IMG/VR virus record: IMGVR_UViG_2579778622_000016
Coordinates: 1-20,747 of that record
Origin: a virus
Lineage: Duplodnaviria > Heunggongvirae > Uroviricota > Caudoviricetes
Length of the DNA: 20,747 nucleotides
Strand: one strand, 5' to 3'
Notes under the pieces: generated by a model
Databases searched by the model: none
What the model saw: only the letters and a program-made list of their open reading frames with translations
What the model was told of the DNA's origin: nothing
Made by a program: the position numbers and the translations under genes
Shown: in pieces, positions 1 through 20,747 of the stretch
Layout of the letters: each line of letters starts with the position of its first letter
How positions within the stretch are numbered: position 1 is the first letter of the stretch

Positions 1-469
<469 letters not shown>

Positions 470-1873
470 TTGAGAATGCCGCGCACTGTAACACATAATC
501 CGGATAGCCCCAATAATGACGATGTTTTAGCCGCATCTGAAAAATGGGACGCCTGTAAACCCCCCTATACCAGCGCACACATGAAAATCTGTGTTGCTGC
601 CGCCAAAATCATCCTCGCTGCTTCCGGCGTGGCTCGCCGTTCCAAATACGAAAAAGAGAACTATCTCCGTATCGATTTCAGCAAAGCCGGTAAGGTTACA
701 TTTTACGCCGAGTTTCCAAAAAAGATGGGCCTCAAGGGTAAAAAGCTCGGCGAGTGGCCGGAGCTCGCTATCCAGCTGGCGCGCGAAAAAGCGCTAGGTA
801 TGGCTGACGGTGGCTTGCGGGCAGAGTCCGTACATGCAGCGCTGGAAATGTACCGGGATGACCTCAAAGCCAAAGTCGCCCGGCAGAAGCTGAGCCCGGA
901 CAGTTTCACAACCTACGGGGTGCGTATCGACCGGATTAAAGCAACGTTCGGCGAGCGTGAGGTGTTCAGCGACGTAACATACAATCGGCTGGTGGAAGTG
1001 CTGGACGAGTGGATCGCCACTCGCTCGAACAATAACGCCCTGGAGTTGTTTGCCGAGCTCCGTCGGTTCTGGAAGTTCTGCGCACCTACTCTTTGTAACG
1101 GTCGCAATGTTGCTGCCAGTCTGCCAGATGATTATGTTTCCTCCCGCGTACAGAAACCCACCCCCACACGGCTTTTTACCGATATTGAATCAATCGCCCG
1201 ACTCTGGCTCAATGTTGCTGCCTGCACCTCTGTACACCAGAAGAATGCTGTTCGCTTCATGATCATCACTGGTGTTCGTCCGATTAATGTCCATAACCTG
1301 CGCTGGGACTACGTTCACGAGGAGGCTGGTGAAATTGTTTATCCGGAAGGGGTTATCGGCATGCGAGGGGCTATGAAAACACAAAAGGCTTTCCGCCTGC
1401 CGATAACCCCTGAGATCCGGCGGATTATCGACGAGCAGAAAGCCTGGCGTGATTCAGTTCCTGAGTGCAACAGGGATTATGTATTTTTGCAGCCACGTGA
1501 TCCAATGCAGCCATTTTCAAAACGATCACTGGATAAGCTGGTGAAAACATACAGCCCGGACGGGGCTGTAAAAGGAATAAAACATGATGGGACTGTTAAA
1601 GGGAAAGACGGTGCATTTAATACGATGTGCCGTAAATTCCTTAAGAGCAATGTTATTGCCTTGATGAAGGAAAGAGGCTATTCCCGCTCAGACCGAAGGG
1701 AAATCAGCCTCCTTTGCCTTCACCACTCCAGCAAGTCAGATGACCCGATGGCAGAACATTACGACTTTTCTGATGAGATTTTACAGGAAGAGATTGCGTT
1801 GAAGCGCGAAGCTTTCGAGGCTCACGAGCGGAGCATACTTGCGCAGGTGGCATTGCTACGGCGGCGAGGTTAA
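470..1873 (+). CDS. int: Tyrosine-type site-specific integrase
   Basis: 467-aa ORF, SD AAGGA about 7 nt upstream. Tyrosine-recombinase-like C-terminal half (box-I-like VRPINVHNLRWDYV, Lys in MKTQKAFRLP, C-terminal LHH...AEHYD with candidate catalytic Tyr). Sits at the element edge next to an Xis/AlpA-like gene. Confidence 0.75.
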   Translation: MRMPRTVTHNPDSPNNDDVLAASEKWDACKPPYTSAHMKICVAAAKIILAASGVARRSKYEKENYLRIDFSKAGKVTFYAEFPKKMGLKGKKLGEWPELAIQLAREKALGMADGGLRAESVHAALEMYRDDLKAKVARQKLSPDSFTTYGVRIDRIKATFGEREVFSDVTYNRLVEVLDEWIATRSNNNALELFAELRRFWKFCAPTLCNGRNVAASLPDDYVSSRVQKPTPTRLFTDIESIARLWLNVAACTSVHQKNAVRFMIITGVRPINVHNLRWDYVHEEAGEIVYPEGVIGMRGAMKTQKAFRLPITPEIRRIIDEQKAWRDSVPECNRDYVFLQPRDPMQPFSKRSLDKLVKTYSPDGAVKGIKHDGTVKGKDGAFNTMCRKFLKSNVIALMKERGYSRSDRREISLLCLHHSSKSDDPMAEHYDFSDEILQEEIALKREAFEAHERSILAQVALLRRRG

Positions 1874-2070
1874 TACTGGCTGCGACATTTTTGAATAAAA
1901 GCGTCGATATTTCGGCGCTCATAACGAACTACTTTTGCACTGAAACGAATTGGTGCCAGGATAGCCCGATGACGATGCTTAATATTCCACTCACATAGCG
2001 TTTTCTGTGTAATACCTAACTTTTGGCATACTTCATCCGGGGTGAGTAAATCGTCGGGTTTCTCGCTCAT
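1870..2070 (-). CDS. AlpA/Xis-family small HTH DNA-binding protein (putative excisionase or regulator)
   Basis: 66-aa ORF, SD GAGAGG 6 nt upstream. LLTPDEVCQKLGITQKTLCEW pattern typical of AlpA/excisionase HTH. Start overlaps the helicase stop (ATGA); stop shares a TTAA with the int stop. Confidence 0.55.
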   Translation of the reverse strand: MSEKPDDLLTPDEVCQKLGITQKTLCEWNIKHRHRAILAPIRFSAKVVRYERRNIDAFIQKCRSQY

Positions 2071-3467
2071 GCTATACCTCTCTTTTTCATGGCATCGAGC
2101 AGGATGTCCTGCACTGTTCGTTTTGAGTTGCGCCGCTCCATCACCATTTCATCCATAGTGTCGGCAGCAATAATGTGGTGAATAAATACCGGACGATTGT
2201 GTCCGGCCTGTATCTGCCTGGTGGGGCCGATACGTTCAATAATTTGCTGATATTGCTCCAGGTCCCACCAGTGTGAGAAAAATACCAGTATATTTCCGCC
2301 GTCCTGCATGTTCAGGCCGTGGCCCGCGCTGGCTGGGTGTGCAAAGAGAACAGGAATCTTTCCGGAATTCCAGTCGCGCAGTGTCTTTGGATCCTGGTCG
2401 AGGTGACGACCGCGAGGGAATGCTTTAAGCAAGCGTTCAAGATCGTGTTTCCAGTGATAAGCAACCAGCACAGGTGCGCCAGCTGCTTCGGTCAGTATGC
2501 TGTCCAGCGCCTGCAGTTTGGTGTCATGCAGTTCTGACCAACTTCCGGTGTCGTCTGTGTATACTGCGCCACTGGCGATTTGCAGACACTTCAGTGTCTT
2601 TGCCGCGGCGTTTGGTGCTTCGATGCCTTCGCCATTCAGCTCGAGGAACATTTCCTTTTCCATTTCACGATACTGCTGACGGGCCTTCGGCGGCATATCC
2701 ACGCGGATTACGTTATGGATGGGGTCTTTGATATCGAACCAGTCGGCCGCATCCAGCGAGAGGGTTACATCGGCTAACGCTCGCTGTATTTCACCCTGTG
2801 AGTGAGCAAAAGGCTCCAGTTTAGTCCAGCTCTGTCCCGGAAACTGTATCGAGTTGAACCAGCGTGAGGTAAACGCGCCATAAGTGCGCCCGAGACGTTG
2901 CCCTTGGTCCACAAACCACGATTGTCCCCACAAATCTACCAGGCCGTTCGGTGCTGGCGTACCGGTGAGATTTATCCAGCGCCGGACATACTTATGCGCC
3001 ACTTTGCCCAGCGCCGCCGCGCGCTTACCACCACCTCGCAGCCGGAAGGATTTTAGCCGGGTGCTTTCATCTGGAATGACAGTACCGAACGGCCATCGTT
3101 CTCCCAATTCCTCAACCAGCCAGACAAGGTTATCGTAGTTGATGGTGAACACGCTCGCGTTGCTGTTCGCCAGCGCTGTAGAGCGCGCTTTGGCATTACC
3201 AACAATCGGCTGCACCTCGATATTGCGCAAATGCCCCCACTTCACTGCTTCATCCGGCCATGTGCTGGCAGCCACGCGCAGCGGCGCGAGGACCAGTACG
3301 GGGCGTGTTTCTGCCCCTGCCATAAAAAGATCTTCCAGCGCAGTGAGCGTTGCCACGGTTTTACCCATTCCCATACCTGCCCAGATGTTGCAGCGCATAA
3401 TGTCGACTTGATGATTGATGATGAGATCTTGGTAGGGACGGGGGCTGAATAGTTTAGAAGGGGTCAT
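2067..3467 (-). CDS. SNF2-family (DEAD/DEAH-box) helicase
   Basis: 466-aa ORF with Walker A GMGKT and DExx-type IPDESTRL; C-terminal helicase domain. Typical partner of VRR-NUC and family-A polymerase in phage replication modules. Confidence 0.85.
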   Translation of the reverse strand: MTPSKLFSPRPYQDLIINHQVDIMRCNIWAGMGMGKTVATLTALEDLFMAGAETRPVLVLAPLRVAASTWPDEAVKWGHLRNIEVQPIVGNAKARSTALANSNASVFTINYDNLVWLVEELGERWPFGTVIPDESTRLKSFRLRGGGKRAAALGKVAHKYVRRWINLTGTPAPNGLVDLWGQSWFVDQGQRLGRTYGAFTSRWFNSIQFPGQSWTKLEPFAHSQGEIQRALADVTLSLDAADWFDIKDPIHNVIRVDMPPKARQQYREMEKEMFLELNGEGIEAPNAAAKTLKCLQIASGAVYTDDTGSWSELHDTKLQALDSILTEAAGAPVLVAYHWKHDLERLLKAFPRGRHLDQDPKTLRDWNSGKIPVLFAHPASAGHGLNMQDGGNILVFFSHWWDLEQYQQIIERIGPTRQIQAGHNRPVFIHHIIAADTMDEMVMERRNSKRTVQDILLDAMKKRGIA

Positions 3468-3751
3468 TAAGCCCCCTCTAGGTCAACATTGGGAAGCTTA
3501 TAGTCTGGTATGGTTTCATCCAATACCCTGGCGATAAAGTCATCTTTAGGGTAATAAATTACCGCTCCGAATTCTTCGCTTAAATAGTGACTTGAAGTAG
3601 CTGCGTTAGTATCGTTATCCCACGTTACAGGAACCAGACCTGTATGATCTTGTTTCCACGCAATAATAGGGTGGACCGTGTAAAGTGAACCATCATCGTT
3701 ATAAAGCACAACCCACCAACCGGGTTGAGCCGGCATATAATTATCCATCAC
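3467..3751 (-). CDS. Hypothetical phage protein (94 aa)
   Basis: ORF with GTG (3751) / ATG (3748) start behind SD GGAGGGG; stop overlaps the helicase start (TAATG). No recognisable motif. Confidence 0.5.
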   Translation of the reverse strand: MMDNYMPAQPGWWVVLYNDDGSLYTVHPIIAWKQDHTGLVPVTWDNDTNAATSSHYLSEEFGAVIYYPKDDFIARVLDETIPDYKLPNVDLEGA

Positions 3752-3775
3752 AATATCCCCTCCAGATTTTAGCTA
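3748..3775. repeat. Copy 1 of a 28-bp direct repeat (TCACAATATCCCCTCCAGATTTT-N-GCTA) carrying an SD and GTG start
   Basis: 27 of 28 positions identical to 5366-5393 (the first 23 bp are perfect); in both copies the repeat supplies the RBS and GTG of a minus-strand gene. Confidence 0.7.
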
Positions 3776-3806
3776 GCAGGGCGCGGGGTAATCCCGCGCA
3801 ATAATG

Positions 3807-4556
3807 TCAGATTAGATCGGTGTAGTAGGTGAAGTTGCCAAACTGCGGATGTGTCCAGCGCTTGCGGTTACCTTTCGGTGGTGTCGATTCGTTTAACAGC
3901 TTTTGAGCTGCTTGTTCGATCTCCGGAAGGTTAACGAGCAATCCCCGAACGCCGGTGTCTGAACGTACTGGTATCCTGGCGAAGCCGATCAATTTCCGGC
4001 ATGTTGAATCAGATAAACCTGTTTTCCATGCTGCTTTGCTGACGGGGACATATTCACCTTCAACATTAGATAAATTCGCTGGTGCGGCTGGTTGAAAATA
4101 GCCAGTTGCATCAAGACAGGCTTTCATTGTTGCTTCTGCTACGACGCGAGCAAGCTGGACGATGCCGTCGTTGATCTGAATTTTGGGTGTGGAAGGATGG
4201 GTAACAAGCGGTTGTACTTTACCTGTTTCCAGCTCACGCCAGCGCTTAACTACTTTATACCGGTCGTGGGCGCTATAACCAGTTACAAGCGTTGTGGAAA
4301 GGTCCTGATCGAGTAGTATTTCATCAATGACTTCGCGACCATTATAGACCTTCCTTTTGACTAAAAAGTCTTTATTTTCATGATGGTACATTTCTGTACT
4401 ATGAAAACCTAACTGCTCAAGAAGTGCTTTAATATCGCGCACGACTATTTTATGTTCTTTGCCGGTAAGTTCTGCAATCTCGCGACTGCTCATCATCGGT
4501 TGCTTACCAGTGCCTGCTAGTGTTAAAGTTGTTTCGAACATTGAAGTATTCTCCAT
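3807..4556 (-). CDS. Rha-family phage regulatory protein (antirepressor-like)
   Basis: N-terminal MSSREIAELTGKEHKIVVRDIKALLEQLG matches the Rha (Phage_pRha) signature as I remember it. The first ATG (4556) lacks an SD; the ATG at 4541 (GGAG upstream) may be the true start. Confidence 0.7.
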   Translation of the reverse strand: MENTSMFETTLTLAGTGKQPMMSSREIAELTGKEHKIVVRDIKALLEQLGFHSTEMYHHENKDFLVKRKVYNGREVIDEILLDQDLSTTLVTGYSAHDRYKVVKRWRELETGKVQPLVTHPSTPKIQINDGIVQLARVVAEATMKACLDATGYFQPAAPANLSNVEGEYVPVSKAAWKTGLSDSTCRKLIGFARIPVRSDTGVRGLLVNLPEIEQAAQKLLNESTPPKGNRKRWTHPQFGNFTYYTDLI

Positions 4557-4601
4557 TTAATAAAAGATGCGCTGGTAGCTGCAACTATCAGCGCGTTTTA
4601 T

Positions 4602-4778
4602 TTATTCATCCCACGGCTTGTTTGCAGCTTCCCTTGCAGCCTGCTGCGCAAAATAAATCAATTCAAAAGCTAACTGCTCTCCTTTCTCCAGCGAACTGAG
4701 AAGCCTTGCTGTTTCCAGCATGTCCGCGATATACCCGAAAATATCTGCCTGATGTAACTGCGTGATCTGAATAGCCAT
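4602..4778 (-). CDS. Small hypothetical protein (58 aa), not in the supplied ORF track
   Basis: Translated by hand: MAIQITQLHQADIFGYIADMLETARLLSSLEKGEQLAFELIYFAQQAAREAANKPWDE. SD GAGG about 9 nt upstream; first gene leftward of the divergent promoter/operator region. Confidence 0.35.
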   Translation of the reverse strand: MAIQITQLHQADIFGYIADMLETARLLSSLEKGEQLAFELIYFAQQAAREAANKPWDE

Positions 4779-4798
4779 AGCGTTAACCTCGTTTAGTT

Positions 4799-4877
4799 CT
4801 CATTGTGAGGACTAGATTTATTAGTACTCACAATGAGGCTTGAAGTCAACATGTTTGTGAGGCATGTTGTTCTCACA
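4799..4877. promoter_or_regulatory. Divergent promoter region with two palindromic operators (TGTGAG / CTCACA half-sites)
   Basis: Perfect 11-bp inverted repeat CTCATTGTGAG (4799-4809) / CTCACAATGAG (4827-4837), and a second pair TGTGAG (4856-4861) / CTCACA (4872-4877), just upstream of the RHH gene start at 4895. Confidence 0.5.
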
Positions 4878-4894
4878 CTTTCAAGGGATCATAT

Positions 4895-5224
4895 ATGAGC
4901 AAAAGAGACGACCCGCAGTTGAGGGTACGCATACCAGAATTACTAAAAGAGGCTTTGGAGAAGAAAGCACGAGCTAATAAGAGAACACTGACCTCTGAGA
5001 TCGTTAGCAGGTTGGAATCTACTATTCTTCAGGACAAATTACTTCATACATCTAGGGGGTTTGAGGAAGCTGCTGATGAGATTCTCATACTCAGGGATCT
5101 TCTCGAGAAACTTAAGACAACGTACCATCGAGAGCATCAGGCCGAATGGGTTTATGAAAACAAATACGAGCTTATTGAGGCGATGGAAAAACTTAAGAAG
5201 TTGCTAAATCCTGAGAATGAATAG
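4895..5224 (+). CDS. Arc/Mnt-type ribbon-helix-helix repressor with C-terminal coiled-coil (Mnt-like)
   Basis: 109 aa; N-terminal RVRIPELLKEALEKKARANKRTLTSEIVSRLE is a classic Arc-like RHH pattern; C-terminal heptad-like region. SD AAGGGA upstream. Confidence 0.7.
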   Translation: MSKRDDPQLRVRIPELLKEALEKKARANKRTLTSEIVSRLESTILQDKLLHTSRGFEEAADEILILRDLLEKLKTTYHREHQAEWVYENKYELIEAMEKLKKLLNPENE

Positions 5225-5369
5225 TGGATTCATCCTCTAAACTTTTACGTAACCGCCGGGTGATTTCGGCGGTTAGTGTTCTGTCGTTTTCTCTGGAAAT
5301 TTTTTCCAGTGCGTCTTTCAAGTCTTGCGGGATGCGTACCCGCAATTGTGGGTCATCACGTTTACTCAC
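5193..5369 (-). CDS. Arc-like ribbon-helix-helix protein (58 aa), paralogue of the 4895..5224 product
   Basis: Hand translation from GTG: (M)SKRDDPQLRVRIPQDLKDALEKISRENDRTLTAEITRRLRKSLEDESTIHSQDLATS; first 14 residues identical to the plus-strand RHH. SD GGAGGGG; GTG overlaps the VRR-NUC stop (GTGA). Not in the ORF track (under 60 aa). Confidence 0.55.
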   Translation of the reverse strand: MSKRDDPQLRVRIPQDLKDALEKISRENDRTLTAEITRRLRKSLEDESTIHSQDLATS

Positions 5370-5393
5370 AATATCCCCTCCAGATTTTTGCTA
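5366..5393. repeat. Copy 2 of the 28-bp direct repeat (see 3748..3775)
   Basis: 27 of 28 positions identical to 3748-3775; lies at the VRR-NUC 3' end and supplies the SD/GTG of the Arc-like gene. Confidence 0.7.
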
Positions 5394-5635
5394 TCCAGCA
5401 CCACCACGGTAAAGCCCAGTTTTCGCAGACGTTCATGTTCGCGCAACTGGTCGGCGCGTGGTGCTTTGCCGGGTGCTTTGCATTCAACGAAAACAAGACG
5501 GCCGCCGGGTAGCAGAACAATGCGATCCGGTACCGAGCGGCGACCGGGAGATACGAACTTAAAGGCCACACCGCCAGCCTTTTTTACTTCAGCGACGAGG
5601 TGCTTTTCGATTAGGTTTTCACGTTCATAGGCCAT
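5366..5635 (-). CDS. VRR-NUC domain nuclease (PD-(D/E)xK fold)
   Basis: 89 aa; PDRIVLLPGGRLVFVECK matches the VRR-NUC D...ExK core. Confidence 0.8.
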   Translation of the reverse strand: MAYERENLIEKHLVAEVKKAGGVAFKFVSPGRRSVPDRIVLLPGGRLVFVECKAPGKAPRADQLREHERLRKLGFTVVVLDSKNLEGIL

Positions 5636-5829
5636 TAGCTTTCTCCTTTCTGCTTTTTGCGTTTCTTCATGCAGATAGCGCAGTTCTCAGGATGGTCATG
5701 CCATTCATCAATCCTGATACCTGTGAACATCCATTTTCCGCATAGTGATATGGCTTCCCCCGAATTAAAGAAATGTGCTTTTTTTGACAGAGCGGGGAAC
5801 CCCCAACCCTTATTATCGATATTAGACAT
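5635..5829 (-). CDS. Hypothetical Cys/His-containing small protein (64 aa)
   Basis: ORF coupled to the VRR-NUC start; CGKW...HDHPENCAIC suggests a small metal-binding element; basic C-terminal tail. Confidence 0.45.
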   Translation of the reverse strand: MSNIDNKGWGFPALSKKAHFFNSGEAISLCGKWMFTGIRIDEWHDHPENCAICMKKRKKQKGES

Positions 5830-5865
5830 CGTCCACCTCCTTACGCTTTTCGCGCATGTTCTGCA

Positions 5866-6000
5866 TCAGACAAAAATCAAACCGACGTTCGCTTTGGCCC
5901 AGACCTGCATCGCCCGGTCGTACCCGCCGGACTGTTCAAGGCGCAAAGCCTCCCGCACAGTCCGGTAGTAAAGTAGATTGTCCCGGTATTTAAATGACAT
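5866..6000 (-). CDS. Small hypothetical protein (44 aa), not in the ORF track
   Basis: Hand translation MSFKYRDNLLYYRTVREALRLEQSGGYDRAMQVWAKANVGLIFV; lies directly downstream of an intrinsic terminator, so its expression context is unclear. Confidence 0.3.
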   Translation of the reverse strand: MSFKYRDNLLYYRTVREALRLEQSGGYDRAMQVWAKANVGLIFV

Positions 6001-6015
6001 ATATTTCGATTCCTG

Positions 6016-6041
6016 TAAAAAGCCCCTGACTGAGCAGGGGC
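6016..6041 (-). terminator. Rho-independent terminator (minus strand) downstream of the Bro-N gene
   Basis: Stem GCCCCTG (6022-6028) / CAGGGGC (6035-6041) with a 6-nt loop; the A-run at 6016-6021 on the plus strand is a U-run on the minus-strand RNA. Confidence 0.6.
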
Positions 6042-6052
6042 GAATTGAAGGA

Positions 6053-6817
6053 TTAACGAGGTAAAGTGGGGGGAGTATATCTGCCGATGCGGTCTTCTAT
6101 GGTCGGCAGAATGCACATGCTGTCGCTGAAGCGGTCATGCAACTGGTAAACCAGTTTCGAATCCATTTTTTCGAGAGCAGGCATTAACTGCGCTCGCCAG
6201 ATTTCGTTGATGCGCCGGAAGTTGTGACAGACGGCGCGGAGATTGTTGATGAACATTTCCTTCTCTGCGTCATTGATTGCTGTCTGAGCTTTCTGAATGC
6301 GTTTCGTGCTGCCATTCCGGTAGAAGCGTTCCTGAGCAGCAACAGCCTCATCCACGGTTGGATAGCACCCTACGTAAACGCTCTTCTCTCCGTCCCATGC
6401 ATAAGCCCTGTACGGATTGTATTTGCTCCGGTGATGGTAAATCATCTTCGGCAGACATTCCCTGTGCGGCGCCAGTATCGTGGAGGACTGCGGAACAGCG
6501 GTTTCTTTCTCGATAAGGTCAAGCACCCAACGGCGGAATTCTTTTGCTACTGGCGTTGTTGCGAACATCGCTACCAGGTGGGCACCGCGGAGGGAGAAAA
6601 TGCGGCGCGAGGCCTGTAAATTCCCCAAGGTAACCATTTTGATTACCTCGGACATGCCGAGAGTGAACTCATCCGTGTTGCGGGTGTAAATGTTAGTTAC
6701 GCTGCGAGCATCAGAATATTCTAGCGCGGTAGCCAGGGTAGCCGCAGTAAACCACTGCTTGCCGTTGTGTTCGACCGTTTCGAGAATGTGGGATTTGAAG
6801 ATGAGTTGAGTACTCAT
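6053..6817 (-). CDS. Bro-N domain protein (phage antirepressor family)
   Basis: 254 aa; N-terminal FTAATLATALEY...NLQASRRIFSLRGAHLVAMFATTPVAKEFRRWVLD fits the Bro-N pattern. SD AAGGA upstream; terminator-like hairpins on both sides. Confidence 0.75.
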   Translation of the reverse strand: MSTQLIFKSHILETVEHNGKQWFTAATLATALEYSDARSVTNIYTRNTDEFTLGMSEVIKMVTLGNLQASRRIFSLRGAHLVAMFATTPVAKEFRRWVLDLIEKETAVPQSSTILAPHRECLPKMIYHHRSKYNPYRAYAWDGEKSVYVGCYPTVDEAVAAQERFYRNGSTKRIQKAQTAINDAEKEMFINNLRAVCHNFRRINEIWRAQLMPALEKMDSKLVYQLHDRFSDSMCILPTIEDRIGRYTPPTLPR

Positions 6818-6967
6818 AGTCTTATGTCCTTGCTGATTTGTTCAGATTGCCCTGTGTTCAGCAGGGCGGTCGGGTACTTGAACACCGCAGCAAGCCGGCC
6901 CGTATCCTTAGCCTTGCGGCTGTTTTTCGGTATACGCGCTACCCGACCATATCTGAAAAATGGACAT

Positions 6968-6997
6968 AAAAAAAATCCGCATGACTGACGGGTGCGG
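6968..6997 (-). terminator. Rho-independent terminator (minus strand) downstream of the DNA polymerase gene
   Basis: Stem CCGCA (6977-6981) / TGCGG (6993-6997) with an 11-nt loop; on the minus-strand RNA it is followed by U8 (plus-strand A-run 6968-6975). Confidence 0.55.
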
Positions 6998-7061
6998 TTT
7001 CCGCTTGCTGTGGTGTGTTCAGCACCATGAAGCGGAATATACCTATTGGTCATCGCGGATG

Positions 7062-9125
7062 TCAATCTTTCCGGTATCTGTAAGATTCGAATCCTCCGGC
7101 GTTTAGTGGAATGCTCGTGGCCCAGTCAGGAACGGTTGCCAGTAACTGGCTGAGATGTTCTGCTGAGTAATCGGGTGAGTCAGGGGCCTCACTTATAATT
7201 TCATCGTGTACCGTCAGCACAATGCTGTAACCGGCATCTTCGATAAGCGGCATGTTTCCGGCCAGAACGTCGCGGGCGGCCGCCTGGGTGACGTTCTCTA
7301 CCAGCTTTCCGCCGTAGGTTTTGAGTCGTTGCCATTTACGCGAATAAGAGTTAACACCCATATAGGTGATATCCCCTTTTTCGATAACCGGAGACGGGTA
7401 GCATACAGCGCGTCCAGATGGCAGCTGTATGCGCAGCCACGCGCCATCACGTTGAATTTTAAGATAGCCGCAATACAATGTTTTTTGCGGTGTGGCGATT
7501 GCTGTGCGGACAGTGCGCTCCAGCTCGTACCAGAAATCGCAGGTAGCCGGGTGCGCCCTGCGCCACAGGCGCTTGAGCGAGTCACATGCGATGAATACAC
7601 GCTCGGACAGGCCAAAGGTCGACTTACGTTTAACCGATTCGTCGTACCAGCTTTTCGCCTCGCGGATAACATCGCGGGGAATGTTTGGCAGTGCGGCGTT
7701 CGCCAGCTCGTCGAGATCGAGACCGTAAACCAGAGCAAAAGTGATGAAAGCCGATACACCACCTCCATAACCCAGACCGAGTTCCATGACTTTACCGATC
7801 TGACGCATGTGTTTATCAACATCATCTGGTGCAATATCGAAAGCTTTTGCATACGCCAGTTTATATAAGTCCGGACCCGTTCCGGCGTCGTACTCTCTGA
7901 ATGCATTCAGTTTCCATTCCTCTCCCGCCAGCCATGCCAGCATACGGCCTTCAATGTTTGACAAGTCACTTACCACCAGTTTTTTGCCTGTTGGCGCGAT
8001 AATGCAGCCACGTAACGCTGAACTGGTTAGTTCCATGATATTGTCAAACAGCAGGTCTGCACATCCGGCTTTCAGTGCTTCGATGCCTTCGTCTATTTGT
8101 TCCTGTTTTAGTGAAGGGCGGGGAAGGTTCTGGGGCTGGAATAGCCGTCCGGCCCAACGACCGGTACGTGACGCCCCGCAGAACTGTAGCGTACCGCGTA
8201 AGCGCCCGTCGTGGCTTACGCCTTTCATTAGTGCCTTGTATTTACTGGTGCTGGTAGTACTGGCCTGCAGGCGGATAGCCAGCAGTTCTTTCACGGCAGA
8301 TGGTAAATTGGGGTCGGCAATACGACGTTCCAGAGTACTGCGTTGCATGTGTGGTAGCTCCACACCGTAGGATTCAACAATGTGCTTAATCAACGCGTCT
8401 CGTTGTGTGGCTGCCTGCACTTCGCCATCAGTCATTTCCTGTGTACGCTTTGCCAGGCGCTTTTGCTCCTGGTCTACCGCTTCGATCGCAGCGCGCGCGA
8501 GTTGCATGTCCATGCAGACGCCCCGGTCGTTGATCTGCTGATCACGATGCCAGAGCGCCAGCTCTGTCCCCTGATAATTCCACTTCGGCAGACGTTTATA
8601 GACTTCGCGCATTGCCTCGATATCCAGTCCGGCGTAAGCAACAAAGCGCCGCCATTCTTCCGGGTGGGTTTTGCTGGTGGCACGGCGCAGTTTGCTATTT
8701 TTCGGACGTGGCTTACAGAACAGCTGGATCAGCGCCTTACCTTCTTTGTCCTTCGCTTTGTCTTGCGGGACGCCTAGTACTTCGCAGAGTTCCCCCAGAG
8801 ACCCCGGGAGACCGTGCGCCAGCGCCTGCACCATCGTGTCGCGCCAACGTTCGACTGGCGGTGCCAGTCGCGGCATTGCATAACGCAGAACGGTGCGGTC
8901 GAAGTGAGAGTTATGGAAATAAAGCAGGGTTTCAGGGTCTGCGATTGCTTCGTATAAGCCGTGTGGAATACCACCACCGGCAGTGATATCCCACACGTTT
9001 ACTGGCCCGTCGTTGATAGCCCATGCGAAAAGCATCACTTCAACGCCTTCGGCATACGCATGGGTACCGTTGTTGATCGGAATGTCACAATAGGTTTCCA
9101 GGTCGCCCCATAGTATATTGGACAT
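7062..9125 (-). CDS. Family-A DNA polymerase with 3'-5' exonuclease domain
   Basis: 687 aa; Exo I GDLETY, motif [13 protein letters not shown], motif [13 protein letters not shown], motif C VHDE. SD GAGGA 6 nt upstream. Confidence 0.9.
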
Positions 9126-9186
9126 AAAATATCCTCATATGGTATATGGTTAAATGCTAGATATCATGAATTAAAGGAGACAACTA
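9126..9186. promoter_or_regulatory. 61-bp divergent intergenic region with tandem TATGGTA/TATGGTT (operator-like) and both RBSs
   Basis: TATGGTATATGGTT at 9138-9151 resembles the TATGGT/ACCATA motifs found next to the CI-like repressor gene; flanked by the PolA start (minus) and the 9187 gene start (plus). Confidence 0.35.
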
Positions 9187-9876
9187 ATGACTGTGGGTAA
9201 TAAGAGACAGCCTAATGGATTACCTGAATATTATTGTCACCGTGGTAACGACATAAAAGATGCGATAGTTCGGGATTTTATTATTCAGCCTGTTGCACAC
9301 CTGAAACTTATTACTGGACAAACTAAAACCAGTTATTCCGGTTATCCGTTAACCGATCAGTACTATTGTTTTTCATTTAAAAAACGCTCTGATGAAAATT
9401 GTACAGGGGCTTTTTTCTGTGGTAGAGATGTTGCAAATGATTTCATTCGGCGTATCGGTTGTACAGAGCTGCCGTTATTTAATCCTATGAAATCGGATAC
9501 CAGTGCAGCAATAGAACGTTCCGGTTCTGGCTCAGGTAGTTCCGGTATTACTGTCAAGCCAAATGCTGACAAAAAGCTATTTATAGACGCAGCTCGTCTG
9601 TTAATGACGCTGTGGGATTCAACAAGTAAGGGACAAACCCCACTGGCGTCGGTTCTTAATGAAGCAATTTCTGGTGGTATAGATAAACCTCCAGAAATTA
9701 GACATGTAGTGGCGGTTAATACAATGTTGGGTAACACAAAAAATACTTTAACTGGCCTGCTGGATAAAGCAAGAGCGAAGTATCCTGATGTGTTATTCAG
9801 AGATTTTGATTTCACGCCTCTTAACGAGATTGTAAAACGTTCAAAATCATATAATAAGCATCCCCCTTGTTATTGA
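9187..9876 (+). CDS. Hypothetical two-domain protein (229 aa), opposite-strand accessory gene in the replication operon
   Basis: Strong SD AAGGAGA 7 nt upstream; visibly AT-richer than the flanking genes; Cys/His-rich N-domain, SGSGSGSSG linker, C-domain. No family recognised. Confidence 0.6.
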   Translation: MTVGNKRQPNGLPEYYCHRGNDIKDAIVRDFIIQPVAHLKLITGQTKTSYSGYPLTDQYYCFSFKKRSDENCTGAFFCGRDVANDFIRRIGCTELPLFNPMKSDTSAAIERSGSGSGSSGITVKPNADKKLFIDAARLLMTLWDSTSKGQTPLASVLNEAISGGIDKPPEIRHVVAVNTMLGNTKNTLTGLLDKARAKYPDVLFRDFDFTPLNEIVKRSKSYNKHPPCY

Positions 9877-10511
9877 GTATCAGACACTGTATTGGTAGGA
9901 AGGCCTATCATTTCATTTAATGTCTCTCGATGTACTGCTGGTGCTAAAGGGACTGGCGGTGCGTCTGTTGGAAGCAGTTCTTTAGCTTCGGGCCATACAT
10001 CCAGTAATCGTTTTACTGTCCGAACTTTATTTAGAGCCGCGCTGACGTTCTGTATGATTTCGGTTTCATCACTTTTAATTTGTGTGTAGAGAGCATCAAA
10101 GCTATAAAACTCCGTTACCAGAGGATCTTCGCCAAGTAGAGTAAATTCTGCAGGTGCTATTTTATTAATATGCTCGGGGGCTCCTGATTCATAACCTCTG
10201 TAGTTGCCATTGAAATAAATGTTTGCTCTGGCTCCAGCCAGATTGAGATATATGCAGCAATCTTTTCGAATTAAAGAACTATTGGTTTTTAATGAATCAG
10301 GGATTTTTGTTACCATGGATTCAATCTTTTTTAGATTTTTTAATATTTCAGCTTCTTTCTCTACGCCCCCGATAGCTGCAAGCCGAACACGTTCGGCCCA
10401 TTCAACACGAGCAGCTCGTAGTGCTGATTTACGTTTGGGGATTCCCGCTTTCTCAAGTGCGTTATTGATGATTTGAGTTTTAAGGTGATTAGTTAATACG
10501 GGCTGTGACAT
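9870..10511 (-). CDS. Hypothetical protein (213 aa)
   Basis: ORF with SD GAGGG upstream of the ATG at 10511 (the track's longer form to 10541 would run through a GC hairpin). 3' end overlaps the 9187..9876 gene by 7 bp. Family not recognised. Confidence 0.55.
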   Translation of the reverse strand: MSQPVLTNHLKTQIINNALEKAGIPKRKSALRAARVEWAERVRLAAIGGVEKEAEILKNLKKIESMVTKIPDSLKTNSSLIRKDCCIYLNLAGARANIYFNGNYRGYESGAPEHINKIAPAEFTLLGEDPLVTEFYSFDALYTQIKSDETEIIQNVSAALNKVRTVKRLLDVWPEAKELLPTDAPPVPLAPAVHRETLNEMIGLPTNTVSDTQ

Positions 10512-10529
10512 TATTCTTTCCCTCATGAG

Positions 10530-10554
10530 ATCCCCCAGCATGTAGCTGGGGGAT
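10530..10554. other. Perfect 10-bp GC-rich hairpin (ATCCCCCAGC-ATGTA-GCTGGGGGAT) between two co-directional minus-strand genes
   Basis: Perfect inverted repeat; on the plus strand it is followed by GAATATTTTT (terminator-like for rightward transcripts), on the minus strand it lies in the 5' leader of the 213-aa gene. Confidence 0.4.
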
Positions 10555-10562
10555 GAATATTT

Positions 10563-11111
10563 TTAAATTAGTGCTTCAGCATCAGCACCTTCGCTGATAT
10601 CGTCGAAATCGTCAGCGCTTGCCACTCCGCCGCCAGCGAATGCATCGCCGTCTCGCAGGAACTGGACTCCGCCGAGTGAGGCATTAATGCGTTTACCGAA
10701 ATTATTGTCCTGTGCCCAGATATCGATAACGGCGTTTACATAGCACCCTGCATAGGGACGTCCATCAGCCTGAATTAGTGGCGAACGATCGCGATCAAGA
10801 ACAGCTGGGCGCGCTTTGTTAGCAGCGTTCAGGAAGAAATTGCCGGGAAAGCCTTCATACTCTGCTTTTTCATCACCATCATGCAGGCACAGATTGAGTT
10901 TTTTCTCCAGCTGACTATAAATGGGCTCCCACTTCTCTCCCCATTTTTCCTTCGCTACCTGCTTCATAGCTTTACGGATTTCTTCCAGTTGTGGGTGTTT
11001 GGGAGACATTAAAAATACTGCGGAGAAACGCGGATCGCCTTCGCCGTTTACAGTTTTAGCTTCAAACAGAGACGGGAAGGCCAGGCGAACATTGTTCAGC
11101 TTCAGTTTCAT
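10563..11111 (-). CDS. DUF2815-like protein, putative phage ssDNA-binding protein
   Basis: 182 aa; N-terminus MKLKLNNVRLAFPSLFEAK and the acidic C-terminal tail DDFDDISEGADAEALI fit what I recall of DUF2815/gp2.5-like SSBs. SD AAGGAAA upstream. Confidence 0.7.
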   Translation of the reverse strand: MKLKLNNVRLAFPSLFEAKTVNGEGDPRFSAVFLMSPKHPQLEEIRKAMKQVAKEKWGEKWEPIYSQLEKKLNLCLHDGDEKAEYEGFPGNFFLNAANKARPAVLDRDRSPLIQADGRPYAGCYVNAVIDIWAQDNNFGKRINASLGGVQFLRDGDAFAGGGVASADDFDDISEGADAEALI

Positions 11112-11126
11112 GGGTATTTCCTTAAA

Positions 11127-12428
11127 TCAGATGAGGTCTGCGGTTAGCGTATCGTCGGATACGTCGTCGAAATCATTTACAGGGTTGATATTGAGTGCGG
11201 GGCGTGGGTCTGACTCGGGAACGACGGTGGGTTTTCCATCAGCTCGTGTTATCAGTGCCTCGACTTTTGACCAACGGCGCGGACTGGCCTTTTTGATAAG
11301 TTTTTCGGCTTTTGTGGGGCTAATAAGTTTAAAGTCGAATACTTCTTCAGTTTTGTACCTGAACTGGTCCTTCAGAAGTGCGCGAGCTGCCTCTTCATCA
11401 CTCCAGGCCCGGTTACCTTGTTTTCCTGTTACCAGTTTAAACCCCGGTACCGGATGTCCGGCATTGAGTTCATTGTGAACCCGGTCCCGTACTGCCTTTA
11501 GCCAAGATTCAATAAAGTCGGCCTGGCTATAGATCTCTGCAAGCTGCTCAATGGTTAACAGAGGTACACGTGCGCTGGCATTGGTGATTATTTCGCTGAC
11601 AGGCTTTGTCAGATCTTCAAAATCGCTGGCCGCTGTTTGTAAATGCTGCATTTTCTGGGCAGTGCAAATAGCTTTTGCTTTACAGAAGCGGCACTGTTTT
11701 TCTCCAGGTATGAAGTTTTCCAGCGGTAGTGTCTCAATGCCTTCGCATTCAGCAATATTGAGAACAAGGATCGCACTGGTTGCGGCCTCCAGCGCCCGTT
11801 CACCGAAAGACTGAAGTTCCTGTACGGTTAACGACCATTCTGAAACGTGGTTGAGCCTTGGTTGGTGAATAAATAATCTTACAGTTTCAAAGTCATACAG
11901 CATGCTGAATTGTTCAAGCGCACCCAGAGCATACAGTTGTAGTTGCTCATTTTGTTCTGCATCAATGCGGACGCCTTTGCCATATTTCAGGTCGTGGATT
12001 TGTAATTCGTTACCAGCGATGATTATGCCGTCGGCAGTTCCGAAAGATTCTTCCACACCCGTTATATGTGAGAAATCAACACGTTGTTCAACCAATAGTT
12101 CATTATTCTTTGCAAGAGTCCAGACCGTATCAACATACCGGCCGACGGCTTCGACCATTTCATCATCCACCTGTGGGCCAGATTTATCATCAGGATTTTC
12201 GCGAAGGGGGTATGAGCCGAGAAACATAGAAACATTGCATCCGGCGTAGTGTTCCGGGTGGCTTTGCCTGTTTCGTAGAACTTTTTCAGCAAGCGCGTGC
12301 GCTGCAGTGCCCTCGATTGCAAAAGTTGTTTCTTTATCCGGTTGTGTGGCCTCCAGCGCCAGACTTCCTGGGCAGCGCATCCATCGATGCGCTGATGATG
12401 GAGAAAGTTGTGCATGAACGTCTGGCAT
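11127..12428 (-). CDS. DUF2800-like PD-(D/E)xK nuclease (Cas4/RecB-like) with C-terminal Cys cluster
   Basis: 433 aa; [16 protein letters not shown]-terminal signature, [10 protein letters not shown] cluster, acidic tail [23 protein letters not shown] 6 nt upstream. Confidence 0.8.
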
Positions 12429-12430
12429 GA

Positions 12431-13360
12431 TTAACCCTCCAGTGCTTTTTCAGCCAGGGTGATTACTTCAGCGAGATTTTCATCCGTTACTTCACCAAGT
12501 TTCCTGGCTCCCTGTTTTTCCAGAATTGCAATAGCTTCTGCCCGGTAACCCCCTTTTGCTAACTGGAGGATCAACCCTTCAGCTTGTTTGCGTAGTGCCG
12601 CGAAATCAATTGTATGGTCATCTTTGGCGTCATTATTCTGGCTGGAATTTGCTGCGTCTCTGCGTGCAAATTCTTCCTGCAGCTGAAGGTACTCAACACG
12701 GTTGATCTCGATATGGCCTTTTTTAAGCATCTCGTTCAACTTGCGTAAGGTGTGGAGTTCACTGGCTGCTGTGCCGGATACATTTTTGACGTAAAACGGC
12801 CCCGTGCGTTCTCCATCTTTGTTACTGGCCTTTTTCGGCTTAACTTCATCACGCCCATCCGCAGGTGCATCAAGTAGCTGCTCGGCAAAAGCACGTCGCT
12901 CGCCGATAGTTGGCAGGTCGTCCCAGAACTTAAGAATGTTGCGGGACAGGTCCAGAAGAGCGGGTTTATGCAGTGCCCTGGCTCGTTTGACGCCCTGCAA
13001 TGTGCTGTCGAGAGCATCAATCTGAACTACTCGTTTATCACCTTCAGCATCACGGTAGGCAACAGCACGTTGCAGCATGTCTTCTGTGATTTGCTGCGGT
13101 ACCGGGTAGAACGCTGCCAGTGCGATAACGTCGCTGAAATCCAGATCATCCAGTGTCATCGCCGCTTTATTTTCAGTTTCAGTTGCTGTTTCAGTTTCAA
13201 CAGCTGTTTCAGATGCTGTATCCCGACATTCCTGTACTTGTGAAATCGTGTCAGGATGCATAACAATACCTGACGCCATTGTGCGGATAAGACGTTCAAG
13301 CAGCACATTATGTTGCGCCAGAAGTTTATTATTAAGTTCGAGACTGGTTTCTAAGCTCAT
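12431..13360 (-). CDS. Hypothetical phage protein (309 aa) with internal acidic Thr/Glu/Ala repeat
   Basis: SD GAGGG upstream; start overlaps the upstream stop (ATGA). Contains [14 protein letters not shown] encoded by a GTTTCAG-type tandem repeat at 13171-13218. Confidence 0.6.
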
Positions 13361-13506
13361 ACTGTGGCCCTCGCTACAAGGAGAATGAAAGTGATGATCA
13401 GGCCAAGTGCAGTGGCAACGACCAGACCTGTCATCAAATCGAAGTGTTTACGGCGATAACGGAGAACATCGCGCCCCGTCAGTCGATGGATGTGTTCAGG
13501 TTTCAT
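13357..13506 (-). CDS. Small membrane protein (about 49 aa, single C-terminal TM helix)
   Basis: [49 protein letters not shown]; SD AAGGA before the ATG at 13506; the track's longer form starts at a GTG without an SD. Confidence 0.45.
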   Translation of the reverse strand: MKPEHIHRLTGRDVLRYRRKHFDLMTGLVVATALGLIITFILLVARATV

Positions 13507-13565
13507 CGGTTGTATTCCTTTTTTCATATCGGGGAGCACGCTGTTGCGAGTGCGCTTTCAGACAT

Positions 13566-13591
13566 AAAAAAGCCCGTCACTTGCGGCGGGC
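13566..13591 (-). terminator. Rho-independent terminator (minus strand) after the first gene of the leftward operon
   Basis: Stem GCCCGTC (13572-13578) / GGCGGGC (13585-13591), one G-U pair, 6-nt loop; followed on the minus-strand RNA by U6 (plus A-run 13566-13571). Confidence 0.5.
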
Positions 13592-13622
13592 AAAGACTAC
13601 ACACAGCAATTACATGGATGAT

Positions 13623-13817
13623 TCAGTTGGTATTGTGCGTACGTGGTACCACGAGGTTGAAGCGGACACGCCAGTGCGTTGCAATGGTATGCAGGAAAGC
13701 ACCACATCTAGGGCAGTGCTCATAACATTCGTTGATTTGGTATCGTTTTGGCTTTGGTGTCTGAAGTTGTGTTTGGCAAGCAGGGCATTCACCTTTGAGC
13801 GGTTTATACGTTTTCAC
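13623..13817 (-). CDS. Small zinc-ribbon protein (64 aa), first gene of the leftward early operon
   Basis: GTG start with SD GAGGA; two CxxC pairs (CPAC ... CPRC). Confidence 0.5.
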   Translation of the reverse strand: MKTYKPLKGECPACQTQLQTPKPKRYQINECYEHCPRCGAFLHTIATHWRVRFNLVVPRTHNTN

Positions 13818-14020
13818 GCCGTTTCCTCATTCAGTTCACTTTGGTGGTTCGGCGGCTTCGACTTGTATCAGTAGACAGTGCTTCGCCGCACCCCAAAGGG
13901 AACTTACTGACCCGTATTGCCGACATCCTGTCCCGCCACGGTCCCGACGCATGGTTTAGAGTCGCGCCGTTCGACTTGATGAGGGATAAATTACTATGTT
14001 TATTGTATTACGTAAACCAC

Positions 14021-14055
14021 AAATATGGTATTTATGGTTGCAAAAATACCATATT
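14021..14055. promoter_or_regulatory. OL-like operator cluster (TATGGT / ACCATA half-sites)
   Basis: TATGGT at 14024-14029 and 14033-14038, inverted ACCATA at 14047-14052, inside an AT-rich stretch of the 323-bp non-coding region left of the repressor gene. Confidence 0.4.
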
Positions 14056-14140
14056 ATTGATATTTAAGTTAATTTAGTTGGTAGACAATCGGGGCGGGCG
14101 GTATGGCGGGAGGGCTTTTTCGCCCTCTTTCTGGATGGGA

Positions 14141-14764
14141 TTATCTTTTGCGGCGGTAAATACGATGTTCAATCATGACCCCTACGATCTGTAAGGGGAC
14201 ATCTGCACTTCGTAGCACGGGATAGTCGGGATTCAGGGGGACCAGTTCAAAATCATCAACGCCGATACCCAACGGGCGGTATTTTTTGAAAGTGGCCTCA
14301 TACCCGTTGTTCTTTGCAACGACGAATTCGCCAGGCATGGGGCATAAATCCGGGTCAATTATTACAATATCGCCTTCCTTAAACTCCGGTTGCATACTGT
14401 CACCATCTATCCGCAGGGCGAAGCAGGACTCAGGTACGTCGGAATCCGCGAGAACGTATTCCATATTTCCATCCATGTCCGTAGCGTCTTTTGCTTCCGT
14501 TAGCGCACCGGCCTGTACGTAACTGAGGATCGGGATGCGGCGGGTACTTATTTCCGCCAGGGGCATTATATTCCTGCCATTTAAAAGCCAGTCGGGACTG
14601 CATTTCAGTGCCTTTGAAAGCTCTATGATGTTGCGGGGCTTCCGGGTCTTTCCGCTTTCAATAGTCTCAATGGATTGCTGGCTGACCCCCGCGATTGCTG
14701 CAACTTCTGTTTGTGTCATCCCGAGTTCTGTACGGCGTGCTTTAAAGCGTTCTGCAAGTGACAT
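14141..14764 (-). CDS. CI-like prophage repressor (N-terminal HTH, C-terminal S24 LexA-like peptidase)
   Basis: HTH LGMTQTEVAAIAGVSQQSIETIESG; S24 motifs GDSM (Ser) and VVAKNNGYEATFKKY (Lys). SD AGGGGG upstream of the ATG at 14764; the track's extension to 14830 lacks an RBS. Confidence 0.85.
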   Translation of the reverse strand: MSLAERFKARRTELGMTQTEVAAIAGVSQQSIETIESGKTRKPRNIIELSKALKCSPDWLLNGRNIMPLAEISTRRIPILSYVQAGALTEAKDATDMDGNMEYVLADSDVPESCFALRIDGDSMQPEFKEGDIVIIDPDLCPMPGEFVVAKNNGYEATFKKYRPLGIGVDDFELVPLNPDYPVLRSADVPLQIVGVMIEHRIYRRKR

Positions 14765-14880
14765 GGTGTACCCCCTGATTCCTGATTTTTTGCTCTCCCT
14801 TATTAATACAATTTTTGTTGTAGTTGACAAACATCATTTATTGTCGCTAAATACCACATAAATTGTAGGAGACAATAATC
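14765..14880. promoter_or_regulatory. Divergent cI / cro promoter-operator region (OR-like)
   Basis: TTGACA at 14824-14829; inverted repeat TTATTGTC (14838-14845) / GACAATAA (14871-14878); AAATACCACAT (14850-14860); ATTGT-AGGAG-ACAAT palindrome whose centre is the cro SD. Confidence 0.5.
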
Positions 14881-15090
14881 ATGACACTTGCTACCCGAGT
14901 AAAAAACCAGCGTAAGGCTCTTGGCCTGACGCAGGTTATGCTGGCAGAACGCACAGGGATTAGCCAGCAGGCCATTAACCGCATTGAAAGCGGCCTTATA
15001 TCCCGTCCCCGTTATCTGCTGGAAATAGCTGTTGCCCTGAACTGCGACCCTAACTGGCTGTTGCATGGTACTCCCGCGGATAAGACGTAA
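14881..15090 (+). CDS. Cro-like HTH (XRE-family) regulator
   Basis: 69 aa; HTH LGLTQVMLAERTGISQQAINRIESG; SD AGGAG 9 nt upstream; divergent from the CI-like gene. Confidence 0.75.
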   Translation: MTLATRVKNQRKALGLTQVMLAERTGISQQAINRIESGLISRPRYLLEIAVALNCDPNWLLHGTPADKT

Positions 15091-15093
15091 CTT

Positions 15094-17238
15094 ATGGCCC
15101 AGATCAATCTCTCATACGGCCGGGAACTGGTAGACAACCTTCCTGTGCCCTGTACTGATGCCGATTTTAACCGGACATTTAAGCGTGTTAAAAAGTGGGC
15201 TCGTGCTATCGGCGCAACCAAACAGGATACAAAAAGCCAGCTTAACGCCAAAAAAGCGCGTCTGCCCTACATCTGGCACGCAATGAAGGACGTCACCAAA
15301 GGTCGTAACGCTGCTAATGCGGGCAACCGTGATGTGCTCTTCATGGATATGGACGGCTGTAACGCGCCTGCATGGGGCGCTTTACGCGATGCGCTGGCCT
15401 GTTTCTCATGTTTCACCTATTCAACGCCAAGTCATCTGCACCCCACTGCAAACGGGGAACATCGCTGGCGTATCTGCCTGGAGCTGAGTCGCCAGGTCAC
15501 GCCCGAAGAGTACAAGCGTCTTGGCCTTGCGGTTGAAAACTGGCTGATGGATTGTATCAGCCTGCTGGACGATTACACCGTCAAGTGGGACCACAGCGTT
15601 TACAACCCGGACCATATGGTTTTTGCCCCTGATGAAAAGGCCATCTTTGAACGTTTTACCGGGGAACCTGTTGACGTTGATATCCTGTTGGCCAGCGCAC
15701 CGGAAGTTACCATCCCTGAAAAAGCATCTTCCACAGACCGCGATGATTTGTCACGCGCTGTCGAACTGAACGGCATCAGTCAGGAAACTTTTGACGACCT
15801 GCGCGAAGTGATGTGGCATCCGGCTGTACTGGCGGACGCTGAGCCGGGTTGCGGTAAATACCATAGCTGGGCGGCGATGGGAAATCGTCTGGCATGGTTT
15901 AAGGGAACCGACTGGGAAGACGCAGCCCGTCAGCTTTGGGTCGACTGGTCGATAGCGGGTGGTGGCGATGGCATCAGCGCTGAACATAAATGGGACAGTA
16001 ACCAGCTTACCGCCGAACGAACCGGTTACCAGGCCATTTTCGCCCATGCGCAGAAAGCAGGGGTCGCTAACCCCGCGACCGACCGTATGCGCGGTTTTGT
16101 CGCCGGTGCGAATGACTTCGACGAGTTGCCACCGGAAAAACCGGAGCTGCCAAAGTCCAGACCGCACACAGGCGGCTACGGTAAGCCGGGAAAGTTCATC
16201 ATTGAAGGGATGGTGCCGCACGGGGTGACCATGCTCTATGGAGCTTCGTCATCGTTCAAATCCTATGGCGTTATCTCCATGCTCTGCCGTGTGGCGACGA
16301 AAACTCATCGCTGGGGCGGGCGTAACCTCAAAGGTGGCGCTGTTCTGTATGTTGCCGCTGAGGGTGGCAGCTCCGTTATGCCGCGTGTCGGCGCATGGGC
16401 GGATAAGTACAATGACGGTAAGCCACTGGATTTGTTCTACACCCTGCCACTGGCGGTTGATCTCTCTGTCCCCGCAAACGTCACAAAGATGGTAAACGAG
16501 ATTAAGCGCATAGCGTACCACACCGGCGAACCTGTCCGGCTTGTGGCCGTCGACACGCTGTCGCAGTCCATGATGCAGGGCGAGGAAAACAGCGCCAGTG
16601 ATGTGGCAAAATTCATGGCGGGCGCAACCAGGGTGTTCACCGAAACGGGCGCAGCGGTGATTATCGTTCACCACAGCGGCAAAGACAGCAGTAAGGGGAT
16701 GCGTGGCTCTTCTGCTGCCTTTGCTAACGCCGATGCGGTCATTCGCGTGGAACGCATCGGCGACGCGGTGAACCTGATTAACGAGAAACAGCGTACCGGT
16801 CCGGTACAGCCGACCCGCGGTTACATGGTACCGACAGTGCAGCTTCCTGACGACGTTATCGCGGCTAACGAAACGTACGATGATGAGTATACCAGCACTG
16901 AAGGGGAAGTATATGACCCTGTAAGGCTTACCACCGAGCGCGTGTTTGAAGATGCACCAATGGCGGAGATCACCCCACTGCTGGTGGATAAGGGCGACGG
17001 GAATACCAAAGGCAGCAGCGATGAATCCTGGGTATGGGAAAAGCTGGAGGCCTCCGGCGGCAGCATCAACCGTTCTGCGCTTCGCGAGTTATGGAAGGAT
17101 GAAACCGATAAAAGTACCGGTCAGTTACGTGCGGTTCTGGGGCGCATGAAAGAGAAGTATTACATCGTTGAGCGCGACGGCGTAATCAGGGATCCGCTAT
17201 GCAATGGCGTACCACCTGGAGGGGATGAAATTGCTTAA
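15094..17238 (+). CDS. Replication protein: N-terminal AEP primase-polymerase domain fused to a RecA-fold (AAA_25/RepA-like) helicase/ATPase
   Basis: 714 aa; AEP motifs VLFMDMDG (DxD) and TPSHLHP (SxH); C-terminal P-loop region GASSSFKS, Walker-B-like LVAVDTL and VIIVHHSGKD. Confidence 0.75.
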   Translation: MAQINLSYGRELVDNLPVPCTDADFNRTFKRVKKWARAIGATKQDTKSQLNAKKARLPYIWHAMKDVTKGRNAANAGNRDVLFMDMDGCNAPAWGALRDALACFSCFTYSTPSHLHPTANGEHRWRICLELSRQVTPEEYKRLGLAVENWLMDCISLLDDYTVKWDHSVYNPDHMVFAPDEKAIFERFTGEPVDVDILLASAPEVTIPEKASSTDRDDLSRAVELNGISQETFDDLREVMWHPAVLADAEPGCGKYHSWAAMGNRLAWFKGTDWEDAARQLWVDWSIAGGGDGISAEHKWDSNQLTAERTGYQAIFAHAQKAGVANPATDRMRGFVAGANDFDELPPEKPELPKSRPHTGGYGKPGKFIIEGMVPHGVTMLYGASSSFKSYGVISMLCRVATKTHRWGGRNLKGGAVLYVAAEGGSSVMPRVGAWADKYNDGKPLDLFYTLPLAVDLSVPANVTKMVNEIKRIAYHTGEPVRLVAVDTLSQSMMQGEENSASDVAKFMAGATRVFTETGAAVIIVHHSGKDSSKGMRGSSAAFANADAVIRVERIGDAVNLINEKQRTGPVQPTRGYMVPTVQLPDDVIAANETYDDEYTSTEGEVYDPVRLTTERVFEDAPMAEITPLLVDKGDGNTKGSSDESWVWEKLEASGGSINRSALRELWKDETDKSTGQLRAVLGRMKEKYYIVERDGVIRDPLCNGVPPGGDEIA

Positions 17239-17244
17239 TTTTAC

Positions 17245-17535
17245 CAATTTGCAGAAAGCTACAAATTTGCATAAAAATGCAAAAATAAAATATATGCAAT
17301 TTATTTGCATAAATAGTCAGCGCAACAAAAATTTTAAGCAGCAAGCGCAACACGATGCGCAACAGCGCAACAAAAAATGTTGCGCCGCTGATTTTAAAGG
17401 CTTTTTTAACCGCAACAAGCGCAACACGACGGCTAGCGTAGTGGCGCAACACAATACCCCTCTCCCCCCTTTAGGGGGGAGGGGTTTGTTGCGCCCGAGC
17501 CGTTGCGGTTTTTATTCATTTAAATGCATATGCAA
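17245..17535. repeat. Iteron-rich putative replication origin
   Basis: GCGCAACA at 17320, 17345, 17357, 17365, 17419, 17444 and inverted TGTTGCGC at 17378, 17487 (variants at 17410, 17501); AT-rich TTTGCAT / ATGCAAA repeats at 17246-17315; central GC hairpin 17457-17484. Confidence 0.55.
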
Positions 17536-17561
17536 TGCTGGTGAATGATAAGGGGGTGCAG

Positions 17562-18260
17562 ATGCTGACAGCAATCAACAACGAAAAAATTGTCATCGCA
17601 AGGGACGCGCAGAAACCGGGAATTTTCGCCTGCCCGGAATGTGGTGAAGTTGTCACCCTGCGGAAAGGTTCGGTGAAAGTTCACCATTTCGCCCATCGCA
17701 GCACCACATCCTGCGGTTACGGGAAAGGCGAATCTGAGTTGCACATGGATTTGAAAATGCAGGTCTATGACGCGTTGAACGCGCATCGTGAGGTGGAATA
17801 TGTTGCGATGGAGGTCGCAGTCGGTGATGTTCGTCCCGATGTGCTGGCGATTATTCGGGGTCAGAAGGTTGCTTTTGAGATTCAGGTTAGTTCGCTGAGT
17901 ATTGAAGACCTCTATCGCCGCACGGTTGCGTACGCAGCTCAGGACATTGCGATGATCTGGATCCTGCACTGGCCTGAAGGTACTGCACTGGACCGGCTTT
18001 ATCACCCTGCATCATGGGAGCGATGGTTACATACTTGCGGAATGGCAACTCTGTACTTCTGGGCGGGCGATGGCTGGGTCAGGCCAGTGCGTCTGGGAAA
18101 CCGACAACATGGATTACAAAGAGCACCTCGTGCCCATCTGGTTGATGATTTCGAACCAAAGCGAACAGGCGGGTGGATTAAAGGTGATTTTCTGATACCT
18201 GCTCGCTTTATCTGGAATCGTGTGCGACGGCAAAAACGTAGAGGTCAGAGCTATGCGTAA
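17562..18260 (+). CDS. CoiA-like family protein (putative nuclease)
   Basis: FACPECGEVVTLRKGSVKVHHFAHRSTTSC...GESELH...RPDV matches the CoiA N-terminal pattern as I recall it. SD AAGGGGG before the ATG at 17562. Confidence 0.75.
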   Translation: MLTAINNEKIVIARDAQKPGIFACPECGEVVTLRKGSVKVHHFAHRSTTSCGYGKGESELHMDLKMQVYDALNAHREVEYVAMEVAVGDVRPDVLAIIRGQKVAFEIQVSSLSIEDLYRRTVAYAAQDIAMIWILHWPEGTALDRLYHPASWERWLHTCGMATLYFWAGDGWVRPVRLGNRQHGLQRAPRAHLVDDFEPKRTGGWIKGDFLIPARFIWNRVRRQKRRGQSYA

Positions 18261-18687
18261 TATTCAACAGGTTTTAGAGCGCTGGGGTGGCTGGGCTGCC
18301 AATAGCAACACCACAGTGAGCTGGGCTCCAATAGCGGCGGGATTTAAAGGGCTGGTAGTCAGCAGCCTGCCTGGCAGGCTGAGTTGCTGCGACGACGATG
18401 GCCTGATTATCGATGCTTGCGTCTGTCGGCTGCAGCAGGTCCGTAAGCCTGAGGAACTGGACGTCATTATGCTGTACTACGTCTACGGGTTAAGCAAACG
18501 TGAGATAGGACGGCGGCGTCGATGTTCTGAAGGATTTATCCGCCAGCAGTTGCAGGTAGCTGAGGGATTCATTGAGGGGTGTCTCTGCATGCTGGGTGTG
18601 AGCCTTCAGATGGATCCTGAGGTCGAAATTCAAAGGGATGAAAAAAGTATTAGTGCGCTACGCAAAAACTGCGCTACGCTGGTATGA
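18253..18687 (+). CDS. Phage antitermination protein Q (phage-82/21-type Q family)
   Basis: MRNIQQVLERWGGWAANS...CCDDD...YYVYG resembles remembered Q-family proteins. ATG at 18253 overlaps the CoiA-like stop; followed by a long non-coding spacer and the holin gene. Confidence 0.7.
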   Translation: MRNIQQVLERWGGWAANSNTTVSWAPIAAGFKGLVVSSLPGRLSCCDDDGLIIDACVCRLQQVRKPEELDVIMLYYVYGLSKREIGRRRRCSEGFIRQQLQVAEGFIEGCLCMLGVSLQMDPEVEIQRDEKSISALRKNCATLV

Positions 18688-18895
18688 GTTGAATTTCTGA
18701 CCTCAACGAAGAGCTCCAAATTATTGGGGGTTTTTTGTACGCACAACAGGTAATAGTATTGAACCCGCAGACCTCGCGGAACTGGTGAAAGGTGCCGCGC
18801 AGTGCTCTTATCGTTGTGGTGAAGCTCAATGGCGAGCTAGCAGATAGGCGACAGTGAAAATACTAGTCATGTATCTGACCGCCGCGCGTACTGCA

Positions 18896-18944
18896 ATCGG
18901 CAGCGCACCGATGGAAGCCGGTTCGATTCCGGCCGCCACAACCC
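18896..18944 (+). other. tRNA-like fragment (anticodon-arm-like hairpin, canonical T-arm, 7-nt acceptor 3' strand); not a complete canonical tRNA
   Basis: ATCGG-CAGCGCA-CCGAT hairpin (18896-18912), T-arm GCCGG-TTCGATT-CCGGC (18917-18933), then CGCCACA-A-CCC. No D-arm or acceptor 5' strand at the right distance. Confidence 0.3.
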
Positions 18945-19061
18945 AAACTGAGCCGTAGCCACTGGCTGTCCTGAACTCCTCAGTGATAGTTACGCTGCGG
19001 CCTTCTTTTTCCCCTTCCTAATACAAGAACTACGCAATCCGTTACTGGCGGAGGCGTTGCT

Positions 19062-19277
19062 ATGAAATCAATGGACAAAATCTCAACTGGCATTGCCTAC
19101 GGAACATCCGCTGGTAGTGCGGGATACTGGTTTTTACAGTGGTTGGATCAGGTCAGTCCGTCACAGTGGGCTGCTATTGGTGTGCTGGGGAGTCTGGCAC
19201 TGGGCTTTCTGACTTATCTGACGAATCTGTACTTCAAGATAAAAGAGGACCGTCGCAAGGCGGCGCGGGGAGAGTAA
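19062..19277 (+). CDS. S21-type pinholin (class II holin) with dual-start motif
   Basis: 71 aa, [30 protein letters not shown]...: near-identical to my memory of phage 21 S; two in-frame starts (MKSM / MDKI); SD GGAGG upstream; two TM segments. Confidence 0.85.
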
Positions 19278-19410
19278 TTCAATGGAACATAATAATGAAA
19301 AATCCAGAGAGCACTCTGGAAACAGCAAACATTATTCCATTGCTCATTCATTCGGCGGCTTTCGTGATGTAGTCGGACAGGGTGCTGAGAGAGAACAGGA
19401 GAGTAATACA

Positions 19411-20217
19411 ATGACTCAAAACCATGAACTGGTTGTTAAAGGAACCCGAAATTTTGAGAATAAAATTGCGGTGATTTTAACCCTGCGTGACAAAAAGCGT
19501 TTTGCCTGTGAGATATTTGACTTACACATCAACCTTGAACGACAGGAAGGCGCCACTCTGGAGTTTTATGAGTCAGAGGCAATAAAACGGGCAAAGACAT
19601 TGTTCCGGGATGTTGCTGCAGGGTTATGTGAAGGGGACGAGCTGTCGCCGGAAAAGCGCCCCATAATTTTACAGGCGCACAATGTGTGGATAACCTACAA
19701 AGGAAAGCTACCGGGAAGAATTACTGGTTCTCTGAAGATGCCGCCGTCAACACTGCGGTCAGAAAAAGAGGCGTCTTGTCTGCAGTCTGAGTACTCCATT
19801 ACGGTTAAAAGTGCCGGAGAGGAAGGAAATAAACGTTATTTTATTGCGTCTGCACCTGATAAAGATCAGGAATGGGAGTGTAACCGGCCATCCTTTGTTG
19901 TATACGGAGATGGCGGGAAAATAACCATCTCAGAAAATGGGAAATTAACACCGCCATCGCACCAGCATAGTGAGGCGCTCATTGAATTTGCCATTGATTA
20001 CCTGAAGAACAATAAAAAGCAGGGGCTGATGAAGCGCATTGGTCGTTGCATGGGATATCTGCAGGTAGCAGCTGAGATTGAAATGATGGCCAGTGGTGCT
20101 GACAATGATGCAGTTGTGCTGGAGGCTCTTCTGCGTGATTTTGATAATACGCCCTTTAAGAAAGCACCTGTTGACTGGATGCAGCCGGGGATGACTTATC
20201 TGAAAGGGCGTATATAA
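19411..20217 (+). CDS. Hypothetical protein (268 aa from ATG 19411; alternative start 19282 gives 311 aa)
   Basis: Occupies the slot where an endolysin is expected but has no TM/SAR segment or lysozyme motifs. The same SD-ATG 17-mer GGAGAGTAAT(A/T)CAATG precedes both candidate starts. Confidence 0.5.
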   Translation: MTQNHELVVKGTRNFENKIAVILTLRDKKRFACEIFDLHINLERQEGATLEFYESEAIKRAKTLFRDVAAGLCEGDELSPEKRPIILQAHNVWITYKGKLPGRITGSLKMPPSTLRSEKEASCLQSEYSITVKSAGEEGNKRYFIASAPDKDQEWECNRPSFVVYGDGGKITISENGKLTPPSHQHSEALIEFAIDYLKNNKKQGLMKRIGRCMGYLQVAAEIEMMASGADNDAVVLEALLRDFDNTPFKKAPVDWMQPGMTYLKGRI

Positions 20218-20226
20218 GGTGGCTCG

Positions 20227-20541
20227 TTATCTGTTGCTGGATAATCGACTGAAGATGCGTTCTTTTTGTGTTTTTGCGTAATGATTGTCCCACTCACAAT
20301 CAAGGTAGCTTAATTCTTCATTCAACCAGTTATTTATATTGGTCTTAATACGCATAAGCATGGGCTGTGTTAATGCTCTGGCGATAATGCCGAGAGTCAC
20401 AGGTGTGAGATGTCCATACGGCTCAACCTGAATGGATTTTACTGCATCGTGTTCTTGTGGGAGGAGTAAGAGGCACTCTGATTTTACCCGCTCATTTATG
20501 GCTTGCAGGCATAAATCATAATTATGTTGATCGTTATGCAT
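20227..20541 (-). CDS. Hypothetical protein (104 aa), convergent with the 19411..20217 gene
   Basis: SD GAGGA 6 nt upstream of the ATG at 20541; stops of the two genes are 10 bp apart. No family recognised. Confidence 0.5.
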   Translation of the reverse strand: MHNDQHNYDLCLQAINERVKSECLLLLPQEHDAVKSIQVEPYGHLTPVTLGIIARALTQPMLMRIKTNINNWLNEELSYLDCEWDNHYAKTQKERIFSRLSSNR

Positions 20542-20669
20542 GGTTAATCCTCTACTGAAATTGTCAGATATATTTCAGCCATCAGGAAAAACGCCAGTGT
20601 CCTACCGCTGGCGGGCTGAAGATTTAACATATCCAGGGATTCGGAACCGATAAATCCTGATAAATATCC

Positions 20670-20747
20670 ATGAACACCAAAATCAAATATGGCCTGTCGG
20701 CTGCCGTTCTGGCACTGATTGCCGTCGGTGCGCCTGCGCCTGATATT
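20670..20747 (+). CDS. 5' end of a gene for a secreted or membrane-anchored protein (possibly a SAR-type endolysin); truncated by the window edge
   Basis: MNTKIKYGLSAAVLALIAVGAPAPDI: basic N-terminus then a Gly/Ala-rich weakly hydrophobic stretch. Only 26 codons visible; weak RBS. Confidence 0.3.
   Translation, partial: MNTKIKYGLSAAVLALIAVGAPAPDI

What the first reader, a model, noticed from the sequence alone, without database searches (positions are those of the whole stretch)
3748..5393. 28-bp direct repeat providing identical SD and GTG starts to two different minus-strand genes
TCACAATATCCCCTCCAGATTTT(A/T)GCTA occurs at 3748-3775 and 5366-5393, 27 of 28 positions identical. Each copy contributes the ribosome-binding site (GGAGGGG) and GTG start of a gene (the 94-aa hypothetical and the Arc-like RHH), and the second copy overlaps the 3' end of the VRR-NUC gene. 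A repeated translation-initiation cassette at gene junctions is a likely module-exchange or recombination joint; the segment between the copies (Rha, RHH pair) may have been acquired as a unit.
Basis: seen in the sequence. Interest (0 to 1): 0.45.

Follow-up and report, generated by a model that had tools for sequence, protein, structure and literature searches.

The report
Duplicated gene-end marks prophage recombination joint
The 28-base repeat is the end of a nuclease gene, carrying the ribosome-binding site and start codon for whatever gene follows, and it was copied when two alternative cargo modules of an E. coli prophage were joined in tandem: a clean but ordinary example of how phage genomes are shuffled.

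Summary
TCACAATATCCCCTCCAGATTTT(A/T)GCTA occurs at 3748-3775 and 5366-5393, 27/28 identical, with about 2.5e-7 such pairs expected by chance.

On the coding (minus) strand it reads TAGC(A/T)AAAATCTGGAGGGGATATTGTGA. That is the last codons of the VRR-NUC nuclease gene, a GGAGGGG Shine-Dalgarno and a GTGA start/stop overlap.

In relatives this sequence is the fixed left edge of a hypervariable cargo slot between VRR-NUC and the SNF2 helicase gene. At least 12 unrelated sequence classes, SNF2 itself among them when the slot is empty, begin at the same GTG. Identity is 84% upstream of it and 26% downstream.

In every Salmonella-type locus examined there is one copy, followed directly by the 93/94-aa gene. 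The closest E. coli relatives carry the Arc-Arc-58aa-Rha antirepressor cassette in the slot, with no 94-aa gene and no second copy.

The window lineage has both alleles in tandem. The 94-aa gene kept 18-28 nt of its native upstream sequence (the VRR-NUC tail). The joint lies in a 10-nt microhomology, TAGCWAAAAT.

Which piece arrived last is not settled; the sampled relatives favour the 94-aa patch. This is a known kind of phage mosaic junction, not a new mechanism.

The parts
5366..5393 (-). Copy 2. This is the genuine 3' end of the VRR-NUC gene (codons S-K-N-L-E-G-I-L-stop). It contains the GGAGGGG Shine-Dalgarno and the GTGA overlap in which the Arc58 start GTG shares bases with the VRR-NUC TGA.
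   Evidence: The same 4-nt overlap is annotated in RefSeq relatives. The tail is conserved in about 60 loci from E. coli, Salmonella, Edwardsiella, Mixta and Erwinia.
3748..3775 (-). Copy 1. This is a non-coding relic of the VRR-NUC tail. It supplies the SD (GGAGGGG) and the GTG/ATG start context of the 94-aa gene. Its single A-to-T difference puts a TAA in the old VRR-NUC frame.
   Evidence: It is identical in all loci of the window lineage (L006-L013, L065). It is absent from cassette-bearing relatives that lack the 94-aa gene.
3766..3775 (-). Crossover zone, TAGCTAAAAT. This 10-nt microhomology is shared 9/10 with the spacer after the Rha hairpin in L001-type relatives (TGGCTAAAAT) and 9/10 with the VRR-NUC tail (TAGCAAAAAT).
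   Evidence: Homology to L001/L002/L003 ends at window 3766-3767. The junction sequences are listed.
3450..3765 (-). A 316-bp patch that distinguishes the window from its closest E. coli relatives. It holds 18 nt of VRR-NUC tail, the 94-aa gene and the first 6 codons of SNF2. It amounts to one complete '94-aa' slot allele.
   Evidence: L002 and L003 match window 965-3449 (97.3-97.7%) and resume at 3766/3767, with only 15-16 nt in place of the patch. Salmonella L020 aligns continuously across 2077-3775 at 86%.
3467..3751 (-). The 94-aa gene (93 aa if it starts at the ATG at 3748). It belongs to a small E. coli/Salmonella-group family of unknown function. Its 3' end (..DLEGA*) carries the SD GAGGGGG and a TAATG overlap for SNF2.
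   Evidence: No Pfam or PHROG match. The AF2 model has pLDDT 64 and no PDB fold match. The gene is absent from 5426 complete E. coli genomes and from the phage collection.
3781..3799 (-). GC-rich hairpin GCGCGGG-ATTAC-CCCGCGC at the 3' end of the cassette. It has no T-run, so it is not a canonical terminator.
   Evidence: It is not flagged by the terminator scan. The Salmonella version of the cassette has a stem followed by TTATTTT at the same place.
3776..5365 (-). The segment between the copies: an Arc / Arc(Mnt-like) / 58-aa / Rha antirepressor-type cassette of 1590 bp. Its GC content is 44.8%, against 54% in the flanking anchor genes.
3807..4556 (-). Rha-family protein; the matching PHROG families are annotated as anti-repressor.
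   Evidence: Pfam Phage_pRha 2.8e-10. PHROG anti-repressor families, best E-value 3.9e-18.
4602..4778 (-). 58-aa ORF of unknown function. It is conserved with the cassette in all contexts.
   Evidence: No family match.
4779..4894 (.). Divergent intergenic region with operator-like inverted repeats (CTCATTGTGAGGACTA / TAGTACTCACAATGAG).
   Evidence: No consensus sigma-70 promoter was found here by the scan.
4895..5224 (+). 109-aa Arc-family (Mnt-like) ribbon-helix-helix protein. It converges on Arc58, with a 32-nt overlap.
   Evidence: Pfam Arc 3e-09. It is 60% identical to Arc58, and the first 14 residues are identical.
5193..5369 (-). 58-aa Arc-family protein, the first gene of the cassette. 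It starts at the GTG of copy 2.
   Evidence: Pfam Arc 1.4e-09. The start is supported by N-terminal identity to Arc109 and by RefSeq annotation.
5366..5635 (-). VRR-NUC / PD-(D/E)XK nuclease gene (89 aa), the conserved left anchor of the cargo slot.
   Evidence: RefSeq names. PHROG endonuclease 1.9e-30. No Pfam hit at E<=0.01.
2067..3467 (-). SNF2-family helicase gene, the conserved right anchor of the slot. Each slot allele brings its own first 6-10 SNF2 codons, up to the PRPYQ motif.

Best explanation
The 28-mer is the 3' end of the VRR-NUC nuclease gene. In this family of Enterobacterales temperate phages it also serves as the translation-initiation region of the next gene: a GGAGGGG Shine-Dalgarno, 5 nt of spacer, and a GTG overlapping the TGA stop. 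It is the fixed left edge of a hypervariable cargo slot between VRR-NUC and the SNF2 helicase gene.

The window's lineage carries two alternative slot alleles in tandem. The first is the Arc/Arc/58aa/Rha antirepressor-type cassette. The second is the 94-aa gene. The 94-aa allele came with 18-28 nt of its native upstream sequence, the VRR-NUC tail, and that is copy 1.

The joint was made by an out-of-register recombination. It paired the spacer just after the cassette's hairpin (..GCTAAAAT) with the VRR-NUC tail of a genome holding the 94-aa allele (..GCAAAAAT). The other crossover, or the remainder of the exchange, lay in homologous SNF2 sequence from about codon 7 onward. Recombinants that keep an SD for the displaced downstream gene are the ones that survive, so the duplicated piece is exactly the SD/start region.

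Today, copy 2 is coding sequence plus a coupling signal for Arc58. Copy 1 is a non-coding ribosome-binding site for the 94-aa gene.

Shown: the anatomy, the single-copy and no-copy relatives, and the breakpoints. Inferred: the polarity of the event, the recombination pathway, and that copy 1 is used as the RBS.
For: 1. Salmonella-type loci (L014-L021, L073-L078) have one copy..GATAGCAAAAATCTGGAGGGGATATTGTGA|TGGATAA.., joining VRR-NUC directly to the 93/94-aa gene. The window's two alignments to L020 overlap by exactly the 28 bp.

2. E. coli relatives L001-L003 and 14 IMG/VR contigs carry the cassette, then ..CCCTACTGGCTAAAATACTATG-SNF2. They have no 94-aa gene and no second copy. L002 and L003 are 97% identical to the window on both sides of a 316-bp patch at 3450-3765.

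3. Homology to those relatives ends inside copy 1, at 3766. The last 10 nt, TAGCTAAAAT, match both parents 9/10.

4. At least 12 unrelated downstream sequence classes, counting SNF2 itself in the empty-slot state, begin at the same GTG. They include two Arc types, 76-, 77-, 168- and 199-aa ORFs, small membrane ORFs and the 94-aa family. Among 11 classes compared, the 60 nt upstream are 84% identical and the 60 nt downstream 26%. The slot ranges from 3 to 1902 nt.

5. Each allele carries its own SNF2 leader up to PRPYQ, which defines the right edge of the slot.

6. Two copies occur only in loci that carry the E. coli 94-aa allele (L006-L013, L065).

7. The same pattern recurs at a second site. 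Where the cassette sits after SNF2 in Salmonella-type phages, it is followed by a relic of the SNF2 tail (GAGAGG + 6 nt + ATGA). That relic matches the tail variant of whichever gene follows.

8. Cargo is about 10 points lower in GC than the anchor genes.
Against: No E. coli genome with VRR-NUC followed directly by the E. coli 94-aa allele (the predicted second parent) was found. The nearest native-context alleles are only 86% identical in DNA.

The polarity, 94-aa patch added versus cassette added, cannot be decided from the sequences.

The 10-nt microhomology is short and could be fortuitous.

The nucleotide-exact reuse of one GTG by about a dozen different downstream sequences is explained here by selection plus exchange through the conserved flanks. 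That explanation is assumed, not demonstrated.

Use of copy 1 as an RBS has not been tested. The predicted RNA fold partly pairs the SD.
Confidence: 0.8

Rival explanations
1. Opposite polarity. An E. coli prophage with VRR-NUC > 94-aa > SNF2, as in Salmonella, received the Arc/Rha cassette as a block. The homologous crossover was in or upstream of VRR-NUC, and the illegitimate joint was at TAGCWAAAAT. The repeat is then the duplicated target junction.
For: Relative to L020/L021, the insert is bounded exactly by the 28-mer. The cassette is clearly mobile: it is absent, or lies after SNF2, in other relatives. The resulting sequence is identical to that of the favoured model.
Against: Every close E. 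coli relative sampled (97% flanks) has the cassette but not the 94-aa gene. No E. coli prophage with the 94-aa gene and without the cassette was seen in 24 contigs read, in 5426 complete genomes, or in a metagenome scan for the junction. The foreign stretch relative to the nearest relatives is the 316-bp patch, not the cassette.
Confidence: 0.25
2. The segment between the copies is a transposable or site-specifically integrating element, and the 28-mer is its target-site duplication or attachment site.
For: Direct repeats flank a discrete 1.59-kb insert that occupies different positions in different phages.
Against: The insert encodes only two Arc-family proteins, a 58-aa ORF and a Rha protein. 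It has no transposase or recombinase. The insert ends carry no terminal inverted repeats. The same cassette at the same site in L001-L003 has no second copy. At its other site the flanking duplication is 16 nt and imperfect.
Confidence: 0.03
3. The 28-mer is a functional repeated motif kept at both places by selection. It could be an operator for the Arc proteins, or a start-associated sequence that boosts or regulates translation, as proposed for the SAS of Cluster K mycobacteriophages.
For: Both copies sit immediately upstream of start codons. ATTGTGAG, the operator half-site of the cassette, also occurs at the junction of copy 2 and Arc58. SAS motifs occupy the RBS position upstream of unrelated genes (PMC3203893).
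Against: There are only two copies in 20.7 kb, even allowing 3 mismatches. The tail is equally conserved in relatives with no Arc gene or with an empty slot. Copy 1 exists only where the 94-aa gene has been displaced from VRR-NUC. Copy 1 reads ATTGTGAT, not the half-site.
Confidence: 0.05
4. Chance similarity, or independent convergence of two SD/start regions.
For: None beyond the fact that SD regions are purine-rich.
Against: About 2.5e-7 such pairs are expected, and no shuffle gave a match. The identity extends well beyond the SD and start codon.
Confidence: 0.01

Closest known systems
Mosaic module junctions at gene boundaries in temperate phages. These include the lambdoid 'novel joints' and boundary/linker sequences, and the debate between illegitimate recombination plus selection and recombination at short or diverged homology (summarised in PMC3945230; the classical lambdoid and mycobacteriophage work is from my own knowledge).
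   Same: Similarity to relatives changes abruptly and exactly at a start/stop overlap. Alternative unrelated genes sit between conserved flanking genes. There is a short microhomology at the one joint that can be reconstructed.
   Different: Here the joint left a visible 28-bp duplication, because the displaced gene kept the tail of its former upstream neighbour. The recombination pathway was not identified. Among the window's ORFs scanned against Pfam, the recombination-type functions found were a DUF2800/PD-(D/E)XK nuclease and an Enc34-type ssDNA-binding protein, with no recognised Rad52-like recombinase.
Morons, meaning accessory units inserted between two genes that are adjacent in related phages (from my own knowledge).
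   Same: The cassette lies between genes that are adjacent in Salmonella-type relatives. Its GC is about 10 points lower than its neighbours'. It ends in a hairpin, which is a canonical terminator in the Salmonella version.
   Different: Its first gene, Arc58, has no promoter of its own in evidence and is translationally coupled to VRR-NUC. No consensus promoter was detected in the cassette's intergenic region. In E. coli the hairpin lacks a T-run.
P22 immI region, mnt-arc-ant (from my own knowledge).
   Same: Two Arc-family ribbon-helix-helix proteins, one longer and transcribed in the opposite direction. An operator-like inverted repeat lies between divergent genes. The downstream gene belongs to families annotated as antirepressor.
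   Different: The gene order differs, with Arc58 outside the divergent unit and converging on Arc109. A 58-aa ORF of unknown function precedes Rha. The effector is Rha-family rather than P22 Ant. No function was tested.
Start-Associated Sequences (SAS) of Cluster K mycobacteriophages (PMC3203893).
   Same: A conserved asymmetric sequence that contains the SD, lies a few nt upstream of start codons, and is associated with genes of different families.
   Different: SAS is a 13-bp motif; 93 sites were identified in the study, each genome carrying numbered sites up to at least #19. Here there are two copies, and they are explained by descent from one gene end.
Variable accessory-gene hotspots between conserved phage genes, such as the P2/P4 defence hotspots (from my own knowledge).
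   Same: Conserved anchor genes flank a slot that holds many unrelated cargo genes. Neighbouring slots in relatives hold TIR-domain, Bro-N and AntA genes.
   Different: The slot here is small (0-1.9 kb) and lies inside a translationally coupled early operon. No cargo gene in it was identified as a defence gene.

Membership tests
Phage mosaic (module-exchange) junction | Similarity to related genomes changes abruptly at the site | tested here: met
   L002/L003 homology stops at 3449 and resumes at 3766. L020 homology stops at 3775 and resumes at 5366. Across cargo classes identity falls from 84% to 26% at GTGA.
Phage mosaic (module-exchange) junction | The breakpoint coincides with a gene boundary | tested here: met
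   The left edge is the GTGA start/stop overlap of VRR-NUC and the next gene. The right edge is at codons 6-10 of SNF2.
Phage mosaic (module-exchange) junction | Alternative, unrelated sequences occupy the same position in relatives | tested here: met
   At least 12 downstream sequence classes, including SNF2 in the empty state.
Moron | Inserted between two genes that are adjacent in related phages | tested here: met
   VRR-NUC and the 93/94-aa gene are adjacent in L014-L021 and L073-L078.
Moron | Own promoter and own terminator | tested here: inconclusive
   There is no consensus sigma-70 site in 4779-4894, and the hairpin at 3781-3799 has no T-run. The Salmonella version has a stem followed by TTATTTT.
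Moron | Base composition differs from the neighbours | tested here: met
   The cassette is 44.8% GC, against 54% for VRR-NUC, SNF2 and the polymerase gene.
Transposon-type insertion with target-site duplication | Element-encoded transposase or recombinase | tested here: not met
   Pfam and PHROG find only Arc, Arc and Rha, plus one ORF with no match.
Transposon-type insertion with target-site duplication | Terminal inverted repeats, and the same duplication length at every insertion | tested here: not met
   No inverted repeat of at least 9 nt between the insert ends. There is no duplication in L001-L003 and a 16-nt imperfect one at the SNF2 site.
Start-associated sequence (SAS)-like dispersed motif | Many copies per genome, upstream of many genes | tested here: not met
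   Two matches in the 20.7-kb window with up to 3 mismatches. The rest of the prophage is outside the window.
Integron-like cassette array | A shared recombination site (attC-like) at the distal end of each cassette, and an adjacent dedicated integrase | tested here: not met
   The sequences upstream of SNF2 share no motif across cargo classes. The only integrase is the prophage tyrosine integrase at 470-1873.
P22 immI-like antirepressor module (applies to the segment between the copies) | Arc/Mnt-type RHH repressors with operators, next to an antirepressor gene | tested here: met
   Two Arc-family proteins, Rha/anti-repressor profile hits, and a 16-nt inverted repeat. This rests on annotation and sequence only.
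P22 immI-like antirepressor module (applies to the segment between the copies) | The antirepressor inactivates the prophage's main repressor | not testable with these tools
   A CI-like S24/HTH repressor is present at 14144-14830. No interaction can be tested.

The most novel reading that the evidence does not exclude
The VRR-NUC tail with its GTGA overlap is a dedicated capture site, not just a conserved flank. On this reading, a phage-encoded activity, plausibly involving the flanking structure-specific nuclease and the SNF2 annealing helicase or the DUF2800 nuclease/SSB pair, inserts promoterless cargo genes at one exact nucleotide so that they are expressed by translational coupling. That would be a translation-level analogue of an integron attI site. 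The tandem arrangement in the window would be a two-cassette array with the site regenerated between the cassettes.
Probability: 0.05. Interest if true: 0.75.

Novelty: new member of a known kind. Interest (0 to 1): 0.3.

Why it matters
The locus is an unusually legible phage recombination joint. Both parental arrangements still exist in relatives, the breakpoints can be read to the nucleotide, and the scar shows what selection demands of such joints: the displaced gene must keep a ribosome-binding site.

The VRR-NUC/SNF2 slot has a dozen downstream sequence classes that all begin at one GTG. That makes it a compact natural system for asking whether phage mosaic boundaries arise from random joining plus selection or from recombination at short SD/start microhomologies.

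For annotation, it warns that the 28 nt upstream of the 94-aa gene are a gene-end relic, not a regulatory element. It also shows that the slot is a place to look for accessory cargo.

It does not reveal a new mechanism.

Tried and rejected
1. The 94-aa gene was searched in 5426 complete E. coli genomes (blastn, distant mode) and in 50,697 phage records (tblastn). Neither search found it.

2. The metagenome collection was scanned for the predicted uninterrupted junction GCAAAAATCTGGAGGRRATATTGTGATGGATAA. There were no hits. The predicted E. coli parent, or a cassette-deletion product, was therefore not found.

3. Function of the 94-aa protein. There was no Pfam or PHROG hit. The AlphaFold model is beta-rich but has only pLDDT 64. 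The best Foldseek PDB match has E=0.36, which is not meaningful.

4. The terminator and promoter scan did not flag the hairpin at 3781-3799 or any promoter in 4779-4894.

5. No terminal inverted repeats were found at the ends of the insert, which rejects a transposon reading.

6. The operator reading of the 28-mer was considered because ATTGTGAG recurs. It was rejected as the main explanation because the tail is conserved in relatives that have no Arc genes.

7. Rfam found nothing in 3400-5700. The only hit in the window is elsewhere.
Full report
**Observation**

The window carries TCACAATATCCCCTCCAGATTTTAGCTA at 3748-3775 and TCACAATATCCCCTCCAGATTTTTGCTA at 5366-5393, identical at 27 of 28 positions. 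No dinucleotide-preserving shuffle of the window produced any match, even allowing 3 mismatches. About 2.5e-7 such pairs are expected by chance in 20.7 kb. All genes concerned lie on the minus strand, where the repeat reads TAGC(A/T)AAAATCTGGAGGGGATATTGTGA.

Copy 2 is the end of the 89-aa VRR-NUC/PD-(D/E)XK nuclease ORF (5366-5635..DSKNLEGIL*). Its TGA overlaps the GTG of a 58-aa Arc-family ORF (5193-5369). RefSeq annotates the same 4-nt overlap in relatives. Copy 1 lies in no ORF. It follows the Rha stop codon (3807) and a GC hairpin (3781-3799), and it abuts the 94-aa ORF (3467-3751). In copy 1 the GTG is followed immediately by an ATG, so either codon could be the start.

**Context**

The window is an E. 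coli prophage next to yfhL. Its early leftward operon runs from a CI-like repressor region through a DUF2800 nuclease, an Enc34-type SSB, Nmad5, a family-A DNA polymerase, small genes, VRR-NUC, the region of interest, an SNF2 helicase and an HTH_17 protein. The integrase is encoded on the opposite strand.

Between the two copies (3776-5365) lie four genes and an intergenic region:
- Arc58.
- A convergent 109-aa Arc-family protein whose first 14 residues are identical to those of Arc58.
- A divergent intergenic region with a 16-nt operator-like inverted repeat.
- A 58-aa ORF of unknown function.
- A Rha-family protein that matches PHROG families annotated as anti-repressor.

By anatomy this resembles the P22 immI (mnt-arc-ant) region. 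That comparison rests on my own knowledge, and no function was tested.

**Relatives with one copy**

The 94-aa protein belongs to a tiny family found in E. coli and Salmonella-group genomes. In every non-E. coli member examined (L014-L021, L073-L078), the gene sits directly after the 89-aa VRR-NUC gene and directly before SNF2. The junction there reads ..GATAGCAAAAATCTGGAGGGGATATTGTGA|TGGATAA.., a single copy of the 28-mer.

BLAST of the window against L020 gives two alignments: window 2077-3775 with L020 6672-4977 (86%), and window 5366-5635 with L020 5004-4735 (89%). The two alignments overlap in L020 by exactly the 28 bp. Relative to this arrangement, the 1590 bp between the copies are a block insertion flanked by a duplication of the junction.

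**Relatives with the cassette but no second copy**

The closest E. coli relatives (L001-L003, and many IMG/VR contigs) have VRR-NUC, Arc, Arc, the 58-aa ORF, Rha and the hairpin, then ..CCCTACTGGCTAAAATACTATG, which is the SNF2 start. They have no 94-aa gene and no second 28-mer.

L002 and L003 match the window at 97.3-97.7% over 965-3449 and again from 3766/3767 onward. A 316-bp patch (3450-3765) in the window replaces 15-16 nt in them. The patch consists of 18 nt of VRR-NUC tail (CTGGAGGGGATATTGTGA), the 94-aa gene and the first six SNF2 codons.

Homology to these relatives ends inside copy 1. The 10 nt TAGCTAAAAT (3775-3766) match both the relatives' spacer (TGGCTAAAAT) and the true VRR-NUC tail (TAGCAAAAAT) at 9 of 10 positions. 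This is what a microhomology joint looks like. The one mismatch between the two copies lies in this zone.

**The slot**

The 23-nt core of the tail was scanned through IMG/VR, GTDB species genomes and JGI metagenomes. It retrieved 51 further loci from E. coli-like phages and from Edwardsiella, Mixta and Erwinia. After ..ATATTGTGA, at least 12 unrelated sequence classes begin at the same GTG:
- Two Arc types.
- ORFs of 76, 77, 168 and 199 aa.
- Small membrane ORFs.
- The 94-aa family.
- Short non-coding continuations.
- In six loci, SNF2 itself (VSSVFTPRPYQ..), which is the empty slot.

These are listed. Among 11 class representatives compared, the 60 nt upstream are 84% identical and the 60 nt downstream 26%, which is random. 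The 23-nt pattern was required for retrieval, but the other 37 upstream nt were free to vary.

The distance from VRR-NUC to SNF2 ranges from 3 to 1902 nt. Each allele carries its own version of the first 6-10 SNF2 codons, up to the conserved PRPYQ. Slot alleles therefore run from the GTGA overlap to about codon 8 of SNF2, and the conserved anchors on either side can act as arms for homologous exchange. The anchors are about 54% GC, while the 94-aa gene and the cassette are 43-45%.

Two copies of the tail occur only in loci that carry the E. coli 94-aa allele (L006-L013 and metagenome contig L065).

**A second instance of the same pattern**

In several Salmonella-type phages the homologous Arc/Arc/58aa/Rha cassette sits after SNF2 instead (L014, L020, L021, L074, L077). 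There the cassette's terminator is followed by GAGAGG + 6 nt + ATGA, a relic of the SNF2 tail. The relic matches whichever tail variant goes with the gene that follows. It is GAGAGGTATAGCATGA before the AlpA gene, as in the empty sites of L016 and L075. It is GAGAGGCCTGA(A/G)ATGA before the PyocinActivator-family gene, as in the empty site of L015.

So in this family, a cassette inserted into a translationally coupled junction is followed by a copy of the upstream gene's last 16-28 nt. That copy carries the SD and start of the displaced gene.

**Interpretation**

The repeat is a recombination scar that is also functional. The VRR-NUC tail serves as the universal translation-initiation region of the slot. 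The window lineage stacked two slot alleles, and the second allele kept its native initiation region.

A single out-of-register crossover would suffice. It would pair GCTAAAAT after the cassette hairpin in one genome with GCAAAAAT in the VRR-NUC tail of a genome holding the 94-aa allele. The alternative is that joint plus a homologous crossover in SNF2.

On the sampled relatives, parsimony favours addition of the 316-bp patch to a cassette-bearing backbone. The reverse history, in which the cassette was added to a backbone carrying the 94-aa gene, gives the same sequence and cannot be excluded. The predicted E. coli parent was not found.

I attribute the exact reuse of one GTG by many unrelated genes to selection for translational coupling, plus repeated exchange through the conserved flanks. 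This is inference. The literature is still divided between illegitimate joining plus selection and recombinase-driven exchange at short or diverged homology (PMC3945230).

One side effect is worth noting. In L002-type phages SNF2 has no obvious SD (..GCTAAAATACTATG). In the window it regains a GAGGGGG SD and a TAATG overlap inside the end of the 94-aa gene.

**Alternatives rejected**

- A transposon-like target duplication is not supported. The insert has no recombinase and no terminal inverted repeats, and the duplication differs or is absent at other sites.
- A dispersed functional motif, such as an operator or a sequence like the SAS of Cluster K mycobacteriophages (PMC3203893), is unlikely. 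There are only two copies, and the tail is equally conserved in relatives without Arc genes. The Arc operator half-site ATTGTGAG does recur at the junction of copy 2 and Arc58.
- An integron-like capture site is not supported, because the cargo classes share no distal site. I keep it as the most novel reading that the evidence does not exclude, at about 5%.

**Dead ends**

The function of the 94-aa protein remains unknown: no family match, an AF2 model at pLDDT 64, and no fold match.

**Verdict**

The feature is a well-resolved example of a known phenomenon, phage mosaic junctions at gene boundaries. It is of modest interest in itself. Its main use is as a tractable natural system, and as a pointer to a cargo slot between VRR-NUC and SNF2.

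Noticed in passing
window 6860-6948 (-): Rfam sRNA-Xcc1 (RF02221) match at 71 bits, against a gathering score of 53. It lies in the non-coding stretch between the Bro-N gene and the DNA polymerase gene. The stretch 6822-7041 is 91% conserved in Salmonella locus L015, even though the neighbouring cargo differs.
   Followed up: no
window 19269-19299 and 19398-19428: A second repeated translation-start region: GGAGAGTAAT(T/A)CAATG occurs twice, 129 nt apart. Both ATGs are in frame within the 311-aa ORF 19282-20217. The Pfam DUF1327 domain begins at residue 44, which is the second ATG. This could mean two alternative starts or a duplicated leader.
   Followed up: partly
window 4799-4837, 4895-5224, 5193-5369: Arc58 and Arc109 share an identical 14-residue N-terminus, MSKRDDPQLRVRIP, which is the DNA-reading strand of RHH proteins. 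They probably compete for the same operator. A 16-nt inverted repeat, CTCATTGTGAGGACTA/TAGTACTCACAATGAG, lies between the divergent genes. Its half-site ATTGTGAG recurs at 5365-5372, at the Arc58 start.
   Followed up: partly
L014, L020, L021, L074, L077 (Salmonella-type loci), SNF2 end and Rha end: The same Arc/Rha cassette sits after SNF2. It is followed by a 16-nt relic of the SNF2 tail (GAGAGG + 6 nt + ATGA). The relic's spacer matches the variant that belongs to the downstream gene, whether AlpA-type or PyocinActivator-type.
   Followed up: yes
window 4792-5352 compared with L009/L013: Within the cassette, the Arc pair plus operator region is itself exchanged for a different Arc allele (MKKSDEHLQF..) in otherwise 98-99% identical E. 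coli loci. The left breakpoint again falls at the VRR-NUC tail.
   Followed up: partly
window 5635-7061 and relatives L001-L005, L006-L013: Other slots in the same operon are also hypervariable. Upstream of VRR-NUC the relatives carry a 64-aa ORF, DUF4406 or a 160-aa ORF. Between the ANR-family gene and the DNA polymerase they carry a TIR-domain protein, where the window has Bro-N and other relatives have AntA.
   Followed up: no
L001-L003 and relatives, SNF2 start; window 3465-3485: In cassette-only relatives the SNF2 start (..GCTAAAATACTATG) has no recognisable Shine-Dalgarno. In the window, SNF2 is preceded by GAGGGGG and a TAATG stop/start overlap inside the end of the 94-aa gene.
   Followed up: no
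window 14652-14701 and 14944-14993: A 50-nt inverted repeat, 72% complementary, spans the 5' region of the CI-like repressor gene (14144-14830) and the divergent region next to it.
   Followed up: no

Follow-up and report, generated by a model that had tools for sequence, protein, structure and literature searches.

The window (the whole stretch of DNA that we analysed, 20,747 nt) contains two convergent genes for RHH proteins. The long RHH gene (4895–5224, plus strand) encodes a 109-aa protein with an N-terminal RHH domain and a C-terminal helical tail. The short RHH gene (5193–5369, minus strand) starts with GTG and encodes a 58-aa protein; both genes are in the list of open reading frames. 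As the initial annotation reported, the N-termini of the two proteins are nearly identical (both translations begin with MSKRDDPQLRVRIP), and the 3' ends of the genes share 32 bp (5193–5224). Both proteins also exceed the cut-off of 20.4 bits for Pfam Arc (PF03869), with 37 bits for the long protein and 38.1 bits for the short one. From its sequence, the long protein is a distant homologue of Mnt: residues 4–79 are ~34% identical to Mnt of P22-like phages, and the structure 1mnt matches it (E = 0.002). The AF2 model of the long protein has helices at residues 15–27, 32–50, 53–88, and 90–104. The Arc structures 1arq and 1baz align with the short protein (E ~1e-4).

The long Mnt-like protein and the short Arc-like protein have the same predicted DNA-reading beta-strand. 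Residues 1–13 of the long protein are invariant across its homologues (n = 16), with overall identity as low as 43%. Also, codons 2–14 of the long and short genes encode identical amino acids at a pS of 0.91, which points to selection instead of gene conversion between the two gene starts.

The short RHH gene is the final cistron of the upstream early operon and lies outside the ant operon. Its GTG overlaps the stop codon of the VRR-NUC gene by 4 bp (GTGA), and a 4-bp overlap with the preceding gene is found at all loci examined. (A strong Shine-Dalgarno sequence, GGAGG, lies 7 nt 5' of the GTG.) The GTG start and the partial overlap of its 3' end with the long gene might suggest that this ORF goes untranslated, either as a duplicate in decay or as a chance ORF. 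This is very unlikely given these translation signals and the match to Pfam Arc. Furthermore, the ORF is retained in 15 of 16 loci (a Sodalis locus, L030, has no intact copy) and is under purifying selection (pN/pS of 0.06–0.23 among variants).

Antisense interference through the 3' overlap of the RHH genes had also been proposed. We found that the arrangement in relatives varies between a gap of 17 bp and an overlap of 32 bp, so interference through overlapping 3' ends is not a design feature. The convergence and tight packing of the genes are kept in relatives. A terminator-like hairpin for the long RHH transcript (5250–5275, plus strand), which is embedded in the short RHH coding sequence, is just a local feature: it is strong only in the class A loci of E. 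coli and Salmonella (classes are described below), and it is weak or absent elsewhere.

Predicted operators and divergent promoters

An inverted repeat with 16-nt arms (4799–4814/4822–4837, 94% complementary) lies upstream of the long RHH gene. The window has 14 TGTGAG hexamers, of which four lie within 74 bp (4804–4877), and the only two copies of CTCANNNTGAG in the window are also in this cluster (0.23 copies expected). The TGTGAG/CTCACA palindromes that had been noted here are thus real and non-random, and they are better read as predicted 11-bp dimer sites (CTCA-N3-TGAG) at 4799–4809 and 4827–4837, plus two half-sites. Predicted site 1 (CTCATTGTGAG, an 11-bp palindrome at 4799–4809) is just 3' of the predicted transcription start of P_left, and it has a counterpart in all class A loci. 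Predicted site 2 (CTCACAATGAG, 4827–4837) is in the P_left spacer and abuts the −10 element. Predicted site 3 (4856–4877) comprises the half-sites TGTGAG (4856–4861) and CTCACA (4872–4877) around the −10 element of P_right. At this position, one locus (L029) has a full CTCACCGTGAG site, and class B loci have CACCAC-C-GTGGTG abutting CATAAT.

These predicted operators overlap two predicted promoters that are divergent and back-to-back. P_left (4821–4849, minus strand; −35 TTGACT at 4849..4844, 17-nt spacer, −10 TACTAA at 4826..4821) is predicted to drive a 58-aa gene and the cargo gene, which are discussed below. P_right (4840–4868, plus strand; −35 TTGAAG, 17-nt spacer, −10 CATGTT) is predicted to drive the long RHH gene, and the two −35 hexamers share 2 bp. 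We read both promoters from the sequence; a consensus promoter scan of the window, which is stricter, called neither, and both −10 elements are weak. The scan did call the counterpart of P_right in another locus (L004, TTGATG-17-CATAAT), and the promoter scaffold TTGA(A/T/C)(G/T)GTCAA is kept in both classes. Also, in both classes, sites lie in the P_left spacer and in its +1 region and abut the P_right −10 element. Sites 1 and 2 are separated by 24, 28, or ~35 bp in different loci, so no fixed tetramer geometry can be inferred.

The two classes are defined by the RHH proteins and their sites. In class A, the sequence PQLRVRIP is present in both RHH proteins, with sites of the form CTCA(C)-N-(G)TGAG. 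In class B, QMK(I/V)R in the long protein and QFKLR in the short one go with CCAC-N-GTGG sites. Within either class, the long and short proteins have DNA-contacting residues in common, and the classes are never mixed, even though the C-terminal tail of the long gene, which is located between the two RHH domains, has been swapped repeatedly. The class difference in contact residues is a single R/K, and the apparent covariation of reading head and operator rests on n = 2 classes and could partly be explained by linkage. In contrast to Arc and Mnt, the two RHH proteins seem to recognize shared sites.

The short RHH protein could be an antagonist instead of a co-repressor, either by forming heterodimers with the long protein or by competing for its sites. 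Without an oligomerisation tail, it would break cooperative repression and turn the cargo on, which would give feed-forward induction by early transcription. The two proteins do have identical beta-strands and similar RHH cores, and the helical tail is modelled only in the long protein. Also, the overlap of its start with the preceding stop would restrict expression of the short protein to the early operon, and convergent early transcription would lower synthesis of the long protein too. However, P22 Arc is the same size and has no tail, yet it is a good repressor (1arq and 1par are the matching structures), and in class B the cores of the two proteins share only ~45% identity, so obligate heterodimers are less likely. 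We therefore consider an antagonist unlikely and favor a co-repressor.

The regulated operon and a candidate antisense RNA

The first gene of the regulated operon (4602–4778, minus strand) lies between the operators and the Rha gene and encodes a 58-aa two-helix protein. (It was missed by the initial annotation.) This protein has no match in Pfam, PHROG, PADLOC, or NCBIfam. It has just 9 representatives among 1.84 billion proteins and is conserved to 41% identity; the gene is found in every locus examined. In P22, this position in the operon is occupied by arc.

The cargo gene is the Rha gene that had been placed downstream on the minus strand, and we recovered it as an ORF at 3807–4556 with a match to Rha (Phage_pRha, PF09669) of 41 bits. 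The likely start is the ATG at 4541 (3807–4541), which is preceded by the Shine-Dalgarno sequence GGAG; only the longer ORF begins at 4556. The protein has a Rha-family N-domain and a conserved C-domain. The PHROG families that match it are annotated as anti-repressor, but its role as an antirepressor is putative, as this is an annotation and not a result. The C-domain is not ANT. In the AF2 model, it resembles a winged HTH of DNA-binding type instead of a known repressor-binding domain, although the matches to winged-HTH/excisionase folds (RacA, Pukovnik Xis) are weak (E > 0.4). In relatives, the cargo slot holds Rha+ANT, KilA-N+ANT, KilA-N+X, or Bro-N proteins. More distant homologues of the cargo are in early-left operons with no RHH gene nearby.

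It is a real possibility that the shell is immI-like but houses a cargo that does not act as an antirepressor on the CI of this prophage. Such a cargo could be a DNA-binding regulator or have another accessory function, such as interference with other phages, with the two-helix protein as its partner. In particular, both of its predicted domains (the Rha winged helix and the C-domain, which is nearest to RacA/Xis-type winged HTH) are of DNA-binding type, and the label "Anti-repressor" comes just from PHROG or PGAP. Also, the homologues from Yersinia, Serratia, Enterobacter, and Pantoea sit within early-left operons, which are expressed only once CI is gone, and a neighboring variable slot in relatives carries TIR-domain genes. 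On the other hand, PADLOC matched no defence family, the fold matches for the C-domain are statistically weak, and the same cargo slot in other genera holds proteins with the ANT/KilAC domain (PF03374).

A conserved hairpin with a U-tract (4564–4607) is predicted to act as an intrinsic terminator on the plus strand, antisense to the operon. The minus strand is terminator-like as well in E. coli and Salmonella. The MFE is −21.5 kcal/mol on the plus strand versus −16.2 kcal/mol on the minus strand. In an alignment of 14 distinct sequences, 97.4% of the cells are paired, with compensatory changes in 6 of 11 pairs. The cells that are not Watson-Crick comprise 13 G-U and 4 mismatches on the plus strand, versus 3 G-U and 14 mismatches on the minus strand. 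The antisense U-tract (T37–T40) is invariant, whereas the sense-strand T-tract is missing in Serratia, Erwinia, Mixta, and Sodalis. Across the loci, the predicted terminator is retained only in the antisense orientation relative to the cargo.

Among 15 distinct loci, 12 have the motif TGnTAnnnT 59–66 nt 5' of the U-tract and three lack it; the motif accompanies all three types of cargo N-domain (Rha, KilA-N, and Bro-N). As the hairpin would terminate only antisense to the cargo and an extended −10 lies at this distance upstream, we predict a sar-like RNA of ~70 nt. In the window, the predicted unit (4500–4606, plus strand) has −35 TTGCTT (4500–4505) and extended −10 TG-T-TAAAGT (4521–4529). 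The RNA is predicted to start near 4536 and to end near 4606, and it would be complementary to the start codon (4539–4541) and the Shine-Dalgarno sequence (4551–4554) of the cargo. Part of this promoter falls within codons of the cargo (the xTLTL peptide), so coding also bears on its conservation.

Alternatively, the hairpin could be a bidirectional terminator or insulator with no dedicated small RNA. It would then either attenuate transcription from P_left ahead of the cargo or halt antisense transcripts that read through from the int side. The terminator-like hairpin on both strands in E. coli and Salmonella fits this explanation, as do the weak −35 of the proposed antisense promoter (3/6 in the window) and an Rfam scan of the antisense element that gave no family match of any kind (E up to 1). 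We think that this is somewhat unlikely because of the different fates of the two T-tracts, the 13:3 asymmetry of G-U versus C-A cells in favor of the antisense strand, and the motif at a fixed distance. Also, there is no plus-strand gene for 2.7 kb upstream of the hairpin. So, we prefer a dedicated antisense RNA.

Finally, the initial annotation had a Bro-N gene flanking the RHH unit as part of the module. The gene is present (6053–6817, minus strand; PF02498, 38.9 bits), but it is an independent unit that is neither adjacent to nor part of the RHH module. This unit (6022–7065, minus strand) has its own promoter (7065..7036), a leader of the sRNA-Xcc1 family (6860–6948), and a terminator (6041..6022), and there are no TGTGAG/CTCACA-type sites upstream of Bro-N.

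Probable mobility and proposed regulation of the cassette

The cassette (the short RHH gene, the convergent long RHH gene, divergent promoters with three 11-bp predicted operators, the 58-aa gene, the hairpin, and an Ant-family cargo) is found with unchanged gene order in 16 loci from six enterobacterial genera (Escherichia, Salmonella, Serratia, Erwinia, Mixta, and Sodalis). It lies 3' of VRR-NUC in some loci and 3' of SNF2 in others. In strain STEC383 the site is empty. In the window, the 28-nt junction (5366–5393), which comprises the 3' end of VRR-NUC, the Shine-Dalgarno sequence, and the GTG start, is repeated at 3748–3775, upstream of a 94-aa ORF. The two copies are 96% identical and 1618 bp apart, and the repeat may be a recombination scar or a portable linker. 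In STEC383, this junction links VRR-NUC straight to SNF2. The order of the host operon is polA ... VRR-NUC → cassette → 94-aa ORF → SNF2 → Xis.

We propose that this region is probably a mobile P22 immI-type "ant moron" inserted into the early operon for replication and excision in an E. coli prophage under CI control, with the following predicted regulation. The window already encodes a CI-type HTH+S24 repressor (14141–14830), so the RHH module would be a second control layer, which agrees with the earlier suggestion of a second immunity layer. In the lysogen, the long RHH protein would be made from an autoregulated P_right and would occupy sites 1 and 2. This would keep P_left off, and the two-helix protein, the cargo, and downstream genes would be silent. 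The ~70-nt antisense RNA over the ribosome-binding site of the cargo would keep any leaky transcripts from being translated, in the way that sar acts on ant. The early operon would fire upon infection or once CI has been cleaved. The short RHH protein would then be translated by coupling to the preceding gene, would bind the same sites, and would shut both cassette promoters. This would limit cargo synthesis, as Arc does. The shutdown of P_right would also remove head-on transcription and allow the early transcript to read through to SNF2 and Xis.

Comparison with known systems

[quoted passage not shown] This parallel was drawn in the initial annotation, and it is supported by the homology to Mnt and Arc, the divergent long gene, the predicted operators over both promoters, and the candidate sar-like RNA. 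As in P22 immI (PMC2629481; PMC8022706), a tailed Mnt-like RHH gene diverges from an operon with an Ant-family gene at its end, there is a small RHH protein similar to Arc, and predicted operators lie over overlapping divergent promoters. P22 sar, an RNA of 68/69 nt, base-pairs with the mRNA of ant (PMC12197685); similarly, the predicted RNA would be at the ribosome-binding site of the cargo, between the first small gene and the cargo. Another similarity is that the moron lies within an essential operon that needs read-through (PMC2629481).

However, the wiring differs. The arc-like gene lies outside the ant operon, as the last cistron of the upstream early operon, and converges on the mnt-like gene. 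In P22, Oarc and Omnt are separate operators, while here the two RHH proteins have the same reading head and there is only one kind of site. The first gene of the regulated operon encodes a novel non-RHH protein, and the cargo is Rha, KilA-N, or Bro-N plus X or ANT, unlike the P22 Ant family. Also, the insertion is in an early replication operon instead of a late operon.

Arc/MetJ-superfamily repressors, such as MetJ (met-boxes), CopG, and omega (heptads), bind as dimers to short palindromes. The predicted 11-bp palindromes (nnCAC-N-GTGnn), which are repeated two to three times, resemble these sites and would fit cooperative binding by one RHH dimer at each site. Unlike the sites for MetJ, CopG, and omega, they are variably spaced.

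RNA-level control ahead of an antirepressor-family gene is also a feature of immI of P1/P7 (c4 RNA - icd - ant) and of Gifsy-1 isrK-anrP. In relatives, including sister prophages, the slot that corresponds to Bro-N in the window carries either TIR genes or Ant/Bro-N genes behind C4 (RF01695), isrK, or sRNA-Xcc1 RNAs. In the window, this slot has sRNA-Xcc1, and we found no match to C4 or isrK within the window. This slot is a unit apart from the RHH module, which would combine protein repressors with a predicted cis-antisense RNA.

Anatomy of the cassette and its place in the prophage

We searched for related loci with the 58-aa gene (4602-4778, - strand) as the anchor and also with the cargo protein. 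Together, the two routes yielded 16 distinct loci, from Escherichia, Salmonella, Serratia, Erwinia, Mixta, and Sodalis, and their gene order is the same: a short ribbon-helix-helix (RHH) gene, a convergent long RHH gene, an intergenic region of about 115-135 bp, the 58-aa gene, a hairpin, and the cargo. The short RHH protein has 45-58 aa, and its start overlaps, by 4 bp, the stop of the early gene before it; the long one has 104-146 aa. An intact short RHH gene is missing only from the Sodalis locus. In the window, the ORF table, the sequence, and Pfam bear out the initial annotation's description of two RHH genes with matching N-termini: a 109-aa long gene (4895-5224, + strand) and a 58-aa short gene with a GTG start (5193-5369, - strand), which overlap by 32 bp. 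Across loci, convergence and tight packing are conserved, but the 3' ends range from a 17-bp gap to the 32-bp overlap. So, the overlap itself, which had been proposed to allow antisense interference, is incidental.

ORF and profile annotation identify the window as an E. coli prophage with an integrase (470-1873) and a CI-type HTH+S24 repressor (14141-14830). Its long early operon (- strand) runs from PolA (7062-9125) through ANR and a 64-aa ORF to VRR-NUC (5366-5635), SNF2 (2067-3467), and a 66-aa AlpA/Xis-like ORF (1870-2070) that is shorter than the 80-aa limit of the ORF listing and whose start overlaps the SNF2 stop. This last ORF shows that the excisionase belongs to the operon with the cassette and lies downstream of it (compare the HTH gene of two related loci, L002 and L003). 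The cassette core (4557-5400) is present at 97-98% identity in 13 complete E. coli genomes, and many of the strains that carry it come from livestock or are Shiga-toxin-producing E. coli, in which prophage induction and its control matter in practice. PGAP labels the core genes "Arc family" (twice), "hypothetical", and "Rha family"; it annotates the parts separately and misses the operators, the predicted small antisense RNA, and the unity of the cassette.

In strain STEC383, VRR-NUC directly overlaps SNF2 (an empty site), and in IAI1 an unrelated gene occupies the slot. In Salmonella and some viral contigs, the same four genes follow SNF2, not VRR-NUC. The empty site and the two positions indicate that the unit is a mobile cassette inserted into the operon, with the remainder of the operon, including SNF2 and Xis, downstream of it. 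We rejected a 28-nt direct repeat (3748-3775 and 5366-5393) as the cassette ends, because its left copy is the junction of a separate insertion, a 94-aa ORF (3467-3751) that has no family match and is absent from the sister prophages L001 and L004. Made up of the 3' end of VRR-NUC, a GGAGG Shine-Dalgarno sequence, and a GTG start, the repeat has the look of a recombination scar, or of a portable linker for swapping genes after VRR-NUC. Elsewhere in the prophage, an Nmad5-domain protein (9870-10541, - strand; 184 bits) adjoins a 229-aa ORF on the opposite strand (9187-9876) with no family match. The region 9187-10541 holds different genes in relatives and may be a slot for nucleotide modification or other accessory functions.

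A common reading head and its operators

Both RHH proteins begin with MSKRDDPQLRVRIP and match Pfam Arc (PF03869, Arc/MetJ ribbon-helix-helix) at 37.0 bits (long) and 38.1 bits (short), against a cut-off of 20.4. PQLRVRIP aligns to PQFNLRWP of Arc and PHFNFRMP of Mnt, and the fold is that of RHH proteins: an N-terminal beta-strand with alternating outward polar residues (as Arc Q9/N11/R13), then two helices (15-27 and 32-50 in the structure model). The long protein is about 34% identical to Mnt of P22-like phages over residues 4-79 and matches 1mnt (E 0.002), with further C-terminal helices predicted at 53-88 and 90-104. The short protein, which aligns to Arc, also matches chain G of PDB 9pio, a recently solved multi-chain entry that contains a 79-aa "Arc family DNA-binding protein" (E 3e-4).

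Across codons 2-14, the two genes of the window encode identical residues even though their synonymous sites are saturated (pS 0.91), so the common N-terminus is held by selection and does not reflect recent gene conversion. Residues 1-13 of the long protein are invariant in 16 homologues whose overall identity falls to 43%. The short gene shows purifying selection (pN/pS 0.06-0.23), an argument for its translation. A lone operator half-site, ATTGTGAG (5365-5370, - strand), falls on its GTG start codon; the match may be accidental (from GTG-AGT) or may mark a point of autoregulation. A hairpin at 5250-5275 is strong only in E. coli and Salmonella loci of class A (defined below), and we rejected it as a conserved terminator. 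We also rejected a type II toxin-antitoxin system with an RHH antitoxin, since neither RHH gene has an adjacent co-directional toxin gene in one operon with it: the long gene is monocistronic, and after the short gene there is only the antisense of the long one. No module protein matched a toxin family in Pfam, PADLOC, or NCBIfam, and a defense-system reading was dropped because none had a PADLOC match.

The palindromes reported upstream of the long gene are real. The intergenic region contains an inverted repeat with 16-nt arms (4799-4837), a 74-bp stretch there holds 4 of the 14 TGTGAG hexamers of the window, and both of the window's matches to CTCANNNTGAG lie in the operator region (0.23 expected). 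We recognize site 1 (4799-4809), site 2 (4827-4837), and site 3, which is reduced to half-sites (4856-4861 and 4872-4877). Two promoters are predicted: P_left (TTGACT-17-TACTAA, 4849..4821, - strand), toward the 58-aa gene and the cargo, and P_right (TTGAAG-17-CATGTT, 4840-4868, + strand), toward the long RHH gene. The promoter scan called neither of them in the window, and it did call the homologous P_right in L004.

The loci fall into two specificity classes. In class A (the window, L001, L010, L026, and L028-L032), both RHH proteins carry the strand PQLRVRIP, with Q, R, and R at the contact positions, and the intergenic sites are 11-bp palindromes of the form CTCA(C)-N-(G)TGAG. In class B (L003, L004, L017/L019, L027, and L045-L048), the strand is QMK(I/V)R(L/I)P in the long protein and QFKLR(V/I/L)P in the short one, the contact residues are Q, K, and R in both, and the sites are (A)CCAC-N-GTGG(T). 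The class B N-termini differ between long and short proteins outside the reading strand. Each locus thus has one type of site and identical contact residues in its two RHH proteins, and mixing of classes was never seen, though the class B long-gene tails (between the two RHH domains) are unrelated. Both classes have the same promoter scaffold, with two overlapping -35 hexamers (TTGAAGTCAA in the window) and with sites in the P_left spacer, just past the P_left start, and abutting the P_right -10.

The spacing between sites 1 and 2 is 24, 28, or about 35 bp. The palindrome center between them contains a 4-nt indel (window 4810-4826 versus L001 7045-7057) that alters the helical phasing of sites 1 and 2: the spacer has 17 nt in the window and 13 nt in L001, two E. 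coli modules that are 98% identical otherwise. We rejected control by LexA, as there is no CTGT-N8-ACAG box near the module or Bro-N.

The cargo, its predicted antisense RNA, and the separate Bro-N unit

The initial annotation reported Rha and Bro-N genes, and both have profile matches above the cut-off. The window's cargo (3807-4556, - strand) has a Rha N-domain (PF09669, 41 bits versus a cut-off of 29.9, residues 22-110) and a conserved C-domain, whose predicted fold is weakly closest to winged-HTH/excisionase proteins. We rejected this C-domain as the prophage excisionase: the Xis fold matches are weak and the AlpA-like ORF at 1870-2070 (- strand) is a separate Xis. In relatives, the slot is filled by Rha+ANT, KilA-N+ANT, KilA-N+X, or Bro-N proteins, some with an ANT/KilAC domain; these belong to the domain-shuffled "antirepressor" superfamily. 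More distant homologues of the cargo lie in early-left operons with no RHH gene nearby. Antirepressor activity is therefore plausible, and an alternative is that the cargo is not an antirepressor. The 58-aa protein, which is not an RHH protein, has no family assignment in Pfam, PHROG, PADLOC, or NCBIfam. A first scan of genome contigs and tblastn of phage records gave no match to it, and only nine relatives were found among 1.84 billion representatives, but these are clearly conserved.

Between the 58-aa gene and the cargo, a hairpin (4564-4599) is kept in all loci. Its + strand is paired in 97.4% of cells, with compensatory changes in 6 of the 11 pairs (14 distinct sequences). The 17 non-Watson-Crick cells comprise 13 G-U pairs and 4 mismatches on the + strand versus 3 G-U pairs and 14 mismatches on the - strand, and the mean folding energy is -21.9 (+) versus -16.6 (-) kcal/mol. 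Also, the T-run that follows the stem never varies on the + strand, while a sense-strand T-tract is present only in E. coli and Salmonella. The hairpin might be a mere insulator. However, the covariation, the strand asymmetry of G-U pairs and mismatches, the folding energies, and the invariant + strand T-run point to a functional terminator of an RNA that is antisense to the cargo. An extended -10, TGnTAnnnT (TG-T-TAAAGT at 4521-4529 in the window), precedes the U-tract by 59-66 nt in 12 of 15 distinct loci, regardless of the N-domain of the cargo. We prefer it as the antisense promoter over a promoter-like site inside Rha (4357-4384), which would give a longer RNA and which has a counterpart in L004 and none in L026. 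The predicted RNA (about 4536-4606, ~70 nt) would cover the start codon and Shine-Dalgarno sequence of the cargo, much as the sar RNA of P22, of 68/69 nt, blocks ant translation (PMC12197685). No Rfam family of any kind matched this region.

Bro-N (6053-6817, - strand; PF02498, 38.9 bits versus a cut-off of 25.6, residues 13-100) had been listed with the module, as a gene near the RHH unit, but it forms a unit of its own. It has a near-consensus promoter (TTGACA-18-TATATT, 7065..7036, - strand, from the promoter scan), a 244-bp leader, and a terminator after the gene (6041..6022, - strand), with no RHH sites upstream. Between the promoter and the coding sequence lies a full-length Rfam match to sRNA-Xcc1 (6860-6948, - strand; 71.4 bits versus a gathering score of 53). 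The sRNA-Xcc1 family is also found upstream of an ORF6N-domain gene in APSE phages (PMC7313666), which suggests a leader element that recurs before genes of this general kind. In relatives, the Bro-N slot contains TIR genes, or Ant/Bro-N genes after sRNA-Xcc1, isrK, and P1-type C4 RNA (C4 in L001, L004, and L031). So, some sister prophages carry both P22-style and P1-style antirepressor control. Combinations of these RNAs in the polA-proximal slot occur at L004 5447-5763, L001 12741-13054, L031 349-534, L003 4653-4736, and L026 1018-1108.

Proposed operation and comparison with known systems

We propose that the long RHH protein would act in the lysogen as an autoregulated repressor of P_left, with the antisense RNA as a translational backstop. 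The short RHH protein would be made only while the early operon is active and would bind the same sites as the long protein. It would then limit cargo synthesis and silence the opposing promoter, allowing the early transcript to reach SNF2 and Xis; a parallel mechanism has been put forward for how P22 reads through its ant moron (PMC2629481). Alternatively, the short protein could antagonize the long one.

A broader idea, which we consider rather unlikely, is that the short RHH gene is a portable "operon adaptor" that fits the cassette to any essential operon. It would be joined translationally to the preceding gene (VRR-NUC or SNF2), report the activity of the operon, and reprogram both cassette promoters via the common reading head, either by clearing head-on transcription or by poisoning the long repressor. 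Combined with the 58-aa factor and the sar-like RNA, it would offer a general way to insert an oppositely transcribed moron without breaking the operon. The cassette also offers natural variants (two reading-head/operator classes, many long-RHH tails, and four cargo architectures), and these specificity variants make RHH-DNA recognition and moron insertion directly testable.

In the literature searched, we found no description of the module or its prophage family, nor of an arc-like gene relocated in this way, a reading head common to both RHH proteins, the 58-aa gene, insertion in the early operon, or the conserved antisense terminator. The parts are from known families and the logic is immI-like. 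Mnt-type repressors combine an RHH domain with a C-terminal helical oligomerization domain, and the long RHH protein has a predicted helical tail. P1-type immI has C4 RNA upstream of ant; in contrast, Rfam found no C4 RNA (RF01695) in the window, and only sRNA-Xcc1 upstream of Bro-N.

The parallel to P22 immI that was drawn initially stands in part. As in P22, the repressor gene is divergent from the ant-like operon, and the operators overlap the promoters (here, predicted ones). The position of arc and the distinct operators are not shared. In P22, the ant operon begins with arc, under autogenous control, and Arc and Mnt have distinct operators; here, the operon begins with the gene for the 58-aa non-RHH protein, the Arc-like gene is part of the early operon upstream, and each locus has one type of site. 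The sar RNA over the ant ribosome-binding site has an analogue here that is predicted from comparison. Finally, Ant of P22 inactivates the prophage repressor; the cargo here is Rha with an uncharacterized C-domain, and relatives carry the ANT/KilAC domain. The module would be a second, independently evolved wiring of the Mnt/Arc/sar/Ant circuit.

What the first reader, a model, noticed from the sequence alone, without database searches (positions are those of the whole stretch)
9126..9876. AT-rich opposite-strand gene wedged into the phage replication operon (candidate undescribed accessory, defence or exclusion function)
9187..9876 is the only plus-strand gene inside about 11 kb of minus-strand early genes, lying between the family-A polymerase and the DUF2815/DUF2800 genes that normally sit together. 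It has a strong SD, looks clearly AT-richer than its neighbours, and its 3' end overlaps the next gene convergently by 7 bp. The product has two roughly 100-aa domains joined by an SGSGSGSSG linker, with a Cys/His-rich N-domain, and I recognise no family. The upstream 61 bp carries tandem TATGGTA/TATGGTT resembling the operator-like motifs beside the repressor gene, which would tie its expression to the immunity circuit. Opposite orientation, compositional shift and insertion into a conserved module are the usual marks of a moron.
Basis: partly seen in the sequence, partly recalled or inferred. Interest (0 to 1): 0.75.

Follow-up and report, generated by a model that had tools for sequence, protein, structure and literature searches.

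The report
Uncharacterised cargo gene in prophage slot
A real, AT-rich, opposite-strand gene sits in a swap-in/swap-out slot of an E. coli prophage's replication operon; it belongs to a widespread but unstudied protein family with no recognisable fold that travels alone between phages, plasmids and bacterial defence islands, so it is a reasonable but unproven candidate for a new anti-phage or exclusion function.

Summary
ORF 9187..9876 (+) encodes a 229-aa basic protein with a strong Shine-Dalgarno site. It has two folded domains joined by a disordered Ser/Gly linker. It overlaps the next gene convergently by 7 bp, and its GC is 0.40 against about 0.49-0.54 for the backbone.

Three corrections:
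- The low-GC island also contains the convergent Nmad5 gene.
- X is not the only plus-strand gene (an Arc-like gene lies at 4895..5224).
- The Cys/His richness is mostly not conserved.

The slot between the PolA start codon and the DUF2815 stop codon is hypervariable. Of 159 E. coli genomes with this module, only 26-27 carry X. The others carry unrelated AT-rich membrane proteins, BRO-N or Ant.

Homologs occur alone, with no recurrent partner. They are found in prophages, an ICE, plasmids, a type I R-M operon, and next to IetAS, Lamassu-like, SIR2 and ToxN genes.

Best reading: a stand-alone accessory gene, probably lysogen-expressed defence or exclusion (confidence about 0.4). The proposed link to the immunity operators is not supported.

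The parts
9126..10555 (.). Low-GC exchangeable cassette, running from the base after the PolA start codon to just before the DUF2815 stop codon. It holds X, the convergent Nmad5 gene and a terminator-like hairpin.
   Evidence: GC is about 0.39-0.43 here against 0.49-0.57 in the flanks. Sequence shared with the variant prophages stops at the PolA ATG and resumes at TTAAATTAGTGCTT.
9119..9148 (+). Candidate promoter for X: TGGACA (9119-9124, overlapping the PolA start codon), an 18-nt spacer, then TGg-TATATG (9140-9148). This is inference only.
   Evidence: Read from the sequence. The consensus scan flagged no plus-strand promoter here. The core TGGTATATGGTTAA is conserved upstream of X in L007, L013, L014 and L027. 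A near-copy lies upstream of the 89-aa cargo gene in L021.
9137..9151 (+).
   Evidence: The same 9-mer forms a palindrome at 14022-14055 and occurs at 14851. Comparative data argue against a repressor operator.
9174..9179 (+). Shine-Dalgarno sequence AAGGAG, 7 nt upstream of the ATG.
9187..9876 (+). X: a 229-aa basic protein (pI 9.2) of the uncharacterised family Pfam PF27729 / UCP028583.
9226..9486 (+). N-terminal alpha/beta domain (residues about 14-100): helix, three-stranded sheet, helix. It carries most of the conserved polar residues: R19, H38, K40, Q45, K47, S49, D57, Y59, Y60, C78, G79, N99 and P100.
   Evidence: AF2 model with pLDDT about 87-94 over this stretch. Conservation.
9499..9549 (+). 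Disordered Ser/Gly-rich linker (residues 105-121). Its length varies from 22 to 39 residues across the family.
   Evidence: pLDDT below 50. Linker statistics.
9565..9855 (+). C-terminal five-helix domain (residues 127-223), with invariant N178.
9870..10541 (-). Nmad5-family gene, convergent with X and overlapping it by 7 bp. PGAP starts it at the equivalent of 10511. It is part of the same low-GC cassette but is not an obligate partner of X.
   Evidence: Pfam PF18757, E 3.8e-54, and phrog_1965. PGAP annotation in L002. X occurs without Nmad5 in L005-L007, L013, L016-L018 and elsewhere.
10530..10565 (+). Strong hairpin followed by a U-run on the plus strand only. It is a terminator-like element at the right edge of the cassette, so a transcript from X would run antisense across Nmad5 before reaching it.
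   Evidence: 10-bp stem with 7 GC pairs. dG -20.8 kcal/mol, z -4.05. Conserved in variant B, L021. The hairpin just after X (9893-9910) is not significant, z -0.81.

Best explanation
X is a stand-alone accessory ('moron'-type) gene occupying an exchangeable cargo slot of a temperate E. coli phage. The slot lies between the start codon of the family-A DNA polymerase and the stop codon of the DUF2815 ssDNA-binding protein.

Shown:
- The slot is hypervariable.
- X is compositionally foreign to the backbone.
- X is a member of a large, cross-phylum, horizontally mobile family (PF27729/UCP028583).
- The family always keeps the same two-domain layout.
- It has no recurrent partner gene.
- Its other homes are prophage cargo positions, an ICE, plasmids, a type I R-M operon and islands holding known or candidate defence genes.

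Inferred:
- X is transcribed from its own promoter in the 61-bp spacer, against the direction of the repressed early operon. It would therefore be made in the lysogen and be shut down by convergent early transcription after induction.
- The basic protein uses the conserved polar pocket of its N-domain (Tyr-Tyr, Ser, Cys, His, Lys, with Asn178 from the helical domain) to bind a nucleic acid or nucleotide ligand.
- It protects the lysogen against superinfecting phages or other mobile DNA, as a single-gene defence or exclusion factor.
For: Slot variability:
- 26-27 of 159 E. coli genomes with the flanks carry X. At least five other cargo types occupy the same slot, four of them AT-rich genes on the plus strand.

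Composition:
- GC 0.396 against about 0.49-0.54 for the backbone.

Own expression signals:
- Strong SD.
- A conserved upstream element shared with a different cargo gene in L021.
- A plus-strand terminator-like hairpin at the cassette edge.

Not a core phage gene:
- No homolog in 50,697 phage records.
- No PHROG for any of 53 diverse members.

Stand-alone and mobile:
- An all-vs-all comparison of neighbours across 18 loci finds no recurrent partner.
- The S. pneumoniae and Fannyhessea copies are 80% identical.
- Homologs occur on 27 plasmids.

Defence neighbourhood:
- Embedded in a type I R-M operon after a HigB-like gene.
- Beside a SIR2 gene in Dickeya.
- Beside IetAS (AAA plus S8 protease; IetS E 1.6e-65).
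- Beside CTD1/MComp1/LmuB-like and MkoC-like genes.
- About 5 kb from a Lamassu-like CTD7-MC3-LmuB_C in Enterobacter.
- Beside PDC-S25 SIR2 (E 7e-153) and ToxN/AbiQ on pPA21A.
- Other slots of the same prophage family hold PDC-S35 (TIR) and PDC-S42.

Protein properties:
- Basic, pI 9.2, with most of the family near pI 9.
- Confident two-domain model, pTM 0.81.
Against: - No experiment and no expression data support the function. The defence reading is guilt by association, without a background control for how often any mobile gene lies near defence genes.
- No PADLOC model matches X or any of 53 relatives.
- The consensus scan finds no plus-strand promoter in the spacer.
- Several contexts are neutral: between housekeeping genes in L006, L037 and L038, and in line with the late genes of a P2-like prophage.
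- Some contexts would fit an anti-defence or establishment role equally well, such as a pneumococcal ICE near the relaxase and staphylococcal plasmid regions with JAB/DUF3846 genes.
- No catalytic motif is strictly conserved, and no fold relative suggests a mechanism.
Confidence: 0.4

Rival explanations
1. X is an anti-defence or establishment factor. It would help an incoming mobile element (phage, ICE or plasmid) overcome host immunity, for example by binding a host defence protein or a signalling nucleotide. It would be made early after entry or induction rather than in the lysogen.
For: - X lies inside the early replication region and beside Nmad5, a gene implicated in escape from Tmn defence in Dhillonvirus (PMC11846954).
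- Homologs sit in a Tn5252/PPI-1-like pneumococcal element a few kb from MobC and the relaxase.
- Homologs sit in staphylococcal plasmid regions with JAB, DUF3846 and YolD-like genes.
- On pPA21A a homolog lies next to a zincin-like (ArdC-type) gene.
- A small soluble two-domain protein with no enzymatic motif fits a binder or inhibitor.
Against: - Absent from all 50,697 phage isolate genomes and from PHROGs, where anti-defence genes are usually found.
- Found as single-gene insertions in chromosomes with no surrounding mobile element.
- Found inside a type I R-M operon.
- It is basic, not acidic like DNA-mimic anti-restriction proteins.
- It is transcribed against the early operon.
Confidence: 0.17
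2. X is a nucleic-acid-binding regulator or maintenance factor of the element itself. It might control polymerase or early-gene expression, or silence the toxic neighbour Nmad5 through its long antisense 3' region. It would have no role in conflict with other elements.
For: - X is kept directly upstream of, and divergent from, PolA in prophages with only 70% PolA identity.
- A conserved element lies in the shared 61-bp spacer.
- The protein is basic, with a domain-linker-domain layout.
- The first convincing plus-strand terminator lies beyond Nmad5.
- nmad5 could not be cloned in Dhillonvirus work.
Against: - Most close relatives of the phage lack X, including induced, virion-forming phages such as vB_EcoM-606R2.
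- X occurs far from any polymerase or Nmad5 gene in most other contexts.
- No HTH or other DNA-binding family is detected.
Confidence: 0.13
3. X is a selfish free-standing nuclease-type element (homing-endonuclease-like). It would have a catalytic N-domain and a DNA-binding C-domain, and would insert itself between conserved genes.
For: - Single-gene insertions occur at sharp boundaries between conserved genes.
- The layout is domain, flexible linker, domain.
- HNH and NUMOD4 genes populate the same module in relatives.
- One of 53 members hits T5orf172 weakly, E 0.027; T5orf172 is recalled from memory as a member of the GIY-YIG clan.
Against: - The weak hits are at noise level after multiple testing.
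- No strictly conserved acidic or metal-binding residues.
- Absent from sequenced phage isolates, where homing endonucleases abound.
Confidence: 0.07

Closest known systems
Pfam PF27729 (UCP028583; named after PIRSF uncharacterised conserved protein 028583)
   Same: The 99%-identical cluster representative and every homolog retrieved carry this precomputed tag. Members share the same length (about 200-230 aa), the same two-domain layout and the same conserved motifs: CRG, AHxKLL, GQxKxS, YYxF, CGxxAAxxF, PLFNP and VNT.
   Different: Nothing differs in kind. The enterobacterial clade has an N-terminal extension of about 15 residues and a Ser/Gly linker rather than an Asn/Ser-rich one. The family has no assigned function, and no paper in the searchable library mentions it.
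Prophage morons and defence hotspots (lambda rexAB/sieB/bor type; P2/P4 hotspots of Rousset et al. 2022, cited from memory)
   Same: A fixed position between conserved genes holds interchangeable, AT-rich, unrelated cargo. The cargo is often oriented against the operon and has its own SD and terminator-like element. Neighbouring slots in relatives hold TIR (PDC-S35) and PDC-S42 candidates.
   Different: This slot lies inside the replication module (PolA | DUF2815) of an Enc34-like early operon, not at the P2 or lambda positions. Lysogenic expression and a phenotype are untested. The cassette also carries Nmad5.
Single-gene defence candidates catalogued in PADLOC (PDC-S families)
   Same: A short, stand-alone gene of unknown mechanism that recurs near known defence systems and on mobile elements.
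   Different: X and 53 diverse relatives match no PADLOC v2.0.0 model. It is therefore not one of the catalogued candidates as of 2023. Later catalogues could not be checked.
DUF151 family protein (TM0160, PDB 1sj5; recalled from memory as the bifunctional-nuclease (BFN) family)
   Different: The rmsd is 4.3 A and identity is 11%, with no sequence-profile signal. Foldseek finds nothing at E <= 1e-3. This is a lead only, not evidence of homology.

Membership tests
Pfam PF27729 / UCP028583 | Significant match to the family profile over the full length | tested here: met
   Indirect. The model is absent from the local Pfam copy, so one search gives no hit. The 99%-identical representative P0001 and all 18 + 103 homologs carry the precomputed PF27729.1 tag, and the name is shown. 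A profile built from X and its relatives retrieves 454 clusters of the same length and layout.
Prophage moron / variable cargo | Present in some and absent from other closely related phage genomes at the same position | tested here: met
   26-27 of 159 E. coli genomes carry X. Five other cargo types sit between the same PolA and DUF2815 boundaries.
Prophage moron / variable cargo | Nucleotide composition differs from the surrounding genome | tested here: met
   GC 0.396 (X) and 0.412 (Nmad5), against 0.539 (PolA), 0.494 (DUF2815) and 0.484 (DUF2800).
Prophage moron / variable cargo | Own promoter and terminator | tested here: inconclusive
   The consensus scan finds no plus-strand promoter. 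A hand-read TGGACA-N18-TGgTATATG lies in a conserved element. A strong plus-strand hairpin with a U-run sits at 10530-10565, but beyond Nmad5.
Prophage moron / variable cargo | Expressed from the repressed prophage | not testable with these tools
   Needs lysogen RNA-seq or a reporter fusion.
Known or candidate anti-phage defence systems (PADLOC v2.0.0) | Match to a system-component HMM | tested here: not met
   X has only IetA at E 0.034 (noise). The 53 relatives give no consistent hit.
Defence-island gene (guilt by association) | Homologs recurrently lie within a few genes of known defence systems | tested here: inconclusive
   Positive contexts: type I R-M (L003), IetAS (L028), LmuB/CTD1/MComp1 and MkoC-like (L033, L035), Lamassu-like (L037), SIR2 (L005) and PDC-S25 plus ToxN (L043). 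Neutral contexts also exist (L006, L038, L016). No background frequency was computed.
Phage replication accessory protein | Conserved at this position in all related phages and present in phage genomes generally | tested here: not met
   Absent from most relatives, including phage vB_EcoM-606R2. No homolog in 50,697 phage records. No PHROG.
Zinc-finger / Cys-His metal-binding domain | Four conserved Cys/His ligands in a CxxC/HxxH-type pattern | tested here: not met
   Only C78 (48/53), the CRG cysteine (about 43-49/53) and H38 (41/53) are conserved. C61 is present in 21/53. C72 and C92 are not conserved.
Homing endonucleases (GIY-YIG, HNH, LAGLIDADG, PD-(D/E)XK) | Catalytic-domain profile or fold match | tested here: not met
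Repressor-controlled (operator-linked) gene | The upstream site matches the phage's own operators and co-varies with immunity type | tested here: not met
   The 9-mer is shared in this window. The X-upstream element is nevertheless conserved in L007, L013, L014 and L027, which have different repressors and no such 9-mer elsewhere. In L002 the OL-equivalent has diverged while the X spacer is identical. 9-mer recurrence is at chance level.
Two-gene module with Nmad5 (e.g. toxin-antitoxin-like pair) | Obligate co-occurrence of the two genes | tested here: not met
   In E. coli X is always found with Nmad5 (27/27). But Nmad5 occurs with an 89-aa gene instead of X (L021), and X occurs without Nmad5 in every other lineage examined.

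The most novel reading that the evidence does not exclude
PF27729/UCP028583 is a new single-gene anti-phage (or anti-mobile-DNA) immunity family built on a previously unseen fold. Its N-domain pocket (Tyr-Tyr/Ser/Cys/His/Lys plus Asn178 from the helical domain) would sense or act on a nucleic acid or nucleotide. Temperate phages, ICEs and plasmids would carry it as cargo to protect their hosts. In this prophage its transcript would also run antisense over the toxic Nmad5 gene.
Probability: 0.25. Interest if true: 0.7.

Novelty: new member of a known kind. Interest (0 to 1): 0.5.

Why it matters
If X protects lysogens, this would add a compact, stand-alone immunity gene with an unrecognised fold. 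It would be shared by Proteobacteria, Firmicutes, Actinobacteria and Fusobacteria, and it would give a function to a catalogued but blank Pfam family of several hundred clusters. It would also define a new cargo or defence hotspot (PolA start codon | DUF2815 stop codon) in a common family of E. coli prophages. That hotspot could be mined for further systems, since four other unrelated AT-rich cargo genes already sit there. Even if the function differs, the family is a clean target. It is one gene with no partner and a confident structural model, and natural isogenic prophage variants exist with and without it.

Tried and rejected
**Searches that gave little or nothing**
- afdb50 fold search: the library was not available.
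- The genome-contig scan with A1 used over-specific patterns and returned only 3 loci.
- The viral-contig scan gave 8 loci, 5 of them the same E. coli prophage.
- A profile search against PDB sequences found nothing below E 0.66.
- Literature searches for PF27729, UCP028583, PIRSF028583 and SP_1049 found nothing relevant.

**Ideas considered and dropped**
- Permuted papain-like Cys-His-Asp hydrolase (H38, D57 and C78 at a helix N-terminus). It was not adopted because the three residues are less conserved (41, 38 and 48 of 53) than S49, Y59, Y60 and N178. I also could not inspect model coordinates.
- DNA-mimic anti-restriction protein. Rejected because the protein is basic.
- Toxin-antitoxin pair with Nmad5, or an SIR2 partner. 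Rejected because co-occurrence is not obligate, and the two SIR2 neighbours are unrelated outside the core.
- CI-operator control of X. Not supported.
- The antisense ORF 9363..9815 (-). Treated as a shadow ORF because its length is not conserved among homologs.
Full report
**1. What is at the coordinates**

The window is an E. coli prophage integrated next to yfhL; it is 98-99% identical to regions of many E. coli chromosomes. The ORF at 9187..9876 (+) is real. It has 229 codons, an ATG start, and AAGGAG 7 nt upstream.

It diverges from the start codon of a family-A DNA polymerase gene (7062..9125, -) across a 61-bp spacer. It overlaps the 3' end of the next minus-strand gene (9870..10541) by 7 bp.

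That neighbour is not DUF2815. It is an Nmad5-family gene (Pfam PF18757, E 3.8e-54; phrog_1965). DUF2815 (the Enc34-type ssDNA-binding protein, 10563..11111) and DUF2800 (11127..12428) follow it.

GC is 0.396 for X and 0.412 for Nmad5. It is 0.539 for PolA, 0.494 for DUF2815, 0.484 for DUF2800 and 0.494 for the window. The compositional island therefore contains two convergent genes, not one.

X is not the only plus-strand gene in the minus-strand block. An Arc-like gene lies at 4895..5224.

**2. The protein**

An AlphaFold2 model built on 16 homologs is confident (mean pLDDT 82.9, pTM 0.81).
- An N-terminal alpha/beta domain: helix 21-30, strands 31-40, 58-66 and 73-79, helix 80-90.
- A disordered linker, residues 105-121, which includes SGSGSGSSG.
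- A five-helix C-terminal domain, residues 127-223.

The protein is basic (pI 9.16), as is most of the family.

Across 53 diverse relatives the best-conserved residues are G79 and N178 (53/53); F62 and F98 (52); Y59 and Y60 (51); S49 (50); N99 and P100 (49); C78 (48); and R19 (47). Less conserved are Q45 (45), H38 (41), K47 (39), D57 (38) and K40 (37).

From the strand pairing, H38, D57-Y60 and C78 lie at one end of the sheet, next to the N-terminus of helix 80-90. This suggests a pocket. That is an inference from topology, because I could not read the coordinates.

The 'Cys/His-rich' character of this copy is mostly not conserved, and there is no zinc-finger pattern.

**3. Family and fold**

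Local Pfam, PHROGs and NCBIfam give nothing for X. PADLOC gives only noise (IetA, E 0.034).

The large protein database returned 18 homologs, all carrying a precomputed Pfam tag, PF27729.1. A later output names it UCP028583. This is an 'uncharacterised conserved protein' family, newer than the local Pfam copy.

An exhaustive HMMER search with the alignment found 454 clusters (at 50% identity) at E <= 1e-3 and 112 at E <= 1e-30. Nearly all are 200-230 aa and cover the whole profile.

Members come from Escherichia, Dickeya, Enterobacter, Morganella, Providencia, Pantoea, Xanthomonas, Vibrio, Streptococcus pneumoniae, Staphylococcus, Lysinibacillus, Eubacterium/Lachnospiraceae, Fannyhessea, Fusobacterium and Campylobacter. 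Every source calls them 'hypothetical'.

No fold relative was found.
- Foldseek against PDB and BFVD: nothing at E <= 1e-3.
- A profile search of PDB sequences: nothing.

Scanning all 53 diverse members individually against Pfam, PADLOC and PHROGs gave no family hit by more than two members.

**4. The slot is a cargo hotspot**

Of 159 complete E. coli genomes matching 8600..10700, only 26 cover it fully. X itself is in 27 of 5,426 genomes. It is always >= 99% identical, single-copy, chromosomal and next to Nmad5.

Relatives with about 96% identical PolA and 99% identical DUF2815/DUF2800 carry other cargo between the same two genes:
- a 209-aa membrane protein (+) (phage vB_EcoM-606R2 and most genomes);
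- a 199-aa membrane protein (+);
- an 89-aa membrane protein (+) plus a 78%-identical Nmad5;
- a BRO-N gene (-);
- a 199-aa gene (+) plus Ant and a small gene.

These cargo genes are unrelated to X and to each other, apart from the two 199-aa versions. They are AT-rich, with GC 0.29-0.40.

Homology between variants breaks immediately after the PolA ATG and resumes at the DUF2815 stop codon.

Other slots of the same prophage family hold PADLOC candidates: PDC-S35 (TIR) and PDC-S42.

X is nevertheless not a recent arrival everywhere. Prophages from Pantoea and from metagenomes have only about 70% PolA identity and about 60% DUF2800 identity. They keep X (56-58% identical) at the same position, followed there by DUF2303 instead of Nmad5.

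**5. Where the family lives elsewhere**

X-family genes are always single, with no recurrent neighbour. An all-vs-all comparison of every ORF in 18 loci found nothing shared except X itself, one housekeeping methyltransferase pair and ABC ATPases.

Contexts found:

| Context | Locus |
|---|---|
| Inside a type I R-M operon, after a HigB-like gene and an HTH/M78 gene | L003 |
| Beside a 1,056-aa SIR2 protein in Dickeya | L005 |
| Between tail gene S and baseplate gene J of a P2-like Xanthomonas prophage | L016 |
| In a pneumococcal ICE/PPI-1-like element next to an epsilon/zeta (PezAT-type) toxin-antitoxin pair | L017 |
| After RelB/ParE in Fannyhessea | L018 |
| Next to IetAS (AAA + S8 protease) and a serine recombinase | L028 |
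| Downstream of a YD-shell toxin | L031 |
| In an island with CTD1/MComp1/LmuB-like, MkoC-like, Schlafen-type helicase/GIY-YIG and YhcG genes | L033-L036 |
| About 5 kb from a Lamassu-like CTD7-MC3-LmuB_C system in Enterobacter | L037 |
| On plasmid pPA21A next to PDC-S25 SIR2 (E 7e-153) and ToxN/AbiQ | L043 |
| On staphylococcal plasmids | L041, L042 |

Some contexts are neutral, with the gene between housekeeping genes (L006, L038).

The S. pneumoniae and Fannyhessea proteins are 80% identical, which indicates recent cross-phylum transfer.

tblastn finds no homolog in 50,697 GenBank phage records. X is therefore not a regular phage gene and not a replication accessory.

**6. The upstream motif**

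The tandem TATGGTA/TATGGTT is present. The 9-mer ATRTGGTAT occurs four times in the window against 0.22 expected:
- upstream of X;
- twice as a palindrome at 14022-14055, 3' of the S24/LexA-type repressor gene (an OL-like position);
- once in the repressor/cro divergent region.

- The element in front of X, TGGTATATGGTTAA, is conserved in L007, L013, L014 and L027. Their repressors match this one only at 34-47% over short stretches, and their loci contain no ATRTGGTAT elsewhere.
- In strain MINF_1D the X spacer is identical, while the OL-equivalent has diverged to ACCACAAATGTGGT.
- The number of 9-mers from the spacer that recur anywhere in the window is about what chance predicts.

A near-copy of the element also precedes the alternative 89-aa cargo gene.

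The simplest reading is that it is part of a cargo promoter. By hand, that promoter reads TGGACA (9119-9124, overlapping the PolA start codon), N18, TGg-TATATG (9140-9148). The consensus scan does not call it, so this remains an inference.

**7. Transcript end**

The hairpin just after X (9893-9910) is not better than shuffles (z -0.81). The first strong plus-strand terminator-like element is at 10530-10554 (dG -20.8 kcal/mol, z -4.05). It is followed by a U-run only on the plus strand, and it sits in the DUF2815|Nmad5 spacer. It is conserved in the 89-aa/Nmad5 variant.

A transcript from X would therefore run antisense across all of Nmad5. Early minus-strand transcription would not be stopped by this element.

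Nmad5 is of interest in its own right. In Dhillonvirus a missense change in nmad5 lets phages escape the Tmn defence. The gene could not be cloned, apparently because of toxicity, and its deletion does not give escape (PMC11846954).

**8. Interpretation**

Shown:
- X is exchangeable, compositionally foreign cargo.
- It belongs to a large, mobile, stand-alone family of unknown function and unrecognised fold.
- The family is frequent on mobile elements and near defence genes.

Inferred:
- It is expressed independently of the repressed early operon, and so in the lysogen.
- It binds a nucleic acid or nucleotide.
- It benefits the host-prophage pair by defence or exclusion. I put this at about 0.4.

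Rivals: an anti-defence or establishment factor (about 0.17), an element-intrinsic regulator including antisense control of Nmad5 (about 0.13), and a selfish nuclease-like element (about 0.07). The remainder is 'something else'.

**9. Novelty and score**

The kind of thing is well known: a prophage moron in a variable slot, belonging to a catalogued DUF-type family. The function is not known.

Several features make it a better-than-average candidate for experimental follow-up:
- breadth (454 clusters);
- a confident model without fold relatives;
- absence from PADLOC, PHROGs and phage isolates;
- the clean single-gene architecture.

All functional evidence is contextual. Interest 0.5.

Noticed in passing
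window 6860..6948 (-): Rfam RF02221 (sRNA-Xcc1) matches at 71.4 bits (gathering score 53, E 1.7e-11). It lies between the BRO-N gene and the 3' end of PolA and overlaps a mechanical 83-aa ORF.
   Followed up: no
window 9870..10541 (-): The convergent neighbour is an Nmad5-family gene that belongs to the same low-GC cassette. Its protein is only 78% identical in variant prophages whose backbone is 96-99% identical. In Dhillonvirus, nmad5 missense mutants escape the Tmn defence, and the gene appeared too toxic to clone (PMC11846954).
   Followed up: partly
window 10530..10565 (+): A strong hairpin (10-bp stem, dG -20.8 kcal/mol, z -4.05) has a U-run only on the plus strand. It lies between DUF2815 and Nmad5, marks the right edge of the cassette, and is conserved in the 89-aa/Nmad5 variant (L021).
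   Followed up: partly
window 14022..14055 and 14849..14859: An operator-like palindrome, AATATGGTATTTATG/CAAAAATACCATATT, lies 3' of the S24/LexA-type repressor gene. A related half-site lies in the repressor/cro divergent region. This is a lambda-like OL - repressor - OR layout. The equivalent sites in strain MINF_1D have diverged.
   Followed up: partly
window 3467..7176 versus L002 7914..10577: A second mosaic region lies downstream of PolA. This window carries Rha-type and BRO-N antirepressor-like genes and a plus-strand Arc-like gene (4895..5224). Strain MINF_1D instead has VRR-NUC, DUF4406, ANR and plus-strand genes including a PADLOC PDC-S42 candidate. Phage vB_EcoM-606R2 has a TIR protein (PDC-S35).
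   Followed up: partly
L001 6045..6674, L022 2053..2652, L024 4553..5152, L021 2083..2352: The alternative cargo genes in the same slot are very AT-rich (GC 0.29-0.40) predicted membrane proteins of 209, 199 and 89 aa. They have no Pfam or PADLOC match, and the 209-aa type is the commonest in E. coli. They could be exclusion or abortive-infection candidates in their own right.
   Followed up: partly
window 9363..9815 (-): A 150-aa antisense ORF lies inside X. It stays open in some homologs (154 aa in L006) but is much shorter in others (70-113 aa). It is most likely a shadow of the conserved coding frame.
   Followed up: partly
L041 4953..5627 (S. aureus plasmid pWBG707): A full-length family member (profile positions 2-209 matched) is annotated only as a 113-aa C-terminal fragment. 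tblastn had made it look like an N-domain-only homolog.
   Followed up: yes
L003 3660..5741: In one metagenomic lineage the family member is the third gene of a tight same-strand trio: a HigB-like toxin, a 372-aa HTH_3 plus M78/ImmA-like protein, then the UCP028583 member. The trio is inserted between hsdR and hsdS/hsdM of a type I R-M system. This is the only context with an operon-like arrangement.
   Followed up: no
L034784-type record NZ_CP034784.1 (hit H13/H27): One E. coli genome (ECZP248) has an IS1 insertion within the 8600..10700 region. X itself remains intact at 99.4% identity, so the insertion is elsewhere in the cassette or its flanks.
   Followed up: no

What the first reader, a model, noticed from the sequence alone, without database searches (positions are those of the whole stretch)
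9870..10554. 213-aa unknown gene with a perfect GC hairpin in its leader, convergently overlapping the opposite-strand cargo gene
The 213-aa ORF (true start probably ATG 10511) is preceded by a perfect 10-bp stem ATCCCCCAGC/GCTGGGGGAT (10530-10554) that the longest-ORF call would read through. On the plus strand the hairpin is followed by a T-run, so it could block rightward transcription or act as a processing/attenuation site. Together with 9187..9876 it may form a two-gene convergent cassette. I half-recall replication-module accessory proteins of this size (Nmad-type) but cannot confirm that from sequence alone.
Basis: partly seen in the sequence, partly recalled or inferred. Interest (0 to 1): 0.5.

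Follow-up and report, generated by a model that had tools for sequence, protein, structure and literature searches.

The report
Nmad5 gene behind SSB-gene hairpin
The 213-aa gene is an already-catalogued Nmad5-family phage early gene of unknown biochemistry, the hairpin "in its leader" is a stem-loop found at the end of the upstream SSB gene in nearly all related phages, and the overlapping opposite-strand gene is an unrelated mobile cargo gene, so the locus is largely ordinary.

Summary
The ORF 9870-10511 (-), the perfect 10-bp hairpin at 10530-10554, the + strand T-run and the 7-nt convergent overlap with 9187-9876 (+) are all present.

- **The gene.** It is a stand-alone Nmad5-family protein (PF18757, E 4e-54). 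RefSeq annotates a copy with the same name and the same start (ATG 10511) in a region 99.9% identical at the DNA level.
- **Its setting.** It lies in the leftward early operon of a temperate E. coli phage: DUF2800 nuclease, DUF2815 SSB, Nmad5, cargo slot, PolA. No base-modifying enzyme is in the window or annotated in a related whole prophage.
- **The protein.** It shows no enzyme-like fold and no catalytic-type conserved residues. I read it as a non-enzymatic accessory factor.
- **The hairpin.** It is not specific to Nmad5. A GC stem-loop 4-17 nt after the SSB stop is present in 56 of 62 distinct related flanks, with 19 different stems, whatever gene follows. Many relatives carry a U-tail in the operon's direction. 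This lineage has a T-run only on the opposite strand. The most likely role is an intra-operon partial terminator or 3'-end stabiliser, which may also stop antisense transcripts.
- **The two-gene cassette idea fails.** The 229-aa gene (PF27729, UCP028583) occurs alone elsewhere, and Nmad5 occurs with other neighbours.

Interest is low to moderate.

The parts
9870..10511 (-). Nmad5-family gene, 213 aa, stand-alone single-domain protein
   Evidence: PF18757 at E 3.8e-54 and 184 bits against a cut-off of 27. phrog_1965 at E 8.5e-58. RefSeq annotates this CDS with the same start in a 99.9% identical region. Homologues start at the same Met.
10520..10524 (-). Shine-Dalgarno GAGGG of the Nmad5 gene, 8 nt before ATG 10511, 5 nt after the hairpin
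   Evidence: Read directly from the sequence. It is not sequestered by the main hairpin in the minimum-free-energy folds.
10530..10554 (.). Perfect 10-bp GC-rich stem with a 5-nt loop, 8 nt after the SSB stop codon. This is the positionally conserved stem-loop at the 3' end of the SSB gene.
   Evidence: Conserved in position, with 19 different stem sequences, in 56 of 62 distinct SSB 3' flanks.
10555..10564 (+). GAATATTTTT tail. The T5 run (10560-10564) follows the stem on the + strand only and overlaps the SSB stop codon.
   Evidence: The operon-sense tail CTCATGAGGG has no U-run.
10563..11111 (-). DUF2815 / Enc34-type (gp2.5-like) ssDNA-binding protein gene, whose 3' end carries the hairpin
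   Evidence: PF10991 at E 7.6e-44. phrog_112, Gp2.5-like SSB/annealing protein.
9187..9876 (+). 229-aa opposite-strand cargo gene of family PF27729 (UCP028583). Independently mobile and not a partner of Nmad5.
9870..9876 (.). 7-nt overlap of the two convergent stop codons (TTATTGA)
7062..9125 (-). Family A DNA polymerase gene, the next operon gene after the cargo slot
   Evidence: PF00476. SSB-[slot]-PolA synteny in relatives.
11127..12428 (-). DUF2800 PD-(D/E)XK nuclease gene, upstream member of the same operon
   Evidence: PF10926 at E 1.9e-110.

Best explanation
**Gene and setting.** The 213-aa ORF is a genuine early gene encoding a stand-alone Nmad5-family protein. It sits in the leftward early operon of a temperate E. 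coli phage, in the order DUF2800 nuclease, DUF2815 (gp2.5-like) SSB, Nmad5, cargo slot, PolA.

**Hairpin.** The hairpin is not a leader specific to this gene. It is the stem-loop that marks the 3' end of the SSB cistron in almost all related phages. It stands at the edge of a hypervariable slot between SSB and PolA. In different phages that slot holds Nmad5, various opposite-strand cargo genes, small same-strand genes, or nothing.

Inferred mechanism: during early leftward transcription the stem-loop acts as a partial terminator and/or a barrier to 3'-exonucleases. The abundant SSB message would then end or be stabilised there, and fewer transcripts would continue into Nmad5 and PolA. In this particular lineage the U-tract is missing in the operon's direction and a T-run lies on the other strand. 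The same element could therefore also stop rightward antisense transcripts that start at the 229-aa cargo gene, which has no convincing terminator of its own.

**Nmad5 protein.** It is most likely not an enzyme. I infer a helical accessory factor that works by binding a partner, through two features: its signature TVK(K/R)LLxxWPE helix, and a conserved C-terminal LNxMIGLP peptide on a flexible linker. I suggest a role in phage-host or anti-defence interplay rather than core replication.

**229-aa gene.** It is an unrelated, independently mobile single-gene cargo.
For: **Shown: gene identity and start.**

**Shown: hairpin.**
- 56 of 62 distinct 60-nt flanks after related SSB genes hold a hairpin with p<=0.05 against dinucleotide shuffles.
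- 90% of the flanks reach the score threshold, against 0.5% of 200 coding-region control windows.
- There are 19 different stem sequences.
- The hairpin is present whether Nmad5, another gene or PolA follows.
- Many relatives have U-rich tails in the operon's direction, for example GCCGGGC-TGTTTTCC and GCCGGGTG-TTTTGCAAAG, the latter directly before PolA.
- In 98 of 156 E. coli genomes that carry this SSB, similarity breaks exactly at the SSB stop.
- The window's version matches the terminator pattern on the + strand only.
- The 229-aa gene has no significant stem of its own (z -0.66). The 89-aa cargo in L003 does have one.

**Shown: Nmad5 protein.**
- The AF2 model has pLDDT 85.7.
- Deep conservation is limited to L169, W173, P181 and N199, plus R43, G48, G93, T165, P174, E175, L179, L198, G203 and L204.
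- No base-modifying enzyme is found in the window or annotated in a related whole prophage.
- Other family members sit between N/Nun and cIII in lambdoid phages, or in the nin region of the rightward early operon of Salmonella phages (those neighbour assignments were read by eye from the sequences and not Pfam-tested, apart from Ead/Ea22).
- In Dhillonvirus the gene is dispensable and toxic to clone. A K-to-E change in it escapes Tmn defence (PMC11846954). I map that change to the second basic residue of the TVKK motif, which corresponds to window R168.

**Shown: cargo independence.**
-.
Against: - No transcript data exist. The attenuator/stabiliser role is inferred from position and from relatives.
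- In the operon's direction this hairpin lacks the U-tract that defines an intrinsic terminator, so termination there may be negligible.
- Presence of a convergent cargo gene does not correlate cleanly with the side on which the T-run lies.
- In Yuavirus SN1 a true Nmad5 (E 3e-33) sits inside the thymidine hypermodification cassette. A role in base modification therefore cannot be excluded for the family.
- Absence of a known fold does not prove that the protein is not an enzyme.
- The anti-defence reading rests on one published genetic observation in a distant homologue, plus genomic position.
Confidence: 0.6

Rival explanations
1. The hairpin is chiefly a Rho-independent terminator for rightward (+ strand) transcription. 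It ends the antisense transcript that starts at the 229-aa cargo gene in lysogens, and so insulates SSB and the immunity side from it.
For: It is the only orientation that matches the terminator pattern. The 229-aa gene overlaps the Nmad5 stop and has no significant stem of its own. All E. coli CCCCCAGC-type variants keep the A-run on the operon-sense upstream side, and all of them have an opposite-strand cargo gene downstream.
Against: The T5 run starts 5 nt after the stem, which is a poor terminator geometry. The hairpin lies 654 nt beyond the 229-aa stop. The same hairpin and T-run occur in L003, where the 89-aa cargo has its own stem plus T-tail. Homologous-position hairpins in most other lineages have the U-tail in the operon's direction, or on neither side, including loci with convergent cargo. 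No consensus-level promoter was found for the 229-aa gene.
Confidence: 0.3
2. The hairpin is a translational or attenuation leader that controls Nmad5 synthesis, for example by masking its ribosome-binding site or by acting as a processing site.
For: It lies 5 nt upstream of the Shine-Dalgarno sequence. Lambdoid Nmad5 genes are also preceded by a terminator-like hairpin after N (GGCCGC-CTA-GCGGTC-TTTTTT). A Dhillonvirus Nmad5 was reported as toxic to clone (PMC11846954), so tight control would make sense.
Against: The Shine-Dalgarno sequence and the ATG are outside the stem in the predicted folds. The equivalent hairpin is present after SSB in phages that lack Nmad5 altogether. No Rfam family matches. 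A 10-bp stem is too short for a typical RNase III site (established knowledge).
Confidence: 0.1
3. Nmad5 and the 229-aa gene form a functional two-gene convergent cassette, such as a toxin-antitoxin-like or defence pair regulated by antisense overlap.
For: The two are adjacent with a 7-nt stop-codon overlap, and they co-occur in 26 of 5426 complete E. coli genomes. Nmad5 was reported as toxic to clone in another phage (PMC11846954).
Against: The 229-aa family occurs alone in Dickeya, Enterobacter, a MAG and other contigs with no Nmad5 nearby. Nmad5 is found with other neighbours or none. 58 E. coli genomes keep the SSB-Nmad5 junction, but only 26 have the full pair.
Confidence: 0.05
4. Nmad5 is a DNA- or nucleotide-modifying enzyme, or an obligatory subunit of one, as its name and some papers state. 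In that case it modifies phage DNA here too.
For: The family name and PGAP product name say so. A true family member lies inside the thymidine hypermodification cassette of Yuavirus SN1, next to aGPT-Pplase1 and the pyrimidine hydroxymethylase.
Against: No modification enzyme is in the window or annotated in the related complete prophage. There is no enzyme-like fold. The conserved residues are mostly hydrophobic or structural, with no catalytic constellation. Most members sit in lambdoid early operons without modification genes.
Confidence: 0.12
5. Nmad5 is a replication or recombination accessory protein, for example a mediator between the gp2.5-like SSB and the polymerase or annealing machinery.
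For: The conserved order SSB-Nmad5-PolA persists down to 40% identity. In other phages it shares the early operon with RecT plus a PDDEXK nuclease, with ERF, or with AAA_24 plus ExoX and SSB. It has a basic N-terminal helical bundle (+7), and the SSB has an acidic tail.
Against: It is absent from about two thirds of otherwise near-identical E. coli prophages that have the same SSB and PolA. It is found in the nin region in Salmonella phages. It is dispensable in Dhillonvirus (PMC11846954).
Confidence: 0.2

Closest known systems
Nmad5 family (Pfam PF18757, 'Nucleotide modification associated domain 5'). The Tmn paper PMC11846954 cites Iyer et al. 2013, NAR 41:7635, for its predicted role in base modification. 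I could not read that paper.
   Same: Full-length match far above the cut-off. Same ~200-aa stand-alone architecture. Same signature motifs, TVK(K/R)LLxxWPE and LNxxIGLP. RefSeq already names it so in a 99.9% identical region.
   Different: Here there are no nucleotide-modifying genes in the neighbourhood, which is the association the name rests on. It lies in a variable slot of a replication/recombination operon.
Nmad5 of Yuavirus phages (SN1_019, M6-like), within the thymidine hypermodification cassette
   Same: Homologous protein (hhalign E 1e-19, Pfam E 3e-33). Also transcribed in the same direction as, and upstream of, a family A DNA polymerase gene.
   Different: In SN1 it is flanked by aGPT-Pplase1, a kinase, rSAM and PLP enzymes and a pyrimidine hydroxymethylase. 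None of these is present here.
nmad5 of Dhillonvirus (SM_S22 CDS6). A K296E change escapes the Tmn defence system (PMC11846954).
   Same: Same domain (hhalign E 1e-15). The escape residue maps to the conserved TVKK motif, equivalent to window R168.
   Different: The Dhillonvirus gene lies on the opposite strand within the head module and has a large internal insertion. Its annotated start is probably about 80 codons too long. No Tmn link has been tested for the window's protein.
Intra-operon intrinsic terminators and 3' stabilising stem-loops. Examples are the lambda tL terminators read through by N, and the intercistronic REP stem-loops of malE-malF that stabilise the upstream message. These examples come from established knowledge, not from a test here.
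   Same: A GC-rich stem-loop immediately after the stop codon of a highly expressed gene, within a polycistronic early operon. Relatives carry U-tails in the sense direction.
   Different: This copy lacks the sense-strand U-tract. No antiterminator has been identified for this operon. Activity is untested.
Prophage 'morons' and cargo hotspots (Hendrix-type mosaic insertions). This comparison is from established knowledge.
   Same: The 229-aa gene is opposite-strand, variably present among near-identical prophages, and replaced by unrelated genes at the same slot.
   Different: No consensus promoter or own terminator could be shown for it. It overlaps the neighbouring gene's stop codon rather than sitting between clean boundaries.

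Membership tests
Nmad5 (PF18757) | Match to the family HMM above the curated cut-off over the full domain | tested here: met
   184.3 bits against a cut-off of 27, covering profile positions 3-206 of 206. phrog_1965 at E 8.5e-58.
Nmad5 (PF18757) | Stand-alone protein of about 190-215 aa with the conserved TVK(K/R)LLxxWPE and C-terminal LNxxIGLP motifs | tested here: met
   Alignments A2 and A4. Nearly all of the 150 best of 2404 representatives are 190-215 aa and match from residue 1.
Nmad5 (PF18757) | Genomic association with nucleotide- or base-modifying enzymes, which is the basis of the family's name | tested here: not met
   No such domain in any sizeable ORF of the 20.7-kb window. None annotated in the related complete prophage of strain MINF_1D. 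The association is met in Yuavirus SN1.
Nmad5 (PF18757) | A demonstrated biochemical activity | not testable with these tools
   None was found in the four library papers that mention Nmad5. Fold searches give no enzyme-like match.
Intrinsic (Rho-independent) terminator | Stable GC-rich stem-loop | tested here: met
   10 bp with 7 GC pairs, about -21 kcal/mol, z about -3.2 to -3.7.
Intrinsic (Rho-independent) terminator | U-tract directly 3' of the stem on the transcribed strand, taking the operon sense (- strand) | tested here: not met
   The tail is CUCAUGAGGG, and the scan makes no - strand call. Relatives at the same position often do have U-tails.
Intrinsic (Rho-independent) terminator | U-tract directly 3' of the stem on the transcribed strand, taking the + strand | tested here: inconclusive
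   The tail GAAUAUUUUU passes the scan's rule, but the T5 run starts 5 nt after the stem, and the nearest + strand gene ends 654 nt upstream.
Intrinsic (Rho-independent) terminator | RNA 3' ends formed at the site in vivo | not testable with these tools
   Needs term-seq or 3' RACE.
Conserved SSB 3'-end stem-loop of DUF2815-SSB phages (defined here) | Stem-loop within about 20 nt of the SSB stop, regardless of the downstream gene, with stems that differ but stay paired | tested here: met
   56 of 62 flanks at p<=0.05. 90% of flanks reach the score threshold, against 0.5% of coding controls. 19 stem types. Caveat: the paired stems were found by a hairpin search, so this is not an independent covariation test.
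Two-gene cassette (Nmad5 plus the 229-aa gene) | Consistent co-occurrence of the two genes across genomes | tested here: not met
PF27729 (UCP028583), for the 229-aa gene | Match to the family model | tested here: inconclusive
   All 18 homologues, including the 99%-identical cluster, carry a precomputed PF27729 hit. The local Pfam scan returned no family for this protein, so I did not score the window protein against that model myself.
Prophage moron, for the 229-aa gene | Variable presence at a fixed slot between conserved genes, with its own promoter and terminator | tested here: inconclusive
   Variable presence and replacement at the slot are shown. No consensus promoter was found, and no significant terminator of its own.

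The most novel reading that the evidence does not exclude
The junction between the gp2.5-like SSB gene and PolA may be a dedicated cargo hotspot in a widespread group of enterobacterial temperate phages. Its left edge would be a conserved SSB-terminal hairpin. Within it, Nmad5 would not be a 'nucleotide modification' protein at all. It would be a non-enzymatic early adaptor whose TVK(K/R)LLxxWPE surface engages host or defence proteins, this being the same surface whose charge reversal escapes Tmn. The overlapping 229-aa UCP028583 gene would be a previously unrecognised single-gene prophage defence or exclusion factor, expressed antisense to Nmad5 in lysogens.
Probability: 0.15. Interest if true: 0.55.

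Novelty: already known. Interest (0 to 1): 0.25.

Why it matters
In practice the result corrects an ORF start. It also shows that the 'unknown gene' is a catalogued family member and the hairpin an ordinary intercistronic element.

Three points have modest wider value:

- **The family name may mislead.** Nmad5 is widespread: 2404 cluster representatives at 50% identity. Papers call it a 'DNA modification enzyme', but I found no enzyme-like fold, no catalytic residues and, in most contexts examined, no modification partners. That label rests on guilt by association.
- **The Tmn-escape mutation gains a location.** It maps onto the family's signature motif, which gives a concrete surface to test.
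- **The SSB-PolA slot is a place to look for cargo.** Together with the UCP028583 gene, it may hold prophage-encoded defence or counter-defence genes.

Tried and rejected
- **Rfam.** A scan of 8900-11300 at E<=1 found no RNA family.
- **Protein family libraries.** PADLOC and NCBIfam gave nothing for either gene, and PHROGs gave only the unknown-function family phrog_1965 for Nmad5 and nothing for the 229-aa gene.
- **DNA-mimic idea for Nmad5.** Rejected, because the pI is about 7 and the N-terminal bundle is basic.
- **Link between T-run side and convergent cargo.** I looked for a correlation between a convergent cargo gene and the strand carrying the T-run. None was clean.
- **Terminator for the 229-aa gene.** The stem at 9893-9910 is not significant, at z -0.66.
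- **Terminator at about 13569-13594 (-).** The stem there (GCCCG...CGGGC followed by T6) is not supported by the fold.
- **Iyer et al. 2013.** The paper is not held in the library, so the original rationale for the family name could not be read.
- **Genome-contig scan.** It gave only 2 loci.
- **Covariance model of the hairpin.** I did not build one. Any alignment would have been selected by a hairpin search and therefore circular.
Full report
**Observation**

- The hairpin arms are ATCCCCCAGC (10530-10539) and GCTGGGGGAT (10545-10554), around the loop ATGTA.
- On the + strand the stem is followed by GAATA and then TTTTT (10560-10564).
- The longest ORF call is 9870-10541 on the - strand, 223 aa. 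Its ATG lies in the hairpin loop.
- The inner ATG at 10511 gives 213 aa and has a GAGGG Shine-Dalgarno 8 nt upstream.
- The convergent + strand ORF 9187-9876 overlaps it by 7 nt, and the two stop codons share TTATTGA.

The hairpin is more than chance would give. It is the only perfect >=10-bp hairpin in the 20.7-kb window, against 0.16 expected per window. It folds at about -21 kcal/mol on either strand, with z about -3.2 to -3.7. The consensus scan flags it as terminator-like on the + strand only.

**What the gene is**

- The protein matches Pfam PF18757 (Nmad5) at E 3.8e-54, with 184 bits against a cut-off of 27. The match starts at residue 16 of the long form. It also matches phrog_1965, a family of unknown function.
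- In a region 99.9% identical at the DNA level in E. coli MINF_1D, RefSeq annotates the CDS as 'Nmad5 family putative nucleotide modification protein', 213 aa, with the same start.
- All 33 aligned homologues begin at that methionine.
- A full HMMER search finds 2404 cluster representatives at E<=0.001. Nearly all of the best 150 are 190-215 aa and match from residue 1.

The short start is therefore right, and the longer N-terminal extension is not conserved.

**Context**

The window is the early region of a temperate E. coli phage.
- On the - strand: an excisionase-like gene, an SNF2 helicase, Rha, Bro-N, family A DNA polymerase, Nmad5, a DUF2815/Enc34 gp2.5-like SSB, a DUF2800 PD-(D/E)XK nuclease, a 309-aa protein and an S24 repressor.
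- On the + strand: integrase, an Arc-like gene and the 229-aa gene, then Cro, an AAA_25 protein, a CoiA-like nuclease and antiterminator Q.
- No nucleotide- or base-modifying enzyme is present.
- A related complete prophage, between yfhL and yfhH in MINF_1D, has none annotated either.

**The hairpin belongs to the SSB gene, not to Nmad5**

Phage vB_EcoM-606R2 has the same SSB at 99% identity but no Nmad5. Similarity stops exactly at the SSB stop codon. A different GC hairpin (GCCCGGT/ACCGGGC) follows there.

I collected 62 distinct 60-nt flanks downstream of related SSB genes.
- 56 contain a hairpin with p<=0.05 against dinucleotide shuffles.
- 90% reach the score threshold, against 0.5% of 200 coding-region control windows.
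- There are 19 different stem sequences, starting 4-17 nt after the stop in most.

What follows the hairpin varies widely. It can be Nmad5, opposite-strand genes of 166-227 aa, small same-strand genes, or PolA directly. Among 156 complete E. coli genomes with this SSB, 58 keep the hairpin-Nmad5 junction and 98 break at the stop codon.

Many relatives have U-rich tails in the operon's direction. One example is GCCGGGTG-TTTTGCAAAG directly before PolA. The window's lineage (CCCCCAGC type) has the tail CTCATGAGGG in that direction, and an A-run upstream that reads as a T-run on the + strand.

The Shine-Dalgarno sequence of Nmad5 lies outside the stem. No Rfam family matches.

**Likely function of the hairpin (inferred)**

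A stem-loop right after the stop of a gene needed in stoichiometric amounts, inside a polycistronic early operon, is best explained as a partial terminator and/or a 3' stabiliser. It would lower expression of the downstream genes relative to SSB.

At least one canonical terminator lies further along the same operon, at 6041-6022 on the - strand, with z -3.3. In lambdoid relatives Nmad5 is also preceded by a terminator after N.

In this window the element may additionally stop rightward antisense transcripts.
- The 229-aa gene has no convincing terminator of its own (z -0.66).
- The 89-aa cargo in strain CREC-544 does have one.
- Both carry the same SSB hairpin with its T-run, so the T-run is not specific to this arrangement.

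None of this is shown by transcript data.

**The cassette idea**

All homologues of the 229-aa protein carry the precomputed family PF27729 (UCP028583). Copies at 64-72% identity sit as lone genes in four places:
- Dickeya, next to a 1056-aa SIR2_2 protein;
- Enterobacter;
- a metagenome-assembled genome;
- a small island beside an integrase fragment.

None of these has Nmad5 nearby. A distant homologue lies inside a type I restriction-modification locus, after a HigB-like toxin and an HTH protein.

Conversely, Nmad5 is followed by an 89-aa membrane protein, a 186-aa protein, a 206/254-aa protein, an HNH endonuclease, or nothing.

The two genes are independent cargo that happen to abut. The 229-aa protein has no hit in PADLOC, PHROGs or NCBIfam and no fold match. 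Its function is unknown. A defence or exclusion role is a guess from its contexts.

**What Nmad5 may do**

Structure:
- The AF2 model has pLDDT 85.7.
- It consists of an N-terminal three-helix bundle, a small three-stranded sheet, a long helix, two short helices carrying the WPE motif, a disordered linker and a short C-terminal helix.
- BFVD returns only other Nmad5 proteins.

Conservation and charge:
- Across 75 diverse members the invariant or near-invariant residues are R43, G48, G93, T165, L169, W173, P174, E175, L179, P181, L198, N199, G203 and L204. This is not a catalytic-type set.
- The protein is near neutral, with a basic N-terminal bundle.

Genomic positions of family members:
- between SSB and PolA, as here;
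- between N/Nun and cIII in lambdoid phages such as mEp235;
- in the nin region of Salmonella phages (those neighbour assignments were read by eye from the sequences, and only Ead/Ea22 was Pfam-tested);
- in Yuavirus SN1, inside the thymidine hypermodification cassette.

Published genetics: in Dhillonvirus the gene is dispensable and toxic to clone, and a K-to-E change in it escapes Tmn defence (PMC11846954). By profile alignment that residue is the second basic residue of the TVKK-LL-WPE motif, equivalent to window R168.

I therefore favour a non-enzymatic accessory factor that acts by binding a partner, possibly in phage-host or defence interplay. A replication/recombination accessory role and a role in base modification remain as rivals. 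All of this is inference.

**Comparison with what is known, and verdict**

- The gene is a catalogued family member, already annotated in RefSeq.
- The hairpin is an ordinary kind of intercistronic element.
- The overlapping gene is a typical piece of prophage cargo.

Three points are mildly new. First, the SSB-terminal hairpin is strongly conserved in position, at the edge of a hypervariable SSB-PolA slot. Second, the 'nucleotide modification' label has no support for this member. Third, the Tmn-escape mutation maps to the family's signature motif.

Interest is low to moderate, at 0.25.

Noticed in passing
window 13623-13817 (-), and about 13569-13594 (-): A 64-aa zinc-ribbon-like ORF appears to be the first gene of the leftward operon; its Pfam hits are weak and all at or below the cut-offs. 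It is followed by GCCCG...CGGGC and a T6 run. The fold does not support that stem (z -0.86). Whether this small protein regulates read-through of the operon's hairpins is unknown.
   Followed up: partly
window about 14020-14056: A perfect 10-bp inverted repeat, AATATGGTAT...ATACCATATT, lies just downstream of the repressor gene stop, in the region where the leftward early promoter would be expected. It is operator-like.
   Followed up: no
window 6022-6041 (-): A canonical terminator, GCCCCTG-CTCAGT-CAGGGGC followed by TTTTT (z -3.3), lies right after the Bro-N gene in the same leftward operon. The operon is therefore punctuated by terminators.
   Followed up: partly
L001 2383-3144 (phage vB_EcoM-606R2): In the related phage a CAP12/Pycsar-type TIR-domain protein (PF10137, E 3e-31) sits just after PolA. 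This suggests a second cargo slot in this phage group that carries a defence-like gene.
   Followed up: partly
L173 3660-5741 (metagenome contig): A distant UCP028583 homologue (33% identity) is the third gene of a tight co-oriented trio: a HigB-like toxin, a 372-aa HTH_3 protein, and UCP028583. The trio is embedded in a type I restriction-modification locus.
   Followed up: no
L176 5005-6009 (Escherichia phage SM_S22, CDS6): The Dhillonvirus 'nmad5' CDS is annotated at 334 aa and overlaps the scaffolding-protein gene by about 200 nt. The Nmad5 domain starts at residue 80, so the annotated start is probably about 80 codons too long. The Tmn-escape change K296E falls in the TVKK-LL-WPE motif.
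   Followed up: partly
L019, L025, L040 and others (slot between SSB, Nmad5 and PolA): NUMOD4 plus HNH_3 homing-endonuclease genes (160-172 aa) occupy positions beside the DUF2800, Nmad5 and PolA genes in several relatives. This is consistent with active gene flux at these junctions.
   Followed up: partly
window 5250-5275 (+) and 12373-12394: These are the only other perfect 9-bp hairpins in the window. One lies 26 nt after the Arc-like gene (TAACCGCCG...CGGCGGTTA, flagged as terminator-like on the + strand). The other lies inside the 5' part of the DUF2800 gene.
   Followed up: no

Follow-up and report, generated by a model that had tools for sequence, protein, structure and literature searches.

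A predicted phage-434-type immunity switch with its own operator specificity in an Escherichia coli prophage

Immunity systems closest to the locus

Phage 434 is among the closest described systems to the locus analyzed here. Like this locus, 434 has divergent cI and cro genes and six AC..-N6-..GT dyads with A/T-rich centres. It has been reported that 434 carries three 14-bp sites each in OR and OL, and that the non-contacted central bases of these sites are read indirectly (PMC1636474). In this study, we examined a stretch of 20,747 nucleotides, referred to here as the window, which is E. coli prophage DNA and is 100% identical to NZ_CP100500.1 (strain LH50-c). The flanking genes differ between the two systems: 434 has lambda N, O and P, whereas the window has an HK022-type putL and a PolA/AAA_25 replication set, and the hex-like gene that follows cI in 434 is missing in the window.

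In 434 operators, positions 1-3 of the half-site are invariant, and sorting is done by position 4 and the central bases. In the co-crystals of Harrison and Ptashne, Gln28 of the repressor reportedly meets A1, Gln29 meets base pair 2 and, with Thr27, the methyl group of thymine-3' in a pocket, and Gln33 meets position 4.

Lambda follows the logic proposed for the window: cI is flanked on either side by three operators, which overlap PR/PRM and PL, and the S24 repressor is cleaved on SOS induction. The C-terminal domain of lambda cI matches that of the window repressor (E about 1e-14). However, the lambda operators are 17 bp long, its HTH is different, its Cro has a non-homologous fold, and its PRM mRNA is leaderless, whereas a leader with a Shine-Dalgarno sequence precedes cI in the window. 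HK022 shares with the window a put-like RNA directly downstream of PL, at the distance annotated in phage O276, but its immunity genes are unrelated. Unlike the HK022-type pair, no second (putR-like) copy was seen after cro in the window.

The nearest repressors of cultured phages were those of CobraSix, Klebsiella phage ST16-OXA48phi5.2 and Yersinia phage vB_YenM_29.18, with 58-62% identity, and no cultured phage in the searched collection had a repressor more than 62% identical. These phages, which belong to group 2 described below, have a tripartite OR and OL, centre spacings of 23 and 22 bp and a PR -35 as in the window. Their Cro helix reads (R/K)QQS(L/I)QAI and, unlike in the window, their operators are ACAG-N6-CTGT; they are presumably heteroimmune to the window prophage. 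Pantoea phage PA-1 and Erwinia phage Eho59 encode repressors about 46% identical overall to that of the window, with a P22-like HTH and P22-like operators. For this reason they were rejected as informative for the operator family studied here. DNA-binding and S24 domains are shuffled between immunity types.

Operators, promoters and proteins at the locus

The initial annotation noted AAATACCAYAT-type sites on both sides of a CI-like repressor gene and compared them with OL and OR. The sequences that it quoted were all present, with coordinates off by 1-2 nt at most. A motif search of the whole window found three exact copies of AAATACCAYAT, at 14023-14033 (minus strand), 14044-14054 and 14849-14859 (both plus strand), where 0.03 were expected; no shuffle out of 100 gave as many as three. 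With at most one mismatch allowed, seven copies were found in the window against 0.66 expected. The flanking 11-mer is therefore genuine and far above chance. The bare TATGGT, present at 14024, 14033, 9138 and 9145 among other places, was not enriched in the window (12 against 8.1 expected; 12 was reached in 7 of 100 shuffles).

A repeat search found that 14849-67 and 14807-25 form an inverted repeat, which raised the suspicion of a longer dyad unit. It also recovered a 15-nt inverted repeat (14022-36 with 14041-55). The six sites that we predict are 14-bp dyads with the consensus AC[A/C/T]A-N6-T[G/T]GT, all with A/T-rich centres (Table 1). They are arranged as OR3-9 bp-OR2-8 bp-OR1 and OL1-9 bp-OL2-18 bp-OL3. 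Each 11-mer consists of an ACCA half-site and its A-rich flank, from OR1, OL2 (reverse strand) or OL3: 14023-14033 is the right half of OL2 plus flank, 14044-14054 the left half of OL3 plus flank, and 14849-14859 the left half of OR1 plus the PR -10. Judged from the DNA sequence, the 11-mer is one half of three of the six predicted repressor-binding sites of a 434-type switch. As an operator it thus holds up as an ACCA half-site with an A-rich flank, not as a complete 14-bp dyad. The outline of an OL/OR-like arrangement around cI was right as well, in that the sites flank the repressor gene and overlap the proposed divergent and leftward early promoters, but the motif definition was incomplete. 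OR2, OR3 and OL1, whose half-sites are ACAA, ACAT and ACTA, had been overlooked. The two TATGGT copies described as one helical turn apart are a real OL2 half-site (14024) and a copy in non-conserved spacer (14033); the latter was rejected as a site, since it falls in the OL2-OL3 spacer, which varies among 39 relatives.

Table 1. Features of the control regions and immunity genes. Promoters were assigned by position and homology; operators are predicted.
Feature	Position	Strand	Sequence or size	Remarks
putL-like antiterminator RNA	13905..13976	-		82-84% identity to putL of HK022, HK75 and O276; 5' end of PL transcript
PL (inferred)	13988..14016	-	-35 TTTACG (revcomp 14011-16), 17-nt spacer, -10 TAATTT (revcomp 13988-93)	
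OL1	13993..14006		ACTATGTTTATTGT	in PL spacer, overlaps PL -10 by 1 nt; colinear with 434 OL1
OL2	14016..14029		ACCACAAATATGGT	abuts/overlaps PL -35; colinear with 434 OL2
OL3	14048..14061		ACCATATTATTGAT	conserved; colinear with 434 OL3
G+C-rich hairpin	14105..14124			between cI stop codon and OL3; terminator-like match in scan; stem kept with differing sequences in relatives
Repressor gene (cI)	14141..14764	-	207 aa	434-type HTH N-terminal domain and S24 (LexA-like) autocleavage domain
PRM (inferred)	14803..14830	-	-35 TTGTCA (revcomp 14825-30), 16-nt spacer, -10 TATTAA (revcomp 14803-08)	
OR3	14808..14821		ACAATTTTTGTTGT	perfectly symmetric; in PRM spacer, touches PRM -10; colinear with 434 OR3
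PR (inferred)	14824..14852	+	-35 TTGACA (14824-29), 17-nt spacer, -10 CTAAAT (14847-52)	
OR2	14831..14844		ACATCATTTATTGT	weaker; in PR spacer, abuts PRM -35; same position as 434 OR2
OR1	14853..14866		ACCACATAAATTGT	right after PR -10, covers PR start; colinear with 434 OR1
cro gene	14881..15090	+	69 aa	homologue of 434 Cro

The exact pattern ACMA-N6-TKGT had three matches in the window (OL2, OR3 and OR1), all within the two control regions. With one mismatch this 8-base pattern was not enriched over the whole window (32 against 30.8 expected), so that OR2, OL1 and OL3 rest on position and conservation. We then scored 20,732 window positions with a position weight matrix built from the sites of relatives only, the window being excluded. 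OR1, OR3 and OL2 took ranks 1 to 3 (20.5, 19.8 and 17.7 bits), OL3 and OL1 ranks 4 and 5 (13.7 and 13.4 bits), and OR2 rank 7 (9.5 bits), outscored by a site in a coding region at 3688. The maxima in random sequence had a mean of 11.6 bits and a 95th percentile of 15.0, a level exceeded by three of the six operators. Real sites were told from background only by position, matrix and conservation.

The locus was then compared with 434 DNA (OL657227.1). From OR3 to OR1 the two align without gaps, with equal spacers of 9 and 8 bp. The 434 OR reads C-ACAAGAAAAACTGT-ATTTGACAA-ACAAGATACATTGT-ATGAAAAT-ACAAGAAAGTTTGT and the window OR reads T-ACAATTTTTGTTGT-AGTTGACAA-ACATCATTTATTGT-CGCTAAAT-ACCACATAAATTGT; the AC and TGT of each operator are invariant between them. 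Both OR and OL thus hold three 14-bp dyads with 434 spacings, except that the OL2-OL3 gap is 17 bp in 434 and 18 bp in the window; OL1-9-OL2 is the same. In the public 434 record, protein_bind features named 'OL1-OL3' lie at 1176-1257, inside the cI coding region, and the real OL dyads are found at about 246-310; these features look like a misplaced annotation.

The hexamers proposed for PR, PRM and PL occupy the 434 promoter positions, and a generic sigma-70 scan of 13700-15200 called none of them; all three -10 hexamers are imperfect. The 434 PR (TTGACA-17-GAAAAT) lies in the same columns as the window PR, and the surrounding -35 context, TTGACAAAC, is invariant in the window, group 1, group 2 and 434. 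The PRM -35 is positioned as in 434, its -10 region is kept as TATTAA or ATTTAA in relatives, and the leader that precedes the cI ATG at 14764 carries an AGGGGG Shine-Dalgarno sequence. On the minus strand, 434 PL (TTTACA-17-TAATTT) aligns with the window PL and has the same -10; group 1 has TTTACA-17-TAGATT at this position. The annotation of phage O276 (NC_049951) puts putL on the same relative strand, 16 nt below the PL -10, and this distance matches the window. The putL-like RNA just downstream, at an O276-like distance, therefore places PL where the 434 alignment puts it. Rfam at the gathering threshold reported no put family and gave no match in the control regions. The DNA just below PL is mosaic in group-1 relatives, some of which have put-like sequence there and others unrelated sequence. 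A candidate for a further leftward promoter upstream of OL3, seen in relatives as TTACAA-16-TATCAA with its -10 overlapping OL3, was rejected since its -35 is not kept in the window. The G+C-rich hairpin has a T-run on the plus strand only, and it is probably the end of the PRM-cI transcript, as a terminator or a 3' stabiliser. Between OL3 and this hairpin, a block at 14062-14085 (ATTTAAGTTAATTTAGTTGGTA) is conserved across group-1 relatives, and it is in this block that the candidate leftward promoter could form in relatives.

The two proteins are a divergent two-domain repressor and a small single-domain HTH Cro, as in 434. Pfam assigned HTH_3 (1.2e-12) and Peptidase_S24 (6.5e-21, residues 78-198) to the repressor, and HTH_3 only (3.4e-15) to Cro. 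In the PDB, the repressor matched 434 repressor (9.5e-15) and lambda cI (1.1e-14), and its C-terminal domain matched lambda cI and UmuD. Cro matched 434 Cro with 54% identity (6.6e-19), and the matches of both proteins to 434 Cro or repressor had E values of 2.6e-15, 9.5e-15 and 6.6e-19. The repressor N-terminal domain, Cro and their 434 counterparts are all homologous (46-55%), and identity to the 434 proteins is 52-55%. Over the full length, the window repressor and 434 repressor share only 37% identity. A 50-nt inverted repeat (14652-14701 with 14944-14993, 72% complementary) joins the 5' parts of cI and cro; the two HTH domains are paralogous (49% protein identity), as they are in 434, and the repeat reflects this. 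The translation of the S24 domain contains ..VQAGAL.. with an Ala-Gly cleavage site, and ..GDSM.. and ..TFKKY.. for the Ser/Lys catalytic dyad, so that the repressor is by sequence of the self-cleaving LexA/S24 type.

Variation among relatives and rival readings

We compared 80 loci encoding relatives of the repressor. Group 1 comprises 48 of these 80 loci, with repressors about 85% identical, 34 distinct cI-cro spacers and 39 distinct regions downstream of cI. The blocks conserved in group 1 are not 11-mers but 16-bp dyads, T-ACNA-N6-TNGT-A, three on each side of cI, and the cI leader and the OL2-OL3 spacer vary freely while the operators are kept. The OR3 core is invariant in 34 relatives and OL2 is conserved in 39 distinct ones. 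At OR2, relatives all keep TTGT as the right half but differ in the left half. At the OL1 position relatives carry TACAATTTGAGTTGTA, and the A-rich flank of OL3 varies among them (GCAAATACC, GTGAATACT, TTTTTACC). Most relatives are close kin of one another, and part of the operator conservation may come from shared ancestry.

The window (recognition helix SQQSIETI) and group 1 (SQQSIESI) have the same operators. In group 2, with repressors about 62% identical, the helix is (T/R)QQSWQSI and ACAG-N6-CTGT operators occupy these same offsets, 23 and 22 bp from centre to centre; the OR2 position reads ACAGAAATAACTGT. Thus, the operator sequence changes together with the recognition helix, and TTGACAAAC is constant throughout.

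Compared with the 434 helix TQQSIEQL, the window helix keeps Gln28 and Gln29 and differs at residue 27 (Thr to Ser) and residue 33 (Gln to Thr). The twelve half-sites of the window are five ACAA, four ACCA and one each of ACAT, ACTA and ATCA. Half-site position 3 is invariant A in 434 but A, C or T in the window, and the ACA invariant at positions 1-3 that would go with the same specificity as, or homoimmunity with, 434 was not found in these twelve half-sites. We infer that the changes Thr27Ser and Gln33Thr may be linked to the relaxed position 3. On the sequence evidence, the window system appears to be a heteroimmune relative in the 434 family, distinct from imm434 and with a specificity of its own. 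The types of half-site are distributed according to operator, and relatives keep this sorting: OR3 is ACAA/ACAA in the window and in relatives, OL1 is ACAA/ACAA in relatives and ACTA/ACAA in the window, and OL2 and the promoter-proximal half of OR1 are of the ACCA type. It is a tentative and rather doubtful suggestion that this strict sorting is functional, with position 3 letting the repressor (Ser27, Thr33) and Cro (Ala30, Asn32, Arg33) discriminate between operators. If true, the position-3 code would differ from that of 434, and the system would represent a naturally occurring 'new-specificity' version of a protein-DNA interface known from textbooks.

We next considered other explanations of the repeats. 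Recurrence by chance in A/T-rich intergenic DNA would fit the A/T-richness of the control regions and the lack of enrichment of TATGGT alone, but it is already effectively refuted, and we give it next to no weight. The count of exact 11-mers was not reached in any of the 100 shuffles, the matrix derived from relatives picks these same loci, and the sites are conserved in dozens of relatives while the adjoining A/T-rich spacer is variable. The repeats may also be promoter elements, that is, -10 hexamers and UP-like A-tracts that recur because early promoters are similar. The AAAT of the OR1 11-mer is indeed the last four bases of the proposed PR -10, and OL2 and OL3 are located on the upstream side of the PL -35, a place in which UP-like A/T-rich DNA is often found. 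We nevertheless regard this as improbable: the conserved units are dyad-symmetric, with fixed 6-bp centres and 434 operator spacings. In addition, ACAA/ACCA changes to ACAG together with the recognition helix, TTGACAAAC staying constant, and since promoter elements are not expected to covary with the repressor, this covariation counts against them.

It was also considered that the 11-mer is a complete site for another regulator, with 14023-33 and 14044-54 forming one 32-bp palindrome and with a further site at 9137-9147 that would control the PolA/cargo pair. The excess of exact copies, the 93% complementarity of the 15-nt inverted repeat and the one-mismatch copy at 9137-47 would agree with this. 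However, each 11-mer forms the outer half of a dyad, and in each case the other half is conserved too. The A-rich flank is variable at OL3, and two adjacent palindromic operators give rise to inverted 11-mers automatically. The copy at 9138 is found alongside unrelated repressors and is missing where the cargo gene is missing, and no second DNA-binding gene specific to the immunity type was found. A separate regulator is therefore, in our judgment, very improbable. The reading that we prefer is that this E. coli prophage carries a phage-434-type immunity switch and that the motif belongs to its operators; from the sequence comparisons, we assign this reading a probability of roughly 0.85.

The TATGGT tandem at 9138-9151, near the PolA start, had been listed as a further copy of the operator-like motif. 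The tandem is present, but it scored only 2.6 and 1.1 bits with the matrix, compared with 9.5-20.5 bits for the six operators, and it does not covary with immunity type. The intergenic sequence with the tandem is identical in loci L081-L085, and its element TGGTATATGGTTAA (9140-9153) is kept in L086 and L087; the repressors of L081-L087 are only 24-38% identical to that of the window, over partial local matches. Among 80 PolA relatives we found 47 different upstream contexts, with the tandem element only alongside the divergent cargo gene (9187-9876 in the window), and TGGTATATGGTTAA was conserved with this gene even at 56% protein identity. Searching for further copies of TGGTATATGGTTAA gave none beyond chance. 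Since the tandem is kept with unrelated repressors and absent without the cargo gene, it is not part of the repressor regulon. TGGTATATGGTTAA reads TGnTATATG, which is extended -10-like, and the 9138-9151 element is probably the promoter of the cargo gene itself. The region upstream of PolA is a hot spot for cargo insertion. Rfam gave a full-length match to sRNA-Xcc1 (RF02221) at 6860-6948 on the minus strand (71.4 bits against a gathering threshold of 53), in the gap that separates the PolA gene (7062-9125) from the following leftward ORF (6053-6817).

The palindrome ATTGT-AGGAG-ACAAT over the cro ribosome-binding site (ATTGTAGGAGACAAT, 14862-14876) had been proposed to link cro translation to the occupancy of the operator. 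The right half of OR1 supplies its left arm, and the right arm is not conserved, reading GATAAC, GAAAGC or GACAAC in relatives. As an RNA hairpin it was rejected, with -3.4 kcal/mol and z = 0.29, no better than shuffled sequence. The coupling is thus not supported, as the palindrome is specific to the window and its hairpin is unexceptional.

Proposed switch and its meaning

In the switch that we propose, the 207-aa repressor and the 69-aa Cro, both as dimers, would bind the six 14-bp dyads. Repressor at OR1 and OR2 would block PR, which would serve cro and the replication genes, and repressor at OL1 and OL2 would block PL, which would serve the putL-led leftward operon including the nuclease and PolA genes. 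Repressor bound at OR2 would abut the PRM -35 and may thereby activate its own gene. OR3 lies within PRM, which would be shut off when Cro or excess repressor is bound, and Cro is expected to use the same operators as the repressor, with another preference among them. Given the QAG, GDSM and FKK motifs in the S24 domain, induction is predicted to depend on RecA, which would stimulate the repressor to cleave itself at the Ala-Gly site and so induce the prophage. Binding, order of occupancy, promoter start sites and PRM activation are all predicted here from position and homology.

Of 5,426 complete E. coli genomes, 64 had a match to the immunity region, and IMG/VR contains many copies. These findings leave the understanding of how such switches work unchanged. 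They describe a mosaic within one prophage, in which 434-type immunity is combined with an HK022-type put RNA and a PolA-type replication module. The family also adds a natural specificity variant to the 434 system, in which Thr27Ser and Gln33Thr accompany a position 3 that is relaxed or dimorphic.

Follow-up and report, generated by a model that had tools for sequence, protein, structure and literature searches.

A lambdoid E. coli prophage carries, directly downstream of its replication gene, a short spacer crowded with copies of one 8-bp word. This raises the question of whether the spacer is where replication of the prophage starts and which protein reads the word. We analysed the whole stretch of DNA that contains it, 20,747 nucleotides of IMG/VR record IMGVR_UViG_2579778622_000016 (hereafter the window). 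The region comprises, in order, a CI-like repressor (14141-14830, minus strand), Cro (14881-15090), a 714-aa Rep that combines initiator, primase and helicase in one protein (15094-17238, plus strand; assigned with Pfam, PHROGs and AF2/Foldseek), a 323-bp non-coding spacer (17239-17561), a CoiA-like nuclease gene (17562-18260, plus strand) and antiterminator Q. The CoiA-like gene forms the right boundary of the spacer and lies outside the putative origin. Judging from the comparison of related loci, the spacer at 17239-17561 is very probably the replication origin of the prophage, with the 8-bp words serving as iterons recognised by the winged helix at the C-terminus of Rep.

The closest match is a prophage in E. 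coli LH50-c (NZ_CP100500, hereafter L001), with 99.8% identity over the 501 bases queried (17150-17650), a stretch present in only 2 of 5426 complete E. coli genomes. This near-identical element encodes terminase, portal, capsid and tail genes. A search of cultured-phage DNA with 17150-17650 gave no match, and tblastn of Rep against 50,697 cultured phage records found no place covering at least 80% of the protein. Lambda-like prophages normally borrow the host replisome, and a polymerase set of their own is unusual. The leftward early operon of the window (2067-13360, minus strand) has its own replication and recombination set, including a family-A DNA polymerase (7062-9125, minus strand), a DUF2800/PD-(D/E)XK protein (11127-12428) and a DUF2815 protein, together with VRR-NUC and SNF2-related proteins in the near-identical prophage. 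A TIR-domain protein annotated inside the same operon of L001 (9339-10082) may be a defence or counter-defence cargo gene.

An array of 8-bp words and a conserved hairpin

The original prediction described an 8-mer occurring about ten times within 190 bp, and the count is borne out. The word GCGCAACA has eight exact copies within 17320-17494, six on the plus strand (17320, 17345, 17357, 17365, 17419 and 17444) and two on the minus strand (17378 and 17487). With the degenerate copies CCGCAACA (17410, plus) and CGTTGCGG (17501-17508, minus), the array comprises ten sites in 189 bp (17320-17508) and begins 82 bp past the rep stop codon. Over both strands of the whole 20.7-kb window there are nine copies of GCGCAACA against 1.23 expected, a number reached by none of 100 shuffles. 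The sole copy outside the cluster (13311-13318, minus strand) lies within a 309-aa gene (12431-13360) and fits the chance expectation of 1.23 per window.

The array is framed and divided by AT-rich DNA. Ahead of it, as predicted, lies an AT-rich block with TTTGCAT/ATGCAAA-type repeats (17239-17318, 15-35% GC), which consists of ATTTGCAnAAA/TATGCAAT repeats, with three copies of ATTTGCAnAAA and inverted ATGCAA copies. This block is conserved across the iteron classes described below (alignment A4), and is a candidate unwinding or bending region, or a candidate set of host-factor sites. The left iteron cluster (17320-17385) contains the plus-strand copies at 17320, 17345, 17357 and 17365 and the minus-strand copy at 17378; the copies at 17365 and 17378 make up the perfect palindrome GCGCAACA-AAAAA-TGTTGCGC (17365-17385) that had been noted from the sequence. 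Between the diverging iterons at 17378 (minus) and 17410 (plus) lies a central AT-rich element, GATTTTAAAGGCTTTTTTAA (17390-17409, 20% GC), which divides the array into two clusters. It is nearly invariant in 14 loci covering all iteron classes (alignment A4) and is the candidate site of first melting. The right direct iterons (17410-17451, plus strand) are CCGCAACA at 17410 and GCGCAACA at 17419 and 17444, with the conserved spacer ACGGCTAGCG (17429-17438) between them. Beyond a GC-rich hairpin follow the right inverted iterons (17487-17508, minus strand), namely TGTTGCGC at 17487-17494 and the degenerate CGTTGCGG, and then a right AT-rich block, TTTTTATTCA ... CATATGCAATG (17509-17537), conserved in all classes (A4). 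The proposed arrangement of direct copies to the left and inverted copies to the right of the hairpin thus holds broadly, except that the inverted copy at 17378 lies to its left.

The left AT-rich block also contains TTATGCAAA twice on the minus strand (17266-17274 and 17304-17312), one mismatch from the relaxed DnaA box TTWTNCACA and kept as ATTTGCATAAA in most relatives. The pair could be a host DnaA site or mere AT-rich repeat sequence, and we did not count it as evidence. A motif scan of the spacer region found no IHF or GATC motifs, a sigma-70 promoter scan gave no site within the spacer, and Rfam returned only sub-threshold chance matches.

The hairpin (17459-17484) has arms at 17459-17469 and 17474-17484 and a TTTA loop, and its 11 pairs, one of them G-T, match the stem of roughly 11 bp with one G-U that was foreseen. 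The inverted iterons on either side lengthen it into a palindrome spanning 17443-17495, which folds as single-stranded DNA with -23.1 kcal/mol (z -6.4; none of 200 shuffles folds as well). In an alignment of 11 distinct sequence variants, whose register was set by hand from the loop outward and so favours pairing, 89% of the stem cells are paired in relatives against 76% in shuffles, and none of 500 shuffles reaches 89%. Six of the 11 stem pairs are altered on both sides, and the covariation score of 0.37 exceeds both the shuffles (0.15) and every slid register. Since pairing is kept through compensatory changes, the structure of the hairpin is under selection.

The Rep protein and the word that tracks it

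Rep is composed, in order, of an AEP primase domain, a helical PriCT-like region, a RepA-type P-loop helicase and a winged helix. Pfam places AAA_25 (RepA family, RecA-type) on residues 368-532 with an E-value of 3.9e-28, and the protein matches PHROGs helicase-primase families. In a PDB sequence search the helicase weakly matched RSF1010 RepA (1g8y, E 0.037), and PDB searches with the N-terminal part and with a C-terminal profile gave only noise. Pfam found no family for the N- and C-terminal parts of Rep (residues 1-360 included) up to an E-value of 5, so we took their folds from AF2 models and Foldseek, whose E-values are weak (0.003-0.5) with consistent match lists.

For residues 1-355, modelled with 13 homologues (mean pLDDT 75), the best Foldseek matches were cyanophage S-2L PrimPol, the LigD polymerase domain and Prim-PolC, with weak E-values (3e-3 to 6e-2) that agree with one another. 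Residues D85, D87, S113, H114 and H116, which make up DxD and SHxH motifs, are invariant in 13 diverse homologues. Residues 219-332 are helical in the model, and PF08707 (PriCT_2) is found in Xenorhabdus homologues. Given the AEP-like fold, the invariant motifs and the AAA_25 match, the name primase-helicase, which had been given to the upstream gene from its sequence, is a fair one. At the C-terminus, residues 620-714 modelled with 25 homologues give the order H1-S1-H2-H3-S2-S3 with a core pLDDT of 85-92, and Foldseek matched this model to winged-helix domains only, including the MCM C-terminal WH, the APC2 WHB and BlaI/MecI. The predicted winged helix spans residues 640-700 (17011-17193, plus strand), and its predicted recognition helix H3, TGQLRAVLGRMKE, spans residues 675-687 (17116-17154, plus strand).

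Genomes, viral contigs and metagenomes together yielded 16 related, non-redundant loci, and in each of them rep is followed by roughly 300 bp of non-coding DNA. Between groups of loci the repeat positions all switch word together while the scaffold stays conserved (alignments A1 and A4); the switch in concert takes in all five left-cluster positions and both right inverted sites. The word is GCGCAACA in the window, L024, L008, L003, L036 and Arsenophonus L034; GCGGGACA in L002, L026 and L029; and G(C/T)GTGACA (GyGTGACA) in L025, L028 and Xenorhabdus L035. Single loci have CGGTGACA (L031), GCGTGGCA (L030), GCGTTACA (L032), GCGTAACA (Serratia L033) and GTGTGCCA (L012). Seven 5-base cores occur among these words. 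The scaffold common to the iteron classes consists of GATTTTAAAGGnTTTTTTAA, ACGGCnAGCG, the hairpin with its TTTA loop, GAGCCG, TTTTTATTCA and CATATGCAATG; the non-iteron scaffold elements of the window lie at 17390-17409, 17429-17438, 17497-17502 and 17509-17537. Concerted change at ten dispersed sites in a conserved frame is the signature of one reader with altered specificity.

The part of Rep that changes with the word is the winged helix. Over residues 521-600 the Rep of the window is 95-97% identical to that of all four close relatives. Over residues 641-714 it is 67-85% identical to L008 and L003, which have the same word, and only 20-38% identical to L002 and L012, which have other words. 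We then asked how well the identity of each region separates same-word from different-word pairs among 105 locus pairs. The AUC was 0.81 for H3, reached by one of 2000 label permutations, although the loci are related, so that the permutation test overstates independence and the AUC statistics are indicative rather than exact. For the other parts of Rep the AUC was 0.76 (winged-helix H1-H2), 0.54-0.64 (N-terminal parts) and 0.42 (helicase), and the winged helix is the only part whose similarity tracks the iteron word. The value for H3 is 0.81 and not 1.0; distant relatives from Arsenophonus and Xenorhabdus have a word in common with other loci despite divergent winged helices.

A natural helix swap illustrates this co-variation. 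Between L029 and L028, identity is 80-95% in the N-terminal regions and linker and 82% in the helicase but drops to 33% in H3, and the two use different iterons (GGGAC and GTGAC, respectively). L029 and L002, both GGGAC, have H3 helices that are 80% identical. Two H3 positions, the residue after a conserved [LF]R and the residue before an invariant R, follow the core of the word: A/T and G/S go with GCAAC, R and N with GGGAC, and Q and R/W with GTGAC. The exception in the GTGAC group is the Xenorhabdus locus, which has T and K at these positions. The co-variation points to Rep as the probable reader of the words, and not to the effect that binding would have.

The spacer as a probable origin and the alternatives

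What would binding do? As in iteron origins generally, a cluster of short words far above chance lies next to AT-rich elements (17239-17318 and 17390-17409). We then propose a model in which replication would start within 17239-17561. Upon loss of CI, pR would transcribe cro and rep, yielding one chain in which a flexible linker joins the AEP primase, the hexameric helicase of RepA type and the winged helix. The winged helices of Rep would bind the ten iterons, in two clusters around 17390-17409, and binding would distort and melt the AT-rich DNA. The helicase would then load itself, the AEP domain would prime, and the family-A polymerase of the phage (7062-9125, minus strand) would extend. 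The GC palindrome and the inverted iterons would form a hairpin that either signals loading or priming on single-stranded DNA or marks the end of the rep transcript.

It is tempting to speculate further that this is a compact, reprogrammable origin for an all-in-one initiator-helicase-primase, in which a few H3 residues set the 8-bp word through the GCAAC/GGGAC/GTGAC code, so that a single scaffold would serve seven or more naturally occurring Rep-origin pairs, each orthogonal to the others. The GC palindrome with its inverted iterons would then be a double single-strand initiation signal like ssiA/ssiB of RSF1010, at which the AEP domain of Rep would prime both strands after the RecA-type 5'-3' helicase has loaded itself. 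To our knowledge, such a loading route is undescribed for SF4 helicases. Taken as a whole, this extended proposal is tentative and somewhat doubtful.

A copy-control or autoregulatory locus would show the same co-variation of word and helix, which proves recognition only. The array could thus titrate Rep in the manner of P1 incA, or be an autoregulatory or handcuffing site, while the origin lies elsewhere, for example inside rep. Its place downstream of the initiator gene matches that of incA, which in P1 lies downstream of repA, and both lambda O and N15 repA contain the origin inside the initiator gene. We nevertheless consider a pure control locus unlikely. No second iteron cluster was found in the window or in the 40.5 kb of L001, each of which has only one isolated copy of the word outside the cluster, so a separate iteron origin would have nothing to build from. 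Moreover, like origins, the array comes with AT-rich elements and a palindrome.

The hairpin suggests a second alternative, in which the spacer is mainly transcriptional: an intrinsic terminator of the pR-cro-rep transcript, analogous to tR2 before Q, with repeats that tune termination or expression further downstream. Within 14000-19400 the hairpin ranks first among terminator-like sites, its 11 pairs are followed by the T-run tail TTTGTTGC, its non-Watson-Crick stem pairs are T.G in the plus sense, and it lies between rep and Q. However, the T-run is short in the window and missing in L033 and L035, where the hairpin itself is retained, and a terminator leaves ten words that co-vary with the DNA-binding helix of Rep unexplained. 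Hence a mainly transcriptional spacer seems improbable. In L033 and L035, two inverted iterons per side lengthen the palindrome to arms of about 20 bp. This makes a DNA-level role of the hairpin, for example as a loading or priming signal by analogy with RSF1010 ssiA/ssiB, at least as likely as termination. Terminator and origin roles are not mutually exclusive, and part of the conservation of the hairpin, as the best terminator-like site of the region, may serve transcription.

That the words are sites of a protein other than Rep, such as a repressor or a partition or packaging protein, is very improbable. CI and Cro were considered as readers and rejected: the AUC was 0.45 for the CI protein and 0.49 for the cro region, and the window and L028 have CI proteins that are 99% identical and cro regions that are 98% identical, with different words (GCAAC and GTGAC). 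The downstream gene varies as well, since the CoiA-like gene is swapped for other genes in several relatives that retain the iteron array. With the words switching together in 16 relatives and following H3, not CI or Cro, and with the winged helix of Rep alone tracking them, the suggestion in the original prediction that the 8-mers act as sites for the Rep protein is well borne out by co-variation.

The same pair of loci permits a separate observation. Comparison of window regions 14141-15090 and 17011-17508 with L028 shows that the recognition helix and the word differ between two elements whose CI and cro are near-identical. A mosaic joint therefore falls within the 3' portion of rep, and immunity reassorts independently of replication specificity.

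Finally, RefSeq lists a CDS over the repeats, and the frame is open in several relatives; yet a real 107-aa gene at 17225-17548, with the repeats a by-product of a repetitive protein, is scarcely credible. The annotated product is hypothetical protein WP_097312914.1 (107 aa, 17225-17548, plus strand), and its 114-aa version begins at 17204. When the window is compared with 11 relatives, substitutions within the frame favour no codon position (for example 12/13/15 and 19/13/19), unlike those in a control stretch of rep (7/3/55 and 5/7/51, with 80-90% at the third position). The ATG is replaced in L008 and L003, L025 has a stop codon at the start, L002 has an internal stop, L026 is frameshifted, and L012 does not preserve the frame. 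Neither Pfam nor PHROGs returned a family match, and inverted repeat copies make no sense as codons. The CDS is thus most likely an artefact over conserved non-coding sequence, in agreement with the earlier suspicion that the 114-aa ORF is probably no gene.

Significance and comparison with known systems

Together, our results assign a probable origin and its initiator to a replication module that occupies the slot of O, P and ori in lambda, and that is common in prophages of Salmonella, E. coli, Erwinia, Serratia, Xenorhabdus and insect symbionts. Although an origin at this place is unsurprising in principle, it is well supported, and the relatives offer a useful natural series of matched changes in helix and DNA word for the study of winged-helix recognition, of incompatibility between co-resident prophages and of orthogonal replicon design. 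The analysis also corrects a RefSeq CDS that is most likely spurious, and indicates where the APSE phages of aphid symbionts probably have their origin.

In some relatives, APSE-1 P3 among them, the N-terminal primase domain of Rep is fused to a VapE/VirE ATPase and not to RepA. These relatives have a different, SaPI-like array right after the gene, in which two to three direct 9-bp repeats are followed by an AT-rich spacer of 50-80 bp and then by three inverted copies. In APSE-1 (L037, NC_000935) the array lies at 3330-3610 with the 9-bp repeat GTAACAACC; the others lie at 6282-6440 (L004), 6272-6422 (L014) and 6322-6424 (L015). The APSE-1 'hypothetical protein P4' (3445-3666), which is annotated over the repeats, may be spurious.

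The domain order of Rep is that of the AEP-PriCT-(RepA/VirE/MCM)-WH proteins of the PrimPol-PV1 supergroup, for which origin recognition by the C-terminal WH has been predicted (Kazlauskas et al. 2018, PMC5862659). Rep has the AEP DxD and sxH motifs and a RepA-family P-loop helicase followed by a C-terminal winged helix, and here too RepA-type and VirE ATPases replace one another behind a single primase domain. That survey concerned proteins only and described no origin ('iteron' occurs 0 times; PMC5862659), whereas the present locus pairs a protein of this domain order with a putative iteron origin.

In their working, the closest parallels may be the SaPI and PICI replicons, SaPIs being pathogenicity islands of Staphylococcus aureus. 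The winged helix at the C-terminus of SaPI Reps binds iterons that directly follow rep; these number six to twelve, are 5-6 bp long and lie in opposite orientation on the two sides of an AT-rich centre, and in SaPI5 a primase is fused to Rep (PMC9371898). Here, too, a helicase-initiator is predicted by AF2 and Foldseek to end in a winged helix, and iterons just downstream of rep are opposed around an AT-rich centre (17378 minus, 17390-17409, 17410 plus). The differences are an AAA+ (SF3/MCM-like) 3'-5' motor in SaPIs and a RecA-type AAA_25/RepA motor here, iterons of 5-6 bp and of 8 bp, the conserved GC palindrome inside the present array, and a satellite without virion genes as against a complete lambdoid prophage, as seen from the virion genes of L001. 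Because its helicase core is AAA_25 and not AAA+, the prophage system would be SaPI-like in its working but not a homologous member.

The alpha protein of satellite phage P4 is likewise a single polypeptide, with primase and helicase parts and a DNA-binding domain at its C-terminus whose target iteron is an octamer. The P4 octamer is TGTTCACC (compared with TGTTGCGC on the minus strand here), its iteron cluster crr adjoins the alpha gene, and ori and crr are two separated clusters that are both needed. P4 alpha has a Toprim-type primase and an SF3 helicase where Rep has AEP and RepA-type domains, and P4 has two clusters where the window and the 40.5 kb of L001 have one. The prophage system is thus no homologous member of the P4 family either. 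A literature search on the P4 iteron word returned only unrelated primer sequences.

In RSF1010, an account of oriV presents its inverted repeats ssiA and ssiB as hairpin priming signals (PMC8567376). The likeness extends to a RepA-type hexameric helicase and an AEP-related primase, and to an origin that brings together iterons, AT-rich DNA and inverted repeats; by analogy, the palindrome of the prophage might, as a hypothesis, likewise act in priming. RSF1010 distributes these functions over three proteins (RepA, RepB' and RepC), with 20-bp iterons read by RepC, whereas a single chain would carry them all here. In the archaeal plasmid pRN1, ORF904 is described as combining prim-pol, helicase and winged helix, with a stem-loop just past the ORF904 gene as the origin (PMC4234260). 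ORF904 differs from Rep in its SF3 helicase and archaeal host, and the pRN1 origin has no iteron array.

The Eru classification of replication regions in Stx phages makes no mention of iterons or of the protein type of Rep. Compared with lambda itself, the module sits in the same genomic slot, to the right of cro and before Q, and its spacer likewise combines iterons with an AT-rich region. In lambda, the origin lies inside the O gene and host DnaB is recruited through P; in the prophage described here, the probable origin lies outside the gene and the phage would supply its own helicase, primase and polymerase.

Follow-up and report, generated by a model that had tools for sequence, protein, structure and literature searches.

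The tRNA-like domain of tmRNA, the YrlA RNAs and the tRNA-like structures of plant viruses share an acceptor/T stack and a D/T elbow that serve as a handle for host tRNA enzymes, and in each of them the "anticodon side" of the molecule has been replaced or elaborated for another purpose. The C4 RNA of bacteriophages P1 and P7 and the CI RNA of P4 are cut from leader transcripts by tRNA-processing enzymes and carry a terminal stem and variable specificity loops. The leader upstream of the lambda N gene is reportedly processed by RNase III, and this cleavage is said to affect the translation of N. Allo-tRNAs reportedly contain 8/4 or 9/3 acceptor/T branches; they keep a 12-bp branch by means of a shortened T stem, and they keep decoding loops.

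The RNA described here is encoded on the plus strand of a window of 20,747 nucleotides, the whole stretch of viral DNA that was analysed (IMG/VR record IMGVR_UViG_2579778622_000016), between an antiterminator Q gene and a holin gene. The original prediction for this locus had recognized a tRNA-like fragment and had offered a decayed or insertion-disrupted phage tRNA, a tRNA-derived recombination site and a structured RNA as possible explanations. The last of these was right: the element is an intact, conserved tRNA-shaped RNA and not a decayed one. No prior annotation or description of it was found, and the family is absent from Rfam 15.

Architecture of the element and its surroundings

The element extends from 18813 to 18942 and is larger than the region originally predicted. 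The acceptor strands of that prediction, TGTGGTG (18815–18821) and CGCCACA (18934–18940, followed by A and then by CCCA), were confirmed, and its T arm, D arm and anticodon-arm-like hairpin are all present where it had placed them (Table 1). In an identical E. coli locus, PGAP names the Q gene "antiterminator Q family protein"; its call for the holin gene is "class II holin", and the 375-nt spacer between the two was left empty across all listed E. coli matches. One phage record mislabels the 3′ third of the element as a 58-nt "tRNA-Ser". The tR′ equivalent lies directly 5′ of the structured unit, at a position matching the annotated tR′ of HK75 and the equivalent lambda hairpin. The CACAAC motif that follows it occurs in P0-type members as CACAAC, CGCAAC or CATAAC and may be a relic of the 3′ strand of a preceding unit or an alternative pairing partner of GTTGTG. 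On the other side of the element, a hairpin at 18952–19001 (fold z = −3.1; none of 200 shuffles folds as well) is kept in lambda, HK75, HK629 and CUS-3; with the U-rich tract behind it, it probably constitutes a second terminator closing the RNA unit.

Table 1. Features of the region between the Q and holin genes (window coordinates).
Feature	Position	Strand	Remarks
Antiterminator Q gene	18220..18687	+	Upstream context; Pfam PF06530 Phage_antitermQ, E = 2.5e-50
Intrinsic terminator-like hairpin and T run, tR′ equivalent	18714..18738	+	Terminator scan
Conserved CACAAC	18742..18747	+	Directly 5′ of helix P0; recurs at the end of the 3′ acceptor strand
Spacer hairpin P0	18749..18812	+	GGTAATAGTATTG (18749-18761) with CAGTGCTCTTATC (18800-18812); variable 38-nt loop; MFE fold
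Acceptor-like terminal stem (9 bp), 5′ strand GTTGTGGTG	18813..18821	+	Pairs with 18934-18942
D arm GCTC-AATGGC-GAGC	18824..18837	+	D loop retains G18 and G19
Extra 57-nt arm	18839..18895	+	Inserted between tRNA positions 26 and 27
Helix P of extra arm	18840-18843 with 18891-18894	+
Invariant joining strands of extra arm	AUA, 18844-18846; GCGCGUA, 18884-18890	+
Long hairpin of extra arm	18847-18855 with 18874-18883	+
Self-complementary hexamer ACUAGU	18862..18867	+	Apical loop of extra arm
Anticodon-arm-like hairpin ATCGG-CAGCGCA-CCGAT	18896..18912	+	Helix 6
Canonical T arm GCCGG-TTCGATT-CCGGC	18917..18933	+
Terminal stem, 3′ strand CGCCACAAC (18934-18942), then CCA (18943-18945)	18934..18945	+
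Downstream hairpin GCCGUAGC...GCUGCGGC (18952-19001), then U-rich tract	18952..19012	+
Holin gene	19062..19277	+	Downstream context; Pfam PF04971, phage 21 holin S, E = 1.1e-35

When the single sequence is folded, the acceptor stem closes around the D arm, the T arm and two more arms (z = −3.0; none of 200 shuffles equalled it). Covariation was evaluated across 49 distinct sequences, with 92.8% of all cells forming pairs; 26 of the 41 pairs have changed on both sides, and compensatory changes occur in every helix but the D stem. None of 500 shuffles reached the observed values, register slides gave 33–46% paired cells, and covariation was also seen in an independent MAFFT alignment. The compensatory changes are strand-specific, many of the pairs being G-U pairs that correspond to A-C mismatches on the opposite strand. 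From the plus-strand G-U pairs and the compensatory changes it follows that selection acts on an RNA. A chance origin, which the original prediction had allowed for, is contradicted by the fold score, the conservation of the family and the covariation.

The terminal stem (helix 1) is paired in 97.5% of cells, with six of its nine pairs changed on both sides; these include pairs 8 and 9, which covary as UA, GC or AU and as GC or AU, respectively. In all aligned members, an invariant AA replaces U8-N9 ahead of the D arm. The D stem (helix 2) is 99.5% paired and shows only one-sided G-U changes; the T stem (helix 7) is 99.2% paired, and three of its five pairs have changed on both sides. For the anticodon-arm-like hairpin, compensated stems such as AUCAG/CUGAU, AUUGG/CCAAU and AUAGG/CCUAU are found, and its loop reads C/U-A-G/U-C-G-C-A in almost all members (one, L256, begins with A). 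C35 and G36 are kept in this Arg-like loop, which cannot decode because of A33 and C37. The encoded CCA is not a feature of the family, since it is limited to the late-leader subgroup and other subgroups end in ACT, ACC or CAT.

Within the extra arm, the joining strands AUA and GCGCGUA are nearly invariant across the family, and its two helices (helices 3 and 4) have changed on both sides in three of five and in all ten pairs. The register of the long hairpin that covaries is GGCG.CAGU/(G)CUG..CGCC; the CAGAUA/UAUCUG pairing of the minimum free energy fold was rejected, being broken in HK75 and most relatives (UAGCUG). The hexamer of the apical loop ("helix 5") exists in seven variants, ACUAGU, UCUAGA, UCGCGA, GCUAGC, ACCGGU, UCCGGA and UCUGGA, the last by way of G-U pairs, and is self-complementary in 100% of cells across all of them. 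This pattern makes the hexamer a candidate kissing-loop dimerization site. A possible pseudoknot between the GCGC of joiner GCGCGUA and that of loop CAGCGCA receives no support from covariation, the few variants (GCGCGCA and CAUCGCA) being uncorrelated. The sequence can also be drawn in a class II-like manner, with helix P and the long hairpin as an overlong "anticodon arm" and ATCGG...CCGAT as a variable arm; the anticodon loop would then be replaced by a 10-nt internal loop plus a 37-nt hairpin, and the T stem would be preceded by 4 nt.

Comparison with tRNAs and other structured RNAs

As the original prediction had maintained, the element does not fold as a canonical tRNA. ARAGORN detects no tRNA gene and no tmRNA in the native window, and the Rfam tRNA model RF00005 yields no match at its gathering threshold or at E ≤ 10. 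The sole Rfam match is a local one of the 17-nt T arm to the tmRNA model RF00023, at 10.2 bits versus a gathering score of 47. A missing covariance-model hit had been named beforehand as an argument against the element; such a result was formally obtained for the Rfam tRNA and tmRNA models, but it is a poor test because the family is not in Rfam. After in silico removal of 18839–18895, ARAGORN with default settings calls a 75-nt tRNA-Arg(GCG). Together with the retained T loop (UUCGAUU) and the GG of the D loop, this call suggests that the element derives from a tRNA-Arg-type gene. The notion of an insertion-disrupted tRNA is therefore accurate as anatomy but not as biology, the insert being conserved.

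The element shares with canonical tRNAs, and with phage tRNAs such as the tRNA-Arg encoded downstream of Q, a 7-bp acceptor core, a D arm with GG (loop AAUGGC, including G18 and G19), a 5-bp T stem with the loop UUCGAUU, which is of the UUCRANY type, and a 5-bp/7-nt anticodon-type hairpin with C35 and G36; it also occupies the same slot as true phage tRNAs (locus L151). tRNAs have a near-universal U33, a purine at position 37 and U8, whereas A33, C37 and A8 are fixed across this family, which is further set apart from canonical tRNAs by the 57-nt arm at position 26/27, the 9-bp terminal stem and the unconserved CCA. In contrast to tmRNA, there is no G3-U70 (pair 3-70 is U-A), no reading frame and no pseudoknots, and the Rfam match is to the T arm alone. 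YrlA, which is reportedly linked to rsr and circularly permuted relative to the element RNA, gave no Rfam match; the element also differs from such tRNA mimics in being phage-borne and located in a leader. Its 9-bp acceptor stem is longer than usual, as in allo-tRNAs, but it is combined with a 5-bp T stem to give 14 bp and not a 12-bp branch.

The element also contains full D and T arms that distinguish it from the C4 and CI RNAs. No Rfam match to the C4/CI-type antisense RNA (RF01695) was obtained at E ≤ 10, and a cis antisense target was looked for and dismissed, since the window holds no complement of the 19-nt apical loop elsewhere with three or fewer mismatches. An exposed apical hexamer that stays self-complementary through compensatory change recalls the HIV-1 DIS, the phi29 pRNA and the ROOL, GOLLD and OLE RNAs, although dimerization is here presumed; compared with ROOL and GOLLD, the element is much smaller and tRNA-shaped. 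An Rfam search with the element and 20 other loci of the same leader framework returned no family apart from neighboring true tRNAs, isrJ and int-alpA. Among described small RNAs, svsR was rejected as the identity of the element because it is located at the cI 3′ end (PMC12803456), and the Pas sRNAs, STnc100, AgvB and AsxR (preprint 10.64898/2026.05.13.724894) do not match it.

A leader framework with interchangeable interiors

The element is part of a larger structured unit, in which the 13-bp P0 helix directly abuts the 9-bp terminal stem. P0 exists in at least five compensated versions in relatives, e.g., GGAAATCGCTTTG/CAAAGCGATCCCC and AGGTAATGGCACT/AGTGCCATTACCT. The conserved 5′ flank of the element, CAGTGCTCTTATCG (18800–18813), resembles boxA (TGCTCTTT); this identity was rejected because the segment is the 3′ strand of P0 and covaries with 18749–18761. 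The lambda late leader is built on the same framework of P0 helix and closing stem, and overall the framework, consisting of the P0 hairpin, a 9-bp closing stem and an interchangeable interior, was found with about 50 different interiors. At least eight Watson-Crick pairs are formed by the closing stem in 82 of 124 distinct P0 loci, compared with 69 of 2480 shuffles; the Watson-Crick-only count was used, since with G-U pairs allowed the statistic is uninformative, the strand being G/U-rich and shuffles scoring nearly as high. In other phages the slot after P0 holds true tRNAs (L151), including tRNA-Arg(UCU). In one class of interiors the elbow is formed by covarying complementary loops; the interiors of HK629 and CUS-3 belong to this class and are non-members of the tRNA-like family according to model R1. 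Interiors have been swapped between near-identical flanks in HK75, HK629, CUS-3 and lambda, and the CUS-3 record annotates these flanks as mosaic "boundary sequences" bsq4 and bsq3.

A second setting is provided by the early leader. In phages of the L008 type, the element is located inside the counterpart of the outer stem of the lambda N-leader hairpin (AGCTTTGGGG.../...CCACCAAAGCT); the outer stem, GCTTTGGGGTGTG.../...CACACCACCAAAGC, is found at the same place in these phages, between nutL and the N start codon. Their long stem, formed by GGCUUUGGGGUGUG... with ...CACACCACCAAAGC, lies between nutL and the N ribosome-binding site and agrees in sequence and position with that of the lambda N leader. 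The window copy, by contrast, resides in the late leader and is closed by the 9-bp stem beside P0. The interior of lambda's own N leader is an unrelated sequence of about 100 nt. The lambda N-leader stem is what we take to be an RNase III cleavage site.

Distribution

Members of the family are present in lambdoid, P22-like, Skatevirus and Pantoea phages. Of 5426 complete E. coli genomes, 236 have a matching sequence; among phage records, 92 cover 80% or more of the 151-nt query, and in IMG/VR the number of matching contigs exceeds 119. The element as a whole retains 73–99% identity in at least four unrelated lineages and four different genomic slots, and it has spread horizontally among lambdoid late leaders, N leaders, Skatevirus and the Pantoea phage PdC23. 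Where temperate phages carry it, it invariably lies within a 5′ leader and immediately precedes N or the lysis genes. In Skatevirus it forms a stand-alone gene, antisense to tail genes, which has its own promoter (TTGACA-17-TAGATT), a 3′ hairpin that covaries and a terminator; no convincing open reading frame was seen in or downstream of this transcription unit. In prophages of the Klebsiella/Enterobacter type (L015 type), the stem is followed at a distance of 12 nt by a strong terminator, so that nothing downstream is on the same RNA without antitermination. Genes for HNH/AP2 endonucleases adjoin the unit in HK629, the L015-type prophages and BIS08P22. No protein co-occurs with the element in a way that would make it a partner candidate. 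The element is kept in all deposited genomes of the genome-reduced seszw phages; as the reduction study targeted annotated genes only (PMC9825161), this retention says little on essentiality.

Possible functions

Given the observed structure, conservation, genomic contexts and framework, we put at about even the chance that the element is a stable tRNA mimic which is excised by host processing enzymes and acts in trans. Such a mimic would keep the shapes read by host enzymes, namely an acceptor-like stem stacked on the T arm and a D-loop GG for the elbow, would have lost decoding features (U33 to A, purine 37 to C, U8 to A) and would have gained the conserved 57-nt arm at the D/anticodon junction. 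It would be transcribed within a leader RNA of the phage, which in the window is the late leader between pR′/tR′ and the holin gene. Release at the 5′ end could be brought about by an RNase P cut at the 5′ side of the acceptor stem and release at the 3′ end by RNase E, RNase BN or exonucleases, while RNase III may free the RNA in relatives that carry it inside the lambda-type N-leader stem. RNase P measures 12 bp of stacked acceptor and T stem, and its cleavage position is uncertain here because 9 bp and a 5-bp T stem add up to 14 bp. The freed RNA would then act in trans, the invariant Arg-like loop and the joiners offering a surface to a host or phage factor that recognizes tRNA(Arg); it might serve as a decoy or sponge that binds, e.g., a synthetase or an anticodon nuclease, and two copies could pair through the self-complementary apical loop. 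The stand-alone Skatevirus gene, the terminator-bounded units elsewhere, the processing context and the horizontal spread speak for this proposal. Against it, the encoded CCA is unconserved, no partner protein candidate co-occurs, the roughly 50 unrelated interiors could mean that shape as a processing signal suffices, and the fixed 5′-leader position upstream of N or lysis genes in temperate phages fits a cis role as well.

Such a cis role would make the element a processing or insulator module whose tRNA shape recruits RNase P, or RNase III by way of the extended stem; cleavage would detach the N or lysis mRNA from the regulatory RNA ahead of it (the pR′ leader, or nutL together with the N complex), the structured 5′ end might stabilize the downstream mRNA, and the excised RNA would be a by-product. 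It is suggested by the fact that the framework accepts some 50 unrelated interiors, true tRNAs and the complementary-loop elbow class, as if shape were the shared requirement, and by the constant placement of the element, in temperate phages, in a 5′ leader that immediately precedes N or the lysis cassette. The N-leader version, moreover, substitutes the interior of the lambda N-leader hairpin, as the sequence equivalence shows, and RNase III cleavage of that hairpin presumably regulates N translation. However, the Skatevirus copy is a separate transcription unit without a convincing downstream reading frame, the L015-type prophages have their terminator 12 nt after the stem, and a cleavage signal needs neither near-invariant joiners, nor a near-invariant Arg-like loop, nor a covarying self-complementary hexamer. 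Because the constraint on joiners, loop and hexamer exceeds what a cleavage signal needs, action in trans is favored, and a purely cis-acting module appears unlikely, if worth serious attention.

The remaining explanations are harder to reconcile with the constraint on the RNA. A feature of the DNA, be it a mosaic boundary sequence or a homing-endonuclease target conserved through recombination or homing, would account for the bsq4 and bsq3 flanks of CUS-3, for the swapped interiors of HK75, HK629, CUS-3 and lambda, and for the neighboring HNH/AP2 genes. Yet recombination in the flanks explains the swapping and not the constraint on the interior, the compensation is strand-specific with many G-U pairs, and the hexamer UCUGGA is self-complementary solely as RNA. 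We therefore judge this reading very improbable, and of the recombination site originally proposed a possible side role is left, suggested by the CUS-3 flanks, while selection acts on the RNA. A working tRNA-Arg, tolerating the extra arm or losing it after transcription and decoding CGC/CGU during infection, would be in line with the tRNA-Arg(GCG) call obtained once the insert is removed, with the true tRNAs that use the same slot in related phages, tRNA-Arg(UCU) included, and with the CCA behind the window copy. The fixed A33, C37 and A8, the lack of conservation of CCA, the failure of the native sequence with ARAGORN and the Rfam tRNA model and the structural selection on the insert itself all contradict it, and we know of no bacterial mechanism that excises a 57-nt insert at position 26/27; a decoding function is accordingly held to be highly improbable. 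As for a functionless pseudogene, decayed or broken by an insertion, the failure of tRNA finders and the non-canonical anticodon loop are what one would expect, but the persistence of 73–99% identity across at least four lineages of phages and four slots in their genomes is not, and neither are compensatory changes in all helices but the D stem, the "insert" included with its two covarying helices and invariant joining strands. With slide controls and the independent MAFFT alignment speaking against an artefact, the decay that had originally been considered is almost certainly not the explanation.

On a wider scale, the stable mimic could be one instance of a natural "tRNA scaffold" display system by which lambdoid phages, lambda among them, present RNAs in their early (N) and late leaders, a tentative idea that we consider possible though somewhat short of probable. 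The chassis would comprise P0 or an RNase III stem, the 9-bp acceptor-like stem and an elbow made of D and T loops or of a complementary-loop pair, and would let host tRNA and rRNA processing enzymes free the RNA. The cargo would be an interchangeable, fast-evolving RNA, in the window a dimerizing tRNA-Arg mimic. Spread of the cassette to virulent Salmonella phages and a Pantoea phage would point to a portable trans function, e.g., against tRNA-directed defence.

Implications

For annotation, the element is a feature that tRNA finders, Rfam and PGAP all miss. With respect to RNA structure, it demonstrates that a complete additional arm can be accommodated, and conserved, in a tRNA body where the D and anticodon arms meet; the loop of this arm, judging from its sequence variants, looks built for self-pairing. 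As far as the biology of lambda and its relatives is concerned, a single modular RNA system seems to provide slots both inside the N-leader hairpin and behind tR′, and true tRNAs, tRNA mimics and numerous structured RNAs of unrelated kinds replace one another in them. This view makes it possible to test why long untranslated leaders, and tRNA genes at these places, have been maintained in lambdoid phages. Should the element prove to act as a decoy, whether of a synthetase or of a tRNA-directed defence, it would constitute a new kind of RNA-based phage counter-measure; if the scaffold system exists, it would amount to a large class of non-coding phage RNAs, so far unrecognized and concealed even in the best-studied phage.

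Anatomy of the element and its covariation support

The motifs on which the original prediction was built, namely a T arm (GCCGG-TTCGATT-CCGGC, 18917–18933), a 5-bp/7-nt hairpin (ATCGG-CAGCGCA-CCGAT, 18896–18912), a 3′ acceptor strand CGCCACA followed by A and CCCA, a complementary strand TGTGGTG (18815–18821) and a D-arm-like GCTC-AATGGC-GAGC (18824–18837), are all present in the window, as is the setting between a Q antiterminator ORF (PF06530) upstream and a phage-21-type holin ORF downstream. The further claim that this region does not fold as a canonical tRNA is borne out, since ARAGORN detected no tRNA or tmRNA over the entire window and Rfam at gathering thresholds gave no match at the element. 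The sole match in a permissive Rfam search was a local alignment of the 17-nt T arm to the tmRNA model (10 bits versus a gathering score of 47). In a single-sequence fold, the distant acceptor strands pair around four internal arms (z = −3.0; 0/200 shuffles as good). Removal of 18839–18895 in silico yields a 75-nt tRNA-Arg(GCG) accepted by ARAGORN at default settings. Of the suggestion of an insertion-disrupted or decayed tRNA, the insertion anatomy is therefore right, whereas decay into a pseudogene is ruled out by conservation. A tRNA-Arg-type cloverleaf forms the body; a 57-nt branch is inserted between its nucleotides 26 and 27, and it is this branch that shows the strongest covariation of the whole molecule.

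The secondary structure, derived from a seven-sequence alignment, was tested on two sets: 35 sequences aligned with MAFFT, and 51 sequences aligned to a covariance model made from the derived structure. In this larger, model-aligned set, standard pairs occupy 92.8% of cells and 26 of the 41 pairs show two-sided changes, values reached by none of 500 shuffles; sliding the 3′ partners by 1–3 columns leaves only 33–46% pairing. The acceptor pairing originally claimed as 7 bp holds, but covariation of pairs 8 and 9 makes the terminal stem longer. G-U pairs on the + strand are common among the variants, identifying the + strand RNA as the selected molecule, and compensation of this strand-specific kind means that the main constraint is not a purely DNA-level one. 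Single strands are invariant or nearly so at AA (tRNA positions 8–9), AUA (18844–18846), GCGCGUA (18884–18890) and GGAA (18913–18916), and in the loop C/U-A-G/U-C-G-C-A.

Features of the element and of related loci (L, compared locus)
Feature	Location	Observation
Terminal stem	18813–18821 with 18934–18942	9 bp
D stem	18824–18827 with 18834–18837	One-sided G-U changes only
Helix P	18840–18843 with 18891–18894	GCAG/CUGC, GGG/CCC, GUGU/ACAC, GCGA/UCGC
Long hairpin of the extra arm	18847–18855 with 18874–18883	10/10 pairs compensated
Arg-like (anticodon-arm-like) hairpin	18896–18900 with 18908–18912	Compensated: AUCAG/CUGAU, AUUGG/CCAAU, AUAGG/CCUAU
T stem	18917–18921 with 18929–18933	Two-sided changes in 3/5 pairs
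Lambda late-leader unit	L143 985–1150	About 44787–44950 of lambda
Lambda N-leader large hairpin	L246 375–512 (−)	GGCUUUGGGGUGUGUG ... CACACACCACCAAAGCU
N-leader copy	L008 7880–8045	Between lambda-type nutL and N start codon
Complementary-loop unit, HK629	L006 2560–2730
Complementary-loop unit, CUS-3	L126 1520–1810
Skatevirus unit, Salmonella phage vB_CECAV_048	L001 2819–3270	About 400 nt, antisense to tail genes
isrJ	L198 2710–2786 (−)	RF01393, 60 bits; immediately upstream of P0
HNH/AP2 endonuclease, HK629	L006 1944–2456	Between Q and P0
HNH/AP2 endonuclease, L015-type prophages	L015 7614–8099 (−)	Between Q and P0
HNH/AP2 endonuclease, BIS08P22	L005 3090–3590	Just after N

A non-decoding loop and a self-complementary apical loop

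In tRNAs, U33, a purine at position 37 and U8 are near-universal. The "anticodon" loop of the element has A33 and C37 fixed family-wide, and position 8 is A, so that the RNA is not a decoder. Only in the late-leader subgroup is CCA encoded after the stem, the other subgroups carrying ACT, ACC or CAT; together with loop, position 8 and extra arm, this absence of a conserved CCA speaks against a decoding tRNA. A hexamer in the apical loop of the extra arm (ACUAGU, 18862–18867) is self-complementary in every member, the other versions being UCUAGA, UCGCGA, GCUAGC, ACCGGU, UCCGGA and UCUGGA. The last of these is self-complementary through G-U only and hence only as RNA. A hexamer that has no loop between its halves cannot pair intramolecularly; most simply, two RNA copies would meet in a kissing contact.

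Distribution and genomic slots

By BLAST against phage genomes, the 143-bp core (18800–18942) was found in 92 phage records at 73–99% identity. It occupies the Q–S spacer of lambdoid phages such as HK75, a position immediately 5′ of gene N in the P22-like BIS08P22, the opposite strand between tail genes in Salmonella Skateviruses such as seszw, Skate, Akira and CECAV_048, and a site downstream of nin-type genes (NinB and a recombination nuclease) in Pantoea phage PdC23. The element is matched in 236 of 5426 complete E. coli genomes, unannotated in all of the matches listed, and the Q–holin spacer of an identical E. coli chromosomal prophage bears no annotated feature. Scanning IMG/VR and one genome per species by pattern added more than 120 copies, including ones in Klebsiella pneumoniae, Enterobacter and Superficieibacter. 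The element persists in every genome-reduced seszw mutant deposited (MZ375295–MZ375354, OL9647xx), down to 36 kb, a few having one additional point change; since annotated ORFs were the only targets of that reduction (PMC9825161), this retention is no evidence of essentiality.

In Skateviruses the element forms a separate transcription unit composed of a TTGACA-17-TAGATT promoter, a lambda-type P0 (the spacer hairpin directly 5′ of the element), the element itself, a covarying 13-bp hairpin (CTTAACATCCAGC...GCTGGATGTTAAG) and a terminator. No convincing ORF was found in this unit, and its sole annotation in the vB_CECAV_048 record is a "tRNA-Ser" on the 3′ 58 nt of the element. Klebsiella/Enterobacter-type prophages have the order Q, HNH/AP2 endonuclease, terminator, P0, element, strong terminator (12 nt past the element) and lysis genes. 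In the window, a conserved hairpin (18952–19001) and U-rich tract lie directly 3′ of the element (18952–19012); the hairpin is common to lambda, HK75, HK629 and CUS-3, falls inside the CUS-3 "bsq3" boundary sequence, and may be a second late-leader terminator. All three layouts look like an RNA gene rather than a leader alone.

Elsewhere in the window, an unusual module directly upstream of Q (15094–18260), comprising a 714-aa AAA_25 ATPase and a CoiA-like nuclease (PF06054/PF25164), replaces the usual nin genes. A full-length Rfam match to sRNA-Xcc1 (RF02221; 71.4 bits versus gathering 53, E = 1.7e-11) at 6860–6948 (−) is unrelated to the tRNA-like element.

A conserved framework with interchangeable interiors

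An upstream-extended alignment showed that 18800–18812 pairs with 18749–18761 to form P0, a 13-bp hairpin with a variable loop, which rules out 18800–18812 as a free leader. P0 abuts the terminal stem directly and occurs in at least five compensated versions. Lambda has a matching arrangement immediately after tR′: CACAAC, AGGTAAGAGCATTG...CAGTGCTCTTTCC, GTTGTGCTG - 67 nt - CAGCACAAC, CCAAACTGAGCCGTAGCCACTG. Its 9-bp closing stem GTTGTGCTG/CAGCACAAC carries a compensatory change (GUG to CUG with CAC to CAG), the 67-nt interior bears no relation to that of the window, and beyond orf-64 (44621–44815) the lambda record annotates nothing in this spacer. Near-identical flanks, annotated in the CUS-3 record as mosaic "boundary sequences", enclose three different interiors in HK75, HK629, CUS-3 and the window. 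A P0-motif scan gave 124 distinct loci with about 50 different interiors, and closing stems with at least 8 of 9 Watson-Crick pairs occur in 82 of them versus 69 of 2480 shuffles. Recombination at the conserved flanks clearly shuffles these cassettes.

In the commonest other class, to which many of L144–L245 belong, a hypervariable centre of 37–161 nt is flanked by two hairpins, one D-like (loop AGGCUGAU) and one T-like (loop AGAUCAGCA). The two loops are complementary in 9/9 observed variants, one of them a double compensation (AGGUCGAU with AGUUCGACA), so that the "elbow" in this class is made by loop–loop pairing in place of the canonical D/T contact. Other T-loop-bearing tRNA-like RNAs occupy the framework in L198, L236 and L181, and in at least one locus (L151) a true tRNA-Arg(UCU) directly follows P0. 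Tandem units, in which a complementary-loop unit precedes a tRNA-like unit and each has its own flanking stem, occur in L009 and L090; L184 has two P0 motifs. Across 20 framework loci, no cassette matched an Rfam family, the only matches being adjoining true tRNAs, int-alpA and isrJ. The last, a Salmonella sRNA, appears to be the short RNA upstream of the framework in the L198 prophage, where P0 and a different T-loop-bearing cassette follow it. HNH/AP2-type endonuclease genes adjoin the framework in three independent contexts; homing into a conserved RNA gene, or next to one, may be the reason.

In a second subgroup, the partner of the 5′ flank is not an upstream P0 but the 3′ flank (AGCUUUGG with CCAAAGCU, covarying), giving a terminal stem of about 18 bp with one bulge (z = −5.3). 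This outer stem has the sequence of the large hairpin in the lambda N leader, and the interior of that hairpin is another slot for these cassettes. Processing of the lambda N leader by RNase III has been described (Steege et al. 1987; Wilson et al. 2002). We take this hairpin to be the cleavage site, and cleavage there to relieve N autoregulation. If so, RNase III cutting the outer stem would release the tRNA-like RNA in N-leader-type phages.

Possible roles

For this cassette we favour a role in trans, in which a stable tRNA-Arg mimic, released by tRNA-processing or RNase III cuts, would bind some partner and pair with itself. This proposal, given about an even chance, explains why loop and joiners are nearly invariant, why the hexamer covaries, why Skateviruses have a stand-alone gene and why the element has spread into unrelated phages. 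That the tRNA shape acts purely in cis, as a processing signal parting leader from coding RNA, would account for the interchangeability of many interiors, true tRNAs included, and seems rather unlikely here. Our guess is that the trans-acting mimic might be a decoy for a factor recognising tRNA(Arg), because C32, C35, G36 and A38 are retained, presumably as in E. coli tRNA-Arg(ICG).

No description of this RNA was found in the full-text literature, where coverage of subscription journals is thin and an older lambda-literature account is possible; svsR, the Pas sRNAs, STnc100, AgvB, AsxR and IsrJ belong to different loci or families. The finding holds up, and the element is larger and better organised than the original prediction had it. 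It fits best as a novel form of tRNA-mimic RNA, apparently one of the cargoes of a modular leader-RNA system that lambda also has.

Follow-up and report, generated by a model that had tools for sequence, protein, structure and literature searches.

A recurrent mosaic module of a YdfR-family gene and a convergent 104-aa gene within the S21-type lysis cassette of Escherichia coli lambdoid prophages

Our analysis of a 20,747-nt viral sequence (the window, meaning this whole stretch of DNA) indicated that the locus at its right end is a mosaic accessory region common to many E. coli lambdoid prophages, situated within an S21-type lysis cassette. Two genes lie here between the holin gene S and the endolysin gene R, one encoding a 268-aa YdfR-family protein and the other, convergent with it, a 104-aa protein (Table 1). 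These genes are a recurrent mosaic accessory module of S21-cassette phages and not a fresh insertion. Our best guess at their role is a late-expressed host-modulating protein together with a partner expressed in the lysogen. The best explanation we can offer, put forward tentatively, is that the YdfR-family protein acts late and is directed at RNase E or RNA, and that the 104-aa protein is its specific partner, made when late transcription is off. An earlier, sequence-only reading of this DNA had described the locus as a lysis cassette interrupted by cargo; apart from small coordinate errors its sequence observations stood, and its interpretation was only partly borne out.

Table 1. Features of the lysis cassette and its accessory genes, with positions in the window
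Feature	Position	Strand	Remarks
Holin gene S	19062..19277	+	S21-type class II (pinholin), 71 aa; PF04971 (phage 21 holin S) match
16-mer, copy 1 (GGAGAGTAATTCAATG)	19269..19284	+	Last holin codons, stop, GGAG Shine-Dalgarno, ATG
In-frame insert, 129 bp	19285..19413	+	Counted with copy 2 of the 16-mer (19398-19413)
Palindrome TCCAGAG-AGCA-CTCTGGA	19303..19320	-	7-bp stem, 4-nt loop; terminator scan
YdfR-family gene, 268 aa	19411..20217	+	Start as used by PGAP; PF07041, phrog_1085
N-domain (DUF1327), aa 1-75	19411-19635	+	
Linker, aa 76-150	19636-19860	+	Predicted disordered
Mosaic joint	19651..19710		60-nt identity profile
Conserved C-terminal domain (C-domain), ~118 aa, aa 151-268	19861-20214	+	
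Long hairpin	20147..20213		Within the 3'-terminal 70 nt of the C-domain gene, 13 nt past the minus-strand stop of the 104-aa gene
104-aa gene	20227..20541	-	WP_000551290.1, phrog_1853; convergent with the YdfR-family gene
Conserved element AAAAACGCCAGTG..CTGGCGGGCTGA	20587..20619		Upstream of the leftward gene; minus-strand hairpin, then T-run
Endolysin gene R, 5' end	20670..20747	+	Putative SAR type; ORF runs off the window end

The genes that the sequence-only reading had placed at both ends of the cassette were confirmed. The presumed pinholin matched PF04971 (Phage_holin_2_1) in Pfam with an E-value of 1.1e-35 (121.8 bits against a cut-off of 26), its start MKSMDK corresponds to the S21-type MKSM dual-start motif, and its translation contains two hydrophobic stretches; in strain LH50-c, PGAP annotates this holin as 'class II holin family protein'. 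At the right end, ATG 20670 opens MNTKIKYGLSAAVLALIAVGAPAPDI, and 26 codons of R lie within the window. The N-terminus YGLSAAVLALIAVGAPAP has, judged by composition only, the character of a weakly hydrophobic, Gly/Ala-rich SAR segment. Strain LH50-c, which is 100% identical to the window across the 148 nt they share, provided the rightward extension: its R encodes a 177-aa Phage_lysozyme homologue similar to the phage 21 SAR endolysin (3HDE, E 5.9e-16) and RrrD (4ZPU, 1e-15), the Glu-Asp-Thr triad is visible in the alignment as E35, D44 and T50, and an Rz-type gene lies downstream. The SAR-like gene start noted earlier is thus that of an endolysin gene.

The 268-aa protein is a soluble member of the YdfR family, the name also used by PGAP. 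It matched PF07041 (DUF1327) with an E-value of 1.7e-28 (99.1 bits against a cut-off of 25), and K-12 YdfR is 55% identical to its N-domain over aa 1-74 (E 6e-27). A longer ORF (19282-20217) reads as 311 aa, the internal start at 19411 giving 268 aa; as stated previously, the 268/311-aa protein has no transmembrane segment (best 19-residue Kyte-Doolittle mean 0.87), and no lysozyme family was matched in Pfam. Residues invariant in the C-domain include HxH, GRCMG, LQxAAEIE, PFK and YLKxR, and this domain corresponds to no Pfam family. The AlphaFold2 model of the whole protein, which contributed to the division into domains, was poor (pLDDT 52.7). Only 4 nt separate the TAA of the holin gene from the ATG of this gene, which has a GGAG Shine-Dalgarno, and a plus-strand terminator scan between S and R found none, so the gene is predicted to share the late transcript with the lysis proteins.

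The identity profile further shows that the gene joins, in frame, a rapidly diverging DUF1327 N-domain to a block that can be exchanged on its own, which consists of the linker, the C-terminal domain and the convergent 104-aa gene. On the 5' side of the mosaic joint, the gene is only 32-87% identical to Stx2 phage 86 and strain S1-IND-01-B, whereas on the 3' side it is 100% identical to both, and from ~19710 to R the sequence is 100% identical between unrelated strains. Moreover, the same N-domain allele is joined to a different 3' module in loci L007, L025 and L026.

The convergent gene on the opposite strand was confirmed where it had been reported, and 9 bp separate its stop codon from that of the 268-aa gene. 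Its product is confidently predicted to be a soluble five-helix bundle (AlphaFold2 pLDDT 88.3, pTM 0.81), and neither this protein nor the 268-aa protein has a transmembrane or SAR segment. The dN/dS values were 0.395 for the 104-aa gene and 0.21-0.51 for the 268-aa gene, with purifying selection at dS ~1; given dN/dS of 0.2-0.5 and a model pLDDT of 88 for the 104-aa protein, both genes are real. The 104-aa family is very narrow, with 21 matches among 1.84 billion representative proteins and none found in GTDB species-representative genomes; a Salmonella homologue (a 105-aa gene) is 45% identical. A scan of the minus strand upstream of the gene found no sigma-70 consensus promoter. The conserved element there is kept in variants carrying the 104-aa gene or a 95-aa gene and also precedes the Salmonella 105-aa gene, where the next gene is S and not R; its fold is weak (z = -1.6). 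Just downstream of the 104-aa gene is a strong hairpin without a U-run.

These features bear on whether the region is simply decaying filler without current function, which we regard as highly improbable. Its strong mosaicism, the many truncated family members and the copies flagged as partial by PGAP would fit such decay, but the flagged genes are intact 268-aa ORFs, meaning that several of these 'partial' labels are wrong. The purifying selection, the conservation reaching Salmonella and the confidently predicted fold of the 104-aa protein likewise speak against it.

Comparison of related phages supported the S-R interval as a variable accessory slot, and to this extent the proposal of cargo inserted at a hotspot stood, but an unusual or fresh interruption of the cassette did not. 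Of 5426 complete E. coli genomes, at least 2192 (~40%) carry a YdfR-family (DUF1327) gene after an S21-type holin, K-12 Qin (essQ-ydfR-rrrQ) being among the examples, and the two-gene layout had already been deposited. At least six different contents were found in the interval, which is the present-or-absent variation of a moron, i.e. an independently expressed insert in a phage operon (PMC2629481). The interval is empty in K-12 DLP12 (essD-rrrD) and holds ydfR alone in Qin, the C-domain gene alone in L020-L023, the C-domain gene with a separate 75-aa DUF1327 gene and an unrelated leftward 95-aa gene in L008-L011, and a truncated ydfR with an unrelated leftward 92-aa gene in L007, L025 and L026. 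The leftward 104-, 95- and 92-aa genes before R belong to phrog_1853, phrog_10490 and phrog_2411, respectively, and comparison rejected the idea that they are distant homologues. About 55 bp upstream of the R ATG are conserved in all variants carrying a leftward gene. Universal presence of the same two genes between S and R had been named as a finding that would speak against cargo; because the 104-aa gene occurs in only 64-94 of the 5426 genomes, the pair is not universal there.

In every context inspected (the window, L003, L012-L015, L016, L017 and L018-L019), the 104-aa gene is convergent with the C-domain gene and lies 9-19 bp from its end or overlaps it. The pair is upstream of the holin in L016, L017 and L018-L019, the placement seen in Salmonella, where S directly abuts R. 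Between E. coli and Salmonella, adjacency and convergence persist at 42-45% protein identity, and across ~10 distinct contexts the 104-aa gene was never seen without the C-domain gene. The C-domain gene and the 104-aa gene are a two-gene unit that E. coli and Salmonella have in common, and it has stayed intact even after moving to the other side of the holin. The 104-aa partner is dispensable, since the 3' end of the C-domain gene was found in 717 genomes and the 104-aa gene adjacent to it in 94, leaving ~87% without the partner (e.g., L008, L020 and L023). A DUF1327 assignment for the N-terminus of the 192-aa Salmonella protein was supported by neither hhalign nor Pfam.

The long hairpin at the 3' end of the C-domain gene folds with -28.8 kcal/mol on the minus strand (z = -6.3; plus strand z = -3.55), and carries compensatory changes at three pairs among 7 sequences. 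Relatives in E. coli and Salmonella still have it (z -3.0 to -4.9), with a single exception. That the hairpin is specific to 104-aa loci was rejected, as it is also kept in L008 and L020. This shared hairpin or other physical linkage alone could cause the adjacency, with no relationship between the proteins. Accordingly, the 104-aa gene might be an independent, lysogen-expressed moron like bor without any functional tie to the YdfR-family protein, their joint transfer resulting from nothing more than adjacency and common 3'-end sequence (20147-20213), so that recombination moves them as one block. The three unrelated leftward genes in one slot, the ~55-bp stretch before R as a shared recombination boundary, the identical block from ~19710 to R in unrelated strains and the frequent absence of the 104-aa gene are all in keeping with such a moron. 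However, we consider it somewhat unlikely, as the arrangement has survived divergence to 42-45% identity and even a move across the holin, the 104-aa gene is never found without its neighbour, and the hairpin is kept where the 104-aa gene is absent.

The sequence-only reading had also pointed to a 17-mer occurring twice, as if a holin-endolysin junction had been duplicated around cargo. The repeat itself exists but is a 16-mer, GGAGAGTAATWCAATG, at 19269-19284 and 19398-19413 (2 matches versus 0.00 expected from 100 shuffles), whose starts had been placed 3 nt too early. Relatives have a single copy, with S joined directly to ATGACTCAAAAC of ydfR, and the 16-mer is the S-stop/RBS/ATG junction of S and ydfR; the sequence at the R junction differs from it. 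The two copies bracket not the cargo but only a 129-bp insert, which adds 43 stop-free codons from ATG 19282 and so gives the 311-aa reading. This insert is rare and clonal: of 5426 E. coli genomes only 3 have it, a further four copies, all 100% identical, come from one IMG/VR contig and three metagenome contigs, and none was found in phage records. It resembles neither its flanks nor any other part of the window, and an Rfam search with it returned no RNA family; an origin as a diverged tandem duplication of the flanks was rejected, alignment scores being no better than those of shuffles. It may represent a recent single event that would provide an optional 43-residue N-terminal extension and a minus-strand terminator-like hairpin. 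The palindrome reported in the spacer after the holin is indeed present (core CCAGAGAGCACTCTGG at 19304-19319). On the minus strand it is followed by TTTTTCATTA (fold z = -3.4) and looks like an intrinsic terminator, and on the plus strand it caps a longer hairpin in which the first RBS and ATG are paired (z = -2.2 for the fold of 19262-19430).

Known families of defence, toxin-antitoxin or lysis proteins, and families with a solved structure, include no match to either protein. Pfam, NCBIfam and PADLOC returned nothing for either beyond DUF1327 on the N-domain, and PHROGs placed both in families without assigned function. Profile searches of solved structures with the 268-aa family, the 104-aa family and the C-domain gave nothing below E 0.1, Foldseek against BFVD gave nothing at E ≤0.001, and literature searches by protein accession and DUF1327 found nothing functional. 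The proposal that the prophage carries the two genes as cargo acting in toxin/immunity, abortive infection or another form of anti-phage defence found no support, and we think it quite improbable. It is true that the pair is a conserved two-gene unit without assigned function in a variable prophage slot, that the orientation of the 104-aa gene would permit expression in the lysogen, and that the 95-aa occupant of the slot weakly and partially matches the PADLOC candidate PDC-S51 (E 2.5e-5). Against this, PADLOC matched neither protein nor the distant homologues tested, and the obligate co-occurrence as one operon expected of a toxin-antitoxin pair was not seen: the genes are convergent and the C-domain gene stands alone in L020-L023. 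The putative antidote is absent from most C-domain genomes, leaving the supposed toxin without a partner in ~87% of its carriers (717 versus 94), and a putative toxin encoded in the late operon should be silent in the lysogen. In addition, overproduction of K-12 YdfR caused no growth defect (PMC13232886).

The position of the YdfR-family gene raises the alternative that its product, with or without the 104-aa protein, regulates lysis through the timing or activity of the pinholin or SAR endolysin. The gene lies inside the lysis cassette, tight on S, the K-12 ydfR stop overlaps the rrrQ start, and at every locus seen the C-domain gene adjoins the holin, before or after it. A Keio ydfR deletion also scored in an envelope-integrity mutant screen (PMC3879167), but the kanamycin cassette may have produced this phenotype through polarity, by driving rrrQ. 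Moreover, both proteins are soluble and lack a membrane or SAR segment, S abuts R with no such gene between them in DLP12 and Salmonella cassettes, and neither protein is similar to known antiholins or lysis regulators in Pfam, NCBIfam or PHROGs. The sequence-only reading had itself named membership of the 268-aa protein in a known endolysin or lysis regulator family as counting against cargo, and no such match was obtained. We consider a role in lysis control unlikely.

The explanation we favour, a late protein directed at RNase E or RNA, draws on K-12 YdfR, for which two-hybrid assays showed binding to RNase E 1-597 and which was purified together with Rne 1-598 in a preparation that contained DNase-resistant nucleic acid (PMC13232886). 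The interaction was carried by YdfR aa 1-72, and YdfR overproduction barely altered the transcriptome (PMC13232886). The region of the 268-aa protein that is 55% identical to K-12 YdfR covers these residues, the binding being reported for K-12 YdfR only. Like K-12 YdfR, the N-domain would attach to RNA and/or to host RNase E at its catalytic half, and the protein, once docked, may influence how host or phage RNA decays late in infection. The C-domain would be the conserved working part, its HxH motif suggesting metal binding. Read against the late operon, the 104-aa gene would be made when late transcription is off, i.e., in the lysogen or early infection, and would be silenced by antisense late transcription running through it. 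Its product would act specifically with the C-domain protein as its partner and, in the simplest case, would counter leaky expression of that protein. It is conceivable, though doubtful, that the two genes constitute an unrecognised two-gene system, in which a late effector is checked by a partner made only with late transcription off, head-on transcription across the 9-bp gap and the 3' hairpin form the switch, and the effector is here fused to an RNase E-docking domain.

If this inference holds, a lambdoid temperate phage would here be acting on the RNase E catalytic half, and a first functional handle would be gained on DUF1327/YdfR, a family that extends to the O104:H4 outbreak strain and Shiga-toxin phages. 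As a two-gene unit, the C-domain/104-aa pair is compact and has no known relatives; it adjoins the genes that time host lysis by Stx phages. The layout is already in databases, and for now the analysis serves mainly to correct the record: interruption of this cassette is nothing unusual, what the repeat marks is a 129-bp insert, and several PGAP 'partial' labels on this gene are wrong.

Among known systems, K-12 YdfR (Qin prophage, b1555, P76160) shares with the 268-aa protein the PF07041 family, the 55% identity over aa 1-74 and a gene position directly after an S21-type holin and before a 177-aa lysozyme. In contrast, it is a 103-aa protein comprising only the N-domain and a short helix, without linker or C-terminal domain, and its gene has neither a leftward neighbour nor the 129-bp insert. 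Closest in layout is Stx2-converting phage 86 (orf5/orf6, AB255436), with S, the 268-aa gene, the reverse 104-aa gene and R in the same order, as also in the O104:H4 and 55989 prophages. Phage 86 is 100% identical in nucleotides from ~nt 300 of the 268-aa gene through R, but its N-domain allele differs strongly (32-80% identity over the first 240 nt), it lacks the 129-bp insert and its backbone is that of an Stx2 phage. Phage 21 and DLP12 (S21-R21-Rz/Rz1; essD-rrrD-rzpD) have an S21-family pinholin like that of the window, and R21 and RrrD are homologous to its endolysin with a SAR-like N-terminus, the Rz-type gene downstream being that of LH50-c. In DLP12 S and R abut, whereas the window has 1.4 kb and two genes between them. 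Lambda bor/borD, a moron encoding a lipoprotein, is a small gene that points leftward, against the late operon, within or beside the lysis region; borD was seen in the DLP12 comparison. The 104-aa gene is likewise small, leftward, in the lysis region and present or absent between related phages, and its slot resembles a moron site in hosting three alternative unrelated genes, but the protein is cytoplasmic, is not a lipoprotein and is tied to one neighbouring gene. Finally, several phage proteins target RNase E, including T4 Srd, which binds its catalytic half, and T7 gp0.7 and phiKZ Dip, which also act on it (PMC4980113). These have no sequence or fold relation to the 268-aa protein, and they are expressed early whereas the 268-aa protein would be expressed late; the possible likeness is that, like Srd, a homologue of this phage-encoded protein binds RNase E at its catalytic N-terminal half.

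The features on which the sequence-only reading had been built, namely the holin, the convergent ORF pair, the endolysin-like start, the repeat and the palindrome, were all confirmed to be real. A prophage of E. coli LH50-c matches the region at 99.9% identity and is annotated in the order LexA-family repressor, AAA ATPase, CoiA-like protein, antiterminator Q, class II holin, 'YdfR family protein', leftward hypothetical protein, lysozyme, Rz-type lysis protein and terminase. Rightward, where that reading had called for a check, LH50-c therefore has a lysozyme, of which the last ORF of the window is the 5' part, and then an Rz-type lysis protein. A 714-aa AAA-family ATPase gene, a small hypothetical gene and the gene of the CoiA-like protein lie between the repressor region and Q (15094-18260, equal to 2145-5311 of the LH50-c locus, L001, in its RefSeq annotation), a position occupied in lambda by the O/P replication genes.

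Features of the lysis cassette and its surroundings (window positions)
Feature	Position	Strand	Description
Terminator-like hairpin	18714-18729		27 nt past Q antiterminator gene, then GTTTTTTGTA
Holin (S)	19062-19277		71 aa, starts MKSM; phage 21 holin family match, E 1.1e-35
Repeated 16-mer	19269-19284 and 19398-19413		
311-aa ORF	19282-20217	plus	268 aa if started at ATG 19411
Palindrome	19303-19320		
Long hairpin	20147-20213		within last 70 nt of C-terminal domain coding sequence; PFKK codons pair with YLKGR codons
104-aa ORF	20227-20541	minus	convergent; stop codons of the two ORFs 9 bp apart
Endolysin (R), 5' end	from 20670		full gene 177 aa; homologous to phage 21 SAR endolysin and RrrD; E35, D44 and T50 in place

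The terminator-like hairpin after the Q gene is plausibly the tR' terminator read through by Q-modified polymerase, and a terminator scan of the window found no plus-strand terminator between S and R, which therefore places the whole studied stretch in the late transcript. No tRNA was detected in the window by ARAGORN; a tRNA-like 3' fragment, GGTTCGATTCCGGCCGCCACA, at 18886-18944 matched the Rfam tmRNA model only in part and below threshold (E 1.5e-5). Between Q and S, the related prophage L005 carries one gene for tRNA-Ile and two for tRNA-Arg, and spacer 18690-19061 showed no similarity to that region.

In relatives, the holin gene ends in ...GGAGAGTAATTCAATGACTCAAAAC, that is, the stop codon, 4 nt and the ydfR ATG, with GGAG as the ribosome-binding site (RBS). 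This S-ydfR junction is present twice in the window, 129 bp apart, with the second copy leading into the usual start of ydfR. What the repeat encloses is therefore a 129-bp insert at this junction and not the two-gene cargo. Taking it for a holin-endolysin junction duplicated around cargo was a misreading, as it flanks this insert only and the junction with R differs in sequence. Copies of the insert were found in 3 of 5426 E. coli genomes, one IMG/VR contig and three metagenome contigs and in no phage record, and because all are 100% identical, they point to a single recent event. The insert resembles nothing else in the window and matched no Rfam family. It is in frame and stop-free, which has a chance of ~4% for a random insert (1/3 x (61/64)^43), and permits a 311-aa isoform whose 43-residue extension is hydrophilic. 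Its plus-strand fold pairs the first RBS and ATG (z = -2.2), and, read on the minus strand, the palindrome and TTTTTCATTA together look like an intrinsic terminator. A putative 25-codon mini-ORF with a hydrophobic tail, MKNPESTLETANIIPLLIHSAAFVM, can be read in another frame within the insert (19295-19372).

Further analysis of the 268-aa protein showed that the DUF1327 match spans aa 1-100 and that the protein is 55% identical to K-12 YdfR over aa 1-74. The AlphaFold2 model (mean pLDDT 52.7) divides it into three parts: three strands and a long helix make up the N-domain (aa 5-73, pLDDT about 56-80), aa 67-154 are disordered, and aa 155-245 (pLDDT 64-85) form a small C-terminal domain with three helices in addition to strands. 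The gene is mosaic: over its first ~240-300 nt it shares 32-87% identity with Stx2 phage 86 and strain S1-IND-01-B, and over the remainder 100%, and in other contigs the same N-domain allele and insert are joined to a truncated ORF and an unrelated leftward 92-aa gene. The N-domain is highly diverged (dS 0.9-1.3) and evolves under purifying selection (dN/dS 0.21-0.30).

The C-terminal domain is the conserved core of the protein, with HxH, GRCMG, LQxAAEIE, DF..PFK and PG..YLKxR among its invariant elements. It has no Pfam family and is restricted to prophages of E. coli, Shigella and Salmonella. The parts preceding it vary, from DUF1327 and a linker in the window to a coiled-coil segment in proteins of 185-217 aa and an unrelated N-terminus in a Salmonella protein of 192 aa. 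For the long hairpin in its coding sequence, the minus-strand fold (z = -6.3) is stronger than the plus-strand fold (z = -3.55). Most relatives in E. coli and Salmonella retain the hairpin, three of its pairs showing compensatory changes, and one relative has lost it; it is not confined to loci carrying the 104-aa gene. It may stabilise the 3' end, serve as a processing site or block leftward transcription.

The 104-aa ORF is a real gene, since its homologues are conserved in length (at identities from 98% down to 28%), its dN/dS is 0.395 and its five-helix model is confident (pLDDT 88.3, pTM 0.81); that the interval holds decaying filler is extremely unlikely. The family is tiny: a search of 1.84 billion representative proteins gave 21 matches, and one of species-representative genomes gave none. 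In P0142, a 6458-aa protein of the representative library, three stretches match positions 36-78 of the family, its conserved core (E 3e-11). In every context inspected, the gene is convergent to a gene with the C-terminal domain (C-domain gene), 9-19 bp from the end of the latter or overlapping it. In the E. coli cassettes of the window, L003 and L012-L015, the pair is flanked by S and R; in L016, L017 and Salmonella L018/L019 it is located upstream of the holin, and its proteins there share only 42-45% identity with those of the window. C-domain genes also occur without a 104-aa neighbour (L008-L011, L020-L022 and L023), and the 104-aa gene is found beside the C-domain 3' end in only 94 of 717 genomes. 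It is somewhat unlikely that the 104-aa gene is an independent moron kept with its neighbour by linkage alone.

The slot before R holds three unrelated leftward genes (104, 95 and 92 aa) in different phages, with ~55 bp 5' of the R start common to all three variants; a conserved hairpin element (~20587-20619) accompanies the 104-aa and 95-aa genes and also the Salmonella homologue. The 95-aa gene of Stx-type prophages (L008 4902-5189, minus strand) has a weak, partial match to the PADLOC candidate defence family PDC-S51 (E 2.5e-5). In Salmonella L018, two genes (1657-2969) lie directly upstream of the C-domain/105-aa pair, where Stx phages keep stx; one encodes 326 aa with pertussis-S1/Scabin-like ADP-ribosyltransferase matches (Pfam down to E 1.8e-5), and the other (106 aa) had no informative Pfam match.

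Profile libraries, solved structures and predicted viral structures gave no functional lead for either protein. K-12 YdfR is the only member with experimental information: its residues 1-72 came out of a two-hybrid screen, RNase E 1-597 is an interaction partner of the protein, Rne 1-598 co-purified with it, and its preparation contained DNase-resistant nucleic acid (PMC13232886). Phage proteins acting on RNase E, such as T4 Srd, T7 gp0.7 and phiKZ Dip, are a known theme (PMC4980113). Overproduction of K-12 YdfR barely altered the transcriptome and did not slow growth (PMC13232886), and a toxin/immunity or defence pair, as proposed by the sequence-only reading, is quite improbable. Deletion of ydfR scored in an envelope-integrity screen (PMC3879167 supplement), which we suspect to be a polar effect on rrrQ. 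Neither the 268/311-aa nor the 104-aa protein has a membrane segment or a lysozyme match, and a lysis regulator is an improbable reading. We tentatively favour a late host-modulating protein docking on RNase E/RNA, together with a C-domain-specific partner. The 268-aa protein would be soluble, its N-domain would attach to RNase E or RNA, and its conserved working part would be the C-domain; the 104-aa protein would be made while late transcription is off and silenced by read-through once it is on. Two leads merit testing, the conserved pairing of C-domain and 104-aa genes and the connection with RNase E.

The interruption of the cassette is not unusual, and the rarity of the layout had been overestimated. 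YdfR-family DNA was matched in 2192 of 5426 complete E. coli genomes, among which the 268-aa form is present at full length in 74 and the 104-aa gene in 64-94. RefSeq/PGAP labels the YdfR-family gene 'incomplete, missing C-terminus' at L002 3014-3820, L004 3333-3674 and L005 3255-4061; on translation of the region, the ORFs of L002 and L005 are intact at 268 aa each. The 'partial' labels on several such genes are annotation artefacts, and they hide the C-terminal domain. What the window shows, a lambdoid lysis cassette with accessory genes, is of an ordinary kind and already in databases. In K-12, essD abuts rrrD in DLP12, whereas Qin has the order essQ-ydfR-rrrQ, with ydfR between holin and lysozyme; the exact layout S / 268 aa / reverse 104 aa / R is found in O104:H4 and 55989 as well as in Stx2-converting phage 86, where the two genes were deposited as orf5/orf6.
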